Source: a virus (Duplodnaviria; Caudoviricetes). Taken from it: 57,614 nt of DNA. The notes under the pieces were generated by a model. That model was given only the letters and a program-made list of their open reading frames with translations, did not search any database and was not told the DNA's origin. The position numbers and the translations under genes are program-made. The stretch lies in IMG/VR virus record IMGVR_UViG_3300042934_000106, positions 1 to 57,614 of that record. One strand, written 5' to 3'. Below, piece by piece: positions 1 through 57,614 of the stretch (the first letter of the stretch is position 1; each line of letters starts with the position of its first letter).

Positions 1-127
1 AGTGGAGATGAGACCAGCCTCCACCATGTCTTCGTAGTCCTGGTGCTCCGGGTCACAGACGATGTGGACGCTCACCGGGACCTGTACCGCGGGGTAGTCC
101 TCCAGATATCGGGAGCTGTAGTTGCTG
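1..127. repeat. Terminal overlap identical to 57488-57614 (circular assembly)
   Basis: Exact 127-bp direct repeat inside the RNR reading frame; length typical of an assembler k-mer overlap. Confidence 0.95.
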
Positions 128-468
128 CCCACCCCCCCACCCTCCGCAAGACGGAGGAGAGTGAAAGTGAAGTGCTCCTCAGGCTTGCTGCTGTCCCAGC
201 CAGCAGCCCAGCAATTGTTCAGCGCAAAGTCGTTGACACCACTGGACTTGAGGTGCCGGCCAGCCGGCAGAACCTTGAAGGACTCGATGAGGTCGATCAG
301 GGCCTCACGCTCACCCTCTTCGATGTACCGCGGCTCAACCAGCTTCAGGTTGCCGTCAACCACGCGACGAACAGTCTCAGGCCACTGTTCCTGTGAGCCG
401 TCAGGCTTGGTCCGGCTGTAGGTCCGATAGTAGACCTGCTTGGAAGTATCGTTCTTGAACTCAGTCAT
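1..468 (-). CDS. nrdJ: Class II (B12-dependent) ribonucleotide reductase, N-terminal part (continues at 57487 across the junction)
   Basis: ATG at 468 after GGAG; [19 protein letters not shown]...PAGRHL...NNCW...GGGVG; joins in frame to 55892-57614 giving about 687 aa. Confidence 0.9.
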
Positions 469-476
469 GCATTCTC

Positions 477-644
477 CTAAACGTCTTCAACAACAGCCGT
501 GGTAGTCCAGTTGGAGGTGAACTCTCCTCCAGCGTCTCCATGCTCAAGAGCCCAAAGGAGGACTCGTCCCTCATCAGAGTCGAACTCATCCTCAAACACA
601 TCGTCATCGATCTCGACAACCAGAGTGGTCGTGATTCGCTTCAT
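477..644 (-). CDS. Hypothetical protein (55 aa)
   Basis: ATGA overlap with upstream gene; read manually. Confidence 0.6.
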
Positions 645-865
645 GCCTTCTCCTTGTTCGTCGGCTGTCGGCTCCCCAGCTCATCCCGTGCAACAGAGAG
701 CATGTGAATCAGGGTGTTCAGGTCATCAAGGCTCAGGTCTTCTCCCAGGTCTGGGCAGTCGTCTATACCAAACTGGAGGTTAACCGCATCAAGGTCACCC
801 CCAAAGGTGACCCGAATGAAGTAGCTACTTCCGTACAGCAGATGGGAAAGCCTAGTCTCGATCAT
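641..865 (-). CDS. Hypothetical protein
   Basis: ORF with 4-bp overlaps in operon. Confidence 0.7.
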   Translation of the reverse strand: MIETRLSHLLYGSSYFIRVTFGGDLDAVNLQFGIDDCPDLGEDLSLDDLNTLIHMLSVARDELGSRQPTNKEKA

Positions 866-1419
866 CGCCCCGTCCGGATGTTTCGGTTCATCAGTGCAGT
901 CAGGCTGTCAATAGCCCTGTAAGCGGCCCTACGCTCCCTCTCAGACTCCGGAGGGATGCCGAAGATGAAGACCTTGTTCACGGCCATCTGATAGCCCTCA
1001 GGAAGCTTCTCAAGAGCCTTGGAGGCGTCTGCTCGGGCAGACACGATGTTGTCCGAGATAACAGCCCTTACAAGGTCATCCTTCTTGCCGATGACCTGAC
1101 CAATGTCCTCGTCCGAGTGGACGAAGGACCGGAGAGCAAGCCGGACTTCGTCCGGGGTGTACCAGTACTGGTCATCCATCAGATCGAAGTGACGACGTTC
1201 CTTGGAAGCAAACCGCTTGCCGGCCACCCAGCACACCTTACGGACGAACACCTCGTCTCCGAGGTGCTCAGCAAGCTTCTTCCGCTCTCGAAGCAGGTGT
1301 TCAAGAATCTCCTGCTTCACATCATCGGCCTCTACACAGGACCACTTCTCAGCAAGCTCGTAAGCGACCTTGCCCGCGATCTCGATGACCGGTTCCCAGT
1401 CAAACTCAGTCTCGGTCAC
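862..1419 (-). CDS. Sigma-70-like transcription factor (putative late activator)
   Basis: EADDVKQEI region-2-like and ALEKLPE region-4-like motifs. Confidence 0.65.
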   Translation of the reverse strand: MTETEFDWEPVIEIAGKVAYELAEKWSCVEADDVKQEILEHLLRERKKLAEHLGDEVFVRKVCWVAGKRFASKERRHFDLMDDQYWYTPDEVRLALRSFVHSDEDIGQVIGKKDDLVRAVISDNIVSARADASKALEKLPEGYQMAVNKVFIFGIPPESERERRAAYRAIDSLTALMNRNIRTGR

Positions 1420-1643
1420 TCGTCCTCCGTGTAAATCTGGTACTCGCCATCGATCACCACAGGTTCAAGCTCCCCATCGTCATCCCGACTCCAGGTCTGA
1501 CCCCAACCCCCACACTGAGCACAGACACCGCCGGGAGCTTCCTCCCACGCCTGTTCAATAATCTCCTCGGGGTCCTCGGAATCTGTCTCTACGGTGACGG
1601 AGATTCCGATGGTCTGGTTGAAGAGCACAGTCTTCTTAGCCAT
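1416..1643 (-). CDS. Hypothetical protein (CxxC)
   Basis: Operonic ORF. Confidence 0.65.
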   Translation of the reverse strand: MAKKTVLFNQTIGISVTVETDSEDPEEIIEQAWEEAPGGVCAQCGGWGQTWSRDDDGELEPVVIDGEYQIYTEDE

Positions 1644-1945
1644 CAGTCCTTCACCGGCTTCCACTCGGTCTTGGTCACCTGAACCTGTTCGACCTCTACA
1701 GCCTTGATCTCCTTCTCGTAGCCCCAGAGATCAGCCTCCTGCATCTCAGTAGCCCCCGTCTCGTAGTACACGAGGTACGCCTTACCGTCGTCAGGGGCCC
1801 TGAAGACGAACTCATAGATGTGAGACCACCGAGTGGTGTCGAACAGCTCGTCATACAGCTCTTCGGCATAGCCGTTCTTGGGATCACACTCGAAGGGAAC
1901 TCCGATGGCCTCAAGCTCGTCACGGGTGAATACGCGAGTCTTCAT
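1643..1945 (-). CDS. Hypothetical protein
   Basis: Operonic ORF, TGATG overlaps. Confidence 0.75.
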   Translation of the reverse strand: MKTRVFTRDELEAIGVPFECDPKNGYAEELYDELFDTTRWSHIYEFVFRAPDDGKAYLVYYETGATEMQEADLWGYEKEIKAVEVEQVQVTKTEWKPVKD

Positions 1946-2133
1946 CAGTCCTCAACCTCCGGGTAGTCCATTCCGTTGAAGTAGTCCCGGAGCTTCACAG
2001 TGAAGTCCCACTCAGCAACCCGCTCTTCGAGCCGCTTCACAAAGTCAAAGAGGACATCCCTATCCAGCTCCTCAAGGTTGTGGACCAGTCCATCCAGGTC
2101 CACCTTCAGTTCAAGCCATACGGACTCGTTCAT
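1945..2133 (-). CDS. Hypothetical protein
   Basis: Operonic ORF MNESVWLEL. Confidence 0.65.
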   Translation of the reverse strand: MNESVWLELKVDLDGLVHNLEELDRDVLFDFVKRLEERVAEWDFTVKLRDYFNGMDYPEVED

Positions 2134-2255
2134 CACTTGCCTGCCTTCTGCTGAGAGAGCCCCTTGAAAGCCAGGAGGAGCCAGAAGAGGGACGCAGCCA
2201 TTGACCCGGCTGCGAAGCCGCAGAATCCAATTACAAGAGCGTCCAGGTAGTTCAT

Positions 2256-2996
2256 CTACTTCTCTCCTCGAACATCGATGCTGCTCATACGCTTTCCGCC
2301 CCGACTCCACTTGCCACAAGAACGGCACTGGTAACGCTGATAAGACCCGAGCTGTGTGTAAGAACGGCCTCGCCTCTCCAGCTCTACCGACCCACAATTG
2401 GGGCAGGAGGGGAACTCGTTTTCGTCGTAGAGGCCATGGGCCGGATGAGAAGCAATCCAGGGAAGCAGCTTGTCGTAGAGCTGCTCAGTGATCACAACGT
2501 CCTGGACGTTGTACTTCTTCATCTCCTCCCAAGCCTGATAGTCACCAGCCATGCACTTCACCCAGAGCTGGTGACCTCCGTTCTGCACCTTGTGGTCCAG
2601 GCCGAGAGCCTTGGTGACGTAGTCGAGCTTGTTGCTCGGGAATCGGAACTGCTTCTTGACGACCTTCAGGAGGTCGATCTGAGCGTAAGGAGAAGGCGGC
2701 CTCAGGCCAGCCTCAACGAACTCCCGGTTGAGATGAGGGATGTCAAACCGCTGACCGTTGTAGTGGATTACAGCGTCAGCCTCGTCCAGGAACTTGTGAG
2801 CAAGATGAACCATCTGGCTCTGACCCACATGGAACTTGCTGAAGAAGTCCACCTCTTCTGAGTCGTACCACTTGGCTGCGAAGCAGATGACCTCTCCGCT
2901 CTCAAGGAGCTGGTTGAGTCCAACGTTCTGCTGCCACAGGCCCCAGACGTGAGCCAGATTGGGGGAAGTCTCAATGTCGATCGTGAGTAGCTTCAA
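2256..2996 (-). CDS. RNase H-like/DnaQ-type 3'-5' exonuclease with C-terminal Zn ribbon
   Basis: DIET, YNGQRFD, YNVQDV motifs; CPNC...CRSC. Confidence 0.85.
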   Translation of the reverse strand: MKLLTIDIETSPNLAHVWGLWQQNVGLNQLLESGEVICFAAKWYDSEEVDFFSKFHVGQSQMVHLAHKFLDEADAVIHYNGQRFDIPHLNREFVEAGLRPPSPYAQIDLLKVVKKQFRFPSNKLDYVTKALGLDHKVQNGGHQLWVKCMAGDYQAWEEMKKYNVQDVVITEQLYDKLLPWIASHPAHGLYDENEFPSCPNCGSVELERRGRSYTQLGSYQRYQCRSCGKWSRGGKRMSSIDVRGEK

Positions 2997-3229
2997 GAGC
3001 CGTCCTCCGAGTCAATGAGGTTGAACTGAATCTGAAGAACCTGACCCGGAGGGATGAAGACGTATCGCGTCTCCTCCATCACCAGGAAGAAGCCGTCCTT
3101 GGTGACGACATCAATGCTTTCTTGGACATCGGAAAGGAAGTCCTCTGCCTCAATCTCTGAGCGGACGATATGGACCTGGTTAGATCCATCAGGGCCTCTG
3201 TAATCAATGATGATCTCTGCCTCAGTCAC
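2993..3229 (-). CDS. Hypothetical protein
   Basis: Operonic ORF. Confidence 0.65.
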   Translation of the reverse strand: MTEAEIIIDYRGPDGSNQVHIVRSEIEAEDFLSDVQESIDVVTKDGFFLVMEETRYVFIPPGQVLQIQFNLIDSEDGS

Positions 3230-3411
3230 TGCTGTACCTCCTTGATGACGAGAGCCTTGCCGGCCGGCAGGGACTCTAGAAGTTCCTCAACAGAGTCCGG
3301 TGCACTGTCGAAATCGAAGTCAAAAACATGACCCCCGTTTTGCATGGGGCTAACGTTCCATTCACAGATGCTCTGGTGAGCATCAACAATCCAGGATTCG
3401 AAGATGCGCAT
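3226..3411 (-). CDS. Hypothetical protein
   Basis: Operonic ORF. Confidence 0.65.
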   Translation of the reverse strand: MRIFESWIVDAHQSICEWNVSPMQNGGHVFDFDFDSAPDSVEELLESLPAGKALVIKEVQQ

Positions 3412-4094
3412 CAGACAGTGCCCCCAAGACGAAGAACCTCACGAGTGACGTACCAGAGAGCCTTCTGAAGGTCTTCAAGCTCCTTCTCGGAGCCACCCTT
3501 CTTTCCCGCGCGACTCAAGTACTTGACCGCGTTACCGCGGTTGAAGTTCAGGTGCTCCGTGATGTCAATGACTTCAGCACCGTTAGACCAGCCATCGGCG
3601 TAGTGCGAGGGGTGATTAATTACGTCTTCCCCCTCATTTCCAGTATGATCGACATTTGGTCGCATGTCAACCTGAGTCATAGAGGAATCTTCGTCAGCCG
3701 GCGGGGCCGACAACATGTCATAGACGAACTCATGCTCCAGCTCATCAGCAAGGTATGGAAGAGGGACTTCCCACTCCTCGTCAGGAAGCTTCACCTTGTA
3801 ATCCCAAGGACTCCTGTCAAATACCTCAACAACCTCTCCTCGGGAACGGAAGAACGTTCGTCCAGGATCAACCACAACCACACGATCCCCGACCTGGAAC
3901 TTCTGGTTCGAATGCATGTCAAGCAACTCCAACTCCTCCCTCATGAAGCGGTATTCGCCGTAGCCTTCCACCAGTACGTTGACGGAAAGAGCCTCGTCTG
4001 TGATGTCCAGAACCTTTCCTTGCTGACCCAAAAAGGTATTCGGCCCACCAAGCTTGTTCTTCACGACCACAACGCGGTCACCAACCTTGAACAT
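3411..4094 (-). CDS. Two KOW/SH3-like repeats fused to a DUF3310 (SaV/T7 gp1.7-like) domain
   Basis: F(K/Q)VGDRVVVV twice; INHPSHY...GNAVKYLSRAGKK...EDLQKALWY. Confidence 0.75.
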   Translation of the reverse strand: MFKVGDRVVVVKNKLGGPNTFLGQQGKVLDITDEALSVNVLVEGYGEYRFMREELELLDMHSNQKFQVGDRVVVVDPGRTFFRSRGEVVEVFDRSPWDYKVKLPDEEWEVPLPYLADELEHEFVYDMLSAPPADEDSSMTQVDMRPNVDHTGNEGEDVINHPSHYADGWSNGAEVIDITEHLNFNRGNAVKYLSRAGKKGGSEKELEDLQKALWYVTREVLRLGGTV

Positions 4095-4486
4095 TAGGCA
4101 GGTACCTCTTCCTTCTCGAAATCGTGACAAGACACCAAGCCAGCAAAGTCCTTGTGGAATACAGCCTGGCCAAAATCCCCAACTCGGACGTGATCTGCTG
4201 GAACGTAGTAGGACCAGACCATAAATCCAAGCTCAGAAAGGAGTTCGGTGTATCCCTCGAACCACCGATAGAGAGCCTCCTTGGAGTCAAACCCACATCG
4301 CTCGTCTTCATAGATGAGACCAAGACGTGCATCTGAAGACGGGGGACGGTGGCTATTGTCTGTGTGAGCCCAAGACATACCGTCCGTTGCGTTGTAAATA
4401 TCGTCCGTCAGCCCGTCACTTATATAGGGACCCGAAGGAAATCCCTTGTACGTCTGGCTTTGGTGTGCCACTCGCCACACTCGCAT
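4094..4486 (-). CDS. Hypothetical phage protein
   Basis: ORF, TAATG overlap. Confidence 0.75.
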   Translation of the reverse strand: MRVWRVAHQSQTYKGFPSGPYISDGLTDDIYNATDGMSWAHTDNSHRPPSSDARLGLIYEDERCGFDSKEALYRWFEGYTELLSELGFMVWSYYVPADHVRVGDFGQAVFHKDFAGLVSCHDFEKEEVPA

Positions 4487-4506
4487 GTGGATTCGCCCTT
4501 TCAGGA

Positions 4507-5205
4507 CTAGTCGATGCCAAGCAGTCGTCGGATAACTCCGTCTCCCTGCTCTCGTCGCAGGGAGTCAGGATCTGAGCCATCAGGAAGAGTCACAGGCACT
4601 CCGTTAGGGAGTCGCTCTGCAAGCTTCTCCGTCATCTTGGCGCCGGCCTCGTCTCCGTCACCGAGGATGAAGACCTTTTCGTAGCCAGCAAAGGCCCTGT
4701 CAAAGTGGTCCTTCCAGGCAGACACCCCCTGTACCGCTACCGCGGGGATGCCGTCCAGCTCCACTGCCCAGGACGAGAACTCGCCCTCAGCAATGGCTAC
4801 GCAAGGACTAGCTGTGATGAGAGCCGCAGTGTTGTAGAGCCGCGGACTGTCGGCAGGAAGGCTCTGATACTTCGAGTGCTTCCCGTGGTCTTCCTTCTGG
4901 TTCTTCAGGAAGTGGTAGACACCATCAACGTCCTTGACGCACTCGTCTCGAACACACCGGAAGCGAACTGTCGAAATGAACTTGGTACCAGCCGGCCGAA
5001 GGTACGGAATGACGAGGTGCTGACGGTACTTCTCATGTCCCGTCTTGACCGAATCTCCGACGTACCCGGGGAGCCATCGAACTGCCCCCTCCCCCAAACC
5101 GCGGGCGACTAGGTAGCTTTCGGCTGGACTTCCCTGATACTGGCTCTGGTACAGCTTCGCTGCTTCCACTGATCCCGGCATCTGCCCAATGGATCGCTTC
5201 GCCAA
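4507..5205 (-). CDS. DNA primase, TOPRIM part
   Basis: AEGEF...GDGDEAG...DPDS. Confidence 0.85.
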   Translation of the reverse strand: MAKRSIGQMPGSVEAAKLYQSQYQGSPAESYLVARGLGEGAVRWLPGYVGDSVKTGHEKYRQHLVIPYLRPAGTKFISTVRFRCVRDECVKDVDGVYHFLKNQKEDHGKHSKYQSLPADSPRLYNTAALITASPCVAIAEGEFSSWAVELDGIPAVAVQGVSAWKDHFDRAFAGYEKVFILGDGDEAGAKMTEKLAERLPNGVPVTLPDGSDPDSLRREQGDGVIRRLLGID

Positions 5206-5506
5206 AGCTCATACCTCCTTCACGAATGAGTACATCGATTGAGTCCTCAGAGACATCGCAGGCGTGACAACACCATCTGTTGGCCTCTGGATTGATGGAG
5301 GCACTGGGACGCTCCTCCACATGGAGCGGGCACAGAATCTTCTTCCAGGGCCCTCCCCAGTCAGGCACCTCTACCTCAGGGTAGAACTCCTCGAAGACTT
5401 CGAGGATGGGTGGTTTAGGAGTAAGGGTTCTCGACTCGGACCAGCGCACGCGAACCGTCCTCAGTCGTCTGGAAGACGTTGACAGGGAAGCTGTACTCAC
5501 GCTCAA
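5033..5506 (-). CDS. DNA primase, Zn-binding (CHC2) part; start uncertain
   Basis: CPLHVEERPS...CHAC; overlaps the TOPRIM ORF. Confidence 0.8.
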   Translation of the reverse strand: MSVSTASLSTSSRRLRTVRVRWSESRTLTPKPPILEVFEEFYPEVEVPDWGGPWKKILCPLHVEERPSASINPEANRWCCHACDVSEDSIDVLIREGGMSFGEAIHWADAGISGSSEAVPEPVSGKSSRKLPSRPRFGGGGSSMAPRVRRRFGQDGT

Positions 5507-5576
5507 GCTGCTTCATGAAGTGAGCGTTACCGGCGTACTCGCGGAAAGAGGAGACGTAGTGGTCAAGCTCGTTCAT
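5415..5576 (-). CDS. Hypothetical protein (53 aa)
   Basis: ATGA overlap with EndoVII stop; read manually. Confidence 0.55.
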   Translation of the reverse strand: MNELDHYVSSFREYAGNAHFMKQLEREYSFPVNVFQTTEDGSRALVRVENPYS

Positions 5577-6001
5577 CGGTCTGTGTCCTTACGATTGTCA
5601 CGATGGATTCGGATTCCGAGGATCTGAAGTGCCGGTGGACGCTCTAGGTAGTCCGCGGCATTGCGAAGGGTGTCGGGCTTATCCCGAGCTGCTGTGAGAA
5701 GCCGGCCGTTGCACATCCGGCAGAGAAGACCCCGCACCTGTCCGGACTTGTGGTCGTGGTCTACAGAGAGACGCTGTCTCCGAGTGCCCCCGCAGATGGC
5801 ACACTTCCCGCCCTGTGCCTCGAAGAGGCGGTCATACTCACCTGGTTCAAGTCCGTATGTGTCCGTGACCCGAGCCTCATGGGACGCCTTGCTGCGTCCC
5901 TTCTTCCGGCAGTCAGCGCAGAGCTTGCCTCGTGGTGTGAAGAAGCGAAGAGCCCTGTTCTTCAGACACCGACTGCACTTCCTAGTCTTAGAGCTTGACA
6001 C
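5573..6001 (-). CDS. Endonuclease VII (Holliday junction resolvase)
   Basis: QGGKCAIC...VDHDH...RGLLC..CN. Confidence 0.9.
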   Translation of the reverse strand: MSSSKTRKCSRCLKNRALRFFTPRGKLCADCRKKGRSKASHEARVTDTYGLEPGEYDRLFEAQGGKCAICGGTRRQRLSVDHDHKSGQVRGLLCRMCNGRLLTAARDKPDTLRNAADYLERPPALQILGIRIHRDNRKDTDR

Positions 6002-6296
6002 GGTCGCAAGTCAACTTACGCTCCAAAAAAAGGAGCCGGGACTCAATGAAGGCCGACTGAAGGCGGCCAAGGAACTCCAGCATGCTCATCTTGACCCGCC
6101 CACGGTTCCCCTGGTCAAGGATCAGGGTCCTGTAGCCACCTGAGAAGAAGTGCATCAGGGTCTTGCCGAGGGTCTCGGTGTTCAGTCGGCGGGGGTTGGT
6201 TATCCGAAGGTGGACCACAGCCTCACCCTTGAAGATGTCCTTCTGGAGACCGAAACCGTTGCTGCGACTTGTGTGCTTCTTGTGTGCGTTGTTCAT
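5988..6296 (-). CDS. Hypothetical protein
   Basis: ATG directly downstream of a motif-linked promoter (possibly leaderless). Confidence 0.6.
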   Translation of the reverse strand: MNNAHKKHTSRSNGFGLQKDIFKGEAVVHLRITNPRRLNTETLGKTLMHFFSGGYRTLILDQGNRGRVKMSMLEFLGRLQSAFIESRLLFLERKLTCDRVKL

Positions 6297-6363
6297 GTGT
6301 TCAGTGTGCTCCTTGTGTTGGTCGCAAGTCAACCATGGGGAGGAGTTGTGAAGGTGATCCACA

Positions 6364-6693
6364 TCACTCCACAACCGGAAGGATGTCCACCTCATCTTCA
6401 GAAACGTGGTCCCCCTCCGGGTACTCCAGTACGTAGTAGGGGTTCTTGGTTCCTCGCCAGGTGAAGGGGCCGGCAACCACCTTGAGAAGCCCATCAACGT
6501 AGCGGGCACGAACCACCTGACCCTCCTTGAACTTGGGCACAGCAGTCAGGTAGCTCTCTCCTCCAGTGAAGTGCTTCCCGTCGTCCTTCCGGACGAGGTA
6601 ACGAGGCTCGTATCCCGAGATGCCCTCAAAGGGGCCATACACGATGACACCCTGGCCCTGGGTGTGCTCAACCTTGTCTCCGGGCTTGAACAT
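6364..6693 (-). CDS. Hypothetical protein, two SH3-like repeats
   Basis: FKPGDKV / FKEGQVV, GPF repeated. Confidence 0.7.
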   Translation of the reverse strand: MFKPGDKVEHTQGQGVIVYGPFEGISGYEPRYLVRKDDGKHFTGGESYLTAVPKFKEGQVVRARYVDGLLKVVAGPFTWRGTKNPYYVLEYPEGDHVSEDEVDILPVVE

Positions 6694-6704
6694 CCCTGTC
6701 TCCC

Positions 6705-7535
6705 TCAGAAGTTGACTGCTGCGTAGTCGTCTGCGTCCTTGAGACGCAGGGTGTTGCTGTCCAGCTCCAGCCGGGCAAAGGTGTTACCCGATGGGTCAAC
6801 AACGCCTTCACGGTTCTTCACAGGACTGACGTTGAGGATGCGGTTCATACCGGCCTCATCAGGGTCCCGATGGATGGTCAGGATCAGTGAAGGGACACGA
6901 CCGATCTTGCCCTTCACACCAGACAGAGGGATGGGCTTTAGCCCATCACTCCACTCCCCCGTTACGTGATGGAGGGCCTGGACGTGAGCCTCAGTGTGTC
7001 GAGCCATCTCGGAGAGGTATTCACACATCCCCTCCAGCCCAAATGTGAAGGACTCCGCGTCACTGGCACCGCCAGTGTCCACGTTGGTGATGTTGTCCAC
7101 GGCAGCCAGATGTGGGTAGCAACCGAAGACCTCGTAATAGACGGCTAGGTCAGCTTCCATGTCTGCCGGCGTCGGCATGGCTTCGTAGTTGAACCTGATC
7201 CACCACTGCTTGGACAGACGCTCCTCGTACTCCTGGAACCGATCCTCCAGGATCGCCTTCTTCACATCCTTCACATTCTCGCCAGTCAGGATGGCCGTGG
7301 ACCTGGAGAGCTGCGTTGCAGCGTTCGAGTCCGCGGACCAGTACAAGACTGGCATGGAGCCATGGAGAGCAAGGTTCAGGGCGAACAGGCTCTTGCCTGT
7401 ACCAGGACCAGCAGCGACAAGGGACAACTCCCCTCGTCGGAACTCGACTTCGAGCTTGCGGAGACTCTCGAACGGCATCTTCAGGGGCTCACCAGACGAG
7501 CCCCGGATACGTGCGGACTGAGCCAGGGAATACAT
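6705..7535 (-). CDS. DnaB/RecA-like replicative helicase
   Basis: Walker A AGPGTGKS, VDNI, LHH, VKNR. Confidence 0.85.
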   Translation of the reverse strand: MYSLAQSARIRGSSGEPLKMPFESLRKLEVEFRRGELSLVAAGPGTGKSLFALNLALHGSMPVLYWSADSNAATQLSRSTAILTGENVKDVKKAILEDRFQEYEERLSKQWWIRFNYEAMPTPADMEADLAVYYEVFGCYPHLAAVDNITNVDTGGASDAESFTFGLEGMCEYLSEMARHTEAHVQALHHVTGEWSDGLKPIPLSGVKGKIGRVPSLILTIHRDPDEAGMNRILNVSPVKNREGVVDPSGNTFARLELDSNTLRLKDADDYAAVNF

Positions 7536-7556
7536 CCATCTCCTTCCAGACATACG

Positions 7557-7590
7557 AAAGGGCCCCGAGATGTAGTCACTCGGGGCCCGC
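7557..7590 (-). terminator. Intrinsic terminator-like hairpin
   Basis: GGGCCCCGAG...CTCGGGGCCC followed by TTT on minus strand. Confidence 0.6.
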
Positions 7591-7606
7591 GGTGTGGGGT
7601 TGTGTA

Positions 7607-7789
7607 CTAAACGGGGTTACACGGAGGGGTCTTGTCTCCCTGAAGGGTGTTCCAGCTCTGGTCGCCAAGAGTCCACTCGGTCCACCACTGTCTTGCATAC
7701 GGATGAGGTCGCTGGTCAGACAGCATGGTGCAATCCTTGCACCTCTTCCTGTGACTGCTGACTTGCTCCCACCGATGCCGCTTAGCCAC
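7607..7789 (-). CDS. Hypothetical protein
   Basis: Operonic ORF. Confidence 0.55.
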   Translation of the reverse strand: MAKRHRWEQVSSHRKRCKDCTMLSDQRPHPYARQWWTEWTLGDQSWNTLQGDKTPPCNPV

Positions 7790-7991
7790 TACTCCCCCTT
7801 GACGTACGATCGATCTTCCGGGCCACAGTCTCAAGGACACTGTTGATCAGCATCTTGTCTGCGTCGATCGGAAGTTCCGTGATCTTCTCAGATCGGATCT
7901 CCTCCGCCAACTCGTGACTGTGCTCGTCAAGCACAATCTGAATCTCGTAAACCGACAGTCCAAGCTCCAAGAGCTTGTCGTGAGCACTCAC
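7782..7991 (-). CDS. Hypothetical protein
   Basis: HELAEEIR motif shared with 10512-10733. Confidence 0.65.
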   Translation of the reverse strand: MSAHDKLLELGLSVYEIQIVLDEHSHELAEEIRSEKITELPIDADKMLINSVLETVARKIDRTSRGSSG

Positions 7992-8154
7992 TTGGACTCC
8001 CTTCGAGCCATCTCCGAGGAGATGCGCAGAGACAGACTGGAATGAGCCTGCTCAAATCCAGGCTCCCACTCATCGGGATTGCTGGACATCAGATCACCCA
8101 GGTTTCCCAGGGCAAAATGCATGACCTCAAGCTCTCGGTCTGTCCACATCACTT

Positions 8155-8685
8155 CTACTCCTCAATGTCCTCTACAGGCGGTAGACCAAGGTGGGCTCTG
8201 ACGAGGCCGGCAGCCGGCCCATCCTCAGTCAACGGATACTTCGGGTCCAACAGATCCTCATGTGTCCTGACCTCGGACACACCCTTCCAAGCCAACTGAT
8301 CAGCCTGGACTTCATCCACCAAGTCCTTTATGGACCCTTCAGCTTCCTCAGGCCACTTGGCCTGTGACAGCCCCTCAGAGAACTTCCTGTTCGCCTCAGG
8401 CATCCCCTTGCAGGCTTCCCGGACCTTCGGGAAGTCAGAAGAGGTTGTCTCTCCAGACTCCAGAAGGGGATTCATGACTTTGGTGCACTTCTCCAGGGCC
8501 TCGTTGAAAGGCTCCACAAGCTTCAGGTACTGCTCTGCTCCTTGCTCCCGCGTGACAGCCGCGGGAGAGACTGAAGCCGAGACAGACGGAGAGGACGAGG
8601 GCTTTGGGTCCGACTGCTCCGAAGAGCAGCCGGCGCCCAGAGCTACCAGACCAACGACCAGGGCGAGAACGCGAGTTGTCTTCAT
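8155..8685 (-). CDS. Lipoprotein
   Basis: Signal peptide with LGAGC lipobox, Ser/Pro linker. Confidence 0.8.
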   Translation of the reverse strand: MKTTRVLALVVGLVALGAGCSSEQSDPKPSSSPSVSASVSPAAVTREQGAEQYLKLVEPFNEALEKCTKVMNPLLESGETTSSDFPKVREACKGMPEANRKFSEGLSQAKWPEEAEGSIKDLVDEVQADQLAWKGVSEVRTHEDLLDPKYPLTEDGPAAGLVRAHLGLPPVEDIEE

Positions 8686-8740
8686 ACCCGGACATTAGCA
8701 CCGAGCCAGACGACCCATCCTCAAGTCACAGGATCGTGAC

Positions 8741-8923
8741 TTACTCGTCCTCGTCTACCTCGTAGAAGTCGTCCACCTGAACAAGGGATGTGGTGAACTC
8801 CCCAGAGTGCTTGTCCCCATAGAGAAGGGCTGCGTTAACCCAACCAGCGGCCTCCATACCGGAATCAACAGGCTCGTCGTCGTAGACGACCATGGTTCCA
8901 GTGAACTCGATACGAGTAGGCAT
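8741..8923 (-). CDS. Hypothetical protein
   Basis: Operonic ORF. Confidence 0.6.
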   Translation of the reverse strand: MPTRIEFTGTMVVYDDEPVDSGMEAAGWVNAALLYGDKHSGEFTTSLVQVDDFYEVDEDE

Positions 8924-9068
8924 CAGCTCGACACCCCCAGTTCCCGAGCGTGTTCGTCCAGCAGCTCTGCTGCGATCTGGTCCAGAGGAACATCCTTGTC
9001 CGGCCACATGTCATCTAGGGTGAAATCCGAAGTGTTCTCCAGGATGCGAAGAAGCTTGTCGTAGACAG

Positions 9069-9713
9069 TCACGCAGCAACCTCCCACTTACCAGCATCCT
9101 GGTTGTCCAGGGTGACCTTGAAGACACCACCAGTCTGAGTGTGGTAGATGCAGACACCCTCAGGGTTCATGAACCCCTGGGCTGCGAAAGACCCATACTT
9201 CTGGAGATCCTGGAGGAAAGACTTGATCTGCTCTTCACTGAAGACTCCTGCATACAGGATTGGAACAGCGTCGATCACACCACAGAGACTGGACTGAACA
9301 GCCCTCTCATCCATGGAGTCACCAGACTCGTCAAACCGATACCAGCGCTCAGTGTTGAAGAGGCTGAACCGCTTCTCCTCCAGGCCGTAGCGGCGCTGGA
9401 TACCCTGGCCCCACCACTCACCAAAGTGCAGACCCTCACCCAGGATGTGAACCAGCTCCGCGGCGTTGTCGTACACCCAGCTGGCGAAGCCGTAGTTGTC
9501 GGTCGTCTTGCCCGGGGTGATGAGGCGCTTGCGGCTCTGAGCAGTAAGAATGTAGACAGTCCCGTCAACGTTCACAGATGTCGAGTTCTCAGGGACCTCA
9601 AAGGATTCAGCCTGACCAATGTGGATCGCGCTGTTCGTACCGTCCAGCTTCTCTGTCACAACGATGTCTCGGAAAAGGCGCTTGGTCTTCGGCCACTCAA
9701 CGAACTCATGCAT
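9069..9713 (-). CDS. RNA ligase-like nucleotidyltransferase (Rnl2 family)
   Basis: TEKLDGTN, GEWWGQGIQ, EGVCI, FK motifs. Confidence 0.8.
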   Translation of the reverse strand: MHEFVEWPKTKRLFRDIVVTEKLDGTNSAIHIGQAESFEVPENSTSVNVDGTVYILTAQSRKRLITPGKTTDNYGFASWVYDNAAELVHILGEGLHFGEWWGQGIQRRYGLEEKRFSLFNTERWYRFDESGDSMDERAVQSSLCGVIDAVPILYAGVFSEEQIKSFLQDLQKYGSFAAQGFMNPEGVCIYHTQTGGVFKVTLDNQDAGKWEVAA

Positions 9714-10035
9714 TGTTGGACTCCTTGAATCCACCGCGGGCAACAGCCCGACGAACAGCGTTGGCCTCGTGCTCAAAGAAGGACTTCTCATCCTCGTCTA
9801 GCTCCGACCAAGGAGCATCCCGAGGGAAGAACCGGTTGTACAGCCACTCAGCAAGGGTGTCCTTCTCAGGCTCCTCAGCCTGATATAGCCAAACGGAGTC
9901 CGTTACGGGAACGAACTGACTCGCGCACACCCACTGAAGGTTGCTCAGGTAAGTGCCGTGGTCCTCGCTGAAATGCAGGATCTGGAAAGGACTGCCCTCT
10001 ACGAAGACCGTGTCATTGATCTGAGGTTCGGGCAT
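9706..10035 (-). CDS. Hypothetical protein
   Basis: Operonic ORF. Confidence 0.7.
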   Translation of the reverse strand: MPEPQINDTVFVEGSPFQILHFSEDHGTYLSNLQWVCASQFVPVTDSVWLYQAEEPEKDTLAEWLYNRFFPRDAPWSELDEDEKSFFEHEANAVRRAVARGGFKESNNA

Positions 10036-10229
10036 CAGTCACTCGCCTTCGCAGCACCAACAGCCCCACCAACAAGGACGTTGACCAGAAGCACCAGCCA
10101 CAAAGCACCTGCGTAGTTGAACGTGGGGACCTCATTCACATTGGAGTGAACAGCTCCAATGAGGAGCATTGCGAACCATGCCTCCAGTGAGGTGAACCCT
10201 GCGGCGATCAGTACGTAAAGGGCCATCAC
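10035..10229 (-). CDS. Small membrane protein
   Basis: Two hydrophobic segments. Confidence 0.65.
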   Translation of the reverse strand: MMALYVLIAAGFTSLEAWFAMLLIGAVHSNVNEVPTFNYAGALWLVLLVNVLVGGAVGAAKASD

Positions 10230-10326
10230 TGAGACTCCTTCAGAAGATTGGGTGCCGGCTTCGCCACCATGCCGAGAGTGGAGCCAATAGACAGACAGAG
10301 AACCGCAGTCAGGATGATGTAGGGAC

Positions 10327-10515
10327 TCACTCGAACACCAACTCCTGAAGGTGCTCGATCAGGCCCTTGACATCGTTTCGGTAGAGAAACACATCCGTCC
10401 AGCCGTGGACATCCTGTGTACTGAATGCATACCGAGCTGCATCAGTAGTGGAATCTCCATGCTTCTCCACGATCAGGCGATTTCCGTACTCATCGTCAAG
10501 AGTGTAATTTTTCAC
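10327..10515 (-). CDS. Hypothetical protein
   Basis: Operonic ORF. Confidence 0.65.
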   Translation of the reverse strand: MKNYTLDDEYGNRLIVEKHGDSTTDAARYAFSTQDVHGWTDVFLYRNDVKGLIEHLQELVFE

Positions 10516-10733
10516 GTCTCAACCTCTGGGTCGATCTCGTCTGCCACATGGTCGAAAGCCTCAGTCATCTCGCTGTATCCAACGATCTGCGACTTCATCG
10601 CCCGAACCTGCTCAGCAAGCTCGTGTGCTACCGCGTTGTACAGCTCCTGCGCCAAAGTGTCTGCCTGCTCTTCAGTCCAAAGAGAGGCTGTCAACCCAAG
10701 TCGGATCTTGGCGAGAGCATCAATCTCATTCAC
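10512..10733 (-). CDS. Hypothetical protein
   Basis: HELAEQVR motif. Confidence 0.65.
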   Translation of the reverse strand: MNEIDALAKIRLGLTASLWTEEQADTLAQELYNAVAHELAEQVRAMKSQIVGYSEMTEAFDHVADEIDPEVET

Positions 10734-10963
10734 TTCGGATTCCTGGTGTAGGGAGGGTCAACCTTGGTGATCTCAGTGGTAGTCACGAACCGAAAGACCT
10801 CGTACTTATCTGCCAGTCCCTCACGGTCGTAGTAGTCCAAGGAATTCCAAGCCTCCTGAGCCTGTTCCCGGCCTCCGTACTGACGGAGCCTCTGCTGAGC
10901 GTGCTCAATGTCCAGGCCGGCTTGGTAGACCGTCTCAATCTCGTGGTAACTGACCTGCTTCAC
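10730..10963 (-). CDS. Hypothetical protein
   Basis: GTG after GGAG, downstream of two operator boxes. Confidence 0.6.
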   Translation of the reverse strand: MKQVSYHEIETVYQAGLDIEHAQQRLRQYGGREQAQEAWNSLDYYDREGLADKYEVFRFVTTTEITKVDPPYTRNPK

Positions 10964-11078
10964 TCCACACTCCCTCTGGTCGCATGTCAACTTGGGGGCT
11001 AAAATTAGGGGCTTCGTCAGCCCCTTCGTTCCCTTGCCTTCTAACTCCAGTATGACAGACCGTTGGTCGCAAGTCAAC

Positions 11079-11927
11079 TCAACGGCTGCGGAAGTACGAG
11101 CAAGCATGTGAGACAGCACAGAAGTTGCAGTCAAACCCCGGCTTGGGCTCGAACCGGCCGGCCTTCACGCCCTGGTCCATGGCGACGTACCGAGCTGCGA
11201 CCTGCCCCTCAGTCACCTCGGTGAGGTCCACGGTCTTGGACAGCTTCCCAGTCTTGCCGAAGTACCAGTCCCCTGAGTTGACCTCAAGCCCATACTGCTT
11301 CTCAACAGCGACCTTGTACGTCTCAAGCTGAAAGTGCGACTTTGAGGAGCCAGTCTTGAGGTCCCGGACTCGGTAGGCCCCGATGTCCTTGGGGTCCCTC
11401 ACCAACTGGTCGATGTAGCCGCGGACCTGGACGCCGCCCAGCTCCACCTTGAAGTACATCTCCAGGCCCATCTTCAGGTCGTAGTTGGGGGCTTCCGAGA
11501 TGTCGTGTCCGTCCCAGAGGTCTGAACCCTCCATCCAAATCTCAGGCTGGTTCTCCTTGGACCACCTGACGTAGTCACGGACCTGAGACTGACCGAGGCG
11601 GTACCTCTCTTCGATGTCCGCGCCGGCAGGCTTCTTGTTGGCAGTCATCCATCGGTCAAGGTTGGGCTCCTTGTGCATGGCACCGTTCACCATGGCTGCG
11701 TACTGATCAGAGAAGAGCTGAACCATCTCCTCCTCAGACGGCTCCCTGAACTCCTTCTCGAACTTCTCAGCAGCCGAGTGGAACGCTGTGCCCTGGAAGC
11801 TCCAGGCAGCCGGCCGCTCGGTCACGCGCTCTACCCGCTGGAGGTAGAACCGGTGACCGCACTTCTCGTACTGCTCGGTCTGTGACACCGACCGCGGTTG
11901 CGTTTCGATGCTCTGCTTGAACGCCAT
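11079..11927 (-). CDS. Cas4/RecB-like PD-(D/E)XK exonuclease
   Basis: GTAFH, GYIDQ, DLKTG, QLETY, CNFC...C. Confidence 0.88.
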   Translation of the reverse strand: MAFKQSIETQPRSVSQTEQYEKCGHRFYLQRVERVTERPAAWSFQGTAFHSAAEKFEKEFREPSEEEMVQLFSDQYAAMVNGAMHKEPNLDRWMTANKKPAGADIEERYRLGQSQVRDYVRWSKENQPEIWMEGSDLWDGHDISEAPNYDLKMGLEMYFKVELGGVQVRGYIDQLVRDPKDIGAYRVRDLKTGSSKSHFQLETYKVAVEKQYGLEVNSGDWYFGKTGKLSKTVDLTEVTEGQVAARYVAMDQGVKAGRFEPKPGFDCNFCAVSHACSYFRSR

Positions 11928-11995
11928 CTGTCTTCCTCCAGACATGAGTGAGGGCCGTGTCTCCTGATTGACACGGCCCTCAATAGGGTGGGTTC

Positions 11996-12388
11996 TCATC
12001 CTCCGTACACCATCACAAGATCGAAGTACGAGCTGCCCGGAAACCACGGGTGAGGCTCTTCGACCCTCGTTCGTTTAACAACACAGTCGGGGAGATTCTT
12101 CCCCAACTCGTCCGACAGTCGACGGAGTTCGTCAACATCTTCCTCGTCAACACCATCAGTGATGATGAGTTGGAAGTACCGCCCGTAGGGCTGGCCTTGA
12201 ACCTCCGTGATCAGAAGGTTTGACGTCTGGACCCGCCGGCGGGTCGTCTCAACCTTGCCCTTGTAGATCAGGTCCAGTACGTCTCCGGAAGCCCCCGCGG
12301 CTTCCTCAGACGTGATCAGACGGAGCATGGACCATCCCCCTTGCCTCAGCGGATCAACTATGACCCGGTGCTCACAAAACATACACAC
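11996..12388 (-). CDS. Hypothetical protein
   Basis: ORF between repressor and Cas4-like gene. Confidence 0.65.
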   Translation of the reverse strand: MCMFCEHRVIVDPLRQGGWSMLRLITSEEAAGASGDVLDLIYKGKVETTRRRVQTSNLLITEVQGQPYGRYFQLIITDGVDEEDVDELRRLSDELGKNLPDCVVKRTRVEEPHPWFPGSSYFDLVMVYGG

Positions 12389-12475
12389 TCTGTTGACCTT
12401 CTTGGTCGCAAAACAACGTGACGATGGTCACATACTTCAACGTACAACCATTAGGCAGACCTAAGGAGACATGCA

Positions 12476-12501
12476 AAAGACCCCCTGGTTACAGGGGGTC
12501 T
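12476..12501 (-). terminator. Terminator after repressor
   Basis: AGACCCCCTG/CAGGGGGTCT stem plus TTTT on minus strand. Confidence 0.8.
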
Positions 12502-12516
12502 GAGTGCCAGTCAGGT

Positions 12517-13014
12517 CTACTCCGGAGGCTCTGGTCCCAGCTCCAGGGCCTTCTTGAACTTCTCTGACGGGAACGGTAGTGACCTGGGCCAGTCGATGAC
12601 TAGTCGACCGTCGATCTTGAGCCGGGGCCTGTAGTACCAGCCCTCTTCGGTGTCTGGGTCGTAGCAGAGGACCGTGCCGTCTCGGTGAAGACGACGCTCC
12701 CAAGCCTTGGCTCGCTTGATCTGGTCCTCGCTCAGCTCGTCGCCAAGCCTCCACCTGAGCCACTCCGTCAGCCGCTTGGCTGAGTAGGAGTTGTGGTGAC
12801 TGTCCTTGCCCGGGGTGGTGTGGATGGTCCACCTCTGAGCCAAGCCAGCCTGGACCTCCCGTGCGATGGGATGGCGGTAGAGGCCCATGTCGACCAGACG
12901 CTTGCTTACGGCTTGTCGAGTAACTCCGAACTTGTCCGCAATGCGCTGGTTGTTCCAACCTAGATGGAAGTACTCCACCAGCTCCGTGTCTGTAAACCTC
13001 ACGTCGGTGGGCAT
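12517..13014 (-). CDS. Immunity repressor (L5 gp71/cluster A-like, N-terminal HTH)
   Basis: GWNNQRIADKFGVTRQAVS HTH; C-terminal YDPD..GWYYRPR..D typical of this family. Confidence 0.8.
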   Translation of the reverse strand: MPTDVRFTDTELVEYFHLGWNNQRIADKFGVTRQAVSKRLVDMGLYRHPIAREVQAGLAQRWTIHTTPGKDSHHNSYSAKRLTEWLRWRLGDELSEDQIKRAKAWERRLHRDGTVLCYDPDTEEGWYYRPRLKIDGRLVIDWPRSLPFPSEKFKKALELGPEPPE

Positions 13015-13345
13015 GTCATGTCCTTAATCGGCGATAGATCATGTCAGTAGCCCTCCAAGGGCCGGCGCCCCGAGTCGCCAACACCTTAACGCGACAGGAG
13101 GCAAGTTGGGTCGCAGAACAACCTGTGACCTGGCTCACACTCCTTACTGGAACCTTGAAATCCGCAACCGAAGATGCCTCAAGCCACACGCGCCCCTCTG
13201 AGGGTCGCAGAACAACCTTACCGATCTTGGGGACTTTCCGCATCTCCTAGACCGTCAGATCTAGCCATAGACACCCTCCTGGGCCACCTGAGGCTGGTCG
13301 TTAACCCTTGGCCAACGGAGATGCTCCAGTCTATACCCTTAGGCA

Positions 13346-13413
13346 TGTGATCTGAGTCTCACTTCCCCCTTGACTGTCACAAACCCTGCCTCAGTGACAC
13401 CTACGTCTATAGT
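13346..13413 (+). promoter_or_regulatory. Duplicated 68-bp element, putative activator-dependent late promoter (copy A)
   Basis: Matches 44160-44227 with identical spacing; ends in TATAGT. Confidence 0.6.
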
Positions 13414-13454
13414 AGAGAAGAAAAGAAGTACTTAAAAGCATGCCAACCCATCAA

Positions 13455-13484
13455 GTTGACATGCGACCAAGTACATGCTAGACT
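13455..13484 (+). promoter_or_regulatory. Rightward HrdB-type promoter overlapping the operator box
   Basis: TTGACA-17-TAGACT; GTTGACATGCGACCA. Confidence 0.75.
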
Positions 13485-13804
13485 GAAATTAAGAGAGTAA
13501 GTAGTTAGAGGGGCTCTTAAGGAGCCCCGATAAGTAGTAGTAAGTGAGTCTCCTTGAAGAGACTCACCAAGGTTTCCTTCTTGTTCGATCTCCCTGTTGA
13601 GTAGTTGGCCAAGGCTTCTAAGAGCCTTGGCTCTCGGTTCCAGGTTTGAAGAGATCCAGGAAGGTGTTGGGCCCCGGCTGCCAGTTCAGTATCCAGCCGG
13701 GGCCAGGACTTAGCCGTCTTCCGCGGGAAGACGGAAGCGGGATCAGGTGGCCTGGGGCAGACCAGGAGCCTGGTTCTGCGAAGAGATTTCTTGGAGGTGC
13801 ACAG

Positions 13805-14122
13805 GTGCCCAGAGCCGCAATGATCTGCCTGCGAGCCGGCTGCATCTCCAAGACCTTCCGGGACGGACGATGCCGAGAGCATCAGACTCGGAAGCCCTGG
13901 CAGAACGTCTCAGCCAGGAACCAAGCAAGGCCGGCCAACTGGCCCTCCATCAGGGCTCAGGTGTTGGCAAGGGATGGGTTTGCCTGCCAGATGTGCGGAA
14001 CGAGATCCGAGCTGGAGGTTGACCACATCATCCCTGTGGCCAAGGGAGGTTCCTGGGAGATGGAAAATCTGTGGGTCCTCTGCAAAGAGGACCACAAGGC
14101 CAAGTCCAGGAAGTTTGGTTAG
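13805..14122 (+). CDS. HNH endonuclease (packaging-associated)
   Basis: GTG after GGAGG; RDGFACQMC...EVDHI...NLWVLC..DH. Confidence 0.85.
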
Positions 14123-14123
14123 G

Positions 14124-14197
14124 CCCTCGGTAGCTCAGTTGGTCAGAGCGTCGCCCTCATAAGGCGAAGGTCGCTGGTTCAAGACCAGCCTGAGGGA
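14124..14197 (+). tRNA. tRNA with CAT anticodon (elongator Met or Ile2); CCA not encoded
   Basis: Full cloverleaf: CCCTCGG/CTGAGGG, GCTC/GAGC, TCGCC-CTCATAA-GGCGA, GCTGG-TTCAAGA-CCAGC. Confidence 0.92.
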
Positions 14198-14420
14198 CGA
14201 AGGCACGTGAAGTCTAAAGCCGGTAGCTCCGGATGGCTGGGGATCGCCTCCCTGACGTGCCGAGGTGCCTGATAAGGAAGCGGTGGGGCCGTGCTCCTGT
14301 CCTTGTCGGGCCACGGGGAGGCTGGCCGTGTGCCGGCGTGAGTAAAAGCACCGATGGTGCCACAGGGTGCAAGTCCCTGACTCCCTACTAACCACACCAT
14401 CTAGTGACCGAGATGGCTTG

Positions 14421-14448
14421 ACCCCGCTCACATCGAGCGGGGTTTTTT
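14421..14448 (+). terminator. Intrinsic terminator
   Basis: ACCCCGCTC/GAGCGGGGT plus TTTTT. Confidence 0.85.
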
Positions 14449-14472
14449 CATTCCCTCAATCAGGAGTTCGTC

Positions 14473-14628
14473 ATGTGGTTCGGAACCTTCAGGATTCGAT
14501 CCTGGTGGAAGTGGCTTCCGCTTTACCTGTCCCCTGTCTTTAAGGACAACGACAAGAAGATTAGGTCTTCGGTTGGTGTGGCTATCGGCTCCTTCGGCCG
14601 AGCTTTCTACGTGATGAGGAAGCTCTGA
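14473..14628 (+). CDS. Hypothetical protein (51 aa)
   Basis: AGGAG RBS; read manually. Confidence 0.55.
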   Translation: MWFGTFRIRSWWKWLPLYLSPVFKDNDKKIRSSVGVAIGSFGRAFYVMRKL

Positions 14629-14725
14629 TGCCTACCGAAGAAGAGATGCGTAGCCCCACCTGGTGCTGGACGCACAACTGCGAGATGTCCCAGTGCCCTC
14701 CCCCTCCACCGCCTCAGGAGCCCAA

Positions 14726-14902
14726 GTGACGGCTCGTAAGAGCGCCTACGACATCCCCGTTGATCTCCTTGTTCGGATTGGTGACGTAACCGAGCTGATT
14801 GAGCTGGGGACCTTCAAGTTTCCCTGGCCGTACAACGCTTACCAGGAGCTTCCGCGGATGCTGCGGGAAGCAGCAGACGCCATTGAGAAGGGGGCTCCAT
14901 GA
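14726..14902 (+). CDS. Hypothetical protein
   Basis: GTG after AGGAG; ATGA overlap downstream. Confidence 0.6.
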   Translation: MTARKSAYDIPVDLLVRIGDVTELIELGTFKFPWPYNAYQELPRMLREAADAIEKGAP

Positions 14903-15414
14903 CTGAGACTCAGCCCCTGCCGGGGGATATCGGACTGACCAAGATCGGTGGACTGGCCGGCCTGTTCGTGAACTTCGGCCAGTGGTTCGTCGGTGACTTC
15001 GCTCCTGTCCAACACGCTCTGATCTATGTCGGAGACGGCATGGTCGTCCAGGCCATGCCTTCGGGCGCAGAGCTGATCCCCCTCGAAGAGGCTTCGCCTG
15101 TTGTGAAGTGGTCTACAGGGCTCATCAAGCTGACAGACCAGCAGAGGGAGGCCATAGCTGACGAGGCTTACGGCCTCGTTGGTACTCCGTATTCCTTCCT
15201 GGACTACGTCTCCATTGCCCTTGAGCGGCTTGGTATCCGTCCGCGGTGGGTGCTGGAGCGAGTGGCCTCGTCCGGCCACCTGATCTGTTCTCAGTTGGTC
15301 GTAGAGGCATACCGCCGTGCCGGCGTCGATCTGTTCCCCGGCAAGTTCCCAGGCGACTCCACGCCTGGTGACATCTGGAAGCTCCTCAAGAACCTGGAAG
15401 ACGCTAATGCCTGA
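14899..15414 (+). CDS. Permuted papain-like (YiiX/NlpC-P60) amidase/peptidase
   Basis: PGDI...HALIYVG...GTPY...ICSQLV (His before Cys). Confidence 0.75.
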   Translation: MTETQPLPGDIGLTKIGGLAGLFVNFGQWFVGDFAPVQHALIYVGDGMVVQAMPSGAELIPLEEASPVVKWSTGLIKLTDQQREAIADEAYGLVGTPYSFLDYVSIALERLGIRPRWVLERVASSGHLICSQLVVEAYRRAGVDLFPGKFPGDSTPGDIWKLLKNLEDANA

Positions 15415-15586
15415 GTTTGATGAAGACCTGCTGGAGTTCTTCCCTGAAGACGTTCTAATGAAGGCCAACAAGCCTTCTAAGGCGTCTGAGCGCCGTTCCT
15501 GGAAGGAACAGGCCAAGGCAGACCTTGAAGAGCTTGCAGACCTCTACCCGGAGTACGCAGGCGTTCTGAATGAGGTCCAGCTCTGA
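15407..15586 (+). CDS. Hypothetical protein
   Basis: Operonic ORF. Confidence 0.55.
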   Translation: MPEFDEDLLEFFPEDVLMKANKPSKASERRSWKEQAKADLEELADLYPEYAGVLNEVQL

Positions 15587-15762
15587 TGGCTCGGATGCTG
15601 GGTAAGTTCTCTCGCCCCTACTGCCGCCAGTGCGCGTGTGAGTCCGGCCCTGACTGTCCGGACTACAGCCGTTCCAAGAGGTCTCAGAAGGCCAAAGAGA
15701 AGCGGGACTGGGGCAAGACAATTGTGGATGCCATTGAGGAGGTCTTCGATGTGTTCACATGA
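15586..15762 (+). CDS. Hypothetical Cys-rich protein
   Basis: TGATG overlap; MARMLGKF. Confidence 0.55.
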   Translation: MARMLGKFSRPYCRQCACESGPDCPDYSRSKRSQKAKEKRDWGKTIVDAIEEVFDVFT

Positions 15763-15955
15763 GGACTGCTGGGTTGAGGTGCTTCCTGACGGACAGATCG
15801 ATGAGACTCACGTGACTTCATTGGATGAGCTGGTTGAACTCAAGGTGCTTCAGAAGAAGTTGAACGAGGTCATAGAGAACATGTCCTTGGCTTCCCGAGG
15901 CTATGGGATTCCTTATCACTTCACTACCAACGCAGGGGAGGTTCCTAATGGGTAG
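15749..15955 (+). CDS. Hypothetical protein
   Basis: GAGGAGG RBS. Confidence 0.55.
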   Translation: MCSHEDCWVEVLPDGQIDETHVTSLDELVELKVLQKKLNEVIENMSLASRGYGIPYHFTTNAGEVPNG

Positions 15956-16376
15956 TCGGGGACCAACCCCAAGCGGGAATGCCCGTAGGCGCAACAAGCA
16001 CGAGTCGGCTACTGAGATTCCCAAGGAGTCTCGTCCTGGTCGCCCTCTCCCCAAGTACCTCCCCGTTTCCACTGCTGCTGCTAAGCACTTCTGGAAGGTC
16101 TGGTCCGAGTCTCCTCAGTCGGCTACATGGATTGAGACTGACTGGCTGGAGCTGGAGTCCACCACCAAGTTGGTGAACGACCTTTACCTAGGTGACAACA
16201 AGGTGGCCGGCGAGATCCGGCAGAGGGTTGCCAAGTGGGGCGCCACCAACGAGGACAGGGCTCGACTTCGCATGAAGTTCGAGGAGACCCCTGAAGGCCC
16301 CTCTGGGCCCTCTGAGGAAGAGCTGACGAACTTCGACATGGATCAGGAGATTTACAACAAGCTGAGAGCCGTATGA
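15948..16376 (+). CDS. terS: Terminase small subunit
   Basis: MGSRGPTP...ARRRN...GEIRQRVAKWGAT.EDRARLR; precedes TerL. Confidence 0.8.
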   Translation: MGSRGPTPSGNARRRNKHESATEIPKESRPGRPLPKYLPVSTAAAKHFWKVWSESPQSATWIETDWLELESTTKLVNDLYLGDNKVAGEIRQRVAKWGATNEDRARLRMKFEETPEGPSGPSEEELTNFDMDQEIYNKLRAV

Positions 16377-16392
16377 CGCAAGGGAGGTCCCT

Positions 16393-17976
16393 ATGCAAAC
16401 GGGGAACCTCCCGGAATCAGTACCGTCTCCCAAGGAGACGCTGGGCTATCACGTCATTCGATGGGCCAAGAAGTACGTTGTCACCCCTGATGGTGAACGT
16501 GCTGGTGAGCCTTGGGAGTTTACTCCTGAACAGCTCAGGTTCGTCCTCTGGTTCTATGCCATCAACCCTGATGGAACCTGGAAGTACTCCGCGGGCACGC
16601 TGAGACGTGCGAAGGGATGGGGCAAGACACCGCTCCTGGCAGCCCTGGCTATTGCCGAGTTCATTGGTCCTGTCCGCTTTGATGGTTGGGACGCCTTCGG
16701 CCTCCCCAAGGCCAAGGCAGTACCTCTCCCCATTGTGCAGATCGGTGCTACGGCACTGGACCAGACAGCACAGACGATGGACATGATCCGAGGAATGCTC
16801 TCGGAGTCCCCGGCCGAAGCACATTACGGCCTGGACATCGGCAAGTCGGTGGTTCAGTTCAAGTCTGGTAAGCCCGGCACCATCAAGCCCAAGGCGACTG
16901 CCGGCGGTACCAACGAAGGTAACCGCCCATCGTTTGTCGTCATGGACGAGTGTCACCACTGGATCTCCACCAACGGTGGCCCTGACTTCTATCAGGTACT
17001 CAAGCGTAACGTTGAGAAGACCACGAAGATGGGTTCTCGCTGGGTATCTACGACAAACGCCTATAACCCTTCCCAGGACTCCGTTGCTCAGATCATTCAT
17101 GAATCCGAGATGGTCACTAAGGATTACTGGCTCTATGACTGTCTCGAAGCCTCAATTGACGTTGAGGACATCAGGGATGAGGAGAAGGTCCGACAGGCCC
17201 TCATAGAGGCGTATGGGGATGCTGACTGGGCTGATATTGATGGTCTCACCAAGACCATCCTCTATGACCGGACGACTCCGGACTCAACCTACTGCCGGTA
17301 CTACTTCAACCAGATTGCAGAGTCCTCAGACGGTTGGATGTCCAAGGCTGAATGGGACGCAGTTCATTCCAGCTATGAGCCCATCAAGCCGGGTGATCAG
17401 ATAGCCATAGGCTTTGACGGATCGATCCGCAATGACGCGACTGGTCTTGTGGGTTGCCGGCTCAGTGATGGCAAGCTCTTCGTCCTGGACGTATGGGAGA
17501 AGCCTGAGAATGCCAAGGATGACTGGGAAGTAGACACTCTGGCCGTTGAGGCGGCTGTTTACAAGGCTTTCCAGACCTACAAGGTTGAGTGGTTCTACGG
17601 GGACCCTCCCTACTTCCAAGAGGCCATGGGCCGATGGGCAATCCAGTTCGCCACCAGAGACACCGAGTACGTCTATGAGTTCTGGACGAACAGGCCCACT
17701 CGCATGGTCCAGGCAACAGAACGTTTCCGTTCCGCGGTCATGACCAAGGAACTCTGTCACGACGGAGACGAGCGTCTTACTCGTCATGTCCTCAACGCCG
17801 TTACCCGTGAAGTCATGGTGGGCGGTGAAGTCGGAATTCTCATTCAAAAAGACAGCCCACGATCCAAGAGGAAGATTGACCTTGCGGTGTGCGCAATTCT
17901 CGCCCTGGAGGCGAGAGCGGATGCTATAGCCGACGGACGCATGAAGCGACGGAGGTCACGCGTCGTGGGGTTCTAG
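16393..17976 (+). CDS. terL: Terminase large subunit
   Basis: RAKGWGKT, MDECH, GFDGS, KIDLAV. Confidence 0.95.
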   Translation: MQTGNLPESVPSPKETLGYHVIRWAKKYVVTPDGERAGEPWEFTPEQLRFVLWFYAINPDGTWKYSAGTLRRAKGWGKTPLLAALAIAEFIGPVRFDGWDAFGLPKAKAVPLPIVQIGATALDQTAQTMDMIRGMLSESPAEAHYGLDIGKSVVQFKSGKPGTIKPKATAGGTNEGNRPSFVVMDECHHWISTNGGPDFYQVLKRNVEKTTKMGSRWVSTTNAYNPSQDSVAQIIHESEMVTKDYWLYDCLEASIDVEDIRDEEKVRQALIEAYGDADWADIDGLTKTILYDRTTPDSTYCRYYFNQIAESSDGWMSKAEWDAVHSSYEPIKPGDQIAIGFDGSIRNDATGLVGCRLSDGKLFVLDVWEKPENAKDDWEVDTLAVEAAVYKAFQTYKVEWFYGDPPYFQEAMGRWAIQFATRDTEYVYEFWTNRPTRMVQATERFRSAVMTKELCHDGDERLTRHVLNAVTREVMVGGEVGILIQKDSPRSKRKIDLAVCAILALEARADAIADGRMKRRRSRVVGF

Positions 17977-17988
17977 TTAGGAGGCCCC

Positions 17989-19434
17989 ATGATTGTCCCT
18001 CCCAGTGGCTATTCGTCTGTTGGTCCACCTCAGACAGAGCTTGACTGGCTGGCCTTCCTTCAGGGGAAGATAACCAGTGGTAGAGAAGACATCCTCAAGT
18101 ACATTGCGTACTACGAGGGTGAGCAACAGAAGATGGCCTTTGCTCAGGCCCGGTACAAGAGTGCATTCCGGGATCTCTTCAACGACTGGCGAGACAACTT
18201 CTGTGGTCTCATCATCGACTCCGCTACAGAGCGGATGAGGGTAGATGGTTTCCGCATCCCATCAGAGGGTGGGATGAGCAAGGAAGCCCGGGAGTTCTGG
18301 CAGAGGAACAGTCTGGATTCACTGGCCAATGCGGTCCACCTGGACGCAATGGTGCAGGGCAAGGCTTACGTTGTGGTCTGGGGTGACTCCAATGGGGAGC
18401 CCATTGTTACCCCTGTCTCTGCTGAGGAAATGGCAGTCCAGTACAAACCCGGCTCGCTCACCGAGCTGGAGGCCGCGGCTCGCTTCTTCATGGACTCATG
18501 GGGACGTACATGGGTGACGTTGTGGACCGAGACCTACGTCTATGAGGTTCCTCTTGGCAACACCATGTGGGAGCAGGGAGAGAGGAAACCGAACCCTTTT
18601 AAGAGGGTTCCAGTCGTCCCCTTCCACAACAGGTCTCGCATCAATGGTGAGCCTTACTCGGATCTTGCTAACGTCATCCCCATTCAGGATGCGGTCAACA
18701 AGATCACATCTGATGCCCTCCTGGCTTCTGAATTTGCGGCCTGGCCCCAGAGGTGGGTTACTGGCCTGGAAATCCAGGAGGATGAGAACGGCAACGCAAA
18801 GCCTCCCTACGACGTTGGTGTGGACAAGCTTCTTCAGGCCGAGAATCCCGAGGTTGTATTCGGCCAGTTCGAAGCAAGTGACCTCAGTAACTACGTCAAC
18901 TTCATCAATCTTCTGGTACAGCACCTTAGTTCTGTATCCAGGACCCCAAGCCATTATTTCCTGGTTAACCAGGGCACCGCTCCTTCCGGTGAGGCGATTA
19001 TCAGCGCTGAGGCCGGCCTTGTCTCCAAGGTGAAGGAGCGGATGCTGTACTTCGGGGAAGCCTGGGAGCAGGTGATTCGACTGTGCTTCCAGATCAAGAA
19101 AGACAAGAGGGCTGACGAGGTCGCTCTTGAAACTGTGTGGGCTGATCCTGAGTACAGAACTGAGGCCCAGCACATTGATGCTCTGCTCAAGCTGAAGCAG
19201 CTCAACGTTCCCGAGGAAATCTTGTGGATGCGAGCTGGCTTCTCGTCTGCCGAAATCGAGATGTTCCGCGAAATGCGGAAGGACGATGCTAAGGCAGCCA
19301 AGGAAGTGTCAGAGCTTGGTCCCCAGGCACCTCAGCCTGGTGCCCCTGGAGAAGGCAAGGCAGCCGCAATGGCGAACAAGCCGCCTCAGGGCAACTCTGG
19401 GAATGTCTCCCGGAAGCTCAACGAAAAGAAGTAA
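17989..19434 (+). CDS. Portal protein (SPP1 gp6-like)
   Basis: YYEGEQ, VPVVPFHN, SGEAI; position. Confidence 0.92.
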   Translation: MIVPPSGYSSVGPPQTELDWLAFLQGKITSGREDILKYIAYYEGEQQKMAFAQARYKSAFRDLFNDWRDNFCGLIIDSATERMRVDGFRIPSEGGMSKEAREFWQRNSLDSLANAVHLDAMVQGKAYVVVWGDSNGEPIVTPVSAEEMAVQYKPGSLTELEAAARFFMDSWGRTWVTLWTETYVYEVPLGNTMWEQGERKPNPFKRVPVVPFHNRSRINGEPYSDLANVIPIQDAVNKITSDALLASEFAAWPQRWVTGLEIQEDENGNAKPPYDVGVDKLLQAENPEVVFGQFEASDLSNYVNFINLLVQHLSSVSRTPSHYFLVNQGTAPSGEAIISAEAGLVSKVKERMLYFGEAWEQVIRLCFQIKKDKRADEVALETVWADPEYRTEAQHIDALLKLKQLNVPEEILWMRAGFSSAEIEMFREMRKDDAKAAKEVSELGPQAPQPGAPGEGKAAAMANKPPQGNSGNVSRKLNEKK

Positions 19435-19498
19435 CACACTGAAGCGCATGCCGGCCAACCGAAATGGGAGGTCGGTCTAACCGAAATGGGATGAGCGC

Positions 19499-20059
19499 AT
19501 GCCTGAAGAGAACACGACCGAGACGACCACCACGGAGACCACGACTACTGAGACCTCGTCTCAGGAGCCGAAGACTCCCACCACTCTGGAAGAGGCTCTG
19601 GCCCTTCTGGAGAAGGAGCGGGAGAACACCACGAAGTGGAAGGGCCTGTCTCGACAGAACGAGGACAACTACAGGGCTGTCTCCAAGGAGCGAGACGACC
19701 TCAAGGCGTCCCAGATGACCGATGCAGAGAAGGCTATTGAAGCCGCACGCACTGAGGGCCGGAATTCCGCACTCAGTGAGGTGGGCACAGACCTGGTTAC
19801 CGCCGAAATGGCGCTTCAGGCTGCTACGGCTGGAGTCACTCTGCCCCCGGCTGAGTTCCTGGACTACTCCAAGTTTTTTGGAGATGACGGACGTCCGAGC
19901 AAGGACAAGGTCAAGACGTTTGTGGAGTCCCTTCCCAAGGCCAGGGAAGAGTTCCCCAACCTTCAGGGTGCCGGCAAGCAGACCGGTGGCGTCCCTGAGA
20001 TTACGACCATGGACCCCAAGGAGCTTGCAGACATCATCTCGGACGGGTCGATCATCTAA
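19499..20059 (+). CDS. Capsid scaffolding protein
   Basis: KWKGLSRQNE motif, coiled coil, position. Confidence 0.85.
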   Translation: MPEENTTETTTTETTTTETSSQEPKTPTTLEEALALLEKERENTTKWKGLSRQNEDNYRAVSKERDDLKASQMTDAEKAIEAARTEGRNSALSEVGTDLVTAEMALQAATAGVTLPPAEFLDYSKFFGDDGRPSKDKVKTFVESLPKAREEFPNLQGAGKQTGGVPEITTMDPKELADIISDGSII

Positions 20060-20078
20060 CACCCTCTAACCATCTGTG

Positions 20079-20106
20079 AGCCCTCCACCTCCGGAGGGCT
20101 TTTTTC
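20079..20106 (+). terminator. Intrinsic terminator just upstream of capsid gene
   Basis: AGCCCTCC/GGAGGGCT plus TTTTT. Confidence 0.7.
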
Positions 20107-20127
20107 ATGCCCTTTTGGAGGCCGTAC

Positions 20128-21216
20128 ATGGCTACTACGCACCACTTTAATCTTGACCCCAAGCAGGTCACCATTGCTGCTCTGGGTCTGCTTGACCGAC
20201 AGCTCACCCTTGGTTCTATCCCGGCTCGTTACTCTGAGCTGAACTTTGAAGGTGGCCTGGGTGACGTGATTAACGTCAACCGTCCGAGCCGCTCCATTCC
20301 GGTGCAGGAGACTGGCGTCTCTAACATCATCAAGAACACCATCACTGGTGACAAGAACGTCTTTGCCGCTGCTGCTGAGCGTCCGGACCCGACCAGCCGG
20401 CGGGCCCCGAACGGTTTCATCAACGAGACCCGATTCCCGGTCCAGCTCACGACTTTGGTCCAGAATGCCTCTCCGCTTTCGATGGAGCAGGTTGCTTTTG
20501 ACCTGAAGAAGTTCGGTGGTCAGATTCTGGCTCCGCTCACCCGCGGTATGGCTGAGTACTTTGATGACACCATTGCGGCCTGGATCAAGGCCAACATCAC
20601 GCGTGGGGGCCTGACCACGGCTCAGAAGAACGTCGTTGGTGGTGACGTTGAGGTTTCCATTCCGCAGTACGACGGCACCCGAGAGAACATGATGGAGCGT
20701 GCGCTTCGTCTGCGTACCGCGTTCGTTGATGCTCGTCTGGCTCTTCGTCGGGCGAACGTTCCAGACTCTGAGCGCTACGTCATTGCCGGCCCCGAGGTTG
20801 AGGCCATCCTTCTGAAGGACCCCGAGTTTGTGAGTGTCGACTACAGCGGAGACACCAACGCCCTTCGTCGGGCCACCATCGGTTCCTTCTACGGCTTCGA
20901 TGTCGTGATTCACAACTCGTTCGACCTGGAGATGTACTTCTTCCACAAGAGTGCCTTCCTCCTGGCCACCGTTTGCCCGGCTATCCCGATGGGTGCGGTC
21001 ACCGGTTCTGTCCAGTCCGTCAACGGCATTGCCACCCGCATGCTGGTCGACTACGACTACGACAAGAAGGCCGACACCATCGGCCTGGACACGATGTACG
21101 GCTTCACCACCATCAAGGAAGACCCGGACTACAACGTCCGCGGCACCGTGATCGGTGAGAAGTTCGTCCGTGGTCTGAAGGTGAACATCACCGAGGTTGC
21201 TCCGGTAACTCCGTAA
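20128..21216 (+). CDS. Major capsid protein
   Basis: GGAGG RBS; P22-coat-like actinophage capsid motifs (GDVINV, G.FYGFDV, DTMYG). Confidence 0.9.
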   Translation: MATTHHFNLDPKQVTIAALGLLDRQLTLGSIPARYSELNFEGGLGDVINVNRPSRSIPVQETGVSNIIKNTITGDKNVFAAAAERPDPTSRRAPNGFINETRFPVQLTTLVQNASPLSMEQVAFDLKKFGGQILAPLTRGMAEYFDDTIAAWIKANITRGGLTTAQKNVVGGDVEVSIPQYDGTRENMMERALRLRTAFVDARLALRRANVPDSERYVIAGPEVEAILLKDPEFVSVDYSGDTNALRRATIGSFYGFDVVIHNSFDLEMYFFHKSAFLLATVCPAIPMGAVTGSVQSVNGIATRMLVDYDYDKKADTIGLDTMYGFTTIKEDPDYNVRGTVIGEKFVRGLKVNITEVAPVTP

Positions 21217-21248
21217 TTCAGCCTTCCCTTTGAAGGGAGGGATGACTA

Positions 21249-21806
21249 GTGGCCTTTGTCACTGTTGAAGAGGTGGCCACCCGTCTTGGGTGGCCCCTCA
21301 CCCCTGAAGAGGAAGCCAAGGTCCAGGCTTTCATTGATGACTGCACTGTCCTCATTGAGGACTACTGCGGTAAGGACTTCGAGCGTCGGACGAACCAGAG
21401 TTTCCAGCTCCCCGCCACAGGGAGCTGCTTCCTCAAGGTTCCCCGCCGGTATCTTCCCTTCCTCCAGGTGGACCAGGTCCAGCTTGGTACCGAGGTCATC
21501 ACTGACTGGGTGCTCAACGACCTGGAGGTTGGTCTCTACCGCTCTGCCGGCTGGCCTCAGCCAGTCACCATCACGGGATCGTGGGGCTACTTCACTCCCC
21601 CGGCAGTCCTCAAGACTGCTACCGCGGCTGAGGTCATCAGGTGGATGGCTCAGACTCCTGGTCTTGCCATGGAACGGACTGGAGAACGAGAGGTCGAGTT
21701 CGCTACGTCCTCGTCTCCTCAGTCTCTGTCTGCTGCTGCCATGCAGGCCCTGCGTAGGTACCGGCCTTCAGCCGGGACCATCACCCTCAAGCGGGGTGAC
21801 TGCTGA
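21249..21806 (+). CDS. Head-to-tail adaptor
   Basis: Position; IEDYCG, SWGY..PP. Confidence 0.75.
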   Translation: MAFVTVEEVATRLGWPLTPEEEAKVQAFIDDCTVLIEDYCGKDFERRTNQSFQLPATGSCFLKVPRRYLPFLQVDQVQLGTEVITDWVLNDLEVGLYRSAGWPQPVTITGSWGYFTPPAVLKTATAAEVIRWMAQTPGLAMERTGEREVEFATSSSPQSLSAAAMQALRRYRPSAGTITLKRGDC

Positions 21807-22135
21807 TGAGTCAGTGGGACGAGCTTGTAGAGGTCTACAGAGCCGACAAGGTTGAAGGTGCCTACTCCACCAAGCTGGACTGGACTAATCCCATCCTGGT
21901 CCTCACTTCGAGGGCCAGTGTCCAGCCTGACAGGAACTTCGAGATGAGGTCCCCTGAACGGGACTTGGCTCAGGAGCGGCTCAACGTCTTCATTCCCTAC
22001 ACCACGGTCATTGACGACCAGCACAGGGTGAAGCGGCGAGGTCTCTGGTACGAGATTGACGGACCTCCTGACCTCTGGCCCTACGGCTCTACCCGTCACA
22101 CCCTGCTGAAAATCTGGAGGGCGAAAAACGGATGA
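21806..22135 (+). CDS. Head-to-tail stopper
   Basis: SVQP...YEIDGPP.W. Confidence 0.75.
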   Translation: MSQWDELVEVYRADKVEGAYSTKLDWTNPILVLTSRASVQPDRNFEMRSPERDLAQERLNVFIPYTTVIDDQHRVKRRGLWYEIDGPPDLWPYGSTRHTLLKIWRAKNG

Positions 22136-22482
22136 GCAATGACTTCAAGATGACGTGGGACAAGGGATTTGAGAACAGGATGCTCTCAACCCTGGAGGCA
22201 GGTGCCCTGGTCGCCGAAGTCACTGGAGAGATCCGGGACATGGCTATCAGGGATGCCCCTCGTTCCAGGACGACCAGAACGAACTGGAACCAGATCAAGA
22301 AGAACATCTCTGCCTTTGTTGAGAAGGATGTCAAGGGTTACTACGGCAACGTCACCATTGAAGACAATGACCGTGTCCGTCACGCTCTTCTTCAGAACTA
22401 CGGATGGACCGACCGTAAGGGCCGTAAGCACCCCGGCAAGAAGTTCCTCCAAGAGGTGCTGCTGAAGGCGAGGGTTGACTGA
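22132..22482 (+). CDS. Neck/tail completion protein (HK97 gp10-like)
   Basis: Position; DAP..., YG...PGKKFL. Confidence 0.65.
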   Translation: MSNDFKMTWDKGFENRMLSTLEAGALVAEVTGEIRDMAIRDAPRSRTTRTNWNQIKKNISAFVEKDVKGYYGNVTIEDNDRVRHALLQNYGWTDRKGRKHPGKKFLQEVLLKARVD

Positions 22483-22862
22483 TGGACCCTATTACTTCTG
22501 TGGTCACCTTCCTGAGAAGTGTTCCTGACCTCCCTCCTGGCTCTGTGACGGGCGATATGAACGCCCGTGAAGTCGGAGACCCAACCACTTATGTGGAGGC
22601 CGCAGGCGGCTACCTGGCTCTTCGAGATTCCATGTCCAGGTTCTACGTCTACTACGAGTGCTATGACCTGGATAGAGAGGTGGCCTCTCAAAGGGCCTAC
22701 CTAGTGCGGAGACATCTCCTCAGAGGTCTTCGTGACACCACTGTCGGAGGTCTGTACTTCCTGGATTCCAGGGAAGAGGAGATGCCTCATTACGACCCCG
22801 ATGACGCTTCCCGAGAACACGTGTACTGCGGGGAGGTTTCCCTGTTCTACGTAGAACCCTGA
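22482..22862 (+). CDS. Tail terminator
   Basis: Position and size. Confidence 0.7.
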   Translation: MDPITSVVTFLRSVPDLPPGSVTGDMNAREVGDPTTYVEAAGGYLALRDSMSRFYVYYECYDLDREVASQRAYLVRRHLLRGLRDTTVGGLYFLDSREEEMPHYDPDDASREHVYCGEVSLFYVEP

Positions 22863-22871
22863 GGAGTTTTT

Positions 22872-23471
22872 ATGGCTAACACTGATGCCGGTAAGATCCG
22901 GTTTGCCCCTTCGGGCATGCTCTCTATCGCCCCTACTGGGGGCTCTCTTGTGGTCCCGGCTGAGGTCGGTGATGGCGGGGACACCATTCCTGCCGGCTAC
23001 AAGGCGCTTGGTTATGTGACTGAAGAGGGTGTCACTCTGACCCCGACCATTCAGACCACGCCTCACAATGCCTGGCAGTCCGCGGCCCCGGTGATTTACA
23101 ACGTCGACAGTGCTGCGTTCCAGGTTCAGGCAACCCTCATGGAGGCTTCGAAGATCGTCACTGAGACGTTCTTCGGTACCAAGTGGGAAGAGGTCATGGA
23201 GGACGTTGGCGGTACTCCGACCCCCACGGGTACCTACAAGCTGAACCTCTCCAGCCTGCCTGAGCTTGTTGAGTTCAGCCTTGTTGTGGACTGGAAGCAG
23301 GGTGGTCATTTCTGGAGGACCGTCCTCAACCGGTCCATGGTCTCTGAGCGAGGTGCTATCACCCTTCAGCGGACTCAGTCGAAGCAGTTCCAGCTCACGA
23401 TTGACGCCATGGACCTTGATGGGTCCCTGGGTGATGTCTACACCAACGAGGTCATGACTGACACCCCGTGA
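22872..23471 (+). CDS. Major tail protein
   Basis: LGYVTEEGVT..., AWQS. Confidence 0.88.
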   Translation: MANTDAGKIRFAPSGMLSIAPTGGSLVVPAEVGDGGDTIPAGYKALGYVTEEGVTLTPTIQTTPHNAWQSAAPVIYNVDSAAFQVQATLMEASKIVTETFFGTKWEEVMEDVGGTPTPTGTYKLNLSSLPELVEFSLVVDWKQGGHFWRTVLNRSMVSERGAITLQRTQSKQFQLTIDAMDLDGSLGDVYTNEVMTDTP

Positions 23472-23539
23472 TGTGCCGTCTTGCCGGGAGACGTTAAACC
23501 CCGGCACTCTCACTCACTCACTTGTTCAGGAGATTCACC

Positions 23540-23869
23540 ATGGCTGCTCCCCGTAAGACTGCTGCATCCAAGACTTCCTCGCTTGCTGCGAAGCAGGCTG
23601 AGGCTACTCACGACCAGAAGACCGAGGATGAGGCTCCCAAGACCGCTGAGTTCGAGTACAAGGGCACCGCTTACACGGTGCCGGCTGACCCTCTGGACAT
23701 GCCCCTTGAGGTCGCCTACGCCGAGTCTGAGGTTGATGTCATTGAGGCCATCGTTGGCCCGGACCAGTGGGTAACGTTCCGCAAGTCCCGACCGACCATG
23801 CGGGAGTTCGGCGCCTTTGCTGACCTGGTCCTCAAGGCGTCTGGGCAGGGTGACGAAGAGGGAAACTGA
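23540..23869 (+). CDS. Tail assembly chaperone (G)
   Basis: Ends ...EEGN* at slippery GGGAAAC 23860-23866. Confidence 0.85.
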   Translation: MAAPRKTAASKTSSLAAKQAEATHDQKTEDEAPKTAEFEYKGTAYTVPADPLDMPLEVAYAESEVDVIEAIVGPDQWVTFRKSRPTMREFGAFADLVLKASGQGDEEGN

Positions 23870-24285
23870 TTCTGGTCGTCCGTGTCCTACAGGAGTTCTA
23901 TGACGAACTCGAAGCAGACCTTAGGGAGTTCTTCCAAGAGGATCTGAACGACCTGTGGCGCGGACGGCTTTCGTTTCGAAAGATCGGCTCCTACATCAAG
24001 TCCCTGATGAAGAAGCCCGGGAGATCCACTCTCCTCATGTCCCTGGACGAGTCCGCAGAGTGGACCCCGGAGATGTACGTCCTGGCTCGCATCAGCGACG
24101 CAGAAGAGGTGTCCAACTATCTCTTCCTCCAAGCCAACTCTGCTGAGGATGCAGAACCTATTGACGCTCCTCGCCCCATTCCTCGTCCTGGTGAGCCTGA
24201 CGAGCCTGAACCTGAGAAGCCCAAACCGGAGGACTTTGCTAGTGGTCAAGAGGTGGCTGCTTTCTTCCAGAGATTCAACGCCTAG
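23540..24285 (+). CDS. Tail assembly chaperone GT via -1 frameshift
   Basis: -1 frame after GGGAAAC open to 24285 (KLILVVRVLQEFYDELEADL...). Confidence 0.85.
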
Positions 24286-24293
24286 GAGGTTGC

Positions 24294-27200
24294 ATGGCCA
24301 CGACTGGAAGCGGACGCGGGCCGATCAAGGTTGGTTCGGGTTACATTGAGGTCTATCCCCGCATCGACGCAAAGAAGATGCGGGAGACCAAGGCTCAGCT
24401 TGAGAAGCAGATGGGAGCCTCTGGCAAGAAGGCCGGCAAGGCATTCTCTGACGGAGTGATCTCTCAGGTAGCCACCATTCCCAAGAAGGCCAAGGCTGCT
24501 GCTGACAAGGCTCAGAAGGAAATTCAGAAGTCTGCCCTAGACTCCAAGAAGGTGCTCTCCCGGATTGAGAAGGAGATCACCAAGCAGTACGGAACCGAGG
24601 CAGGCAAGCGGTTCCGTGAGGCTGCTGAGCTGGAGAAGAAGAAGCAGAAGCTTCTTCAGGGCACCTCCACTGAGGCCCGCAGGGCTCTTCGTCAGACCTT
24701 GCAGGAAGAGGAGAGGGCCGCTAGGACCACTGCACGGGCTTGGCAGCAGGCAGAGAAGGAACGGCTTCAGTTCATCCGAGACAGGCAGCGGGCTGCTGAG
24801 AGGGCAGCCCGTGAAGAGACTGCGGCTTACCGTCGTGCCCAGCAGGAGCAGAGGGCTGAACTTCGCAGGACTCTAACGGAGATGCGGACGGCTCGTCTGG
24901 CAGACCTCCGGTCCCAGGCTGACGCTCACCGGACTCAGATTGCCCAGCTCCGCGGACAGCTCCAGGGCTACCGCCGGCAGATGCAGGACCACACCAGGTC
25001 TGTGGGCCGAAGCCTTGCCACGCTTCGGACCAGTTGGAACAAGCAGGGCACTGCCATTGAGCAGCTCGGTACCAACATCACTGAGACTGGCCGGCTGGTT
25101 GGGACTCAGCTCCTGGCCCCGCTTGCTGCTGTCTCCGGGATGCTTACCACCATCGGTGTGAAGTCTGCGGATATGCGCATTCTCGGTCAGATGGGTCTGT
25201 CTGCTGCTGGAGTAGACAAGAAGCAGTCCGCTGCTCAGATGAATGCCATTCAGCAGTACGCCATTGACACGCCTTTCAGTGTCGACACGATGCATGAATA
25301 CCAGATGAAGCTGATTCGCTCCATCGCTGGTAATGACGATGAGTGGTACAACAAGAACACGAAGACCAAGGCAGCCAACAGGGCTGCTGGGAAAACCACA
25401 GACATCATCATGTCCGTGGGTGACTCCATGGCTCAGGCAGGCAACCTGGACCCGAATATGTTTGCTCGGGCCATGTACGCCATTGACCGCATCATGGACC
25501 TTGACAAGGCTCCGACCAGGAACATCAACCAGCTTGTTCAGGCAACTGGTATTCCTGCGGGTGAGCTTGCCCGGATGTTCGGCTTTGAGAACGCGGGGGC
25601 CTTCTGGAAGCAGGTCGGTACTCCTGTCGCCAAGGGCGGTGGTATCAACGGTCAGGACATGGTCAACAACCTCCTTCAGCACTGGGACCCGAATTACTTC
25701 GTGCTGGACGAGAATGGCAAGCCGAAGATTGACCCCAAGTCTGGCCAGCCTATAGTCAACCCCAACTCCTCCAGGACTGGCGGTTCTGCTGGATACGGCG
25801 AGAAGATGACCTCTGCGACCATTACCGGTCGCATCTCCCAGATGAAGGAACAGGCCCAATTCAACCTGGGCTCACTCTTCGCTTCTGAGGACCCCAAGAC
25901 TGGTGAATACAAGTACACCAAGCTTGGCGAGTCCATCATGGGTACTGCTACAGGCAAGGACAAGCAGGGGAACACCATCTACGAAGGTGGTCTTCTTCAG
26001 CAGGTCCAAGACCTGATGTCTGGTCAGAAGGGGAATGTAATCAAGCTCCTCCAGACCTCCTTTGAGGCTCTGGGGACCTTCATTGAGCAGATTCAGAGCT
26101 TCTCTGACTGGCTCGACCAGCATCCTGAGATCAAGGATGGCTTGGCCGAGATGGTCAAGTTGGCCGTGGCCATCGCTCCGTATGTTCTGGCAATTGGTCT
26201 CGGTACCAAGCTTCTTGGCAAGTTCAACAAGATTCTAAGTGCCTCAATGGGACCCTTTGTTGCTCTGGGTAAGGGTGCTCGTGCTGCTACCCGCGGTGTC
26301 CGCCAGACTGCTGCCGGCGTCCGCTCTGCCAGGAACGGCGACGGCTTCCGTCAGGGCTACCGGGATCGACGTACCGAGCTGCGGGGTGGAGACACCCGCG
26401 GTCCCCTGGCCCGTACCAGGGACCGGATCACTGGTGAAGACTCTGGTCGTTCCCAGCTCACTCGTCAGATCCGTGAGACTGAGGACGCCATCAGGGCGTC
26501 TGAGGAGGAGCTGAGGCGCCTTCAGCGCCAGATCCGGGACACCAACTCTGTCTCCATCCGTCAGCAGATCGACCAATGGGCCGGCACTGGCAACGGAAAC
26601 CTCCAGGGTGCTGCTCAGAGCGCTGGTGGACAGATCCAGAACACTACGAACCAGATAAACCAGGTCAACCGACAGGGTCTTGGTCAGGTCTCTGGGGAGT
26701 TCTCTGGCCTGACTGACAAGGTCAAGGATCTCAACGACAAGATAGGCAAGTCCTCTTCCGAGCTGACTGACCTGAACGGCAAGAAGCTCACCTCTCTGAA
26801 GGTGGAGATCGATGGTACCCATGGGACTGTCACTGATCTGAAGAACGAGGTGCAGAACACCTCCTCTGCTGTTGGTGCTCTTAGCCGTCGAAAGCTCGAC
26901 ACCCTTCGGACCGAGTTCAACAAGTCCACTTCGGACGCCAACAAGTTCAAGGAGAAGGTGGACGATGCCCGAGGGGCTGTGAACAGTCTCAACGGCAGGA
27001 AGCTCAGCACTCTCCGCAAGGAATTCACGTCGCTGAAGACCGCGGTGAACGACGTGTACAAGCTCGTTGGCACCACCAAGTCCGGCCTCGCCGGCCGGGT
27101 GACGAACCTGGATCAGCGGAAGCTCGACAACGTCACTGGTCGGGTGAATGACCTTAAGGATGCCCTTGAAGAAGCCGGTGACAAGGCCGACAGGCTGAAC

Positions 27201-28835
27201 AAGTTCCTGAAGGACATTGCCGACAACGCCCCCGGTGACGGTGGCAGTGGTGGTGACTCCAAGAAGAAAAAGAGGAAGGCCACAGGTGGTGTCCTTACTG
27301 GATACACGCCTGGTAGGGACGTGCACTCCTTCTACTCCCCCACTGGCGGTCAGCTTGACCTCTCTGGTGGAGAGGCAGTCATGCGTCCTGAGTGGACTGC
27401 GGCTGTTGGCCCTCAGTACGTGAACCAGATGAACGCTATTGCTCGTGCCCAGGGTGCTTCCGGTATCCGTCGGGTGATGGCACATCAGCAGTTCGCTGAG
27501 GGTGGAGTCATTCAGAAACTGGGCCTTGACAGGCTCATTGAGTTTGCCAAGAGCTACAACGTGGGTCCGGATGTCTCGGCGTCCATCGCCACCATGGACA
27601 TGGACGCTTCCTCAAGGGCCCTTGGTGGTCCCGTTCAGGACGGGGTTGTTGGTACTGGTACCACGGCAAGCCACGGTGTAGGTCGTGACTTTGCCATGAA
27701 GTACAAGGGCATCTTCGACTTCATCTCCAAGGGCTCCTGGAAGTCCCTCAAGGGGCTTCCTACGGGCCTGGGACAGGTCGTAGGCATCGTTGGCGGTGCT
27801 CTCGCTCCTAGCGCGGGAGAGTACTTCTGGGACGATGTCTGGAAGGGTTCAGGAAACATCCTCGAACGAGGAAACAAGTTCATGGGGCACCTCTTCTCGG
27901 GTGAGAACATGAACAAGATTCTGACCGGCTTCTTCAAGGGCATCGTGGAGTCCGGCAAGGGAATCTGGGACATGGGCAAGGCTCTTGTCACAGACCCCTT
28001 TGGGACAGTGGAGGACGCCGTTGGTGGCGTCTTCGACCTGGTGTCGTCCGAGTACAACTCTTTGACTGGAATGGTCCAGGGACTTCGGGAGGTCTGGCGA
28101 TCCCCCAAAGACTATGCGGCGCGAGTCATCGCAGACACCTTCACCACGGCCAAGGAATCTCTTCCGAACCTGGAAGGGCTCTTTGACTTCAGTGGAGACA
28201 AGCTGGACGCCAAGCGTCCAGACGTAGAGGGTGCTGCTGACATCACCATGGGAATTCCTGGTGTTGGAGACAATGTTTCCCGCTGGACTCCCCAGGTCAA
28301 GATGGCTCTTGCCCAGCTTGGTCTTCCGATGTCGGATGTTCCGCTGGTGCTTCACCGAATCCAGGTGGAGTCCGGGGGTAACCCGAAGGCCATCAACCTG
28401 TGGGACAGCAACGCAAAGATGGGTCAGCCCTCTCAGGGTCTGATGCAGACCATTCCGAGCACCTTCAATGCGTATGCCGGCCCGTACCGCTCTCGGGGAA
28501 TCACTGACCCGATGGCAAGCATCTATGCCGGCCTCAACTACGCCACTCATCGCTATGGCTCCAAGTGGCGCCAGGCTCTCTCGGGAGTCAAGGGCTACTG
28601 GACTGGAACGCTTTCCGCGTCTCCTGGTCTCGCCCTGGTAGGCGAGAGGGGTCCGGAGCTGATGGACATGGGCCGAGGTGGTCAGAGGATTCTCAACAAC
28701 CAGGACACCGAATCCCTGTTGTCAGGCAAGCAGCCTGTGTCAATCACTGTCAATGAAGCCAAGCATGAGGTGACCCCTGACGCCGTGATCCGTGGCCTTC
28801 AGTGGTATGACGCCATGTACGGCAACCGACTGTAG
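24294..28835 (+). CDS. Tape measure protein with C-terminal lytic transglycosylase
   Basis: 1513 aa; ESGGNPKAINLWDSNA..G.PSQGLMQ. Confidence 0.95.
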   Translation: MATTGSGRGPIKVGSGYIEVYPRIDAKKMRETKAQLEKQMGASGKKAGKAFSDGVISQVATIPKKAKAAADKAQKEIQKSALDSKKVLSRIEKEITKQYGTEAGKRFREAAELEKKKQKLLQGTSTEARRALRQTLQEEERAARTTARAWQQAEKERLQFIRDRQRAAERAAREETAAYRRAQQEQRAELRRTLTEMRTARLADLRSQADAHRTQIAQLRGQLQGYRRQMQDHTRSVGRSLATLRTSWNKQGTAIEQLGTNITETGRLVGTQLLAPLAAVSGMLTTIGVKSADMRILGQMGLSAAGVDKKQSAAQMNAIQQYAIDTPFSVDTMHEYQMKLIRSIAGNDDEWYNKNTKTKAANRAAGKTTDIIMSVGDSMAQAGNLDPNMFARAMYAIDRIMDLDKAPTRNINQLVQATGIPAGELARMFGFENAGAFWKQVGTPVAKGGGINGQDMVNNLLQHWDPNYFVLDENGKPKIDPKSGQPIVNPNSSRTGGSAGYGEKMTSATITGRISQMKEQAQFNLGSLFASEDPKTGEYKYTKLGESIMGTATGKDKQGNTIYEGGLLQQVQDLMSGQKGNVIKLLQTSFEALGTFIEQIQSFSDWLDQHPEIKDGLAEMVKLAVAIAPYVLAIGLGTKLLGKFNKILSASMGPFVALGKGARAATRGVRQTAAGVRSARNGDGFRQGYRDRRTELRGGDTRGPLARTRDRITGEDSGRSQLTRQIRETEDAIRASEEELRRLQRQIRDTNSVSIRQQIDQWAGTGNGNLQGAAQSAGGQIQNTTNQINQVNRQGLGQVSGEFSGLTDKVKDLNDKIGKSSSELTDLNGKKLTSLKVEIDGTHGTVTDLKNEVQNTSSAVGALSRRKLDTLRTEFNKSTSDANKFKEKVDDARGAVNSLNGRKLSTLRKEFTSLKTAVNDVYKLVGTTKSGLAGRVTNLDQRKLDNVTGRVNDLKDALEEAGDKADRLNKFLKDIADNAPGDGGSGGDSKKKKRKATGGVLTGYTPGRDVHSFYSPTGGQLDLSGGEAVMRPEWTAAVGPQYVNQMNAIARAQGASGIRRVMAHQQFAEGGVIQKLGLDRLIEFAKSYNVGPDVSASIATMDMDASSRALGGPVQDGVVGTGTTASHGVGRDFAMKYKGIFDFISKGSWKSLKGLPTGLGQVVGIVGGALAPSAGEYFWDDVWKGSGNILERGNKFMGHLFSGENMNKILTGFFKGIVESGKGIWDMGKALVTDPFGTVEDAVGGVFDLVSSEYNSLTGMVQGLREVWRSPKDYAARVIADTFTTAKESLPNLEGLFDFSGDKLDAKRPDVEGAADITMGIPGVGDNVSRWTPQVKMALAQLGLPMSDVPLVLHRIQVESGGNPKAINLWDSNAKMGQPSQGLMQTIPSTFNAYAGPYRSRGITDPMASIYAGLNYATHRYGSKWRQALSGVKGYWTGTLSASPGLALVGERGPELMDMGRGGQRILNNQDTESLLSGKQPVSITVNEAKHEVTPDAVIRGLQWYDAMYGNRL

Positions 28836-28850
28836 AAATGAGGTGGCCGT

Positions 28851-29867
28851 ATGCCTATTCCAGTGCTACGGAGGCCCCCTGAGGTCCCTACACCTTCGGG
28901 GCCTCAGCCTCCTCAGAAGGTGCACTGGGGGAGGACATACGTATCCATCACAGGGAGGAACGGTAAGGGCGAGGAGATCGCCCTTACCAACTTCTCTAAC
29001 GCCCGTTGGCCGGGCATCTTCGTGATGCCCGGTGCAACCGGATTGGATGCGCCTCCTTTTGAACTCCACGCGGACGACAGTCCGAACCTTGATGGCGGGA
29101 TATTCCGTGATGCCAGGGCAGTTGCCCGGGAAATCATGATCCCTCTCTTCCTCCATGGCATCGACAGGAAGACCATCCGGGAACTGAAGCGCAGACTGGT
29201 GTCTGAGCTGAACCCCAAGAAGGGGTTCTGTGTCCTCAAGTTCATTGAGGGCGACGCAGTTCCGCGGTACCTCAAGTGCTACTACAAGAGCGGGATGGAA
29301 GGCAGTGAGACCGAGGACCAGAGCGGCTTCACCTGGAAGAAGTTCGGTATCCAGCTCACTGCCTATGACCCCTACTTCTATGGTGACGATGTCCAGGTTG
29401 CTGAGTGGGCCTTCGGTGAGGGAGAAGCCTTCCTCCATGAGGAGTCGTTCTTCCCTCTGCACCTCAACGCAGGCATCGTCATTGGGTCTGAGATCGACGT
29501 AACCAACCCTGGTGATGTTGAGGCTTGGCCTCGGTGGGAGCTGACGGGCCCGATCAAGGGCTTCAAGTTCACGAGTCCTGAGATTGAGAAGCCTGACGGC
29601 ACGAAGGTGACTTACTCCTTCGGTATCGCCGCGGACGGCTCGGGAACAGACATAGTCCCTGCCGGACGAGTGCTCACTGTCGACACTCGTCCTGGCGTCA
29701 AGTCCCTTCGGGACAACCTGAATACGAACTACTGGCCTTTGCTGGACGACAGCCCGCAGCTCTGGTTCCTCCCCGAAGGGGAGTCCCAGTGCACGGTAGA
29801 TATCGTCCCTGGCTCAGCCAATGCAAAGGTCCGGCTGACTTTCCAGCCCAGATACGAGGGGTACTGA
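28851..29867 (+). CDS. Distal tail (Dit)-like minor tail protein
   Basis: DPYFYG, NPGDVEAWP. Confidence 0.85.
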   Translation: MPIPVLRRPPEVPTPSGPQPPQKVHWGRTYVSITGRNGKGEEIALTNFSNARWPGIFVMPGATGLDAPPFELHADDSPNLDGGIFRDARAVAREIMIPLFLHGIDRKTIRELKRRLVSELNPKKGFCVLKFIEGDAVPRYLKCYYKSGMEGSETEDQSGFTWKKFGIQLTAYDPYFYGDDVQVAEWAFGEGEAFLHEESFFPLHLNAGIVIGSEIDVTNPGDVEAWPRWELTGPIKGFKFTSPEIEKPDGTKVTYSFGIAADGSGTDIVPAGRVLTVDTRPGVKSLRDNLNTNYWPLLDDSPQLWFLPEGESQCTVDIVPGSANAKVRLTFQPRYEGY

Positions 29868-29868
29868 T

Positions 29869-31335
29869 GTGGCCTACAGAATTGAGGTTCGGGACAAAGA
29901 CCTGAACCGAGTTGGTGAGATCGATACTTGGATTCAACTGGATATGGTCGTGCAGTTCAACGACCAGGGATCATGGAACCTCCTGGTAAAGGCGGGCACT
30001 CCACAGGCCGAACTCCTCCAGCAAGGAGGGGGGGTGGCCATCTACCAGGACGGGGTGCAGACCCCGATCCTGACTGGGCAGATAGAGACCTTTCAGAAGT
30101 ACTGGACGACAGTCCAGCACAGCTCAGAGGGCTCGGTGTTCGTAGGTGGAAAGACTGACAACAAACTGGCTTATCAACGTCTGGCCTTCCCCGCACCGAA
30201 TCTCCCAGTGTCACAGCAGTATTCCTCCCCCAATGACACCAGGGTGGTCAAGAAGCAGGCCAACGTTCTGATGTGGGAAGAAGTCCACAAGTCCCTTGGT
30301 CCTGGTGCCCTGGCCAACCGACAGGTGGCCGGCGTGACCACGGGTACGGCACCCACCGGGTTTGGTTCAACCAAGTCTGACACTCTCCGGTACGACGTGA
30401 TCGGAGAGAAGTTCAGTGAGTGGAGTGCCGACAACAAGACTGGTTGGCGGTTCATTTACAACCCCAACACCAAGTCCATTGAGCTGAGGGTGTATCAGCC
30501 TCGTGACCTGTCCAAGAGCATCCGCTTCTCGCCCGAACTGGGAAACCTGCGGGAGTACATCTGGACCCTGACGGCACCGAAGGTGACCCGGGTCATTGTT
30601 GCCTGTCAGGGCGAGGGCAAAGAGCGGTATATCTGGCAGAAGATTGACTCAGTCTCTGAGACTGAGTGGAATCTCCAGATCGAGCAGTTCGTAGACCGCA
30701 GGGACATCCCTCTCAAGACGGATTCCAATGGCAATCCTGTGCTTGTGGTCAAGAAGGACGCAGACGGTTTTGATGACCTCGGGGAGAACCCTGATGGTAC
30801 TGACTGGACTTCTGACCTGTACCGGGCACGACGGGACTATCAGAGCGCGGTTCTCGAAAGGGATGCAGCCCAGGCCCAGCTAGACGCTGCTGAGACCGAC
30901 GCGGAGAAGGCTGCTGCCAATGCTCGTCTGTCGGCAGCCAACACAGCACTCAACGATGCCAAGTCGGATCTCATTCAGGAGATCAATGCGGCCAAGGCCA
31001 CAGTAGTGGATTACTACCTGGAAGTCATTGAGCAAGCTGCGGACGAAGTCCTCAAGGAGGGCGAGAAGTCTGGGAACTTTCAGATCTACCCCATTGACAC
31101 AGAACAGATCAAGTTTGGCAGAGATTACTTCGTAGGAGACATCGTCACGGTGGAAGTCGACGGAGTTTCCTACTCGGACATTGTCCGTGAGGTCAGCATC
31201 TCCGTGGACGACGGAGGCAACGCAGTCTCCGTGTCTCCCAAGATTGGTGAACAAGGAGCTGGTGAACCGCTGAATCTTTACAAGAGCGTCTACGAGATGC
31301 GTAGGAAGCTGCGCAAACTGGAAGCGAGGATGTGA
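29869..31335 (+). CDS. Minor tail/baseplate hub protein (Gp37-like)
   Basis: FGRDYFVGDIVTV; position. Confidence 0.85.
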   Translation: MAYRIEVRDKDLNRVGEIDTWIQLDMVVQFNDQGSWNLLVKAGTPQAELLQQGGGVAIYQDGVQTPILTGQIETFQKYWTTVQHSSEGSVFVGGKTDNKLAYQRLAFPAPNLPVSQQYSSPNDTRVVKKQANVLMWEEVHKSLGPGALANRQVAGVTTGTAPTGFGSTKSDTLRYDVIGEKFSEWSADNKTGWRFIYNPNTKSIELRVYQPRDLSKSIRFSPELGNLREYIWTLTAPKVTRVIVACQGEGKERYIWQKIDSVSETEWNLQIEQFVDRRDIPLKTDSNGNPVLVVKKDADGFDDLGENPDGTDWTSDLYRARRDYQSAVLERDAAQAQLDAAETDAEKAAANARLSAANTALNDAKSDLIQEINAAKATVVDYYLEVIEQAADEVLKEGEKSGNFQIYPIDTEQIKFGRDYFVGDIVTVEVDGVSYSDIVREVSISVDDGGNAVSVSPKIGEQGAGEPLNLYKSVYEMRRKLRKLEARM

Positions 31336-31336
31336 A

Positions 31337-32410
31337 ATGGCAGAAACTAGCTACCCGTTTGCGGACAGTTCGGCCGGCGGTGGAGGCAAGCTCGTCTCCG
31401 TTGGACAGTGGCAAAGCATGGCCCACCTCTGGGGGCCTGATGCGATTGACCATCAACTTGTCCTGGGGGACACCGCGGTTGGTCTCCCGTTCCACTGTGT
31501 TCTTGATGGAACTAACCTTGTAATTCAGCCTGGAGAAGCCACGGTTGGTGGCTTCAGATACAAGCTTGACGCGCCTCTGACTATCCCTGCTCCAACCAAC
31601 CCCTCCCTCTCTCAGCGTCGGATTGACTTGGTTGTCATCCGAGCCGACATGGCTACTGGCTCAGTGAACATCAAGGTATCCGAAGGTCAGCCGGCCATCG
31701 TGGCACGTGAGCCTGAGCCCAAGCGGGAGCTTGGCGGTATCTGGGAACTCCCCATCTGGTCCGTCGAGCTGGCCTCCAACAACCAGTCCAGGACCCTCAA
31801 TGACAGGCGTCGATACAGCCACTCAGGCTCCGTAGATGTTGCCTGGAACAGGGATTTCGTCTCCAAGAGCCTCCCCGTAGGCACCTTCACTGTGGATCAG
31901 GACATCAACTCCTCTGGTGGACAGCAGGAGGGGTTCAGGGGAGCTGATGGAGACATGGTGACCCGCGGGCTTGGTGCCCGGCGGAAGTTCACCCCTGACA
32001 TCCTGACTGTCTCCAACAAGCCTCCCGCGGCTAACCGGGAGTGCTACTGGCGAATCATTGCTCCGGGGACAGCGTCGTTCTCCATGCAGATCAGGAACAC
32101 CTCGTCCACCGAGGTGAAGTCCTCTTCCGCCGTAGTCATCACTCTTCCTGAGATTCCGGCCAACACCATTCCCACGATCCTTACTGGCTACATCGACAAC
32201 CCGGAGTCCCGGAACGGGCTTCCGAACATCGTTCATATCGTGGCCAAGACCTCTTCTGTGGGACAGAACTACCTTTACCTGTACTACCCCGCAACCAGCA
32301 CCCTCAGTGAGGGGCTGAATGTTCTTACGACCATCCCGGGCAAGTCAACGCTGATTATCTCTGGAGTCTATGAGACGGGGCAATTTGAGGGGGCGTCGCT
32401 GAATGGCTAG
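31337..32410 (+). CDS. Minor tail protein
   Basis: MAETSYPF, RIDLVV, WELP. Confidence 0.8.
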   Translation: MAETSYPFADSSAGGGGKLVSVGQWQSMAHLWGPDAIDHQLVLGDTAVGLPFHCVLDGTNLVIQPGEATVGGFRYKLDAPLTIPAPTNPSLSQRRIDLVVIRADMATGSVNIKVSEGQPAIVAREPEPKRELGGIWELPIWSVELASNNQSRTLNDRRRYSHSGSVDVAWNRDFVSKSLPVGTFTVDQDINSSGGQQEGFRGADGDMVTRGLGARRKFTPDILTVSNKPPAANRECYWRIIAPGTASFSMQIRNTSSTEVKSSSAVVITLPEIPANTIPTILTGYIDNPESRNGLPNIVHIVAKTSSVGQNYLYLYYPATSTLSEGLNVLTTIPGKSTLIISGVYETGQFEGASLNG

Positions 32411-34328
32411 AAACTTGTTTGGTGGTACCGCTGCTGATGCAGCGGAAGACATCACTGGCGTCCGGGTGCCTGGCGCTGAAGGCACCGTCTGGGATGGTCC
32501 TGGTGTGGGGGCACTCCAGGTCACTGACCTCCTGGACTTCAACAACCAGCCCATCAAGACCCTTGTCTCTGGCCCTGAAGGCATGGTCAGCCACTTCTAC
32601 GGTCCTGATGGCGTGACTCTCCTGTATGTCGACTTCGGAGCCGGCCGGGTGGCTATGGCTCCGGTCAACACCTCTACAGACCTTGCCAACCACCTCAATG
32701 CCGCGGACCCTCATGGAGCCAAGGCGGGTGCTCTCGCCGAGATCACTGCTCAGAAGGGGGCTGCCAACGGCATTGCCACCCTTGACCCAACCGGCAAGGT
32801 TCCTTCCTCTCAGCTCCCTGCGCTCAGCGGAGACGGCTCCGACGGAACTCACTGGCTCAATGTCAAGAACGTTCCCTACGGAGCCAAGGGGGATGGGGTC
32901 ACTGATGACACCGCGGCCATCCTTGCTGCGATTGACGATGCGGGATACGGAGACGTTGTCTATTTCCCTGCGGGTGTCTATATCCTCTCCCAGCCCATTG
33001 ACCTCTACAACAGGGGTGTGACCCTTCGTGGGTCACATTCCAACCTCATGGCCGGACCCGGCATGGTTCCTGATGAGTGGCCGTGCTACATACAGGCAGC
33101 CCCGACCTTCACTACAGGAGCCATGATCACCATCATCGGTGAGGATGATGGGGAGCATCCCGCTATCAACGGAGAGATCCGCATTGAGAATCTGATGCTG
33201 GACGGCTCCAAGGTTGCCGGCTGGGGTCTGGACGGCATCTACTCCCGCGGTAATGTGCAGAACGTCGTTCTGCGGGATGTATGCATTCGTCAGATGCCGA
33301 ACAACGGCATTGTTACTGCCTCGGTGGGCACAACCTGGCCCTACTCCTGGCGTCTCCATTCCGTCATGGTGGACAACTGCCACGTCAACGGGATGGTGTT
33401 CGAGGGGAACACTGACCTGACCCTGGAGGACTGCCAGGTGATTGGGTCCTGGTCTACTGGCTTCAAGCTCATCAACTGTGCCAACACCATCGTTACCCAC
33501 TCTCGTGCAGAGTGGAACGGCAACTATGGCTTCCACATCACTGGAGGCTGGGGCAACTGGCCTGGTAGCGGAAGCATGACCATGACTGGCTGTTCTACTG
33601 ACCGCAATGGCTGGGATGGCGTCAGGATTGACGCTTCCGGCAATGGGCCCTTCCTCATCAGTGCCCTTCAGACACGCAGGGATGGTCGTAATGGGGGCCC
33701 TGGCGGAGGCGGTTATGCCGGCCTGAGGCTGAGTGGCACCGCTCCTGTAGTCGCAACGAACGTGGGCTGCTATGTCGGTACGGACGATGGGGGCACCGCC
33801 AACACCTCTCCCGAGTACGGTGTCCGGGTAACGAATGCCAAGGATGTACAGCTTGACTCGGCATACCTTCACGGTCTGACTGCTGGTCTGATCCAGGACG
33901 GAGTTAACACCCGGATTACCCTGGGAACCAACATCACTACCGTGGCTGGCAACAACTTCTCCGAAGACAGGGTTTTGGTTAGTAGTGCTGTCTCCAGAAC
34001 AGGAACAAGCACTGGGGTGGCTGCAACTCTCACTGGAAACGGCACGGCAGATCCACTAACTGTTAACGGAGGCCCAGCCACATCAGAGCGCTTTGTTGTT
34101 CGTAAGGACGGCTCGGTCTACAGCAACAGTCTCCTCAACACGTTCTACAACCTCGGTATTGGTCCAGGGAGCACGCCCTTTGGAGGGGGTAGGTACGTTC
34201 TTGGTATGCAGAACGTACAGACAGCCCCAACAGGAACCCCTGGGACTGGAGGCATCCTCTATGTGGAGGGCGGCGCTCTGAAATTCCGCGGCTCCAGTGG
34301 CACCGTCACAACTATTGCTCCTGCTTAA
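32403..34328 (+). CDS. Tail spike/receptor-binding protein with pectate-lyase-like beta-helix
   Basis: NVK..YGAKGDGVTDDTAAI..AI, VYFPAGVY, beta-helix repeats. Confidence 0.85.
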   Translation: MARNLFGGTAADAAEDITGVRVPGAEGTVWDGPGVGALQVTDLLDFNNQPIKTLVSGPEGMVSHFYGPDGVTLLYVDFGAGRVAMAPVNTSTDLANHLNAADPHGAKAGALAEITAQKGAANGIATLDPTGKVPSSQLPALSGDGSDGTHWLNVKNVPYGAKGDGVTDDTAAILAAIDDAGYGDVVYFPAGVYILSQPIDLYNRGVTLRGSHSNLMAGPGMVPDEWPCYIQAAPTFTTGAMITIIGEDDGEHPAINGEIRIENLMLDGSKVAGWGLDGIYSRGNVQNVVLRDVCIRQMPNNGIVTASVGTTWPYSWRLHSVMVDNCHVNGMVFEGNTDLTLEDCQVIGSWSTGFKLINCANTIVTHSRAEWNGNYGFHITGGWGNWPGSGSMTMTGCSTDRNGWDGVRIDASGNGPFLISALQTRRDGRNGGPGGGGYAGLRLSGTAPVVATNVGCYVGTDDGGTANTSPEYGVRVTNAKDVQLDSAYLHGLTAGLIQDGVNTRITLGTNITTVAGNNFSEDRVLVSSAVSRTGTSTGVAATLTGNGTADPLTVNGGPATSERFVVRKDGSVYSNSLLNTFYNLGIGPGSTPFGGGRYVLGMQNVQTAPTGTPGTGGILYVEGGALKFRGSSGTVTTIAPA

Positions 34329-34338
34329 AGATCCACCA

Positions 34339-34366
34339 GGGGGGCCCTGTTTACGCAGGGCCCCTT
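34339..34366 (+). terminator. Hairpin terminator after tail genes
   Basis: GGGGCCCTG/CAGGGCCCC. Confidence 0.6.
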
Positions 34367-34450
34367 ACTCATGCTCTGGCGCGAGTCACTAACGGGGGTT
34401 AGCACTCAAGACCATTGACTTATGTGGGAATCCCAGAGGGGGAGGAACCC

Positions 34451-34708
34451 ATGCTCGAAATCATCAACAACGGCGGCATCATCGCTGGTGCCGTCGCCAT
34501 CATCCTTGCCGGCTTCCGTACCAACACAGCCCGTGTGTGGAAGGACGAGGCGGAAGCCCAGAAGACACGTGCAGACCGGCTCATTGCTGAGCTGGACGAG
34601 GTGAAGGAACGCCTGGGCGAACTGGAGGCCCACACTCAGGGCCTGGTCCGTCTGCTCTCAAGGATTGACCCTCAGAAGCTCGAAGAACTCACCCCGAGGG
34701 GGCGCTAA
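34451..34708 (+). CDS. Membrane protein, holin-like (TM plus coiled coil)
   Basis: GGAGG RBS; N-terminal TM; precedes endolysin. Confidence 0.65.
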   Translation: MLEIINNGGIIAGAVAIILAGFRTNTARVWKDEAEAQKTRADRLIAELDEVKERLGELEAHTQGLVRLLSRIDPQKLEELTPRGR

Positions 34709-35712
34709 TGAGTGATGCAGCAAAGATACTGGCTATAGCAGCCGGTGAAGTTGGTACCAAGGAGAAGTTCGAGGGAGGCCACTGGGTCAACAACTCGAAG
34801 TACAACCGATGGTTCGGCAAGATCCCCGGTTACTCTCAGGACGGCTATGGCTGGCCTTGGTGTGCGGCCTTCGTTACTTGGGTTGCCCATGAGGCGGATC
34901 TCCCCTCGCTCTACCCCAAGACTGCTGGGTGTGCGACCGCCGTAGCGTGGTTCAAGAACAAGGGACGCTTTTCCGAATACCCGGCTATTGGTGCCCAGGT
35001 ATTCTTCGGAAGCGGCGGGGGTTCCCACACGGGAATTGTCTATAAGTACGATGCCACCTATGCGTACACCATAGAAGGTAACACGAATCTTTCCGGGTCC
35101 GCGGAGGGAGATGGCGTTTACAAGCGTAGTCGTCTTCGTCGGGATTCTTACCTGTACGGATATGGGTACCCGGAGTTTTCTGAAGGCATTGTGACTGCTG
35201 ACCCCTCCAAGAAGGGCAAGAAGGGCTTCACCTACAAGGCTTCCGCCAGTGCCCCCGCTGCGCCGGCCAAGCCGACCGCTCCTAGCGGGAGTGACTACGT
35301 GGTGAAGGAAGGGGACACTCTCTCCAGCATCGGAGACAAGCTGAACGTCCCCTGGACTCAGCTTGCCAGTGTCAACAAGATCAAGGCCCCGTACGTTATC
35401 AAGCCTGGTCAGAAGCTCAAGGTCACTGGACCCACTGTCAGTGCTCCTAAGCCAAAGCCTGTGTCGTATGAGCCCTTCCCTGGTGCTGCGTACTTCAGGA
35501 AGAACCCTAACTCCAGCCTCATTGAGAGGCTGGGTAAGCGACTGGTCCAGGAAGGCTGCTCTGCCTACCAAGTTGGTCCCACCAAGCAGTGGACTGAGTC
35601 GGACCGGAAGAGCTACCGGAAGTGGCAGTTGAAGCTTGGCTACCGCGGCAGTGATGCCGATGGTTACCCCGGTAAGGCTTCGTGGGACAAGCTCAAGGTG
35701 CCGAAGGCCTGA
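34708..35712 (+). CDS. Endolysin (CHAP + LysM + peptidoglycan-binding)
   Basis: WCAAFV, HTGIV, TIEGNT; YVVKEGDTLS; ADGYPG..SW. Confidence 0.92.
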   Translation: MSDAAKILAIAAGEVGTKEKFEGGHWVNNSKYNRWFGKIPGYSQDGYGWPWCAAFVTWVAHEADLPSLYPKTAGCATAVAWFKNKGRFSEYPAIGAQVFFGSGGGSHTGIVYKYDATYAYTIEGNTNLSGSAEGDGVYKRSRLRRDSYLYGYGYPEFSEGIVTADPSKKGKKGFTYKASASAPAAPAKPTAPSGSDYVVKEGDTLSSIGDKLNVPWTQLASVNKIKAPYVIKPGQKLKVTGPTVSAPKPKPVSYEPFPGAAYFRKNPNSSLIERLGKRLVQEGCSAYQVGPTKQWTESDRKSYRKWQLKLGYRGSDADGYPGKASWDKLKVPKA

Positions 35713-36074
35713 CCAGGCAGAGGGGGTCGAGCCCTCGCGGGTGTCCGTGTGCGGGTAGGCGCTTAGGCGCCCCCGCGCGCGAGTCACTTTCGGGCTTTCA
35801 AATATCAGCAGATTTGAATAATCTCGTAGCACAGAATTTCATTCGCTTTTCCGGCCGAGCCTAAAGCATTTGAGTTCCCTCGCTCCCGGTTCCACCGGCC
35901 CCCTCTATTCCCCTACTCCCTTTCCCGCTTTATCTAGTGCTCCCAAGCTTTCCCTTTGTGAATGAATGAATCAGGGTACTCAAATTCATTCATTCGTGCA
36001 TGAGCATGAGAAAGGCCCTGTCCGTTATGGACAGGGCCCCTGGTCGTTGTCCCTCCTCAGACAGAGGTGAATGA

Positions 36075-36281
36075 ATGAAAGAACGTGCTCTCCGCCATGT
36101 CGTCCGACTGTCCGCCCTTGTTGCTGCGGCTGCTCCTGTAGCTGTCTCCGTGCTTGACTCCCTGTCGTGGGAGTGGGCCGTGTCCCTGTCTGCTGTCGTC
36201 CTCACCGCAGGTGAGTACGCTCAGCGTGTCGAGAACAGCAAGACCCTTCGTGCCTTCGTGGACGGGGCCTACGGCGAGTAG
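36075..36281 (+). CDS. Holin-like two-TM protein
   Basis: Two hydrophobic helices; GEYAQRVE. Confidence 0.6.
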   Translation: MKERALRHVVRLSALVAAAAPVAVSVLDSLSWEWAVSLSAVVLTAGEYAQRVENSKTLRAFVDGAYGE

Positions 36282-36415
36282 CTGCTTGCCGGCACACAAG
36301 CTGTGGTCGGTGGAGACTGACCACTAGGGGACTCCCGGAGTCCCTGAGAGTGAGAGAGGCGTCAGAATCGCTGATGCCGACTGGGGCCCGGACAACCGGC
36401 CCCTGAACGCAAGAA

Positions 36416-36446
36416 TGCCCCCTGGCCAATGGCCAGGGGGCTATTC
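36416..36446. terminator. Terminator between convergent late and early operons
   Basis: CCCCTGGCCA/TGGCCAGGGG stem. Confidence 0.7.
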
Positions 36447-36495
36447 GTGTTTCTACCGCCAGTGAGTGGTCAGGTACACCAGTACCAGGACCACA

Positions 36496-36648
36496 TCAAG
36501 GGTGATCAGTACCGGTATCCACGCACGTCGTCTTCCTCGCATACTGCTGACCCCCCGTTGTCTCATGCTTCCATGTCCCGTCTGACCAACGACGGACCAG
36601 AGCCGTATAGCGGCCCTGGACTACGTGTGTTCTCTTGTGCTGGGGCAT
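36496..36648 (-). CDS. Hypothetical protein (50 aa)
   Basis: AGGAG RBS; read manually. Confidence 0.45.
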   Translation of the reverse strand: MPQHKRTHVVQGRYTALVRRWSDGTWKHETTGGQQYARKTTCVDTGTDHP

Positions 36649-36659
36649 GTCTCCTGGAT

Positions 36660-38003
36660 TCACAACCAACCCCCAGACAGCATAAGTTCTTGTGTCTCGG
36701 GGTTGTCCAGGGTCCGCACCTTAGGTTGCTCCGGAATCCGTACCTGTGCCGGCACGGGCTCTTGTTCCTGCTGTTCTGCCTCAGGTTCCGCAGGAACGCT
36801 CTCGACGTTGGCCCACCGGTACTCGGTTCCAGGTCGACCACGGCCAGAGGTAACCCCCGTGACAATCCGAATGTCGGGCATACCTTCCAGCGCCTTACGG
36901 AAGGCTGCTGCCTTTGCTCGTGCTCCCAGAGCACGGAGCATGTCGGAATGAGCCACCTTGCCATCGTGTCGAGTCATGATCTCTCGGATTAGATCAGGCA
37001 GACTCTTGAACTCTCCTCGGCTGGAAGCCTTTGTGTCCTCTCGAACAAGCTTCCCTACGCTCTGAGTGGAGTATTGAACGAACGCCCACGCAGCATTGAC
37101 AGCCTTTCGGCTGATGACTGTCTGGCGCTCTGTCGCGGTGAGTACCGCGGCCACCCTCAGAATCTGCTCTGGAGTTCGTTCGACATAGCAGGAAAGGTGC
37201 TTAGGAGTCTCCTCCTGCTTAAGTTCGAACTCAACGCGGAGTTCGTCAAAACGCTCCCCCGCGGAAGGGTCCAGTGTAAGCACACGGGGACGGCTACGAG
37301 CCCAATCATAGGCTTCAGCAAGCCCCTTCACCTCTGGGTAAAGCTCCCTGTTGTTGTATGGCAGGATCTTGGACCGGTGCACAAGCACGGGGAGGAGCCT
37401 GTTATAGCTACCTCCCCGGGCATCCCGCGGTTTGATGTAGTCAGTCCACTCCCCTGGTGTGATGTGGGAGTGAAAGCCCAGACGGGGATCAGGGACAGTC
37501 ATAGACACTCTTGTCGTGGTGTGCCGGATGGTGGCCCCATCCCAGCAATTCCGTAGCTTGCTGGCAAAGGTAGGACACCGGTTCTGTCGCTTCAGGTTCT
37601 CTGACCACTCCTCATCAATGGTGATGACTCGTGTGTCCGGACCTCCTTCAGTTCCCTCCGTCCGCTCCTGTTGCTCAAACAGAACCTGAGTGAGAGACGG
37701 ACCAGACGACACACCCCCCGCGGTGCGGTCTTCCAGGAACGCACCGATAGAGGGTTGCAGCATTCCCTTGGCTACCCGTAGCGCAGTCCCCTTACGGCCG
37801 ATGGCAGATTCCCCCGCAAGTACAGTCCAGACGACGACAGGGCGCCCGTTCCAGAGCGTCACGTGTCCACCGATGGCACTGGACCACAGAGCAAGCACCG
37901 CGGCGTACACACCTACCGGGTCTGCCTCTGTGTAAGGGTCCGCGGCAACGACAGCATCGCCGATGGGCCCATACCTCATGCTCTCGAATGCTTCCAGGCT
38001 CAT
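36660..38003 (-). CDS. DUF3987-like P-loop ATPase/helicase with C-terminal winged helix
   Basis: GESAIGRKGT, IDEE, WDG, HITP, GSYNRLL. Confidence 0.7.
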   Translation of the reverse strand: MSLEAFESMRYGPIGDAVVAADPYTEADPVGVYAAVLALWSSAIGGHVTLWNGRPVVVWTVLAGESAIGRKGTALRVAKGMLQPSIGAFLEDRTAGGVSSGPSLTQVLFEQQERTEGTEGGPDTRVITIDEEWSENLKRQNRCPTFASKLRNCWDGATIRHTTTRVSMTVPDPRLGFHSHITPGEWTDYIKPRDARGGSYNRLLPVLVHRSKILPYNNRELYPEVKGLAEAYDWARSRPRVLTLDPSAGERFDELRVEFELKQEETPKHLSCYVERTPEQILRVAAVLTATERQTVISRKAVNAAWAFVQYSTQSVGKLVREDTKASSRGEFKSLPDLIREIMTRHDGKVAHSDMLRALGARAKAAAFRKALEGMPDIRIVTGVTSGRGRPGTEYRWANVESVPAEPEAEQQEQEPVPAQVRIPEQPKVRTLDNPETQELMLSGGWL

Positions 38004-38131
38004 GACTCCCCCTTTTCCGGAGTGTCACATGTCGAGCCCAATGGATTGTCCCCGTCAAGGACGTGCACCCATCGACCCATCCAAATAACCAGGACTCCAC
38101 AGTTCTTGCACATTCCACTGAACTTACTCAC
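38000..38131 (-). CDS. Small Zn-finger-like protein (43 aa)
   Basis: 4-bp overlaps both ends; CKNCG...WVH...C. Confidence 0.55.
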   Translation of the reverse strand: MSKFSGMCKNCGVLVIWMGRWVHVLDGDNPLGSTCDTPEKGES

Positions 38132-38328
38132 TGTCCTACCTCCATCGGATCTCCGAGAATCTGAGTGAACTGGTCAGCGAACTTGTCCTCATGCTCCTTG
38201 CACAAGAACCACGTCTTGCCGGCAAGGCGGATCTCTACCACGGAGTCAGTAGCTGATCCGTCCTTTCGGTAGCACCCATCACATGCGTTCTCTATGACTT
38301 GCTCGATCATTCTCACTACTCGTGCCAT
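38128..38328 (-). CDS. Lsr2 N-terminal-domain-like protein
   Basis: Pattern resembles Lsr2 oligomerisation domain; CDGC...C..H. Confidence 0.45.
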   Translation of the reverse strand: MARVVRMIEQVIENACDGCYRKDGSATDSVVEIRLAGKTWFLCKEHEDKFADQFTQILGDPMEVGQ

Positions 38329-38441
38329 TGCTCCTCCTTAAGCCGCTGGATAGCGGCATTCCTTGCTTCCTCGTTGCTCAATCCAGCCTTCTTGTACTCC
38401 GCGTAGTAGTTGCGGTATCGCTGGTACCATCCCGTTCTCAT
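38316..38441 (-). CDS. Hypothetical protein (41 aa)
   Basis: GAGGAG RBS after stem-loop. Confidence 0.55.
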   Translation of the reverse strand: MRTGWYQRYRNYYAEYKKAGLSNEEARNAAIQRLKEEQWHE

Positions 38442-38525
38442 CTACTCTCCTCTATTGACTGACCAACCATGAACGCAAGCAGTCCCCCGCGGTTAAGAGG
38501 GGGACTGCGTACGAACATGAGAGGC

Positions 38526-38792
38526 TCAGACAGTCACTCGATACGTCGTAGTCCGACGCTGGTACAGGAACTCCTTTACGACTGCCTTGACCAGGAACCT
38601 AGTTACCTGGGCAGGATCTGCGTAAGCCTGAGCTGTTGTCCCGCAGTCCTCAAACACTGCCCTGAGAGCATCCATTCGGAGTTTGGGGGTCTCCATCCAT
38701 GCTGCTGTCATGGCACGGAAGACAAGCTCCCCTGACTCTTCTGCGTACCGCTTCATGAGGCTCACTTGATTACCTCCACACAGTAGAAACAC
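38526..38792 (-). CDS. Hypothetical protein (start uncertain)
   Basis: Operonic ORF. Confidence 0.6.
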   Translation of the reverse strand: MFLLCGGNQVSLMKRYAEESGELVFRAMTAAWMETPKLRMDALRAVFEDCGTTAQAYADPAQVTRFLVKAVVKEFLYQRRTTTYRVTV

Positions 38793-39030
38793 GGATGGCC
38801 ATTTCCTCTGTTACGGGAAAGAGGATGTGGACACAGGTTACGTAGGACGATCTGTTGAGGAGCCCTCTTGCCTTTTCCACGGCTCCGGCATAGCTTTCCG
38901 GCTGAGGGTGAATCCATGACTCATCTTCAAAGGGTTTCCCCTCCTGATCTACGCCCACCAACTCAAAGAAGAGTGTGGCGGGGTCGAACGTCACGCCGTT
39001 TACTGTCTCCTGCACTGCCATCACATCCAA
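38770..39030 (-). CDS. Hypothetical protein
   Basis: Operonic ORF. Confidence 0.6.
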   Translation of the reverse strand: MDVMAVQETVNGVTFDPATLFFELVGVDQEGKPFEDESWIHPQPESYAGAVEKARGLLNRSSYVTCVHILFPVTEEMAIRVSTVWR

Positions 39031-39401
39031 TACTTTCCCTCAGCGTGCCAAACGGCACGGAGTACACGGGCAATCTCCGCTTCGATGAACGACCACTCAG
39101 CCTTAATGACGTGGCGGACACTGATGTCTGTCCGGTGTGCCGCCCGCTTTGCCTTGCGCCATTCCAGCGCACGATGAATGGTCATCAGTTCCAGCTTGGA
39201 CAGTTCCCACGCCTGTTCATCAGGCAGGAAGTTGTCCGAACTCATATGCACCATGCCGCGGGCAGCACTCACGTACTCCGTGCCAGTCCAGATGTTGTCT
39301 CGTGACTGGAGTTCCAGGGCCCTGCGGAGTGTGGTCCGGACGTAGGCTGTACATGCGTAGCTGTAGGTAGCTACGCGGTAGGTCTGTTCCGTGTCGTTCA
39401 C
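39021..39401 (-). CDS. Hypothetical protein
   Basis: GGAGG RBS after stem-loop. Confidence 0.7.
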   Translation of the reverse strand: MNDTEQTYRVATYSYACTAYVRTTLRRALELQSRDNIWTGTEYVSAARGMVHMSSDNFLPDEQAWELSKLELMTIHRALEWRKAKRAAHRTDISVRHVIKAEWSFIEAEIARVLRAVWHAEGKYWM

Positions 39402-39493
39402 TGCCTTACCTCCGTGTTGTGCGCTAAGTGGTTCCTAGCGACTCGGCAAAGGTGACTGGCAAACGTCAGTCACCAATGCCCAATCCCTAGGAA

Positions 39494-39694
39494 CTAGTGC
39501 GTGACAGGGGCAGTGGTGATGCCCGGATCATCGTCCTTACGGTGCGTCTCGCACCGAAGAACACATGAGCAGTGCTTGTCCCCGCGGAACTCAAAGAACT
39601 CCCAATGAGTGGGAGACTCCTCACAGAGGGGGATGCACTTCTTACCCTCCGAGGCCGCATAACTGGAGTAGTGAACGCCGATACGGTTACTCAT
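39494..39694 (-). CDS. Hypothetical Cys/His-rich protein
   Basis: AAAGG RBS; stop starts stem-loop. Confidence 0.6.
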   Translation of the reverse strand: MSNRIGVHYSSYAASEGKKCIPLCEESPTHWEFFEFRGDKHCSCVLRCETHRKDDDPGITTAPVTH

Positions 39695-39761
39695 TTGTCT
39701 GCCTTTCCGGGCATAGAAAAGGGACCAAGGGCGTGTTCCCTCAGTCACACCTACTGCTGTT

Positions 39762-40145
39762 TCAGGCGCCGTTCCGGCATCCTTGCTTGACGTATTCAGC
39801 CTGTGCTCGCACGGAACGGCGCTCCCCGTTGTCCGTGTCGTCTGACACTAGGTCTCGGTACATAACGCGTCCCGCTTCAGTCTCCTGCATGGCCCCGCAA
39901 GGACCGTAGGACGCAGTCAGAGACTCCACTGTGGGTTCGTCCACACAGAGACGGCCGTTACCGTCTTCCTTGACGGAGGAGCCATCCTCGAAGGTGATGG
40001 TTGAACAGGCTCCGTCCTTGAATGCAGACACCCTTGCCCGCTGCACTTCCTGTCGGTTGTGCTCTTGCATCACGGAGTGAGTGATGCCCACGGAAACACC
40101 CGCAGAAAGGATGATGGACACCAGTGCAGTAGCGATGTACCTCAC
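39762..40145 (-). CDS. Secreted/membrane-anchored hypothetical protein
   Basis: N-terminal TM. Confidence 0.65.
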   Translation of the reverse strand: MRYIATALVSIILSAGVSVGITHSVMQEHNRQEVQRARVSAFKDGACSTITFEDGSSVKEDGNGRLCVDEPTVESLTASYGPCGAMQETEAGRVMYRDLVSDDTDNGERRSVRAQAEYVKQGCRNGA

Positions 40146-40146
40146 G

Positions 40147-40347
40147 TCAGTTCCCCGTCTCGTCGTAGTTGTACGCGTCGTCTCGCTGGCATGTGAACCA
40201 GGAATGATGCTCCTGGCCTACCTGGGAGTTCCAGTCTCGGCAGTCAGCCTCTTGGCATTCCGAGCACAGTTCAGGCTTTGTGGTGTCACTCGATACCGTG
40301 ATGTCCATGCAGTCACGGCAAGCGCAGTGCGTGTTTCCGCTGGTCAT
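40147..40347 (-). CDS. Cys-rich hypothetical protein
   Basis: CACRDC...CSEC. Confidence 0.65.
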   Translation of the reverse strand: MTSGNTHCACRDCMDITVSSDTTKPELCSECQEADCRDWNSQVGQEHHSWFTCQRDDAYNYDETGN

Positions 40348-40349
40348 GT

Positions 40350-40733
40350 TCACGCCCCCCATTCCGTCATCGCGTGACGCTCACCGTGGTACTCACTTCC
40401 GCATCCCTGGCAATCAGACATGCTGAATGTGTTCGTCTCGCAGTCGCATTCGTAGTCGTCTGGGTAGACGTGGTCCGACGGGTCGTGGTGAGCCCGGGAG
40501 TCGTCTCCGTGCTCTTCACAGTCGTCGCCGTGAGTGCACATGCACTTGACCGCGCATGCGTCGTCATGGTCCTCCCGCCCCATACCGGGACACGCCTCAG
40601 GGGACAGGCGAGAAAGAGGCTCACCCCCCTCATGCCCCTCATCACGATGGCAGTCTCCGCACTCGCCGTTCGCAGCGTGCATGATGCAGTTCGTGCACAC
40701 CCAAATGGTCCACGACTCACGTGTCTTGCCCAT
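40350..40733 (-). CDS. Cys/His/Asp-rich hypothetical protein
   Basis: CTNC...CQGCG..YHGERH. Confidence 0.7.
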   Translation of the reverse strand: MGKTRESWTIWVCTNCIMHAANGECGDCHRDEGHEGGEPLSRLSPEACPGMGREDHDDACAVKCMCTHGDDCEEHGDDSRAHHDPSDHVYPDDYECDCETNTFSMSDCQGCGSEYHGERHAMTEWGA

Positions 40734-40810
40734 AGTCTTGCCTTTCACTTGAACGGATAGGGTCAATACGGGGGCCGGGCTTGCCGGCCCCCTCTATTCA
40801 CCCGACCCAT

Positions 40811-40987
40811 TCAGGAGTGGTGCAGGAAGAACGAGTGAAGCTCATCCATGTCATTCCGAGAGAGCCAGTGGTTCCACTCAGGAGACAACGGGGGGCGGAA
40901 CATTCCCTCCGGAAACCAGTCAGGCAGAGGACCCTTTGTGAGTCCCTGCATGGGCAGAGGCAGATCCTTGTCCAGGGTGACGCTCAT
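40811..40987 (-). CDS. Hypothetical protein (58 aa)
   Basis: AAAGGA RBS; TGA starts stem-loop; read manually. Confidence 0.55.
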   Translation of the reverse strand: MSVTLDKDLPLPMQGLTKGPLPDWFPEGMFRPPLSPEWNHWLSRNDMDELHSFFLHHS

Positions 40988-41052
40988 TCTCGTGTCCTTT
41001 CATGCGACCCTGATTGGTCGCATGTCAACCTATGGGTAAAAAAAGGAGTGGG

Positions 41053-41223
41053 TCAGCGAGAGAGGTACTTACGGATAGACTGGCGGAACTTGCTTTCGTC
41101 ACCGCGCTTGACACTGCGACGCTTCACCTTGCGCCCCCTACCGGGAGGCTGGCCACAGCAGTAACAGTCTCGCCCTCCGGGTCCCTCCGGGCACTGCTTG
41201 CCTGGCATCCTGCCCTGGTTCAC
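41053..41223 (-). CDS. Small basic Cys-rich protein
   Basis: GTGA overlap; GPGGRDCYCC. Confidence 0.6.
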   Translation of the reverse strand: MNQGRMPGKQCPEGPGGRDCYCCGQPPGRGRKVKRRSVKRGDESKFRQSIRKYLSR

Positions 41224-41402
41224 TTGCTCCCCCTGCCCACACGGAGTGCCTGATACGTCGACCTGAGATCCTGAGGACGATTGTCCCTGAGGTAGTAACC
41301 CCAACCCCAAAGGGTGACCGGATCGTTCTTGTTCCGACGTGCCTCCAACACGTCCTCCGGAACGGGCCCCTTGGGTGCGTTCTGCTTGGCCAGGTTAACC
41401 AT
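41220..41402 (-). CDS. Hypothetical protein
   Basis: TAATG overlap. Confidence 0.6.
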   Translation of the reverse strand: MVNLAKQNAPKGPVPEDVLEARRNKNDPVTLWGWGYYLRDNRPQDLRSTYQALRVGRGSK

Positions 41403-41599
41403 TACTCGTCACCTCTGATTCCGTACTCCGTGTTGACCATACGGGCGTCAATCTCTGCCCCGTAGAAGTTGATGAGCACGACCGCAGCTTGCTTGACGTG
41501 ATCCGGGGTGTCCGGGTGGTTGCGGATCAGATCCATACGGAATCGAGCGTTGTACAGATCTTCACCAGTCATGCTCTTGAGCGCAGGGATGTTCCTCAT
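41402..41599 (-). CDS. Hypothetical protein
   Basis: ATGA overlap, GGAGG RBS. Confidence 0.65.
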   Translation of the reverse strand: MRNIPALKSMTGEDLYNARFRMDLIRNHPDTPDHVKQAAVVLINFYGAEIDARMVNTEYGIRGDE

Positions 41600-41871
41600 G
41601 CTGCCCTCCTGACGAACTTGTACGGACCGGCGTTGCCGGCACGCATCATGAGCCTGCCGTTCTTGCTCCACTTGGTCTCGTAGCTCTCGTAGAGGGTTGT
41701 GAAGGCGTCGCTGTGCTCCTTGTACGCCTCAGCGTGGAATGCAGCCCACTCCTGTGCCTCCGTCATGTCCGGGGCCTGATGCGTCATGCCCACAGAGGGA
41801 GCCGTGACCATGCCACCGATACCGAGACCGAACACCACGGTCATGACCGCGGAGATAACCCACATGATCAT
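41596..41871 (-). CDS. Membrane-anchored hypothetical protein
   Basis: GAGGA RBS after repeat R1; N-terminal TM. Confidence 0.65.
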   Translation of the reverse strand: MIMWVISAVMTVVFGLGIGGMVTAPSVGMTHQAPDMTEAQEWAAFHAEAYKEHSDAFTTLYESYETKWSKNGRLMMRAGNAGPYKFVRRAA

Positions 41872-41886
41872 TGCTCTGTCCTCTCC

Positions 41887-41950
41887 TAGACGGAAGTAAC
41901 AGGACACACGGACGGTTCATGCCGTCCGTGTGTCCGATACCTCTTATCTA
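41887..41950 (-). repeat. Intergenic structured repeat R1
   Basis: TAGA-TAA-GAGGTA-TC-[14-bp stem]-TGT-TACTTC-CG-TCTA on minus strand. Confidence 0.85.
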
Positions 41951-42187
41951 GCGGTACATTGTTGCTGCGGTAAGACCAATCCACTCCCCAACGATCTCTT
42001 CCGGGGTGTATGCAATGTCATCCCACATGACCTCTACTGCGTCGAACGCGTCGATGACGTTCAACCACTGATAGCGGTTGATCATCTTAAGTGCTCCCAG
42101 TGCTTCCGCGTATTGCCCGCTGTTGTACTGACGGATGATCCCGTTACGGAACGGGATCAGGGTGTTGCTGTATCCGGTTTGCATCAT
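41948..42187 (-). CDS. Hypothetical protein
   Basis: AAGGAG RBS; stop is first codon of R1. Confidence 0.65.
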   Translation of the reverse strand: MMQTGYSNTLIPFRNGIIRQYNSGQYAEALGALKMINRYQWLNVIDAFDAVEVMWDDIAYTPEEIVGEWIGLTAATMYR

Positions 42188-42216
42188 GATGTACTCCTTT
42201 ATATCGCCTTTAAACA

Positions 42217-42271
42217 TAGACGGAAGTAAGAGGGCGCCTGTACGAGACAGACGCCCGATACCTCTTATCTA
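42217..42271 (-). repeat. Intergenic structured repeat R2
   Basis: Same frame as R1, different apical stem. Confidence 0.85.
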
Positions 42272-42303
42272 GGTCAGCATGTATGGTCGCAAGTCAACTT
42301 AAG

Positions 42304-42660
42304 CTAGTCCGTTGTCTCTACGTAGACCAGGTAACCGTCCTGGCGCTCCCAGTGGTATCCGAGCTTGACCAGTCCATCGAACACGAACACCGCCCGACCG
42401 CAGTCGGCGCACTGGTGAGGGTGAGTGTCCGTGCTGGCCTTGATAGGGCCCTGGTCCACCACGCAACGGACCACGTTACTGGGAACGCTGTCCTCCTGCT
42501 TGGCCTGTGGCTTGAACTTGCTCTGGTCCACGTTGTGGTTGATCAGAGTCAGGTTCGCGTAAAGACGGACCGAGGACAGCATGCGTGCCGCTTCGAGTTC
42601 ATCCGTGAACTCAGGACGGAATACCTTGCCCTGGTCGTCCTTGTACTGTACGTAGAACAT
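42304..42660 (-). CDS. Hypothetical protein
   Basis: AGGAG RBS after R3. Confidence 0.7.
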   Translation of the reverse strand: MFYVQYKDDQGKVFRPEFTDELEAARMLSSVRLYANLTLINHNVDQSKFKPQAKQEDSVPSNVVRCVVDQGPIKASTDTHPHQCADCGRAVFVFDGLVKLGYHWERQDGYLVYVETTD

Positions 42661-42678
42661 TGATGCTCCTGTATCTGC

Positions 42679-42733
42679 TAGGCGACAGTAAGAGGACGCT
42701 GGTTCGAGACCAGCGCCCGATACTGCTTACCTA
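42679..42733 (-). repeat. Intergenic structured repeat R3
   Basis: TAGG-TAA-GCAGTA-TC-[stem]-TCT-TACTGT-CG-CCTA. Confidence 0.85.
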
Positions 42734-42906
42734 TGCTTAGAGCACGTATTTAGACCTAGCTGTCTCGGCCTCTTACAGGGAGTCCCCTTGACCGTCGTCT
42801 TACCGCACTGCCAGTAGGGGTCATGTGTTACACAGACTGCCTTGCCTTTCTGTGCGTTGTTGATGCACTTGTATCCGTTGTCCCTTACCTTGGAGCACTT
42901 AGCCAC
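42727..42906 (-). CDS. Small tandem CCCH Zn-finger protein
   Basis: C..G.KC...C..H twice. Confidence 0.65.
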   Translation of the reverse strand: MAKCSKVRDNGYKCINNAQKGKAVCVTHDPYWQCGKTTVKGTPCKRPRQLGLNTCSKHR

Positions 42907-42910
42907 CGTG

Positions 42911-43231
42911 TCACTCTCCAATGGCGCGGTTCACCCGTGCCTGATACTGCTTGTAGACCGAGTCCGTGTCAGTGGAGGGGGACACAACCTCCTGTCCCTC
43001 TTGGATGATCCGAGCCTGGCCGACCCATTCCTGGTACCGCAGTCCGCTAGCAGGATGGCCAACGACGGTGGCCCACTCTTCTACCGGCTCAGTCGGCACC
43101 CCTTCCTCATCGAACCAAGAGTAGGTGTGTGCCTCCCTCTTCTCCGTGGTCTGATGTGTTCCGCGGTGCCCTGATTCCAGAACACACACATCCCGTCCGT
43201 ACTTCCAACGGTTACCACACTTGTCTGTCAT
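42911..43231 (-). CDS. Hypothetical protein, first gene of early operon
   Basis: AAGGAG RBS after R4; C...CVLESGHRGTH. Confidence 0.65.
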   Translation of the reverse strand: MTDKCGNRWKYGRDVCVLESGHRGTHQTTEKREAHTYSWFDEEGVPTEPVEEWATVVGHPASGLRYQEWVGQARIIQEGQEVVSPSTDTDSVYKQYQARVNRAIGE

Positions 43232-43246
43232 GTCTTGCTCCTTGCA

Positions 43247-43309
43247 TAGGCGACAACATGCCGGCACCTAGACTCCGGAGAGGCTAGCTACCGTCATGCC
43301 GCTTACCTA
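43247..43309 (-). repeat. Intergenic structured repeat R4
   Basis: TAGG-TAA-GCGGCATG...CATGTTGT-CG-CCTA. Confidence 0.75.
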
Positions 43310-43393
43310 TCAATGTGTTGTCAGGATGCAGCCGCGGAGGGTTTCATGCCCCCGCACCCTTGACGCTTAGCCTATTACGCTTAGGCGGTTTCA

Positions 43394-43439
43394 CTGTTGA
43401 GTTCTCAAGGTGTAGCCGATGGCTCACTTTGTACTGAGC
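43394..43439 (-). promoter_or_regulatory. rrn-like boxB hairpin plus boxA antitermination element
   Basis: Minus strand GCTCA-GTACAAAG-TGAGC then CCTTGAGAACTCAACAG. Confidence 0.6.
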
Positions 43440-43496
43440 TAGGTGACTAGCCGTTCCTCCGGGCCCTGTCGTCCGGTTGCCCTTCCGACACAGAGA

Positions 43497-43526
43497 ACAT
43501 TACGGGGTCCGTGGTCGCATGTCAAC
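43497..43526 (-). promoter_or_regulatory. Leftward early promoter overlapped by operator box
   Basis: TTGACA-17-TAATGT; GTTGACATGCGACCA. Confidence 0.8.
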
Positions 43527-44159
43527 CGGACCACCAAGATCTTCTGTGCAGACTTCATTCATTCATGCATGGGTGTGGTGGGAGCACAGGGTGTAGGCCC
43601 GTACCTCTACATAGAGGAACGCGTGTGCGCGCATACCACAGTATGCGGGTGTGCACAAATACGCAGGTCAGTATGCATGCAGTGCTGTGAAGGGTGAGGC
43701 ACAGAGGTAGGCACAGGTGCACCTGACTACCTGCCCACCGGGCCCTGAGGCTGGCTACAGCTGTACCCGCTCCCCGTCCATTGGGTCATGATCCTGCGCT
43801 CCCCCGCCAGGTATCTCATTGAATGAATGACCTAATTCCAGGCCAGCATGGATTGAATGCCGGCATGCTATTGCCTCAACCCTGCCCGCGTTTATTCATT
43901 CATTTGCATGCGTGTGTACACACCCGGGGTAATGCGTTTATATATACGCAACGGACCCGCCGGGGGCACCTTCCTTCGATCGTGTACGGGTAATGAAGCG
44001 TTGAGAGCCTCTCTAAGAGCCTCCCAGCCCTATCCCTGCCCAAGTCCCTCCAGACCCCTTTTTGAGCCCTCTGAGGGACTCTCAGGCCCTTTCTGGCCCT
44101 ATCCGGGCCTCAGACCCTCCATCTGGGACGAGAATGAATGAAAGAAGTGCCCTCATACG

Positions 44160-44227
44160 TGTGATCTGGCTCTCAGTTCCAGGATTCTTGACACCAACCA
44201 CCGCGTAGTGACACCGACATCTATATT
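44160..44227 (+). promoter_or_regulatory. Duplicated 68-bp element, putative late promoter (copy B)
   Basis: Matches 13346-13413; ends in TATATT. Confidence 0.6.
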
Positions 44228-44417
44228 GTAAAGGGTTTGAGATATATACCCCCTAGTGATCTTGAGTGTGACAGTAGAGCCCCGCCGGGGGAGGCGGGGC
44301 GACAGTAGTAGGGCCGCTCCCTCAGAGCGGCCTAATGAATGAAATAAGTGTTAGCCGGCCCCCAGAGGGGCCAGCATAGTGCAGGAAAGAATGAATTAAG
44401 TAGCCCGGGACATGAGA

Positions 44418-44460
44418 AAGCCCCCTCCCCCGCAAAGGGAGGGGGCTATTTCTGTTTTCT
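44418..44460. terminator. Bidirectional terminator
   Basis: AGCCCCCTCCC/GGGAGGGGGCT with A/T flanks. Confidence 0.75.
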
Positions 44461-44747
44461 CAGTTGTAGAACTGAGTTCCAGGGTCGAACGGAGAAGTCT
44501 GAGGCTTCCTGGGCCTCCAGTTCCGAGGAGTCTGACCCTCTCCTGTCCTGTCCCACTCCAACCAAGAAAGGAAGCAGTGGTTTAGCCACGCCTGGGCACC
44601 GTGCTTGGTGTACCACTCCAGGGGTTTGGTGTTGCCTTGGTCATCCACCAAGGAACAGTAGTCGTACCACTCCAGATCTAGGATGCCGAACTTTCTTCCA
44701 TCCCTGGTGGCAGTGATCTTGTAACGTCCTACGCTCTGCTCCATCAC
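44460..44747 (-). CDS. Hypothetical protein
   Basis: GGAGG RBS, overlap. Confidence 0.7.
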   Translation of the reverse strand: MMEQSVGRYKITATRDGRKFGILDLEWYDYCSLVDDQGNTKPLEWYTKHGAQAWLNHCFLSWLEWDRTGEGQTPRNWRPRKPQTSPFDPGTQFYN

Positions 44748-44998
44748 CCCTCCTTGGTGACAATCAGGGTCCTAGCCTCACCATGAACCCAGATGGGACA
44801 ACGCCACTCCCCTACAGAAGCCACGGTCGCCCCCACAGACCCTGTCTGGAAGTCCCTGTTGGCCTGTACGGCGCTCATCGCCACCCCATCGGGGTCTTCG
44901 GCCAGTAGTTCGGTCAGAACCTCCATGGAGGCTGCCTGAATCTCCTGCATGGTCCCCTTCTTCAGGGCTTGGCCGGCCAAGGTGGCTGTGTAGGTCAT
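44744..44998 (-). CDS. Hypothetical protein
   Basis: ORF MTYTATL. Confidence 0.65.
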   Translation of the reverse strand: MTYTATLAGQALKKGTMQEIQAASMEVLTELLAEDPDGVAMSAVQANRDFQTGSVGATVASVGEWRCPIWVHGEARTLIVTKEG

Positions 44999-45189
44999 GG
45001 GAGCCATTCTGCCCCGGACTCGGACCTCTTGTAGATAGTTGGCACAGACGACCTCGGTTCGTTGTAGTCTCTGACCACGGGCCATCCCCCTCAAGTTTGG
45101 CCCACAGAAGACCCCTGTACTCCTCGTCTGGGTTACCGGCCACTGGCCGGGGGCTGAGGGCAGGGGTCTTCTCACGCCCAGGACAGCAG

Positions 45190-45220
45190 AAAGCCCCCTC
45201 CCGAAGGAGGGGGCTTTTTC
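45190..45220. terminator. Bidirectional terminator
   Basis: AAAGCCCCCTCC-CGAA-GGAGGGGGCTTTTT. Confidence 0.85.
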
Positions 45221-45230
45221 GTAACCCAGG

Positions 45231-45413
45231 CTACGCCGGGCCAACGTCGTTCACCTGGATTCCCTTGCCCAAGTCATGTGCCAAAAAGACCTGACCTCCT
45301 CCTACCTCGTGACCTTGATCCCGGAGAGCTTGAAGCATGTCCTGCTTCATGGAGTCGAGAGCCTGGAGCTTGACTACGGCCGACTCAACTTCCTCAGACA
45401 CAGACTCATCCAT
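45231..45413 (-). CDS. Hypothetical protein
   Basis: Operonic ORF. Confidence 0.6.
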   Translation of the reverse strand: MDESVSEEVESAVVKLQALDSMKQDMLQALRDQGHEVGGGQVFLAHDLGKGIQVNDVGPA

Positions 45414-45633
45414 GAGGCCCCGCCTTCACCTTGTACTGAACGAGCATCTGAGGAACCGTACCGCGGTCCTCGTAGCCCTGGAGCCAACCATGCTCCAGGA
45501 TGTTGGCCATCATCTTCAGAGCCCACCTGGTGGCCTCGGACTGAGACTTCCCTGTCTCCATGATGATCTTCAGAGACCTGTCGGACTCATCCGTCCTCGG
45601 GACGGACAGGTTCTTCACTACGCGCTTGGTCAC
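45406..45633 (-). CDS. Ribbon-helix-helix-like DNA-binding protein
   Basis: NLSV...LKII.ETGKSQSEATRWAL. Confidence 0.55.
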   Translation of the reverse strand: MTKRVVKNLSVPRTDESDRSLKIIMETGKSQSEATRWALKMMANILEHGWLQGYEDRGTVPQMLVQYKVKAGPHG

Positions 45634-45737
45634 TGGTCGTCCTCCTCAGTCAGAAGGTCGTAGATGGTCTCCAGAGACTCCCTGGGGACCTCTGGTGACT
45701 GTCGCAACCAGTGATCGATCCACTCACGGTCTGTCAT
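45630..45737 (-). CDS. 35-aa mini-protein, candidate recombination directionality factor
   Basis: MTDREWIDHWLRQSPEVPRESLETIYDLL; divergent from integrase. Confidence 0.5.
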   Translation of the reverse strand: MTDREWIDHWLRQSPEVPRESLETIYDLLTEEDDQ

Positions 45738-45798
45738 CTTCCCTGCTCCCCGGCTTGTCTCACGTACGGAGTCTGATAGAACTCCGCGCATCCGAAGT

Positions 45799-47385
45799 TT
45801 GACACAAGTACGTACTCCAGCGCTACTCTCCCTCTACCAGAACGAGGGGGTTGAGTTGCTGTCACCCGACTTGCCACTAGCAGGGTACTGCCGGATCTCG
45901 GATGCAGACCTAGCAGACATCAGAAGAGCCTTGCGACAGGGAGACATCACAGAAGAGGAAGCCGCGGAGCTTGAGAGGAAAGGTGTCCTCAAGCAGAGGG
46001 ACGACGTAAGGACCCTGGCAGAGCGTCATGGTCGAGAGGTCATCTACTACGAGGACAACAACCTCAGCGCCTTCAAGCGCAACGTCCAGAGGCCACGGTT
46101 CCTTCAGATGGTCAAGGACTTGAAGGCCGGCCGACTGGCCGGGATGGTCGTCTACGACATTGACCGAGGCTTCAGACAGCCTCGGGACCTTGAGAAGGTC
46201 ATTGACATCTACCAGGACTTTGCCGAACGCAAGGACGTCCGGATGATCTTTGACACGATGTCAGGCCAGAACTACGACCTCTCCACTGGGGATGGTCGGT
46301 TCTCGGCCCGTCTGTTCGTCAGCATCGCCAACAAGTCCTCCGAGGACACCTCCAGACGGATCAAGAGGGACAACCTCTCCAAGGCCAAGAAGGGTGTCTT
46401 CCACGGAGGAGGCCCTGCCTTCGGTTGGCGCGAAGACGACAGGACCAAGCTAGACCCCAAGGCCGCCGAGCTGGTGAGGAACGTCGTCCTGGGCCACCTC
46501 AAGGGTGACAAGATCGCCACTTGCATGGAATACCTCAATGACAATGGTGCTCTCAACCCCAGCACAGGGAAGCCCTTCACCTGGGCTGGCACCAAGACCC
46601 TCATCTTCAGGGCACGCAACTTTGGGATCAGGATCTACCAAGGTGAGCCACAACTCAACGAGGACGGAGGCTACGTCCTCGGAGACTGGGAGCCCATCTT
46701 CACCAAGGACGACGGCACCCCCGACTTCGATCTCTGGGAGCGCCTGGAGGCGCTGAAGAAGGGCAAGAGCCCTGAGGGGGTACAGGACAAGTCTCAGGTC
46801 AAGTACCTGCTCTCCAGGATTGTCCGATGTGGTCGTTGTGGCTACCCGATGGTTGGTAAGACCGTATGGGTCCGCGGGAAGAAGTCTGAGTCCTTCGCCT
46901 ACAACTGCAACAAGAGCAACCCTGATGCCTGTGGTCGGATGGGAGCTACCGGCCCGAGGGTTGACGAGCTGGTAAAGCAGCTCGTCTGGGCTCAAGTCCT
47001 CCGAGCCAGCAAGAACCGTGCTGTCCCAGAGCCTCAGGACTCCTGGAACAAGGAGTCAGAGCTGAAGGACGTTGAGGATCAGATCACAGAGCTTAAGGCT
47101 CTGTGGGTAGCCAAGAGGGTCAAGGCTGCAACCTACGTCACCACTCTTGATGATCTGGAAGAGCAGAGGTCTGAGCTGAAGGCGGAACGAGCCTTCCATA
47201 CGGCTACGCCGGCAGTTCGCGTCATCACTCCCGAGCTGATGAAGAACGGCTGGGAGGGTCTCTCTGTCGAGAGGCAGCGGATCATCATCAGGTCTGTTCT
47301 CAAGGCAGTCATCATCCACCCTGCCAGGGACGGCAAGAAGGGCGGGCCGTTCGACCCTGCCCGGGTCGAACCAGTCTTTGCCTAG
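45799..47385 (+). CDS. int: Large serine integrase (start may be TTG 45855)
   Basis: YCRIS catalytic motif, RPRF, DRGFR, CGRCG...C...C Zn ribbon, coiled coil. Confidence 0.95.
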   Translation: MTQVRTPALLSLYQNEGVELLSPDLPLAGYCRISDADLADIRRALRQGDITEEEAAELERKGVLKQRDDVRTLAERHGREVIYYEDNNLSAFKRNVQRPRFLQMVKDLKAGRLAGMVVYDIDRGFRQPRDLEKVIDIYQDFAERKDVRMIFDTMSGQNYDLSTGDGRFSARLFVSIANKSSEDTSRRIKRDNLSKAKKGVFHGGGPAFGWREDDRTKLDPKAAELVRNVVLGHLKGDKIATCMEYLNDNGALNPSTGKPFTWAGTKTLIFRARNFGIRIYQGEPQLNEDGGYVLGDWEPIFTKDDGTPDFDLWERLEALKKGKSPEGVQDKSQVKYLLSRIVRCGRCGYPMVGKTVWVRGKKSESFAYNCNKSNPDACGRMGATGPRVDELVKQLVWAQVLRASKNRAVPEPQDSWNKESELKDVEDQITELKALWVAKRVKAATYVTTLDDLEEQRSELKAERAFHTATPAVRVITPELMKNGWEGLSVERQRIIIRSVLKAVIIHPARDGKKGGPFDPARVEPVFA

Positions 47386-47395
47386 ACAGCAAACA

Positions 47396-47425
47396 GCCCC
47401 ACCTCCCCGAAGGGAGGTGGGGCCT
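47396..47425. terminator. Terminator between integrase and convergent arm
   Basis: GCCCCACCTCCC/GGGAGGTGGGGC. Confidence 0.75.
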
Positions 47426-47434
47426 ACTCATGCC

Positions 47435-47533
47435 TTACTTCAGCTTCATCAACTCAAGGATCTCATCCGTGGTCTCCTCATCAAGGTCAGGAGCCTCGGA
47501 GAGCCACTTCTCAAGCCACTCCTCTTGGCTCAC
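47435..47533 (-). CDS. 32-aa mini-protein, paralog of 45630-45737
   Basis: MSQEEWLEKWLSEAPDLDEETTDEILELM; GAGGT RBS. Confidence 0.55.
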   Translation of the reverse strand: MSQEEWLEKWLSEAPDLDEETTDEILELMKLK

Positions 47534-47685
47534 TCAGTCACCTCACTCAGAGGGCCCCAAACCTTCTCCAGAACCTCTCTACTCGACAAATACGAATAGG
47601 AGTAGGGGTCTGGCTCAGAGACACACTCCCACCCTCCGTCTTCGTCTTCCTCCCAGATATCCCCATCACAGTCTCGAACCTTCAT
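47530..47685 (-). CDS. Small DxDGDxW-motif protein
   Basis: RDCDGDIW...WGPL. Confidence 0.6.
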   Translation of the reverse strand: MKVRDCDGDIWEEDEDGGWECVSEPDPYSYSYLSSREVLEKVWGPLSEVTE

Positions 47686-47927
47686 CACACGACCTCCCAG
47701 GAGGGGTTACTGACCTCAATACGGGTGTCCAGGGTGTAGGAACCCTGCCAACTCCAACCACGGTTCTGCTGGTAAGCCAGGATGCGCCTCTCTTTGTTGA
47801 CAACCGAGGTTGCAGGAGCCTTGGCAGTGAAGGGGCCGTGGAAGGTCGTTACCGACCTCCCGTTCTCGTAGGTCTTCCCAATCACCGCACGATAGAGCTT
47901 CTCTGACTCCGCCATGTAGCGCGCCAT
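47685..47927 (-). CDS. Hypothetical protein
   Basis: Operonic ORF. Confidence 0.65.
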   Translation of the reverse strand: MARYMAESEKLYRAVIGKTYENGRSVTTFHGPFTAKAPATSVVNKERRILAYQQNRGWSWQGSYTLDTRIEVSNPSWEVV

Positions 47928-48112
47928 CAGACCTCCTCCCAGCCACTAGGACGTACCTCAACGATCGGACCAAATGACTCAGAGACCTCGTACCAGGGCT
48001 GAGGAATGCCTATCGCGGTGTCTCCCTCATCGTCTGGATCAACAATGCAATGAAGTCGATCATCCATACCGTCCTGCCAGATAGCACCATCAGAGTCTCG
48101 GTAGAACGCCAT
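47927..48112 (-). CDS. Small DxDGxxW-motif protein
   Basis: RDSDGAIW...FGPI. Confidence 0.65.
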   Translation of the reverse strand: MAFYRDSDGAIWQDGMDDRLHCIVDPDDEGDTAIGIPQPWYEVSESFGPIVEVRPSGWEEV

Positions 48113-48417
48113 CAGCCCTCCCCTGCCGTCTCCCAGCACCGAAGGAAGTAATCAACCTCATCCGGGTACCGATCAGGTCCCCCGTCTTCGGGGGACTCCA
48201 GCATCTTGTGAATGTCGTAGTCCAGTTCTGCGATGTACATACGGAGAGCCGATTCCAGCCGGCTTGGGTCAAGCTCCTGGTTAGAAAGGTGGATCTTGGC
48301 AAACAAAATCTGGTGTCGTAGTACTTCGTTCAGGTCTTCAAGGTCTGCCACCTTCCCAGCAAGGCCCTTGACATCCCACTCACAGTATTCCTGGTACCGC
48401 TCTTCCCAGTCAGTCAC
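48112..48417 (-). CDS. Hypothetical protein
   Basis: Operonic ORF. Confidence 0.65.
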   Translation of the reverse strand: MTDWEERYQEYCEWDVKGLAGKVADLEDLNEVLRHQILFAKIHLSNQELDPSRLESALRMYIAELDYDIHKMLESPEDGGPDRYPDEVDYFLRCWETAGEG

Positions 48418-48592
48418 GGTTACGCTCCTCCAAGCTCTCAAGAATCCGATCTGCAAACTCTTCCAAGGAATTGGATTCACGGTAGATGGCGTCCATGCGA
48501 CTAAGCTCGTCTTCAAGGTCTACAAGCCATTCAGCAAGCTCACGAGTACCGTGGTGGTAGTACTCCTCAATACGCTCGTCACGTGATCTCAT
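48410..48592 (-). CDS. Hypothetical protein
   Basis: Operonic ORF. Confidence 0.6.
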   Translation of the reverse strand: MRSRDERIEEYYHHGTRELAEWLVDLEDELSRMDAIYRESNSLEEFADRILESLEERNRD

Positions 48593-48845
48593 AGCCAAGC
48601 TCCTCCAGGATTGACAGAACAGCATCTCCAAAGGCGATGTATCCAGGTGATCCATCAGCCGCGGCAGCAATAGCCTTGATGGCCTTGTCTGACTCCTTGT
48701 ACTTCAGAGTCAGTCGAGCAGCAGCCAACTGGCGTTCCTTGGCCTTCCTGTTCTCTGTCAGAAGGGCTCTGCTAAGACGACGCTCTTCCTGGTATCGCTC
48801 GTACCAGTGATTTACTCGACGCTCTGCGTCTTCCAGGTAGTTCAC
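48579..48845 (-). CDS. Hypothetical protein
   Basis: GTGA overlap. Confidence 0.6.
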   Translation of the reverse strand: MNYLEDAERRVNHWYERYQEERRLSRALLTENRKAKERQLAAARLTLKYKESDKAIKAIAAAADGSPGYIAFGDAVLSILEELGYEIT

Positions 48846-49211
48846 TTGATCACCTTCACAGGGATGCCGGCCTTTTTGCACTCGTTGACGCAATTCCAGG
48901 TGCCTCGGGATTCCCCGAGAGGGAAGGCCAAGCAGAGGTCTGCGCCGGCCTGAGCCATCTCACGGTTTCGAATAGGCCCTGCGGCCTTACCGTGCTGCTC
49001 CCAATCCGCGGCATAAACAACCTCGTAAACCCCACCGTTAGGACCAAACTCCTTGGTGTAGTCACTGGCGAACCGATCAGCCCCAGTAGGGCAACCCCCA
49101 TGCACCACACGAAGTGCTCCGTAGGTGACCTCCGATAGGTTGTCCAGCTCCCTCCAAACATCGGTCTGGTACTCATAATCCCGGCTCCCCAGTCACAATG
49201 ACTGTGAACAT
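48842..49211 (-). pseudogene. DUF2493/YspA-like SLOG protein, frameshifted
   Basis: MFTVIVTG|SRDY...HGGCPTGAD...AAGPIRN...SRGT; one extra G in run at 49187-49190. Confidence 0.75.
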
Positions 49212-49378
49212 CAGCCGTCCCTCCAACGCTTGGTCTGACTCATGTAGTAGGTCTTGTAGGCATAGTTCATGGCGTCTACGCAGTACTTGAAGGTGCCAAA
49301 GGCCAGAGGTCGCGTCTCATAGGGCATGTAAAGCAGCCAGTGACCTTGTCCCTTCTTGATTCTCCATTTGGTGTACAT
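49211..49378 (-). CDS. Hypothetical protein (55 aa)
   Basis: TGATG overlaps both ends. Confidence 0.55.
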   Translation of the reverse strand: MYTKWRIKKGQGHWLLYMPYETRPLAFGTFKYCVDAMNYAYKTYYMSQTKRWRDG

Positions 49379-49788
49379 CAGGTAGCCCAGGTCCCTTCAT
49401 ATCCTTCAGAGTCAGCCCAGAAGACGCGGGCTACTCCCGCGGCTCGAATGAGCTTGGTGCAGTCCTTGCAGGGCTCTCGGGTCACAAAGAGCGTCGAGCC
49501 CTGGCAGTCTTCCCAAGACGCATAGAGGAGCGCATTGGCCTCGGCATGGACTTCAATACAGGACTCATACCCTGACCCTGACGGTTGGTCTGAAAGGCAT
49601 CGCTCGCATTCTCCAGCGCTGCAAGACGGGCCTCCCGGATACGATCCGTTGTACCCCGTGGACCGAATTCGAAGATCTCGTCCCACAAGAACCGCTCCAA
49701 CGCGGCATCGGAGACAATCACCTCTTGATGCCACGGCAGTAGCGATCCCCAGGAAATACGTCGTCCAGCCTGGTCGCTCATTAGTCAC
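49378..49788 (-). CDS. dCMP deaminase
   Basis: TGYNG, HAEANAL, PCKDC. Confidence 0.92.
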   Translation of the reverse strand: MTNERPGWTTYFLGIATAVASRGDCLRCRVGAVLVGRDLRIRSTGYNGSYPGGPSCSAGECERCLSDQPSGSGYESCIEVHAEANALLYASWEDCQGSTLFVTREPCKDCTKLIRAAGVARVFWADSEGYEGTWAT

Positions 49789-50012
49789 TCAGTCTCCTTG
49801 GAGTCAAACACGGTCTCTTCCTTGACCACACGGATTCGGTAACGACCGCCGTGTTTGGTGACAAGACGCTCACCAACACCGCGGGCCCTATCAGTCATTT
49901 CAATGCTCCCAAGACCCCACGCCTTGGTAAGACTTGCCTTCTCATGCCAGAAGGTCTCATTGCCCAGGTCTACGAACTGCTCAACAAGCCAGTACTCCAT
50001 GGAGTCGTTCAC
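49785..50012 (-). CDS. Hypothetical protein
   Basis: Operonic ORF. Confidence 0.65.
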   Translation of the reverse strand: MNDSMEYWLVEQFVDLGNETFWHEKASLTKAWGLGSIEMTDRARGVGERLVTKHGGRYRIRVVKEETVFDSKETE

Positions 50013-50266
50013 AGCCCCTCAACCTCTCCGTCGATGATGTATGTCGTCGTGGACTCAGGCTTCATCTCGTAGTTCCAGTAGTCCAAGGCAATCTGCTCCG
50101 CGGCCTTCCTGGAGAGGCCGGCGGACCGAGCCGTTCTCTTGAGACTGCCGACATGGATAGCAACCGTCCGAGCAATCTCAGCTCGGAGGTTAAGAGCCTC
50201 AACAAGCTGCTCTGTCTTCATGTCTCCAGTGATCTGCTCAAACTTGTGGTTGAAGTCCTGGTCCAT
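50009..50266 (-). CDS. Hypothetical protein
   Basis: Operonic ORF. Confidence 0.7.
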   Translation of the reverse strand: MDQDFNHKFEQITGDMKTEQLVEALNLRAEIARTVAIHVGSLKRTARSAGLSRKAAEQIALDYWNYEMKPESTTTYIIDGEVEGL

Positions 50267-50430
50267 CAGTTCTCCTCCAGGAGAATCAGTTCGCTGCCCA
50301 TGAAATGCTTCTCAATCCAAGACCTAGGCTTAGGCTGACCGTAGGGGTTGCCTTCCTCGTCTAGGAGTTGGAGGTTGTCTTCGTCCGGACCCTGCCAGAC
50401 ATCCCCGTCTGTATCCACGTAGCTCTTCAT
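50266..50430 (-). CDS. Small DxDGDxW-motif protein
   Basis: VDTDGDVW; TGATG overlaps. Confidence 0.6.
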   Translation of the reverse strand: MKSYVDTDGDVWQGPDEDNLQLLDEEGNPYGQPKPRSWIEKHFMGSELILLEEN

Positions 50431-52466
50431 CAGTGCTTAGACCCTTCCTTGTCGAGACAGGAACCCCAGCTCCTGTCTCCGATTTCGTAGTCAGCAGGGA
50501 TTTTCAACCCGTTGTAAACGAACTCCATGATTCGGGCTGCCTGGGCAGCCATCTGCTCTGCACGATCCTTGGGGAAGCTGAACACGATCTCGTCATGCAC
50601 TGGCAGGCGCATGTAGGGCGTGAAGCCTGCCTTGTCCAGCTCGATGATTGCTCTGGCAGTGATATCCCGACAGGTCGACTGAATCCGGTAGTTCATGCCG
50701 GCATAGGGACGGCTTTCATCCGTCAAGATCTTCCGACCAGTAACGGTCATGATGAAGCCGTTACGCTTGGCTTCCTCACTGCACTTGTTGGACAGCTTCT
50801 TGGTAGCCGGGAAGGTCTCCCAGAAAGCCTTTACGGCCGTTCTGGCATCGTCCTCAGCGATACCCCACTGAGTGGAGACAGCGTTCCAGCCACCACCGAA
50901 ACAAACGGTGTAGTTGGTGCCCTTTCCAGCCTTCCTCTTGGGGTGCCCAGCCTCCTTCCCCTTCTCGTCCTTCTGGGTGTCGTCCCACCCCATCGCACCA
51001 AAGGCACTGGCCGCGGTGATGTTGTGGATGTCCTTTCCTTCTCGATAGGTCTTGAGCATCCGTCGATCACCGCTGTCCGCGGCAAGGAACATCAGCTCCA
51101 TAGAGCTGTAGTCAATGGTTGCCGAAACGTGCCCAGGCTCCGCCAGGAAGGCGTTACGAACATAGCCAGTACCAGACGGCAGGGTCTGTGCCGCGATAGC
51201 CCCTGTCACGGTCATACGGGCACTTCTGGCCTGGCATGAGTTGATGGAGACGTGGACCCGTCCATCTTGGTCCACGTTCTTCAGGATGTTCTCGAACCAG
51301 GTAGAGCGCTTCTTCTCAGCCGACTTGGCCTTGAGAATCGCCTCAGTCAGAGGATGGTCAATGGACTTAAGCACTGACTCATCAGTCGAGAGCTGTCCTT
51401 CGGGATGTGCCTCAGTCGGCTTCGTCCTCTTAGCGTCCTTGCCGAACTTGTGGCCGATGGCCTCCAACGCAGCAATGATCTGGTCAGAGGAGCCAATGAG
51501 ATCAACGCCCCACTCAGCAGCTACAGCTCTCCACTTGGCCTCTTCCTCCTTCAGCTCCTCAATCCGCATCTTGACGTAAGGAACGTCAACCAGGTAGCCG
51601 GTCCGCTCCATCTGGTAGGTAACCCAGTGAAGCCGGTGTTCCCAGCCAATCAGTCCGGACTCAAGAGACTTCCGCGGGATCTTAGGAAACAGGATCTTGA
51701 CGAGTCGGTAGGCAAAGATCGGGTCCATGCCGGCGTAGAGGTTGTAGCCCTCATGCTGGAGAGGAACCTTGGCCCATACGTTGTCCTTGGTGACCTTGCC
51801 GTAGATGCCTTCCCTGAACTCCCTGATGTAGGAGTAGCCTTCGGCCTTCAGGTCTTCCTTGGTGAGCCCAGGACGATCCGCGAAGCGGAACTCATGAGTG
51901 ACCTTGTCCTTGTCCCGGGCCTTGAAGCCAACGACCTCCTTCTGAGCATTCATGCTCTTGGCGATCTCGTTCATGGAGCCCTTAATACGAGCACCAAGAC
52001 CCGGGTCCACGTAGTGCTTGACAAGCTCTTCGAGCTTGAGCCCAATCCCCCCTTCCTTGACCGCCCGCCCATCAACGAGATGGGCGAGGATCTTGGTGTC
52101 CCAGGTCTTCTGAACCAGAGGGAAGGGGTCAACACCAAAGCAGGACTCAATGACATGGAAGTCGAAGCCGCGGTTCTGAGCTGCAAGACGCTTGACCCTG
52201 CCCAGTGCCCACTTCATCGCTTCAACAAAAGAGCCTCCATACTCCACAGGGAGAATGAAGGCCGTGTCCCAGTTTCCGAACTGTGCTAGCCGGCAACCGT
52301 AGTTGTCTGGTGCATCCCACCAGTTGAAGCCTCCTGTGGTCTCAGTGTCGAACCCAAGGAAGTCCTGGTTGGCTTCTACGAAGCTCTTGAACGCCGGAAG
52401 ATCCTCCTCCCTCTCCACTATGTAAATCTTGACCGGTCCACGTACGTCAGCTTCGAGGATCTTCAC
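50430..52466 (-). CDS. polA: DNA polymerase I (family A) with 3'-5' exonuclease
   Basis: FDTET, DYSSMEL, KGTNY, NYRIQS, VHDE. Confidence 0.95.
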   Translation of the reverse strand: MKILEADVRGPVKIYIVEREEDLPAFKSFVEANQDFLGFDTETTGGFNWWDAPDNYGCRLAQFGNWDTAFILPVEYGGSFVEAMKWALGRVKRLAAQNRGFDFHVIESCFGVDPFPLVQKTWDTKILAHLVDGRAVKEGGIGLKLEELVKHYVDPGLGARIKGSMNEIAKSMNAQKEVVGFKARDKDKVTHEFRFADRPGLTKEDLKAEGYSYIREFREGIYGKVTKDNVWAKVPLQHEGYNLYAGMDPIFAYRLVKILFPKIPRKSLESGLIGWEHRLHWVTYQMERTGYLVDVPYVKMRIEELKEEEAKWRAVAAEWGVDLIGSSDQIIAALEAIGHKFGKDAKRTKPTEAHPEGQLSTDESVLKSIDHPLTEAILKAKSAEKKRSTWFENILKNVDQDGRVHVSINSCQARSARMTVTGAIAAQTLPSGTGYVRNAFLAEPGHVSATIDYSSMELMFLAADSGDRRMLKTYREGKDIHNITAASAFGAMGWDDTQKDEKGKEAGHPKRKAGKGTNYTVCFGGGWNAVSTQWGIAEDDARTAVKAFWETFPATKKLSNKCSEEAKRNGFIMTVTGRKILTDESRPYAGMNYRIQSTCRDITARAIIELDKAGFTPYMRLPVHDEIVFSFPKDRAEQMAAQAARIMEFVYNGLKIPADYEIGDRSWGSCLDKEGSKH

Positions 52467-52498
52467 GGCGCCCCCTATCTAGTTGTTGGGTCAGTCAT

Positions 52499-52675
52499 TC
52501 ACCAGTCCTGTCCATCTGCCTCGTCTGCCATCTTGATGAGCCGAAGGCCCAGAAGACGGGCCTCATCGGGGCTGAGGTCACTCGAACCCCACTTGTCTAC
52601 CTTCGGATCAATCAGTAGACGAACAAGACCCCCATGTGCATAGGGCTCGTGAACACCTTCTCCGTACTTGCTCAC
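52499..52675 (-). CDS. Hypothetical protein
   Basis: LSPDEARLLG..L; GTGA overlap. Confidence 0.55.
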   Translation of the reverse strand: MSKYGEGVHEPYAHGGLVRLLIDPKVDKWGSSDLSPDEARLLGLRLIKMADEADGQDW

Positions 52676-53037
52676 AGCGACTCCAAGAACTCGTCCAGCT
52701 TGTGACCAAGGATCATCTCTACGTTTGAGTCATCGATCTGGCTCAGGAACTCCCGGACCTTGTTCGCTTCAAAGATGAGAGTTACTGCCCCATCAGGAAC
52801 GTCAAGATGGACACGAAGTCCGTAACCCCAGTACTCCATCACCACATCACCAGCCCCATGTGATGAGCCAGGAGAGCTACTGAGCGTCTCTCGGAGGAGG
52901 TCTACAGACCAAAGCCAAGTGGAGTTATGGCCACGGAAGTCCACCTCCACAAACCAGGGCTCATCGGGGAGATGGGTCCATTCAGAAACGACAGGCTCTA
53001 CCCAAAGACCATCAGTGGCAGTACATTCAATGACCAT
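52672..53037 (-). CDS. SsgA-like (SALP) sporulation/cell-division protein
   Basis: DEPWFVEVDF...W.WSVDLL...GAGDV...L.VPDG...V.EFL matches SsgA family pattern. Confidence 0.7.
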   Translation of the reverse strand: MVIECTATDGLWVEPVVSEWTHLPDEPWFVEVDFRGHNSTWLWSVDLLRETLSSSPGSSHGAGDVVMEYWGYGLRVHLDVPDGAVTLIFEANKVREFLSQIDDSNVEMILGHKLDEFLESL

Positions 53038-53216
53038 CAGTCCTCCACCTTCTCCCAGCCGATTCCCTCGCCATCCGTGGGGAAGAACCAGTCATCCGCA
53101 GTGAAGTCCTCGTCAGACACCCAACCCGCTTCGAGAACATCACCCGCACTTACCGCGGCACACCAGTACGCAGTCTTAAGAATCCGGATCTTGTCGCCAA
53201 CCTTCAGGTCACTCAC
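53037..53216 (-). CDS. Small SH3/KOW-like hypothetical protein
   Basis: LKVGDKIRIL. Confidence 0.55.
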   Translation of the reverse strand: MSDLKVGDKIRILKTAYWCAAVSAGDVLEAGWVSDEDFTADDWFFPTDGEGIGWEKVED

Positions 53217-53398
53217 TTCGTCTCCTCACAGTTGATGCATTTCAGAACGAACTTGCCTGCAATCCAGACTGAGATGTAGCAGTGTCCTGGGCAGTTCAGT
53301 GGAACCACTTCCAAAGCCAGTCCCCTACAGCAAGACCAATGGCATAGAAGACTGCTGCTATGGCGATGTGAAGGGTGGCGAGTTCAAGGAGAGGCATC

Positions 53399-54097
53399 TC
53401 AGCTCCCGTAGGGCTCGTCAGGGATGTCCTGGAAGCTGTTGGGGGCCACCTCTCGCAGGTGGCTGAGGACCAGGCCGGCGAAGCGGCAGATCTCTACGTC
53501 AGCAGCCATGTGCCAGCGCTTACCGAGGACATCTCGCCAGGCACGGAGATTCCCGGTAACCACCATGTCCACAGGAGCGGCATTCGGGAGAACAGCCCTG
53601 GCAGCCTCACGGGCCTGCTTACGGCTCTTACCGAGGTCCTCCATGAGGAACTTCACCAAGCCCTCATAGAAGAGGGTCTGAAGCTCGTACTCTCGCTGAA
53701 TACTCTCAGCCGCGGGAGTATCCTCCAGAGTCGGCGGGATAACCGGCTCAGTCTTCGAGTAGTCCACATACCGCTGAGACACCACGGAGAAGGACAGGTG
53801 CCGATGACGAGTCAGCTCAGTCAGAAGAGCACGAGAGACACCGCGGACAAGGAATGTCACTGAGGAGTGCTCCAGGACACTGAAGTGTCCCTGGTCCAGG
53901 ATGTTCTTCAGGTAGTCCTCGTTCCGAGCCGTATTGGGGTTCGGACGGTTGAAGGACTTGTAGCACAGCCTTCCCGAAAATTCTGCAAGGGCATCGGCAT
54001 CAGAGTGGTAAACCCGGTCCGGGTAAGACTCGTACTCGTATGCCTCCCAGGGGGTCTGGTCTCCGTACTGAGTCGTGGCAATGACGTCAACCTGCAT
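53399..54097 (-). CDS. thyX: Flavin-dependent thymidylate synthase
   Basis: [36 protein letters not shown]. Confidence 0.95.
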
Positions 54098-54105
54098 TGT
54101 GCTCC

Positions 54106-54681
54106 TTAGTACCAGTGGTTGTTCTGCCAGAAGCTCCAGGCGCTACAAGCGCCTCCGTACCGGCCATCTACATAGCCCTTGACCCAAGTCAACTGAGTTC
54201 GGGCTGAAGTCCTCCAGTCCGCTCCCGCGGAAGCCATCTTCTGTGGAGGTAAGGCCTGTCCGAGTCCGTACGCACCTGAACTAGGGTTGGTCGCCGTGAC
54301 AGACCAACCGCTCTCCTTCTGGATAAGGGAGTTGATGCAGGAGAACTGGGAACCGAAGATCGACCGAGCAATGTCCCGAGCAGAACCAGAGGGTGCCACA
54401 GTCGCCTTGGACTTCTTGGGAGACTTCCGCTCGTTGGAGCGGGAAACCCCCTCAGGGATATCAGGACGAACAGTCTTGGTGACTTCCACCTTCTTGGTGA
54501 CAGTTGGACCAGGGATCTCAACCCTCATCGGCTTGTGCACGGTCTCAGTGACCGTGGGACCAGGAAGGTAGACCTTCTCTGTACCAGCCTCGGGAACCGA
54601 GTATGTGACTACACCTGCAATGAAGCCAGCCCCGAGGACTGCGCTAACAGAAACGAGGATCTTGCCTGTCTTGTCATTCAT
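54106..54681 (-). CDS. Membrane-anchored lytic transglycosylase (SLT/Rpf-like)
   Basis: N-terminal TM; [22 protein letters not shown]...RYG...WY. Confidence 0.85.
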
Positions 54682-54771
54682 ACATCTCCGATGCCGAACC
54701 AAAGGGGGCCGGCCGGATTACCGGCCCCCAGAGCGACCATTGGTCGCATGTCAACCTTTGGGTAAAAAGAA

Positions 54772-55317
54772 TCAGACCCAGATAGGCGAGGCATCCACTC
54801 CCCGCGGAGGGAACCAAGCCTTGTAGGGCTTACCGTTCTTGTTGGTCCCCTCCTTGTACGTCCAGCCGTCCGGAACGTTCGCCGGGCGAGGCGGACCAGA
54901 CTGAGCAGGGGCCTGGTTGCCATACTGAACCTGACCACTCGCCGGGTTGAATGAAGGCTGAGCAGCCGGCGCAGCCTGAGTCTTGGCTCCGCCCTTGAAC
55001 TGACCACGGGTGTACTCAGCAGCCTGAGAAGTCAGGTCAATCAGACCAACCTTCTGCATGGCCACCAGGAGATCCTTGCCCCGCTCCGCGGTCTCAGCAG
55101 CAGTGGAGCCGTAGACAGTCGGAGTAAGCCACTCAGCGTCATAGCCAGAAGCAGCCTTGAGAGTGAAGCCGATCTTGAAGGGGTTCGGAGCAGGGTTAGC
55201 AGCAACAGGCTGGTTGGTCACGGGCGCCTCCTGAGTGGGCTGGTTCTGAGTCTGGCCGGCCTGGTCCCACGGGGACCGGTCACCAAACGGGTCAGTCGGG
55301 TCAAAGTCAGTCATCAA
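54772..55317 (-). CDS. Conserved phage protein, possible ssDNA-binding/annealing
   Basis: Gln/Pro linker and GKPYKAWFPP C-terminus; own promoter. Confidence 0.55.
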   Translation of the reverse strand: MMTDFDPTDPFGDRSPWDQAGQTQNQPTQEAPVTNQPVAANPAPNPFKIGFTLKAASGYDAEWLTPTVYGSTAAETAERGKDLLVAMQKVGLIDLTSQAAEYTRGQFKGGAKTQAAPAAQPSFNPASGQVQYGNQAPAQSGPPRPANVPDGWTYKEGTNKNGKPYKAWFPPRGVDASPIWV

Positions 55318-55412
55318 GTCTCCATCCGGGAGGGGCCTTTGGAGCCCCTCCCTCTAATTCCATTGTGGCAGTAGAGTTGGTCGCAAGTCAACCTAGATGC
55401 CTGTGGTGGGGG

Positions 55413-55895
55413 TCACACCCGTCTCTTGCGGGCCTCCGAACAGTCCTCATGAAGGCACCTACGGAGCTTGCCCGGCTGGTACTCAGGCAAGGGGTGTCCC
55501 CTCTTGCAATGAGTCTTGCTCTTACCCATGCGGTCTCTGTTGCGTCGCCTCTTCTCGCTCTTAGGCATGGCGATCTTGTCATGAGGTGGTGGCACGGCTC
55601 GTCCCTTACCCCACATGTCCCTTACGTTGTCTGCTTGGGTTCCGAGGAAGAGGTGCCTAGGATTCACACACTTTCTGTTGTCACAGGTGTGACAGACAAC
55701 CTTACCTTCGGGTATCTCACCGAAGTGAATCTTCCAGGAGACTCTATGAGTGCCCTGCTTCCGCCCTTCGCCATATATCCGTCCGTAACCAGTGCTGGAG
55801 CAGAAATAGCGCTGCCACTCCCAGCACTGGTTCTCAGACTGCTTGGCTACGCCGGCCCAGAACCTCTCTTCAATCGGTGGCCAATCCTTGCTCAT
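55413..55895 (-). CDS. Free-standing HNH homing endonuclease
   Basis: [34 protein letters not shown]; ATGA overlap with RNR stop. Confidence 0.9.
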
Positions 55896-57614
55896 ACGAT
55901 CCCGCAAGATCCGGAGGCACAGACCTCATCGAATCCGGTGTCCGTCACCTCAATGCCCACCTCCTCAGCACGAGCCTTGTACTCCTCGAAGGACACGCGC
56001 TCATAGGGGCTCTGAGGCATGCTCATCTCAGGGAACACGGTGACTCCCTTCAGCTCAGGCAGGAACTCAGCCAGGAGCCGGCTCAGCTCATCCGCTGAGT
56101 ACTGCCCCGGGTCCACGTTGGCCGTGTAGCTCACGGCCTGGTCTGCCCAGTACTCCTGATACATCCGCTGAACGTTCAGCATGTCCCGGATGGTCAAGTC
56201 CCCTGCATGCTGGAAGTACTCGGGATACTCCAGCTCGTCAAGAAGGCTGTCCTTGGTCGGGATCTCAACCACAGAGGTATTGGCTGCGTACTGACAGGGC
56301 TCCACTCGATAGCCCTGCCGGCGGTACTCATCAACCTGGGCAACCTCGTTGGGGTCCACGTTGGAGAACCGAATCCGGCGGATGAAGTATGCAGCGAACG
56401 GAGCATGGGTGGCTTCGCCACTCACGCCGGCCAACTTGCTGATAGTGCCAGTCGGAGCAATCACCCTCTTCTTGATGGGGACAGGGATACGAAGTTCATT
56501 GGCATACTCGGCTGCCGCCTCGTCCACCTCGTCAGCCCACTCAGTGAGCATGGAGGCTACGTAGCCGTTACCGTCCACTTCCGTGGCCTCCGTGTACTTG
56601 ATCCCCTGCTTATAGAGCCAGTCAGCAAAGCCAAGGTGACCAACACCAATACGACGGTAACGAGCGATGGCCTCAGCAGACTTGGGGTCTGCCACGTCAG
56701 CAAACGTGGCCCTAATCAGGTACCGAGTGATGTACCGATGAGCCTCGCTCAGGCCCTCATAGTCAACGGACCCGTCCCCGTCCACGAAGGCAGCCAGGTT
56801 TACAGAACCCAGGTTGCACGGCTCCCAGGGAGTCAGTGTGGCCTCACCACAGGGATTCGTGACGTAGATTCCGTCAACCTCCCCTTCCGCGGTAAGAGCT
56901 GAGTTCCACACACCAGGCTCCCCGTTGTGGAGCATGCCTTCAGCGATGGCCGTAAGCACATCGTGAACGTGGTACAGAGACCCGTCAAACGGTCCGAGAC
57001 TGGTAGTCAGGGTGTCCAGGTGCTCAAGGAAGTTCTGGTCCACCTCAACACTGATGTTGGTGGTCCAGTGACCACCCTCCTTCTTGATGTTGATGAAATC
57101 GAAGATCAGGTCATCGTCCCAACGCATGATGGACATGCGAGCAGAACGACGAACACCACCAGCCACGATGGCCTTCGCAATGGAGTGATCAATGTTCATA
57201 GCGTCGATGCCGTCAATGTGATCCGCTGCTCCAGACTCACGGAAGACGTAAGCGAGGACGCTTCCGATCTCAGACATCATCTCGGCGAAGGGCGCCGGCC
57301 CCGAAGCGGTGCCCCCAAAGGTCTTCAGCGGAGAGCCCTTACACCGGACACGGCTCACGTCGTAGACCCTCTGAGTGTGACGGGTCTTCGGGTCATGAGC
57401 AGTACGGATCAGGTCACCGAGGGCTTCAGCCCAGCCCTCTCGGGAGTCCTCCACCGCATACGCGCCGGCCCAAGTGTGGCTGTACTCAGTGGAGATGAGA
57501 CCAGCCTCCACCATGTCTTCGTAGTCCTGGTGCTCCGGGTCACAGACGATGTGGACGCTCACCGGGACCTGTACCGCGGGGTAGTCCTCCAGATATCGGG
57601 AGCTGTAGTTGCTG
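55892..57614 (-). CDS. nrdJ: Class II ribonucleotide reductase, C-terminal part
   Basis: GGVRRSA, TNPCGE, APTGTIS, C-terminal CASGSC. Confidence 0.95.
57488..57614. repeat. Terminal overlap identical to 1-127
   Basis: Exact repeat. Confidence 0.95.

What the first reader, a model, noticed from the sequence alone, without database searches (positions are those of the whole stretch)
36496..43526. Candidate rRNA-mimicking early operon: promoter, rrn-type boxB/boxA leader and genes separated by processing-type RNA stems
Seen: a promoter at 43497-43526 (TTGACA-17-TAATGT, minus strand) is followed by a ~260-nt leader containing a hairpin and then CCTTGAGAACTCAACAG. About 20 small unknown, often Cys/His-rich genes follow, interrupted by at least seven 55-80-nt irregular stems that mostly begin at a stop codon and end just before the next RBS. 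Known: rrn operons recruit NusB/NusE/NusG at boxA and are cut by RNase III at long stems. T7 early and SPO1 host-takeover mRNAs are processed at intergenic RNase III stems. Inference: the phage builds its first-expressed transcript like a pre-rRNA, antiterminated by host Nus factors without an obvious N-like protein and then cut into stable monocistronic mRNAs. I know of no description of this combination in actinophages.
Basis: partly seen in the sequence, partly recalled or inferred. Interest (0 to 1): 0.88.

Follow-up and report, generated by a model that had tools for sequence, protein, structure and literature searches.

The report
Phage early leader copying host rRNA leader
A Streptomyces phage starts its right-end early operon with an RNA leader that copies the host's ribosomal-RNA operon leader, probably to borrow the host's anti-termination machinery, and separates the small genes that follow with conserved RNA stems.

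Summary
The window is a complete temperate Streptomyces siphophage related to Ibantik. A promoter (TTGACA 43525-43520, 17 nt, TAATGT 43502-43497, minus strand) lies about 440 bp from the virion right end. Its ~260-nt leader aligns to a profile of 29 Streptomycetaceae rrn leaders from the -10 region to boxC (43503-43393, E 9e-6). It contains the exact 15-mer found 100-240 nt upstream of 16S rRNA in actinobacteria. The same mimic occurs in 133 deposited phage records, 128 from Streptomyces. In nearly all listed rows it is unannotated, on the minus strand and close to the right end. I found no description in print. About 21 genes follow, only one with a Pfam family. Seven long intergenic stems are real. 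One family of 13 copies in six phages is 96% paired, with compensatory changes at 11 of 21 pairs and G-U pairs that fit only the sense RNA. Corrections: the operon also holds two copies of an 11-member L5-type operator/promoter motif, and no stem resembles host rRNA. Nus-dependent antitermination is the best reading but is untested. RNase III cleavage is one of several open readings of the stems.

The parts
43551..43571 (-). A/T-rich block upstream of the -35, conserved in relatives (UP-element-like or a protein site; function not tested)
   Evidence: Its central 13 nt are invariant or nearly so in the alignment of 6 leaders; sequence read
43497..43527 (-). Early promoter: -35 TTGACA 43525-43520, 17-nt spacer, -10 TAATGT 43502-43497. 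The 16-nt operator-like motif 43527-43512 overlaps the -35
   Evidence: The strict sigma-70 scan did not list it
43232..43490 (-). Untranslated leader of about 260 nt (start inferred from the -10, not mapped)
   Evidence: Indels between relatives are mostly not multiples of three
43393..43503 (-). Stretch aligned to the profile of 29 Streptomycetaceae rrn leaders (-10 region to boxC)
   Evidence: nhmmer: 21.2 bits, E 9.1e-6, top hit in the whole window; next hit E 0.025
43437..43452 (-). boxB-like hairpin (6 pairs, 4-nt loop), at the same place as the host rrn hairpin
   Evidence: MFE hairpin, but z +0.24. The stem sequence differs and still pairs in the relatives
43427..43435 (-). AGTACAAAG block shared with the Streptomyces rrn leader
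43394..43410 (-). boxA/boxC core, identical to the host rrn leader over 17 nt
43247..43309 (-). Degenerate copy of the type-A stem just before the ribosome-binding site of gene 1
   Evidence: z -2.5; homologue in L242
36496..43231 (-). 21 ORFs. g1 43231-42911; g2 42906-42727; g3 42660-42304; g4 42187-41948; g5 41871-41596; g6 41599-41402; g7 41402-41220; g8 41223-41053; g9 40987-40811; g10 40733-40350; g11 40347-40147; g12 40145-39762; g13 39694-39494; g14 39401-39021; g15 39024-38770; g16 38765-38526; g17 38441-38316; g18 38328-38128; g19 38131-38000; g20 38003-36660 (DUF3987, 447 aa); g21 36648-36496
   Evidence: Synteny with Ibantik genes 87-106
42679..42733 (-). Type-A stem, copy 1 (contains the TAA stop of g2)
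42284..42299 (-). Operator/promoter-like motif copy inside the operon
42217..42271 (-). Type-A stem, copy 2
   Evidence: Flagged terminator-like
41887..41950 (-). Type-A stem, copy 3 (starts at the TAG stop of g4, ends at the next ribosome-binding site)
   Evidence: (z -6.4). Flagged terminator-like
41015..41030 (-). Operator/promoter-like motif copy, part of a 9-bp palindrome
40750..40813 (-). Long irregular stem between g9 and g10
   Evidence: (z -4.5)
39711..39757 (-). Weaker hairpin with the best U-rich tail (terminator-like)
   Evidence: z -1.4
39431..39494 (-). Long irregular stem between g13 and g14. The upper stem differs from Ibantik's and still pairs
   Evidence: (z -5.9)
38468..38519 (-). 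Stem between g16 and g17, 92-96% identical in three relatives
   Evidence: (z -4.2)
36417..36441 (.). G+C-rich hairpin at the convergent junction with the lysis genes: likely end of the operon
   Evidence: z -5.4

Best explanation
This is the P-left-type early lytic operon of a temperate, L5/R4-style Streptomyces siphophage. Transcription starts about 440 bp from the virion right end and reads inward. The first ~100 nt of the RNA imitate the 5' leader that the host makes from its rrn operons. The order is the same: purine-rich start, small hairpin (boxB-like), then the boxA/boxC core.

Inferred mechanism. The nascent leader is bound by host NusB-NusE and NusA. Together with NusG it converts RNA polymerase into the fast, termination-resistant form normally reserved for rRNA. 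No phage N-type protein would be needed. The modified polymerase then crosses the long untranslated leader and eight structured intergenic gaps to express about 21 small early genes.

The stems act as RNA on the sense strand. Most likely they mark sites where the polycistron is cut, or where 3' ends are protected. Some may also be weak terminators that the modified polymerase ignores.

Shown: the sequence mimicry, its conservation, its spread among Streptomyces phages, and the RNA structures. Inferred: factor binding, antitermination and cleavage.
For: 1. The 15-mer occurs 120 times in 120 fetched genome loci. Of the 48 with at least 400 nt downstream, 39 have the 16S 5' end within 400 nt.

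2. A profile of 29 Streptomycetaceae rrn leaders has its top hit in the whole window at 43503-43393, at E 9.1e-6.

3. The shared blocks are of the Streptomycetaceae type, not that of other actinobacteria.

4. Among 6 related leaders with 57% mean column identity, the core is exact in 3, has 1 change in L242 and 2 in L244.

5. The host leader finds 133 phage records, 128 from Streptomyces. All 60 best rows are on the minus strand about 0.5-0.7 kb from the right end, and 58 of the 60 have no annotated feature under the match. Several unrelated genome sizes are represented. Of 118 IMG/VR loci, 36 also show likeness beyond the 15-mer.

6. In Lannister the mimic follows TTGACA-17-TAGAGT and precedes an Ocr-like antirestriction gene.

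7. The right-end position follows from mapping Ibantik's ends to 43968/43969. The repressor is a homologue of L5 gp71 (31% identity over 151 aa, E 3e-11). L5-type P-left is the early lytic promoter at the right end (passages of PMC5712189).

8. Type-A stems: 96% of cells paired, 11 of 21 pairs with changes on both sides, 0 of 500 shuffles reaching this. Recurrent G-U pairs fit only the sense RNA.

9. NusA binds boxC specifically in M. tuberculosis rrn, and NusB-NusE binds boxA (passages of PMC2724277).
Against: No binding, read-through or cleavage was or could be tested here.

The 5' flank of the core differs from the host's in this phage, so part of the presumed NusB-NusE site may be changed.

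One relative, L246, has a degenerate core. L5 itself has none: 0 matches at up to 3 mismatches.

The boxB-like hairpin is not thermodynamically distinctive. Its z-scores range from -1.9 to +1.2, and it is the MFE fold in 7 of 9 sequences.

The strict promoter scan found nothing.

Two more operator/promoter-like motifs inside the operon could reduce the need for long-range read-through.

In E. coli the Nus complex at a BoxA in an mRNA leader can repress translation and promote Rho termination. rRNA may also not need Nus factors to resist Rho (passages of PMC5725501).
Confidence: 0.55

Rival explanations
1. Decoy. The leader is made in large amounts, is perhaps released at the stem before gene 1, and soaks up NusB-NusE and NusA. 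Host rRNA synthesis and ribosome assembly fail, and the effect on phage transcription is secondary.
For: In L5, D29 and StarStuff the P-left leader is the most abundant phage RNA. It is stable, is processed into species with a common 5' end, and is toxic to M. smegmatis (passages of PMC5712189). A structured element sits between the mimic and gene 1 (43309-43247).
Against: The toxic L5 leader has no boxA/boxC core, so its toxicity has another cause. The mimic is always in cis, upstream of genes, at the start of a long structured operon. No abundance data exist for this phage.
Confidence: 0.15
2. Sensor or brake. As at E. coli suhB, Nus factors bound to the leader repress translation of gene 1 and favour Rho termination. 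Early expression would then be tied to free Nus factors, that is, to the growth state of the host, and would feed the lysis-lysogeny choice.
For: Such BoxA-dependent repression is shown for suhB and proposed to be widespread (passages of PMC5725501). The mimic includes the promoter-proximal part of the rrn leader, which suggests shared growth-rate control.
Against: The core lies about 160 nt upstream of the gene 1 start codon, beyond the 100 nt tested for suhB. Conservation at the head of long early operons in many lytic-cycle contexts fits activation better.
Confidence: 0.1
3. For the stems only: they are leaky intrinsic terminators or attenuators, or plain 3'-end protectors, and not RNase III sites. 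Their conserved arms persist because they serve as recombination joints between gene cassettes.
For: Three stems are flagged terminator-like. The scan found 13 sites in 35500-45500 against 6.0 +/- 2.4 expected. In L243 the genes between two stems are absent, and the joint lies inside a hybrid stem made of the 5' half of one and the 3' half of the other. The conserved left arm offers stop codons in two frames, used by g2 and g4.
Against: The stems are 20-27 pairs long with conserved internal loops, and the U-rich tails are poor. That is longer than usual terminators. The conserved unpaired bases suggest recognition by a protein.
Confidence: 0.35
4. The likeness is a functionless scrap of host DNA picked up by chance.
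For: Phages do capture host DNA.
Against: Only the leader module matches; nothing else in the operon matches host rrn loci. The match sits at the same place behind the early promoter in 133 records of several phage types. Its core stays fixed while the flanks diverge.
Confidence: 0.03

Closest known systems
Bacterial rrn antitermination leader (boxB-boxA-boxC; NusA, NusB, NusE, NusG, SuhB, S4 complex)
   Same: Same order of elements directly after the promoter. The core is identical to the host's own rrn leader, and the match runs from the -10 region to boxC.
   Different: It heads a protein-coding phage operon, not rRNA. The 5' flank of the core differs. The 16S processing-stem strand that follows in the host is absent. 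Factor binding is untested.
Phage lambda nut sites with N protein
   Same: A phage early transcript carries a boxA related to rrn boxA and uses host Nus factors for processive antitermination (passages of PMC2724277).
   Different: Lambda needs N bound to its own boxB, placed after boxA. Here the order and the hairpin are those of the host rrn leader, and no N-like protein is evident. 20 of 21 ORFs have no Pfam family, so one cannot be excluded.
HK022 put RNA (recalled, no call)
   Same: A cis-acting phage RNA that makes polymerase termination-resistant without a phage protein.
   Different: put acts directly on polymerase and does not resemble host rRNA leaders.
P-left early promoter, leader RNA and repressor-stoperator system of cluster A mycobacteriophages and R4-like Streptomyces phages
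   Same: Early lytic promoter at the right genome end reading inward, with a long non-coding leader. The repressor is homologous to L5 gp71. Asymmetric repeated sites contain the -35 and are oriented with transcription (passages of PMC5712189, and PMC10276819).
   Different: The L5 leader has no boxA/boxC core. The rrn likeness of the Streptomyces phage leaders is not mentioned in the passages I read.
RNase III sites between T7 early genes and in SP82/SPO1 early mRNA (recalled, no call)
   Same: Irregular stems of 20 or more pairs with internal loops between early genes, alike among copies.
   Different: Cleavage is unproven here. There is no sequence likeness to host rRNA processing stems. 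In R4-like phages the spacers hold tRNA-like minihelices instead.

Membership tests
rrn-type antitermination leader (boxB-boxA-boxC) | boxA/boxC sequence as in the host's rrn operons | tested here: met
   17 nt identical to Streptomyces rrn leaders. 39 of 48 testable genome loci carrying the 15-mer have 16S within 400 nt. The profile hit is at E 9.1e-6. The 5' flank of the core differs.
rrn-type antitermination leader (boxB-boxA-boxC) | Position in the transcribed leader just after the promoter, with the hairpin before boxA | tested here: met
   The core lies about 80-95 nt after the inferred start, and a hairpin lies 27 nt upstream of it. The transcription start was not mapped.
rrn-type antitermination leader (boxB-boxA-boxC) | Binding of NusB-NusE and NusA | not testable with these tools
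   Needs purified Streptomyces factors and leader RNA.
rrn-type antitermination leader (boxB-boxA-boxC) | Read-through of terminators that depends on boxA | not testable with these tools
   Needs reporter or end-mapping experiments.
RNase III processing sites of phage early mRNAs | Conserved double-stranded RNA of about two helical turns, with internal loops | tested here: met
   Type-A: 21 consensus pairs, 96% paired, 11 compensatory pairs. Other stems have 18-27 pairs.
RNase III processing sites of phage early mRNAs | Cleavage by RNase III giving mature mRNA ends | not testable with these tools
   No RNA data could be brought to bear.
Intrinsic terminators | G+C-rich hairpin directly followed by a U tract | tested here: inconclusive
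   3 of 8 gap stems pass the loose scan. The tails have only 3-7 U in 10.
L5-type repressor-stoperator immunity | gp71-family repressor plus many asymmetric sites oriented with transcription, one over the -35 of the right-end promoter | tested here: met
   Repressor 31% identical to L5 gp71, E 3e-11. There are 11 sites, 10 on the minus strand in leftward-transcribed DNA and 1 on the plus strand at the start of the rightward genes. Binding was not tested.

The most novel reading that the evidence does not exclude
Streptomyces phages of several unrelated lineages disguise the start of their first transcript as a host pre-rRNA. This loads the host rRNA antitermination complex onto polymerase with no phage protein. 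They then punctuate the polycistron with dedicated structured RNAs: type-A stems in this lineage, tRNA-like minihelices in R4-like phages. Host RNA-processing enzymes would cut at these elements, so the early operon is handled like a stable-RNA operon from start to finish.
Probability: 0.3. Interest if true: 0.88.

Novelty: new variant of a known kind. Interest (0 to 1): 0.8.

Why it matters
Processive antitermination by host Nus factors is textbook for lambda, but there it depends on the phage N protein. A protein-free copy of the host rrn leader at the head of early operons would be a simple, general take-over device for Gram-positive, high-G+C hosts. Its presence in more than a hundred sequenced Streptomyces phages would also give a function to a region that is unannotated under 58 of the 60 best-listed matches and carries a probably spurious hypothetical gene in the two Ibantik records.

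It offers a natural, compact part for driving long operons in Streptomyces engineering. It gives a handle on rRNA antitermination in actinobacteria, which is little studied outside M. tuberculosis. The conserved intergenic RNAs are testable candidates for how these phages turn one early transcript into many messages.

Tried and rejected
Rfam. At gathering thresholds the window holds only the tRNA-Met. With permissive E-values on 36300-43800 there were only three chance-level hits, and none on the Lannister locus.

Host rRNA likeness of the stems. A blast of the whole operon against 120 host loci matched only the leader core, plus scattered 15-20-nt chance hits. I dropped the idea that the stems copy rRNA processing stems.

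tRNA-like reading of the type-A hairpin. The loop of one copy reads as a T-loop on the opposite strand. The other copies do not, and the G-U pairs fit only the sense strand. Rejected.

L5 leader. It has no boxA/boxC core, so the toxic L5 leader RNA is not explained by this mimic.

Leaders of Rhodococcus and Microbacterium rrn as queries. They found mostly the same Streptomyces phages through the shared core, plus Gordonia phage Bantam. They gave no clear host-matched sets.

Protein annotation. Pfam gave 1 of 20 ORFs scanned (g17 was left out). PHROGs gave four families without informative function plus a weak primase-like hit for g20.

RNA evidence. No RNA holder was listed; only two soil-metagenome DNA runs hold the stretch. 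I laid no reads.

Thermodynamic support for the boxB-like hairpin. Not significant.

Literature. Searches found no paper that links actinophage leaders to rrn boxA or antitermination. The library lacks most subscription journals. I could not read the 2013 J Bacteriol comparison of R4-like phages or the two M. tuberculosis NusA papers (not held). I did not ask for supplementary files; those of PMC5712189 and PMC10276819 might bear on leader alignments and stoperator lists. I built no covariance model, so the census rests on blastn and nhmmer.

Full report
What the window is.

The window is a whole virus record of 57,614 bp. Its nearest named relative is Streptomyces phage Ibantik, at 80% identity over 29% of the queried stretch. 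Mapping Ibantik proteins onto the window gives:
- a serine integrase at 45931-47382 (+);
- leftward replication genes: DNA polymerase 52466-50433, ribonucleotide reductase 57613-55898, helicase 7535-6729;
- a repressor at 13014-12517 (-);
- rightward structural and lysis genes from about 13.8 to 36.3 kb.

Ibantik's physical ends map to 43968/43969. The finding is therefore the right-end arm of the virion DNA, read inward. The repressor is a homologue of L5 gp71, with 31% identity over 151 aa and E 3e-11, and falls in PHROG repressor families.

The promoter.

TTGACA lies at 43525-43520 and TAATGT at 43502-43497, 17 nt apart. The strict scan lists no promoter in 35500-45500, because the -10 matches the E. 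coli consensus at only 3 of 6 positions. It does fit the TANNNT form usual in actinobacteria (my own knowledge).

The -35 is embedded in a 16-nt motif. That motif has 12 matches in the window at up to 3 mismatches, against 0.58 expected, and 0 of 100 shuffles reach this. I count 11 as real and drop the one at 57128-57143, which lacks the TTGAC core. Ten are on the minus strand in leftward-transcribed DNA. One is on the plus strand at 13454, at the head of the rightward genes. Six have a plausible -10 at 17-18 nt.

The design is an asymmetric site that contains the -35 and is oriented with transcription. This is the design of the L5 operator and stoperators (sequence of the L5 right end; passages of PMC5712189; R4-like phages in passages of PMC10276819). 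Two copies lie inside the operon, at 42299-42284 and 41030-41015. They may be internal promoters, repressor roadblocks, or both.

The leader.

Of the 48 occurrences with at least 400 nt downstream, 39 have the 16S 5' end within 400 nt. In the listing it lies 103-241 nt away. The nine exceptions include clear chance hits in non-actinobacteria and a few actinobacterial loci that look phage-like.

In Streptomyces the rrn leader reads, after a TAGAGT -10:
- a purine-rich start;
- a conserved GCCCGGAGG block;
- a small GNRA-type hairpin;
- GAGTACAAAGGAAGCG;
- the core.

The phage leader has the same parts in the same order. A profile of 29 Streptomycetaceae leaders aligns to 43503-43393, from the -10 region to boxC, as the top hit of the whole window (21.2 bits, E 9.1e-6; next hit E 0.025). 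A broader profile of 47 actinobacterial leaders matches only the core (17.0 bits). So the likeness is specifically to the host family.

The naming of the parts as boxA and boxC follows the M. tuberculosis literature. In the passages I saw, boxC is a specific NusA site and boxA binds NusB-NusE (PMC2724277). Exactly where boxA ends and boxC begins in actinobacteria is recalled, not checked.

Conservation.

I found five IMG/VR relatives through the DUF3987 protein; four of them include the leader. With Ibantik that makes six leaders, with 57% mean column identity. The invariant blocks are:
- the A/T-rich block upstream;
- the -35;
- an 11-nt block after the start;
- the GGCCCGGA block;
- the core;
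- GAAACCGCC after it.

The core is exact in the window, Ibantik and L243. It has one change in L242, two in L244, and is degenerate in L246. The hairpin has a different stem sequence in each of the six and still pairs in the folds of the window, L242, L243 and L244. In Ibantik the four-pair hairpin is not the MFE fold. Its stability is not above that of shuffles (z -1.9 to +1.2).

Indels among the six are mostly not multiples of three. This argues against the opposite-strand gene annotated over this stretch in Ibantik (gene 107).

Spread.

The Streptomyces rrn leader used as a blastn query finds 133 phage records, 128 of them Streptomyces phages. All 60 best rows are on the minus strand, 0.5-0.7 kb from the right end. 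Fifty-eight of them have no annotated feature under the match; the two Ibantik rows lie under gene 107.

The spread listing adds several groups:
- genomes of 46 kb;
- genomes of 125-128 kb, with the match on the plus strand about 6.4 kb from the end;
- genomes of 115 kb and 133 kb;
- a few chance-level hits inside genes.

In Lannister the mimic follows TTGACA-17-TAGAGT, the same -10 as the host rrn promoter. It precedes an acetyltransferase, small unknowns and an Ocr-like antirestriction gene, with 86-119-nt spacers between most genes.

Of 118 IMG/VR loci holding the 15-mer, 36 score at least 16.5 bits against the host profile, while motif-only hits score about 10-16 bits. By my arithmetic, a 15-mer is expected by chance about once per 10^9 positions, so the rest are probably chance.

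Genes.

The ORF chain has 21 members. Only g20 (447 aa) has a Pfam family, DUF3987. PHROGs adds nothing functional. Six of the 21 are Cys-rich. g8 has an arginine-rich stretch, so an N-like factor cannot be ruled out.

Stems.

Folds of the eight gaps and the operon end are given. Three gaps, and in degenerate form the stretch before gene 1, hold one family, which I call type-A. It has nearly invariant arms of about 17 nt and a variable G+C-rich upper hairpin. I aligned thirteen copies from six phages. The consensus has 21 pairs in two helices separated by conserved internal loops, and 11 pairs show changes on both sides. Other measures:
- 96.0% of cells are paired, against 82.6 +/- 1.4% in shuffles (0 of 500 reach it);
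- the slid controls give 35-55% paired;
- the two subtypes of the conserved lower helix differ by compensatory changes;
- three positions are mostly G-U, which fits RNA of the sense strand only.

The left arm supplies the stop codon of g2 (TAA) and of g4 (TAG), in different frames.

The other long stems are at 40813-40750, 39494-39431 and 38519-38468. Their upper parts vary and still pair between relatives. The last of them is 92-96% identical in three relatives whose flanks are 75-90% identical. In L243 the four genes between two stems are missing and the joint is a hybrid stem, so the stems also mark cassette borders.

In the sliding fold of the minus strand, 7 of 26 clusters with z below -2.5 fall in the operon, which is 12% of the window. 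They are 7 of the 17 clusters that lie in leftward-transcribed DNA.

No stem resembles host rrn DNA. Type-A arms occur only in this phage group among all fetched loci.

Mechanism.

The most economical reading is that the leader is a working copy of the host rrn antitermination signal. It is kept because the early operon begins with 260 untranslated nucleotides and is broken by eight structured, untranslated gaps. These are exactly the situations in which Rho or hairpins would stop an ordinary elongation complex.

By analogy with L5-type phages, this promoter is the first to fire and is the main target of the repressor. Rivals are a Nus-factor decoy, a suhB-like brake, and, for the stems, terminators or 3'-end protectors rather than RNase III sites. 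None can be settled without RNA-end mapping and reporters.

Novelty.

Seven literature searches found no description. Within the limits of the library, the rrn-leader mimic of Streptomyces phages appears unreported. It is a new variant of a known kind, Nus-dependent processive antitermination signals of phages. It differs from lambda in copying the host leader wholesale and in showing no sign of a dedicated phage protein.

Noticed in passing
L247 (Streptomyces phage Lannister, NC_028827) 1222-1270, 1995-2043, 2917-2965, 3863-3911, 4586-4634, 5141-5189, 6350-6398: Seven of ten spacers between Lannister's right-end early genes hold a tRNA-like minihelix. It has a 5-pair acceptor-like stem stacked on a 6-pair T-stem with a 7-nt T-loop, and 5 of 11 pairs show compensatory changes. 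ARAGORN and Rfam call nothing there. They look like punctuation marks for RNase P or RNase Z-type processing.
   Followed up: partly
window 3657-3672, 6001-6016, 6319-6334, 10977-10992, 11064-11079, 41015-41030, 42284-42299, 43512-43527, 54741-54756, 55378-55393 (all -) and 13454-13469 (+): An eleven-member family of a 16-nt asymmetric motif that contains TTGAC and is oriented with transcription. With the L5 gp71-like repressor at 13014-12517, it looks like an operator/stoperator set.
   Followed up: partly
L248 (mycobacteriophage L5 right end, minus strand), about record 51100-51190 and 51130-51160: The abundant, toxic P-left leader of L5 lacks the boxA/boxC core. It does contain an internal TTGACA...TAGAGT followed by a purine-rich stretch like the start of actinobacterial rrn leaders. 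It also has a T-arm-like hairpin followed by an acceptor-like tail.
   Followed up: partly
window 38442-38525 (-): This intergenic element is 92-96% identical in three relatives whose flanking genes are 75-90% identical. It includes about 25 unpaired nucleotides after the stem. It may be a small RNA or a protein site rather than a simple stem.
   Followed up: partly
L243 6401-6499 compared with window 40813-40771 and 39452-39395: A relative lacks genes g10-g13, and the deletion or exchange joint lies inside a stem-loop made from halves of two window stems. The stems act as mosaic borders.
   Followed up: partly
L027 (Kitasatospora sp. genome contig) around 5840-5936: An rrn-leader-like module not followed by 16S within 400 nt. 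Its downstream sequence resembles an IMG/VR contig (L208), so it may be a prophage early leader.
   Followed up: no
L001 406-663 (Ibantik gene 107): The annotated hypothetical gene on the opposite strand overlies the conserved promoter and leader. Indels among relatives are mostly not multiples of three, so it is probably not a gene.
   Followed up: partly
window 43551-43571 (-): An A/T-rich repeat-like block about 25-45 nt upstream of the -35 is conserved in all six relatives. It may be an UP-type element or a binding site.
   Followed up: no
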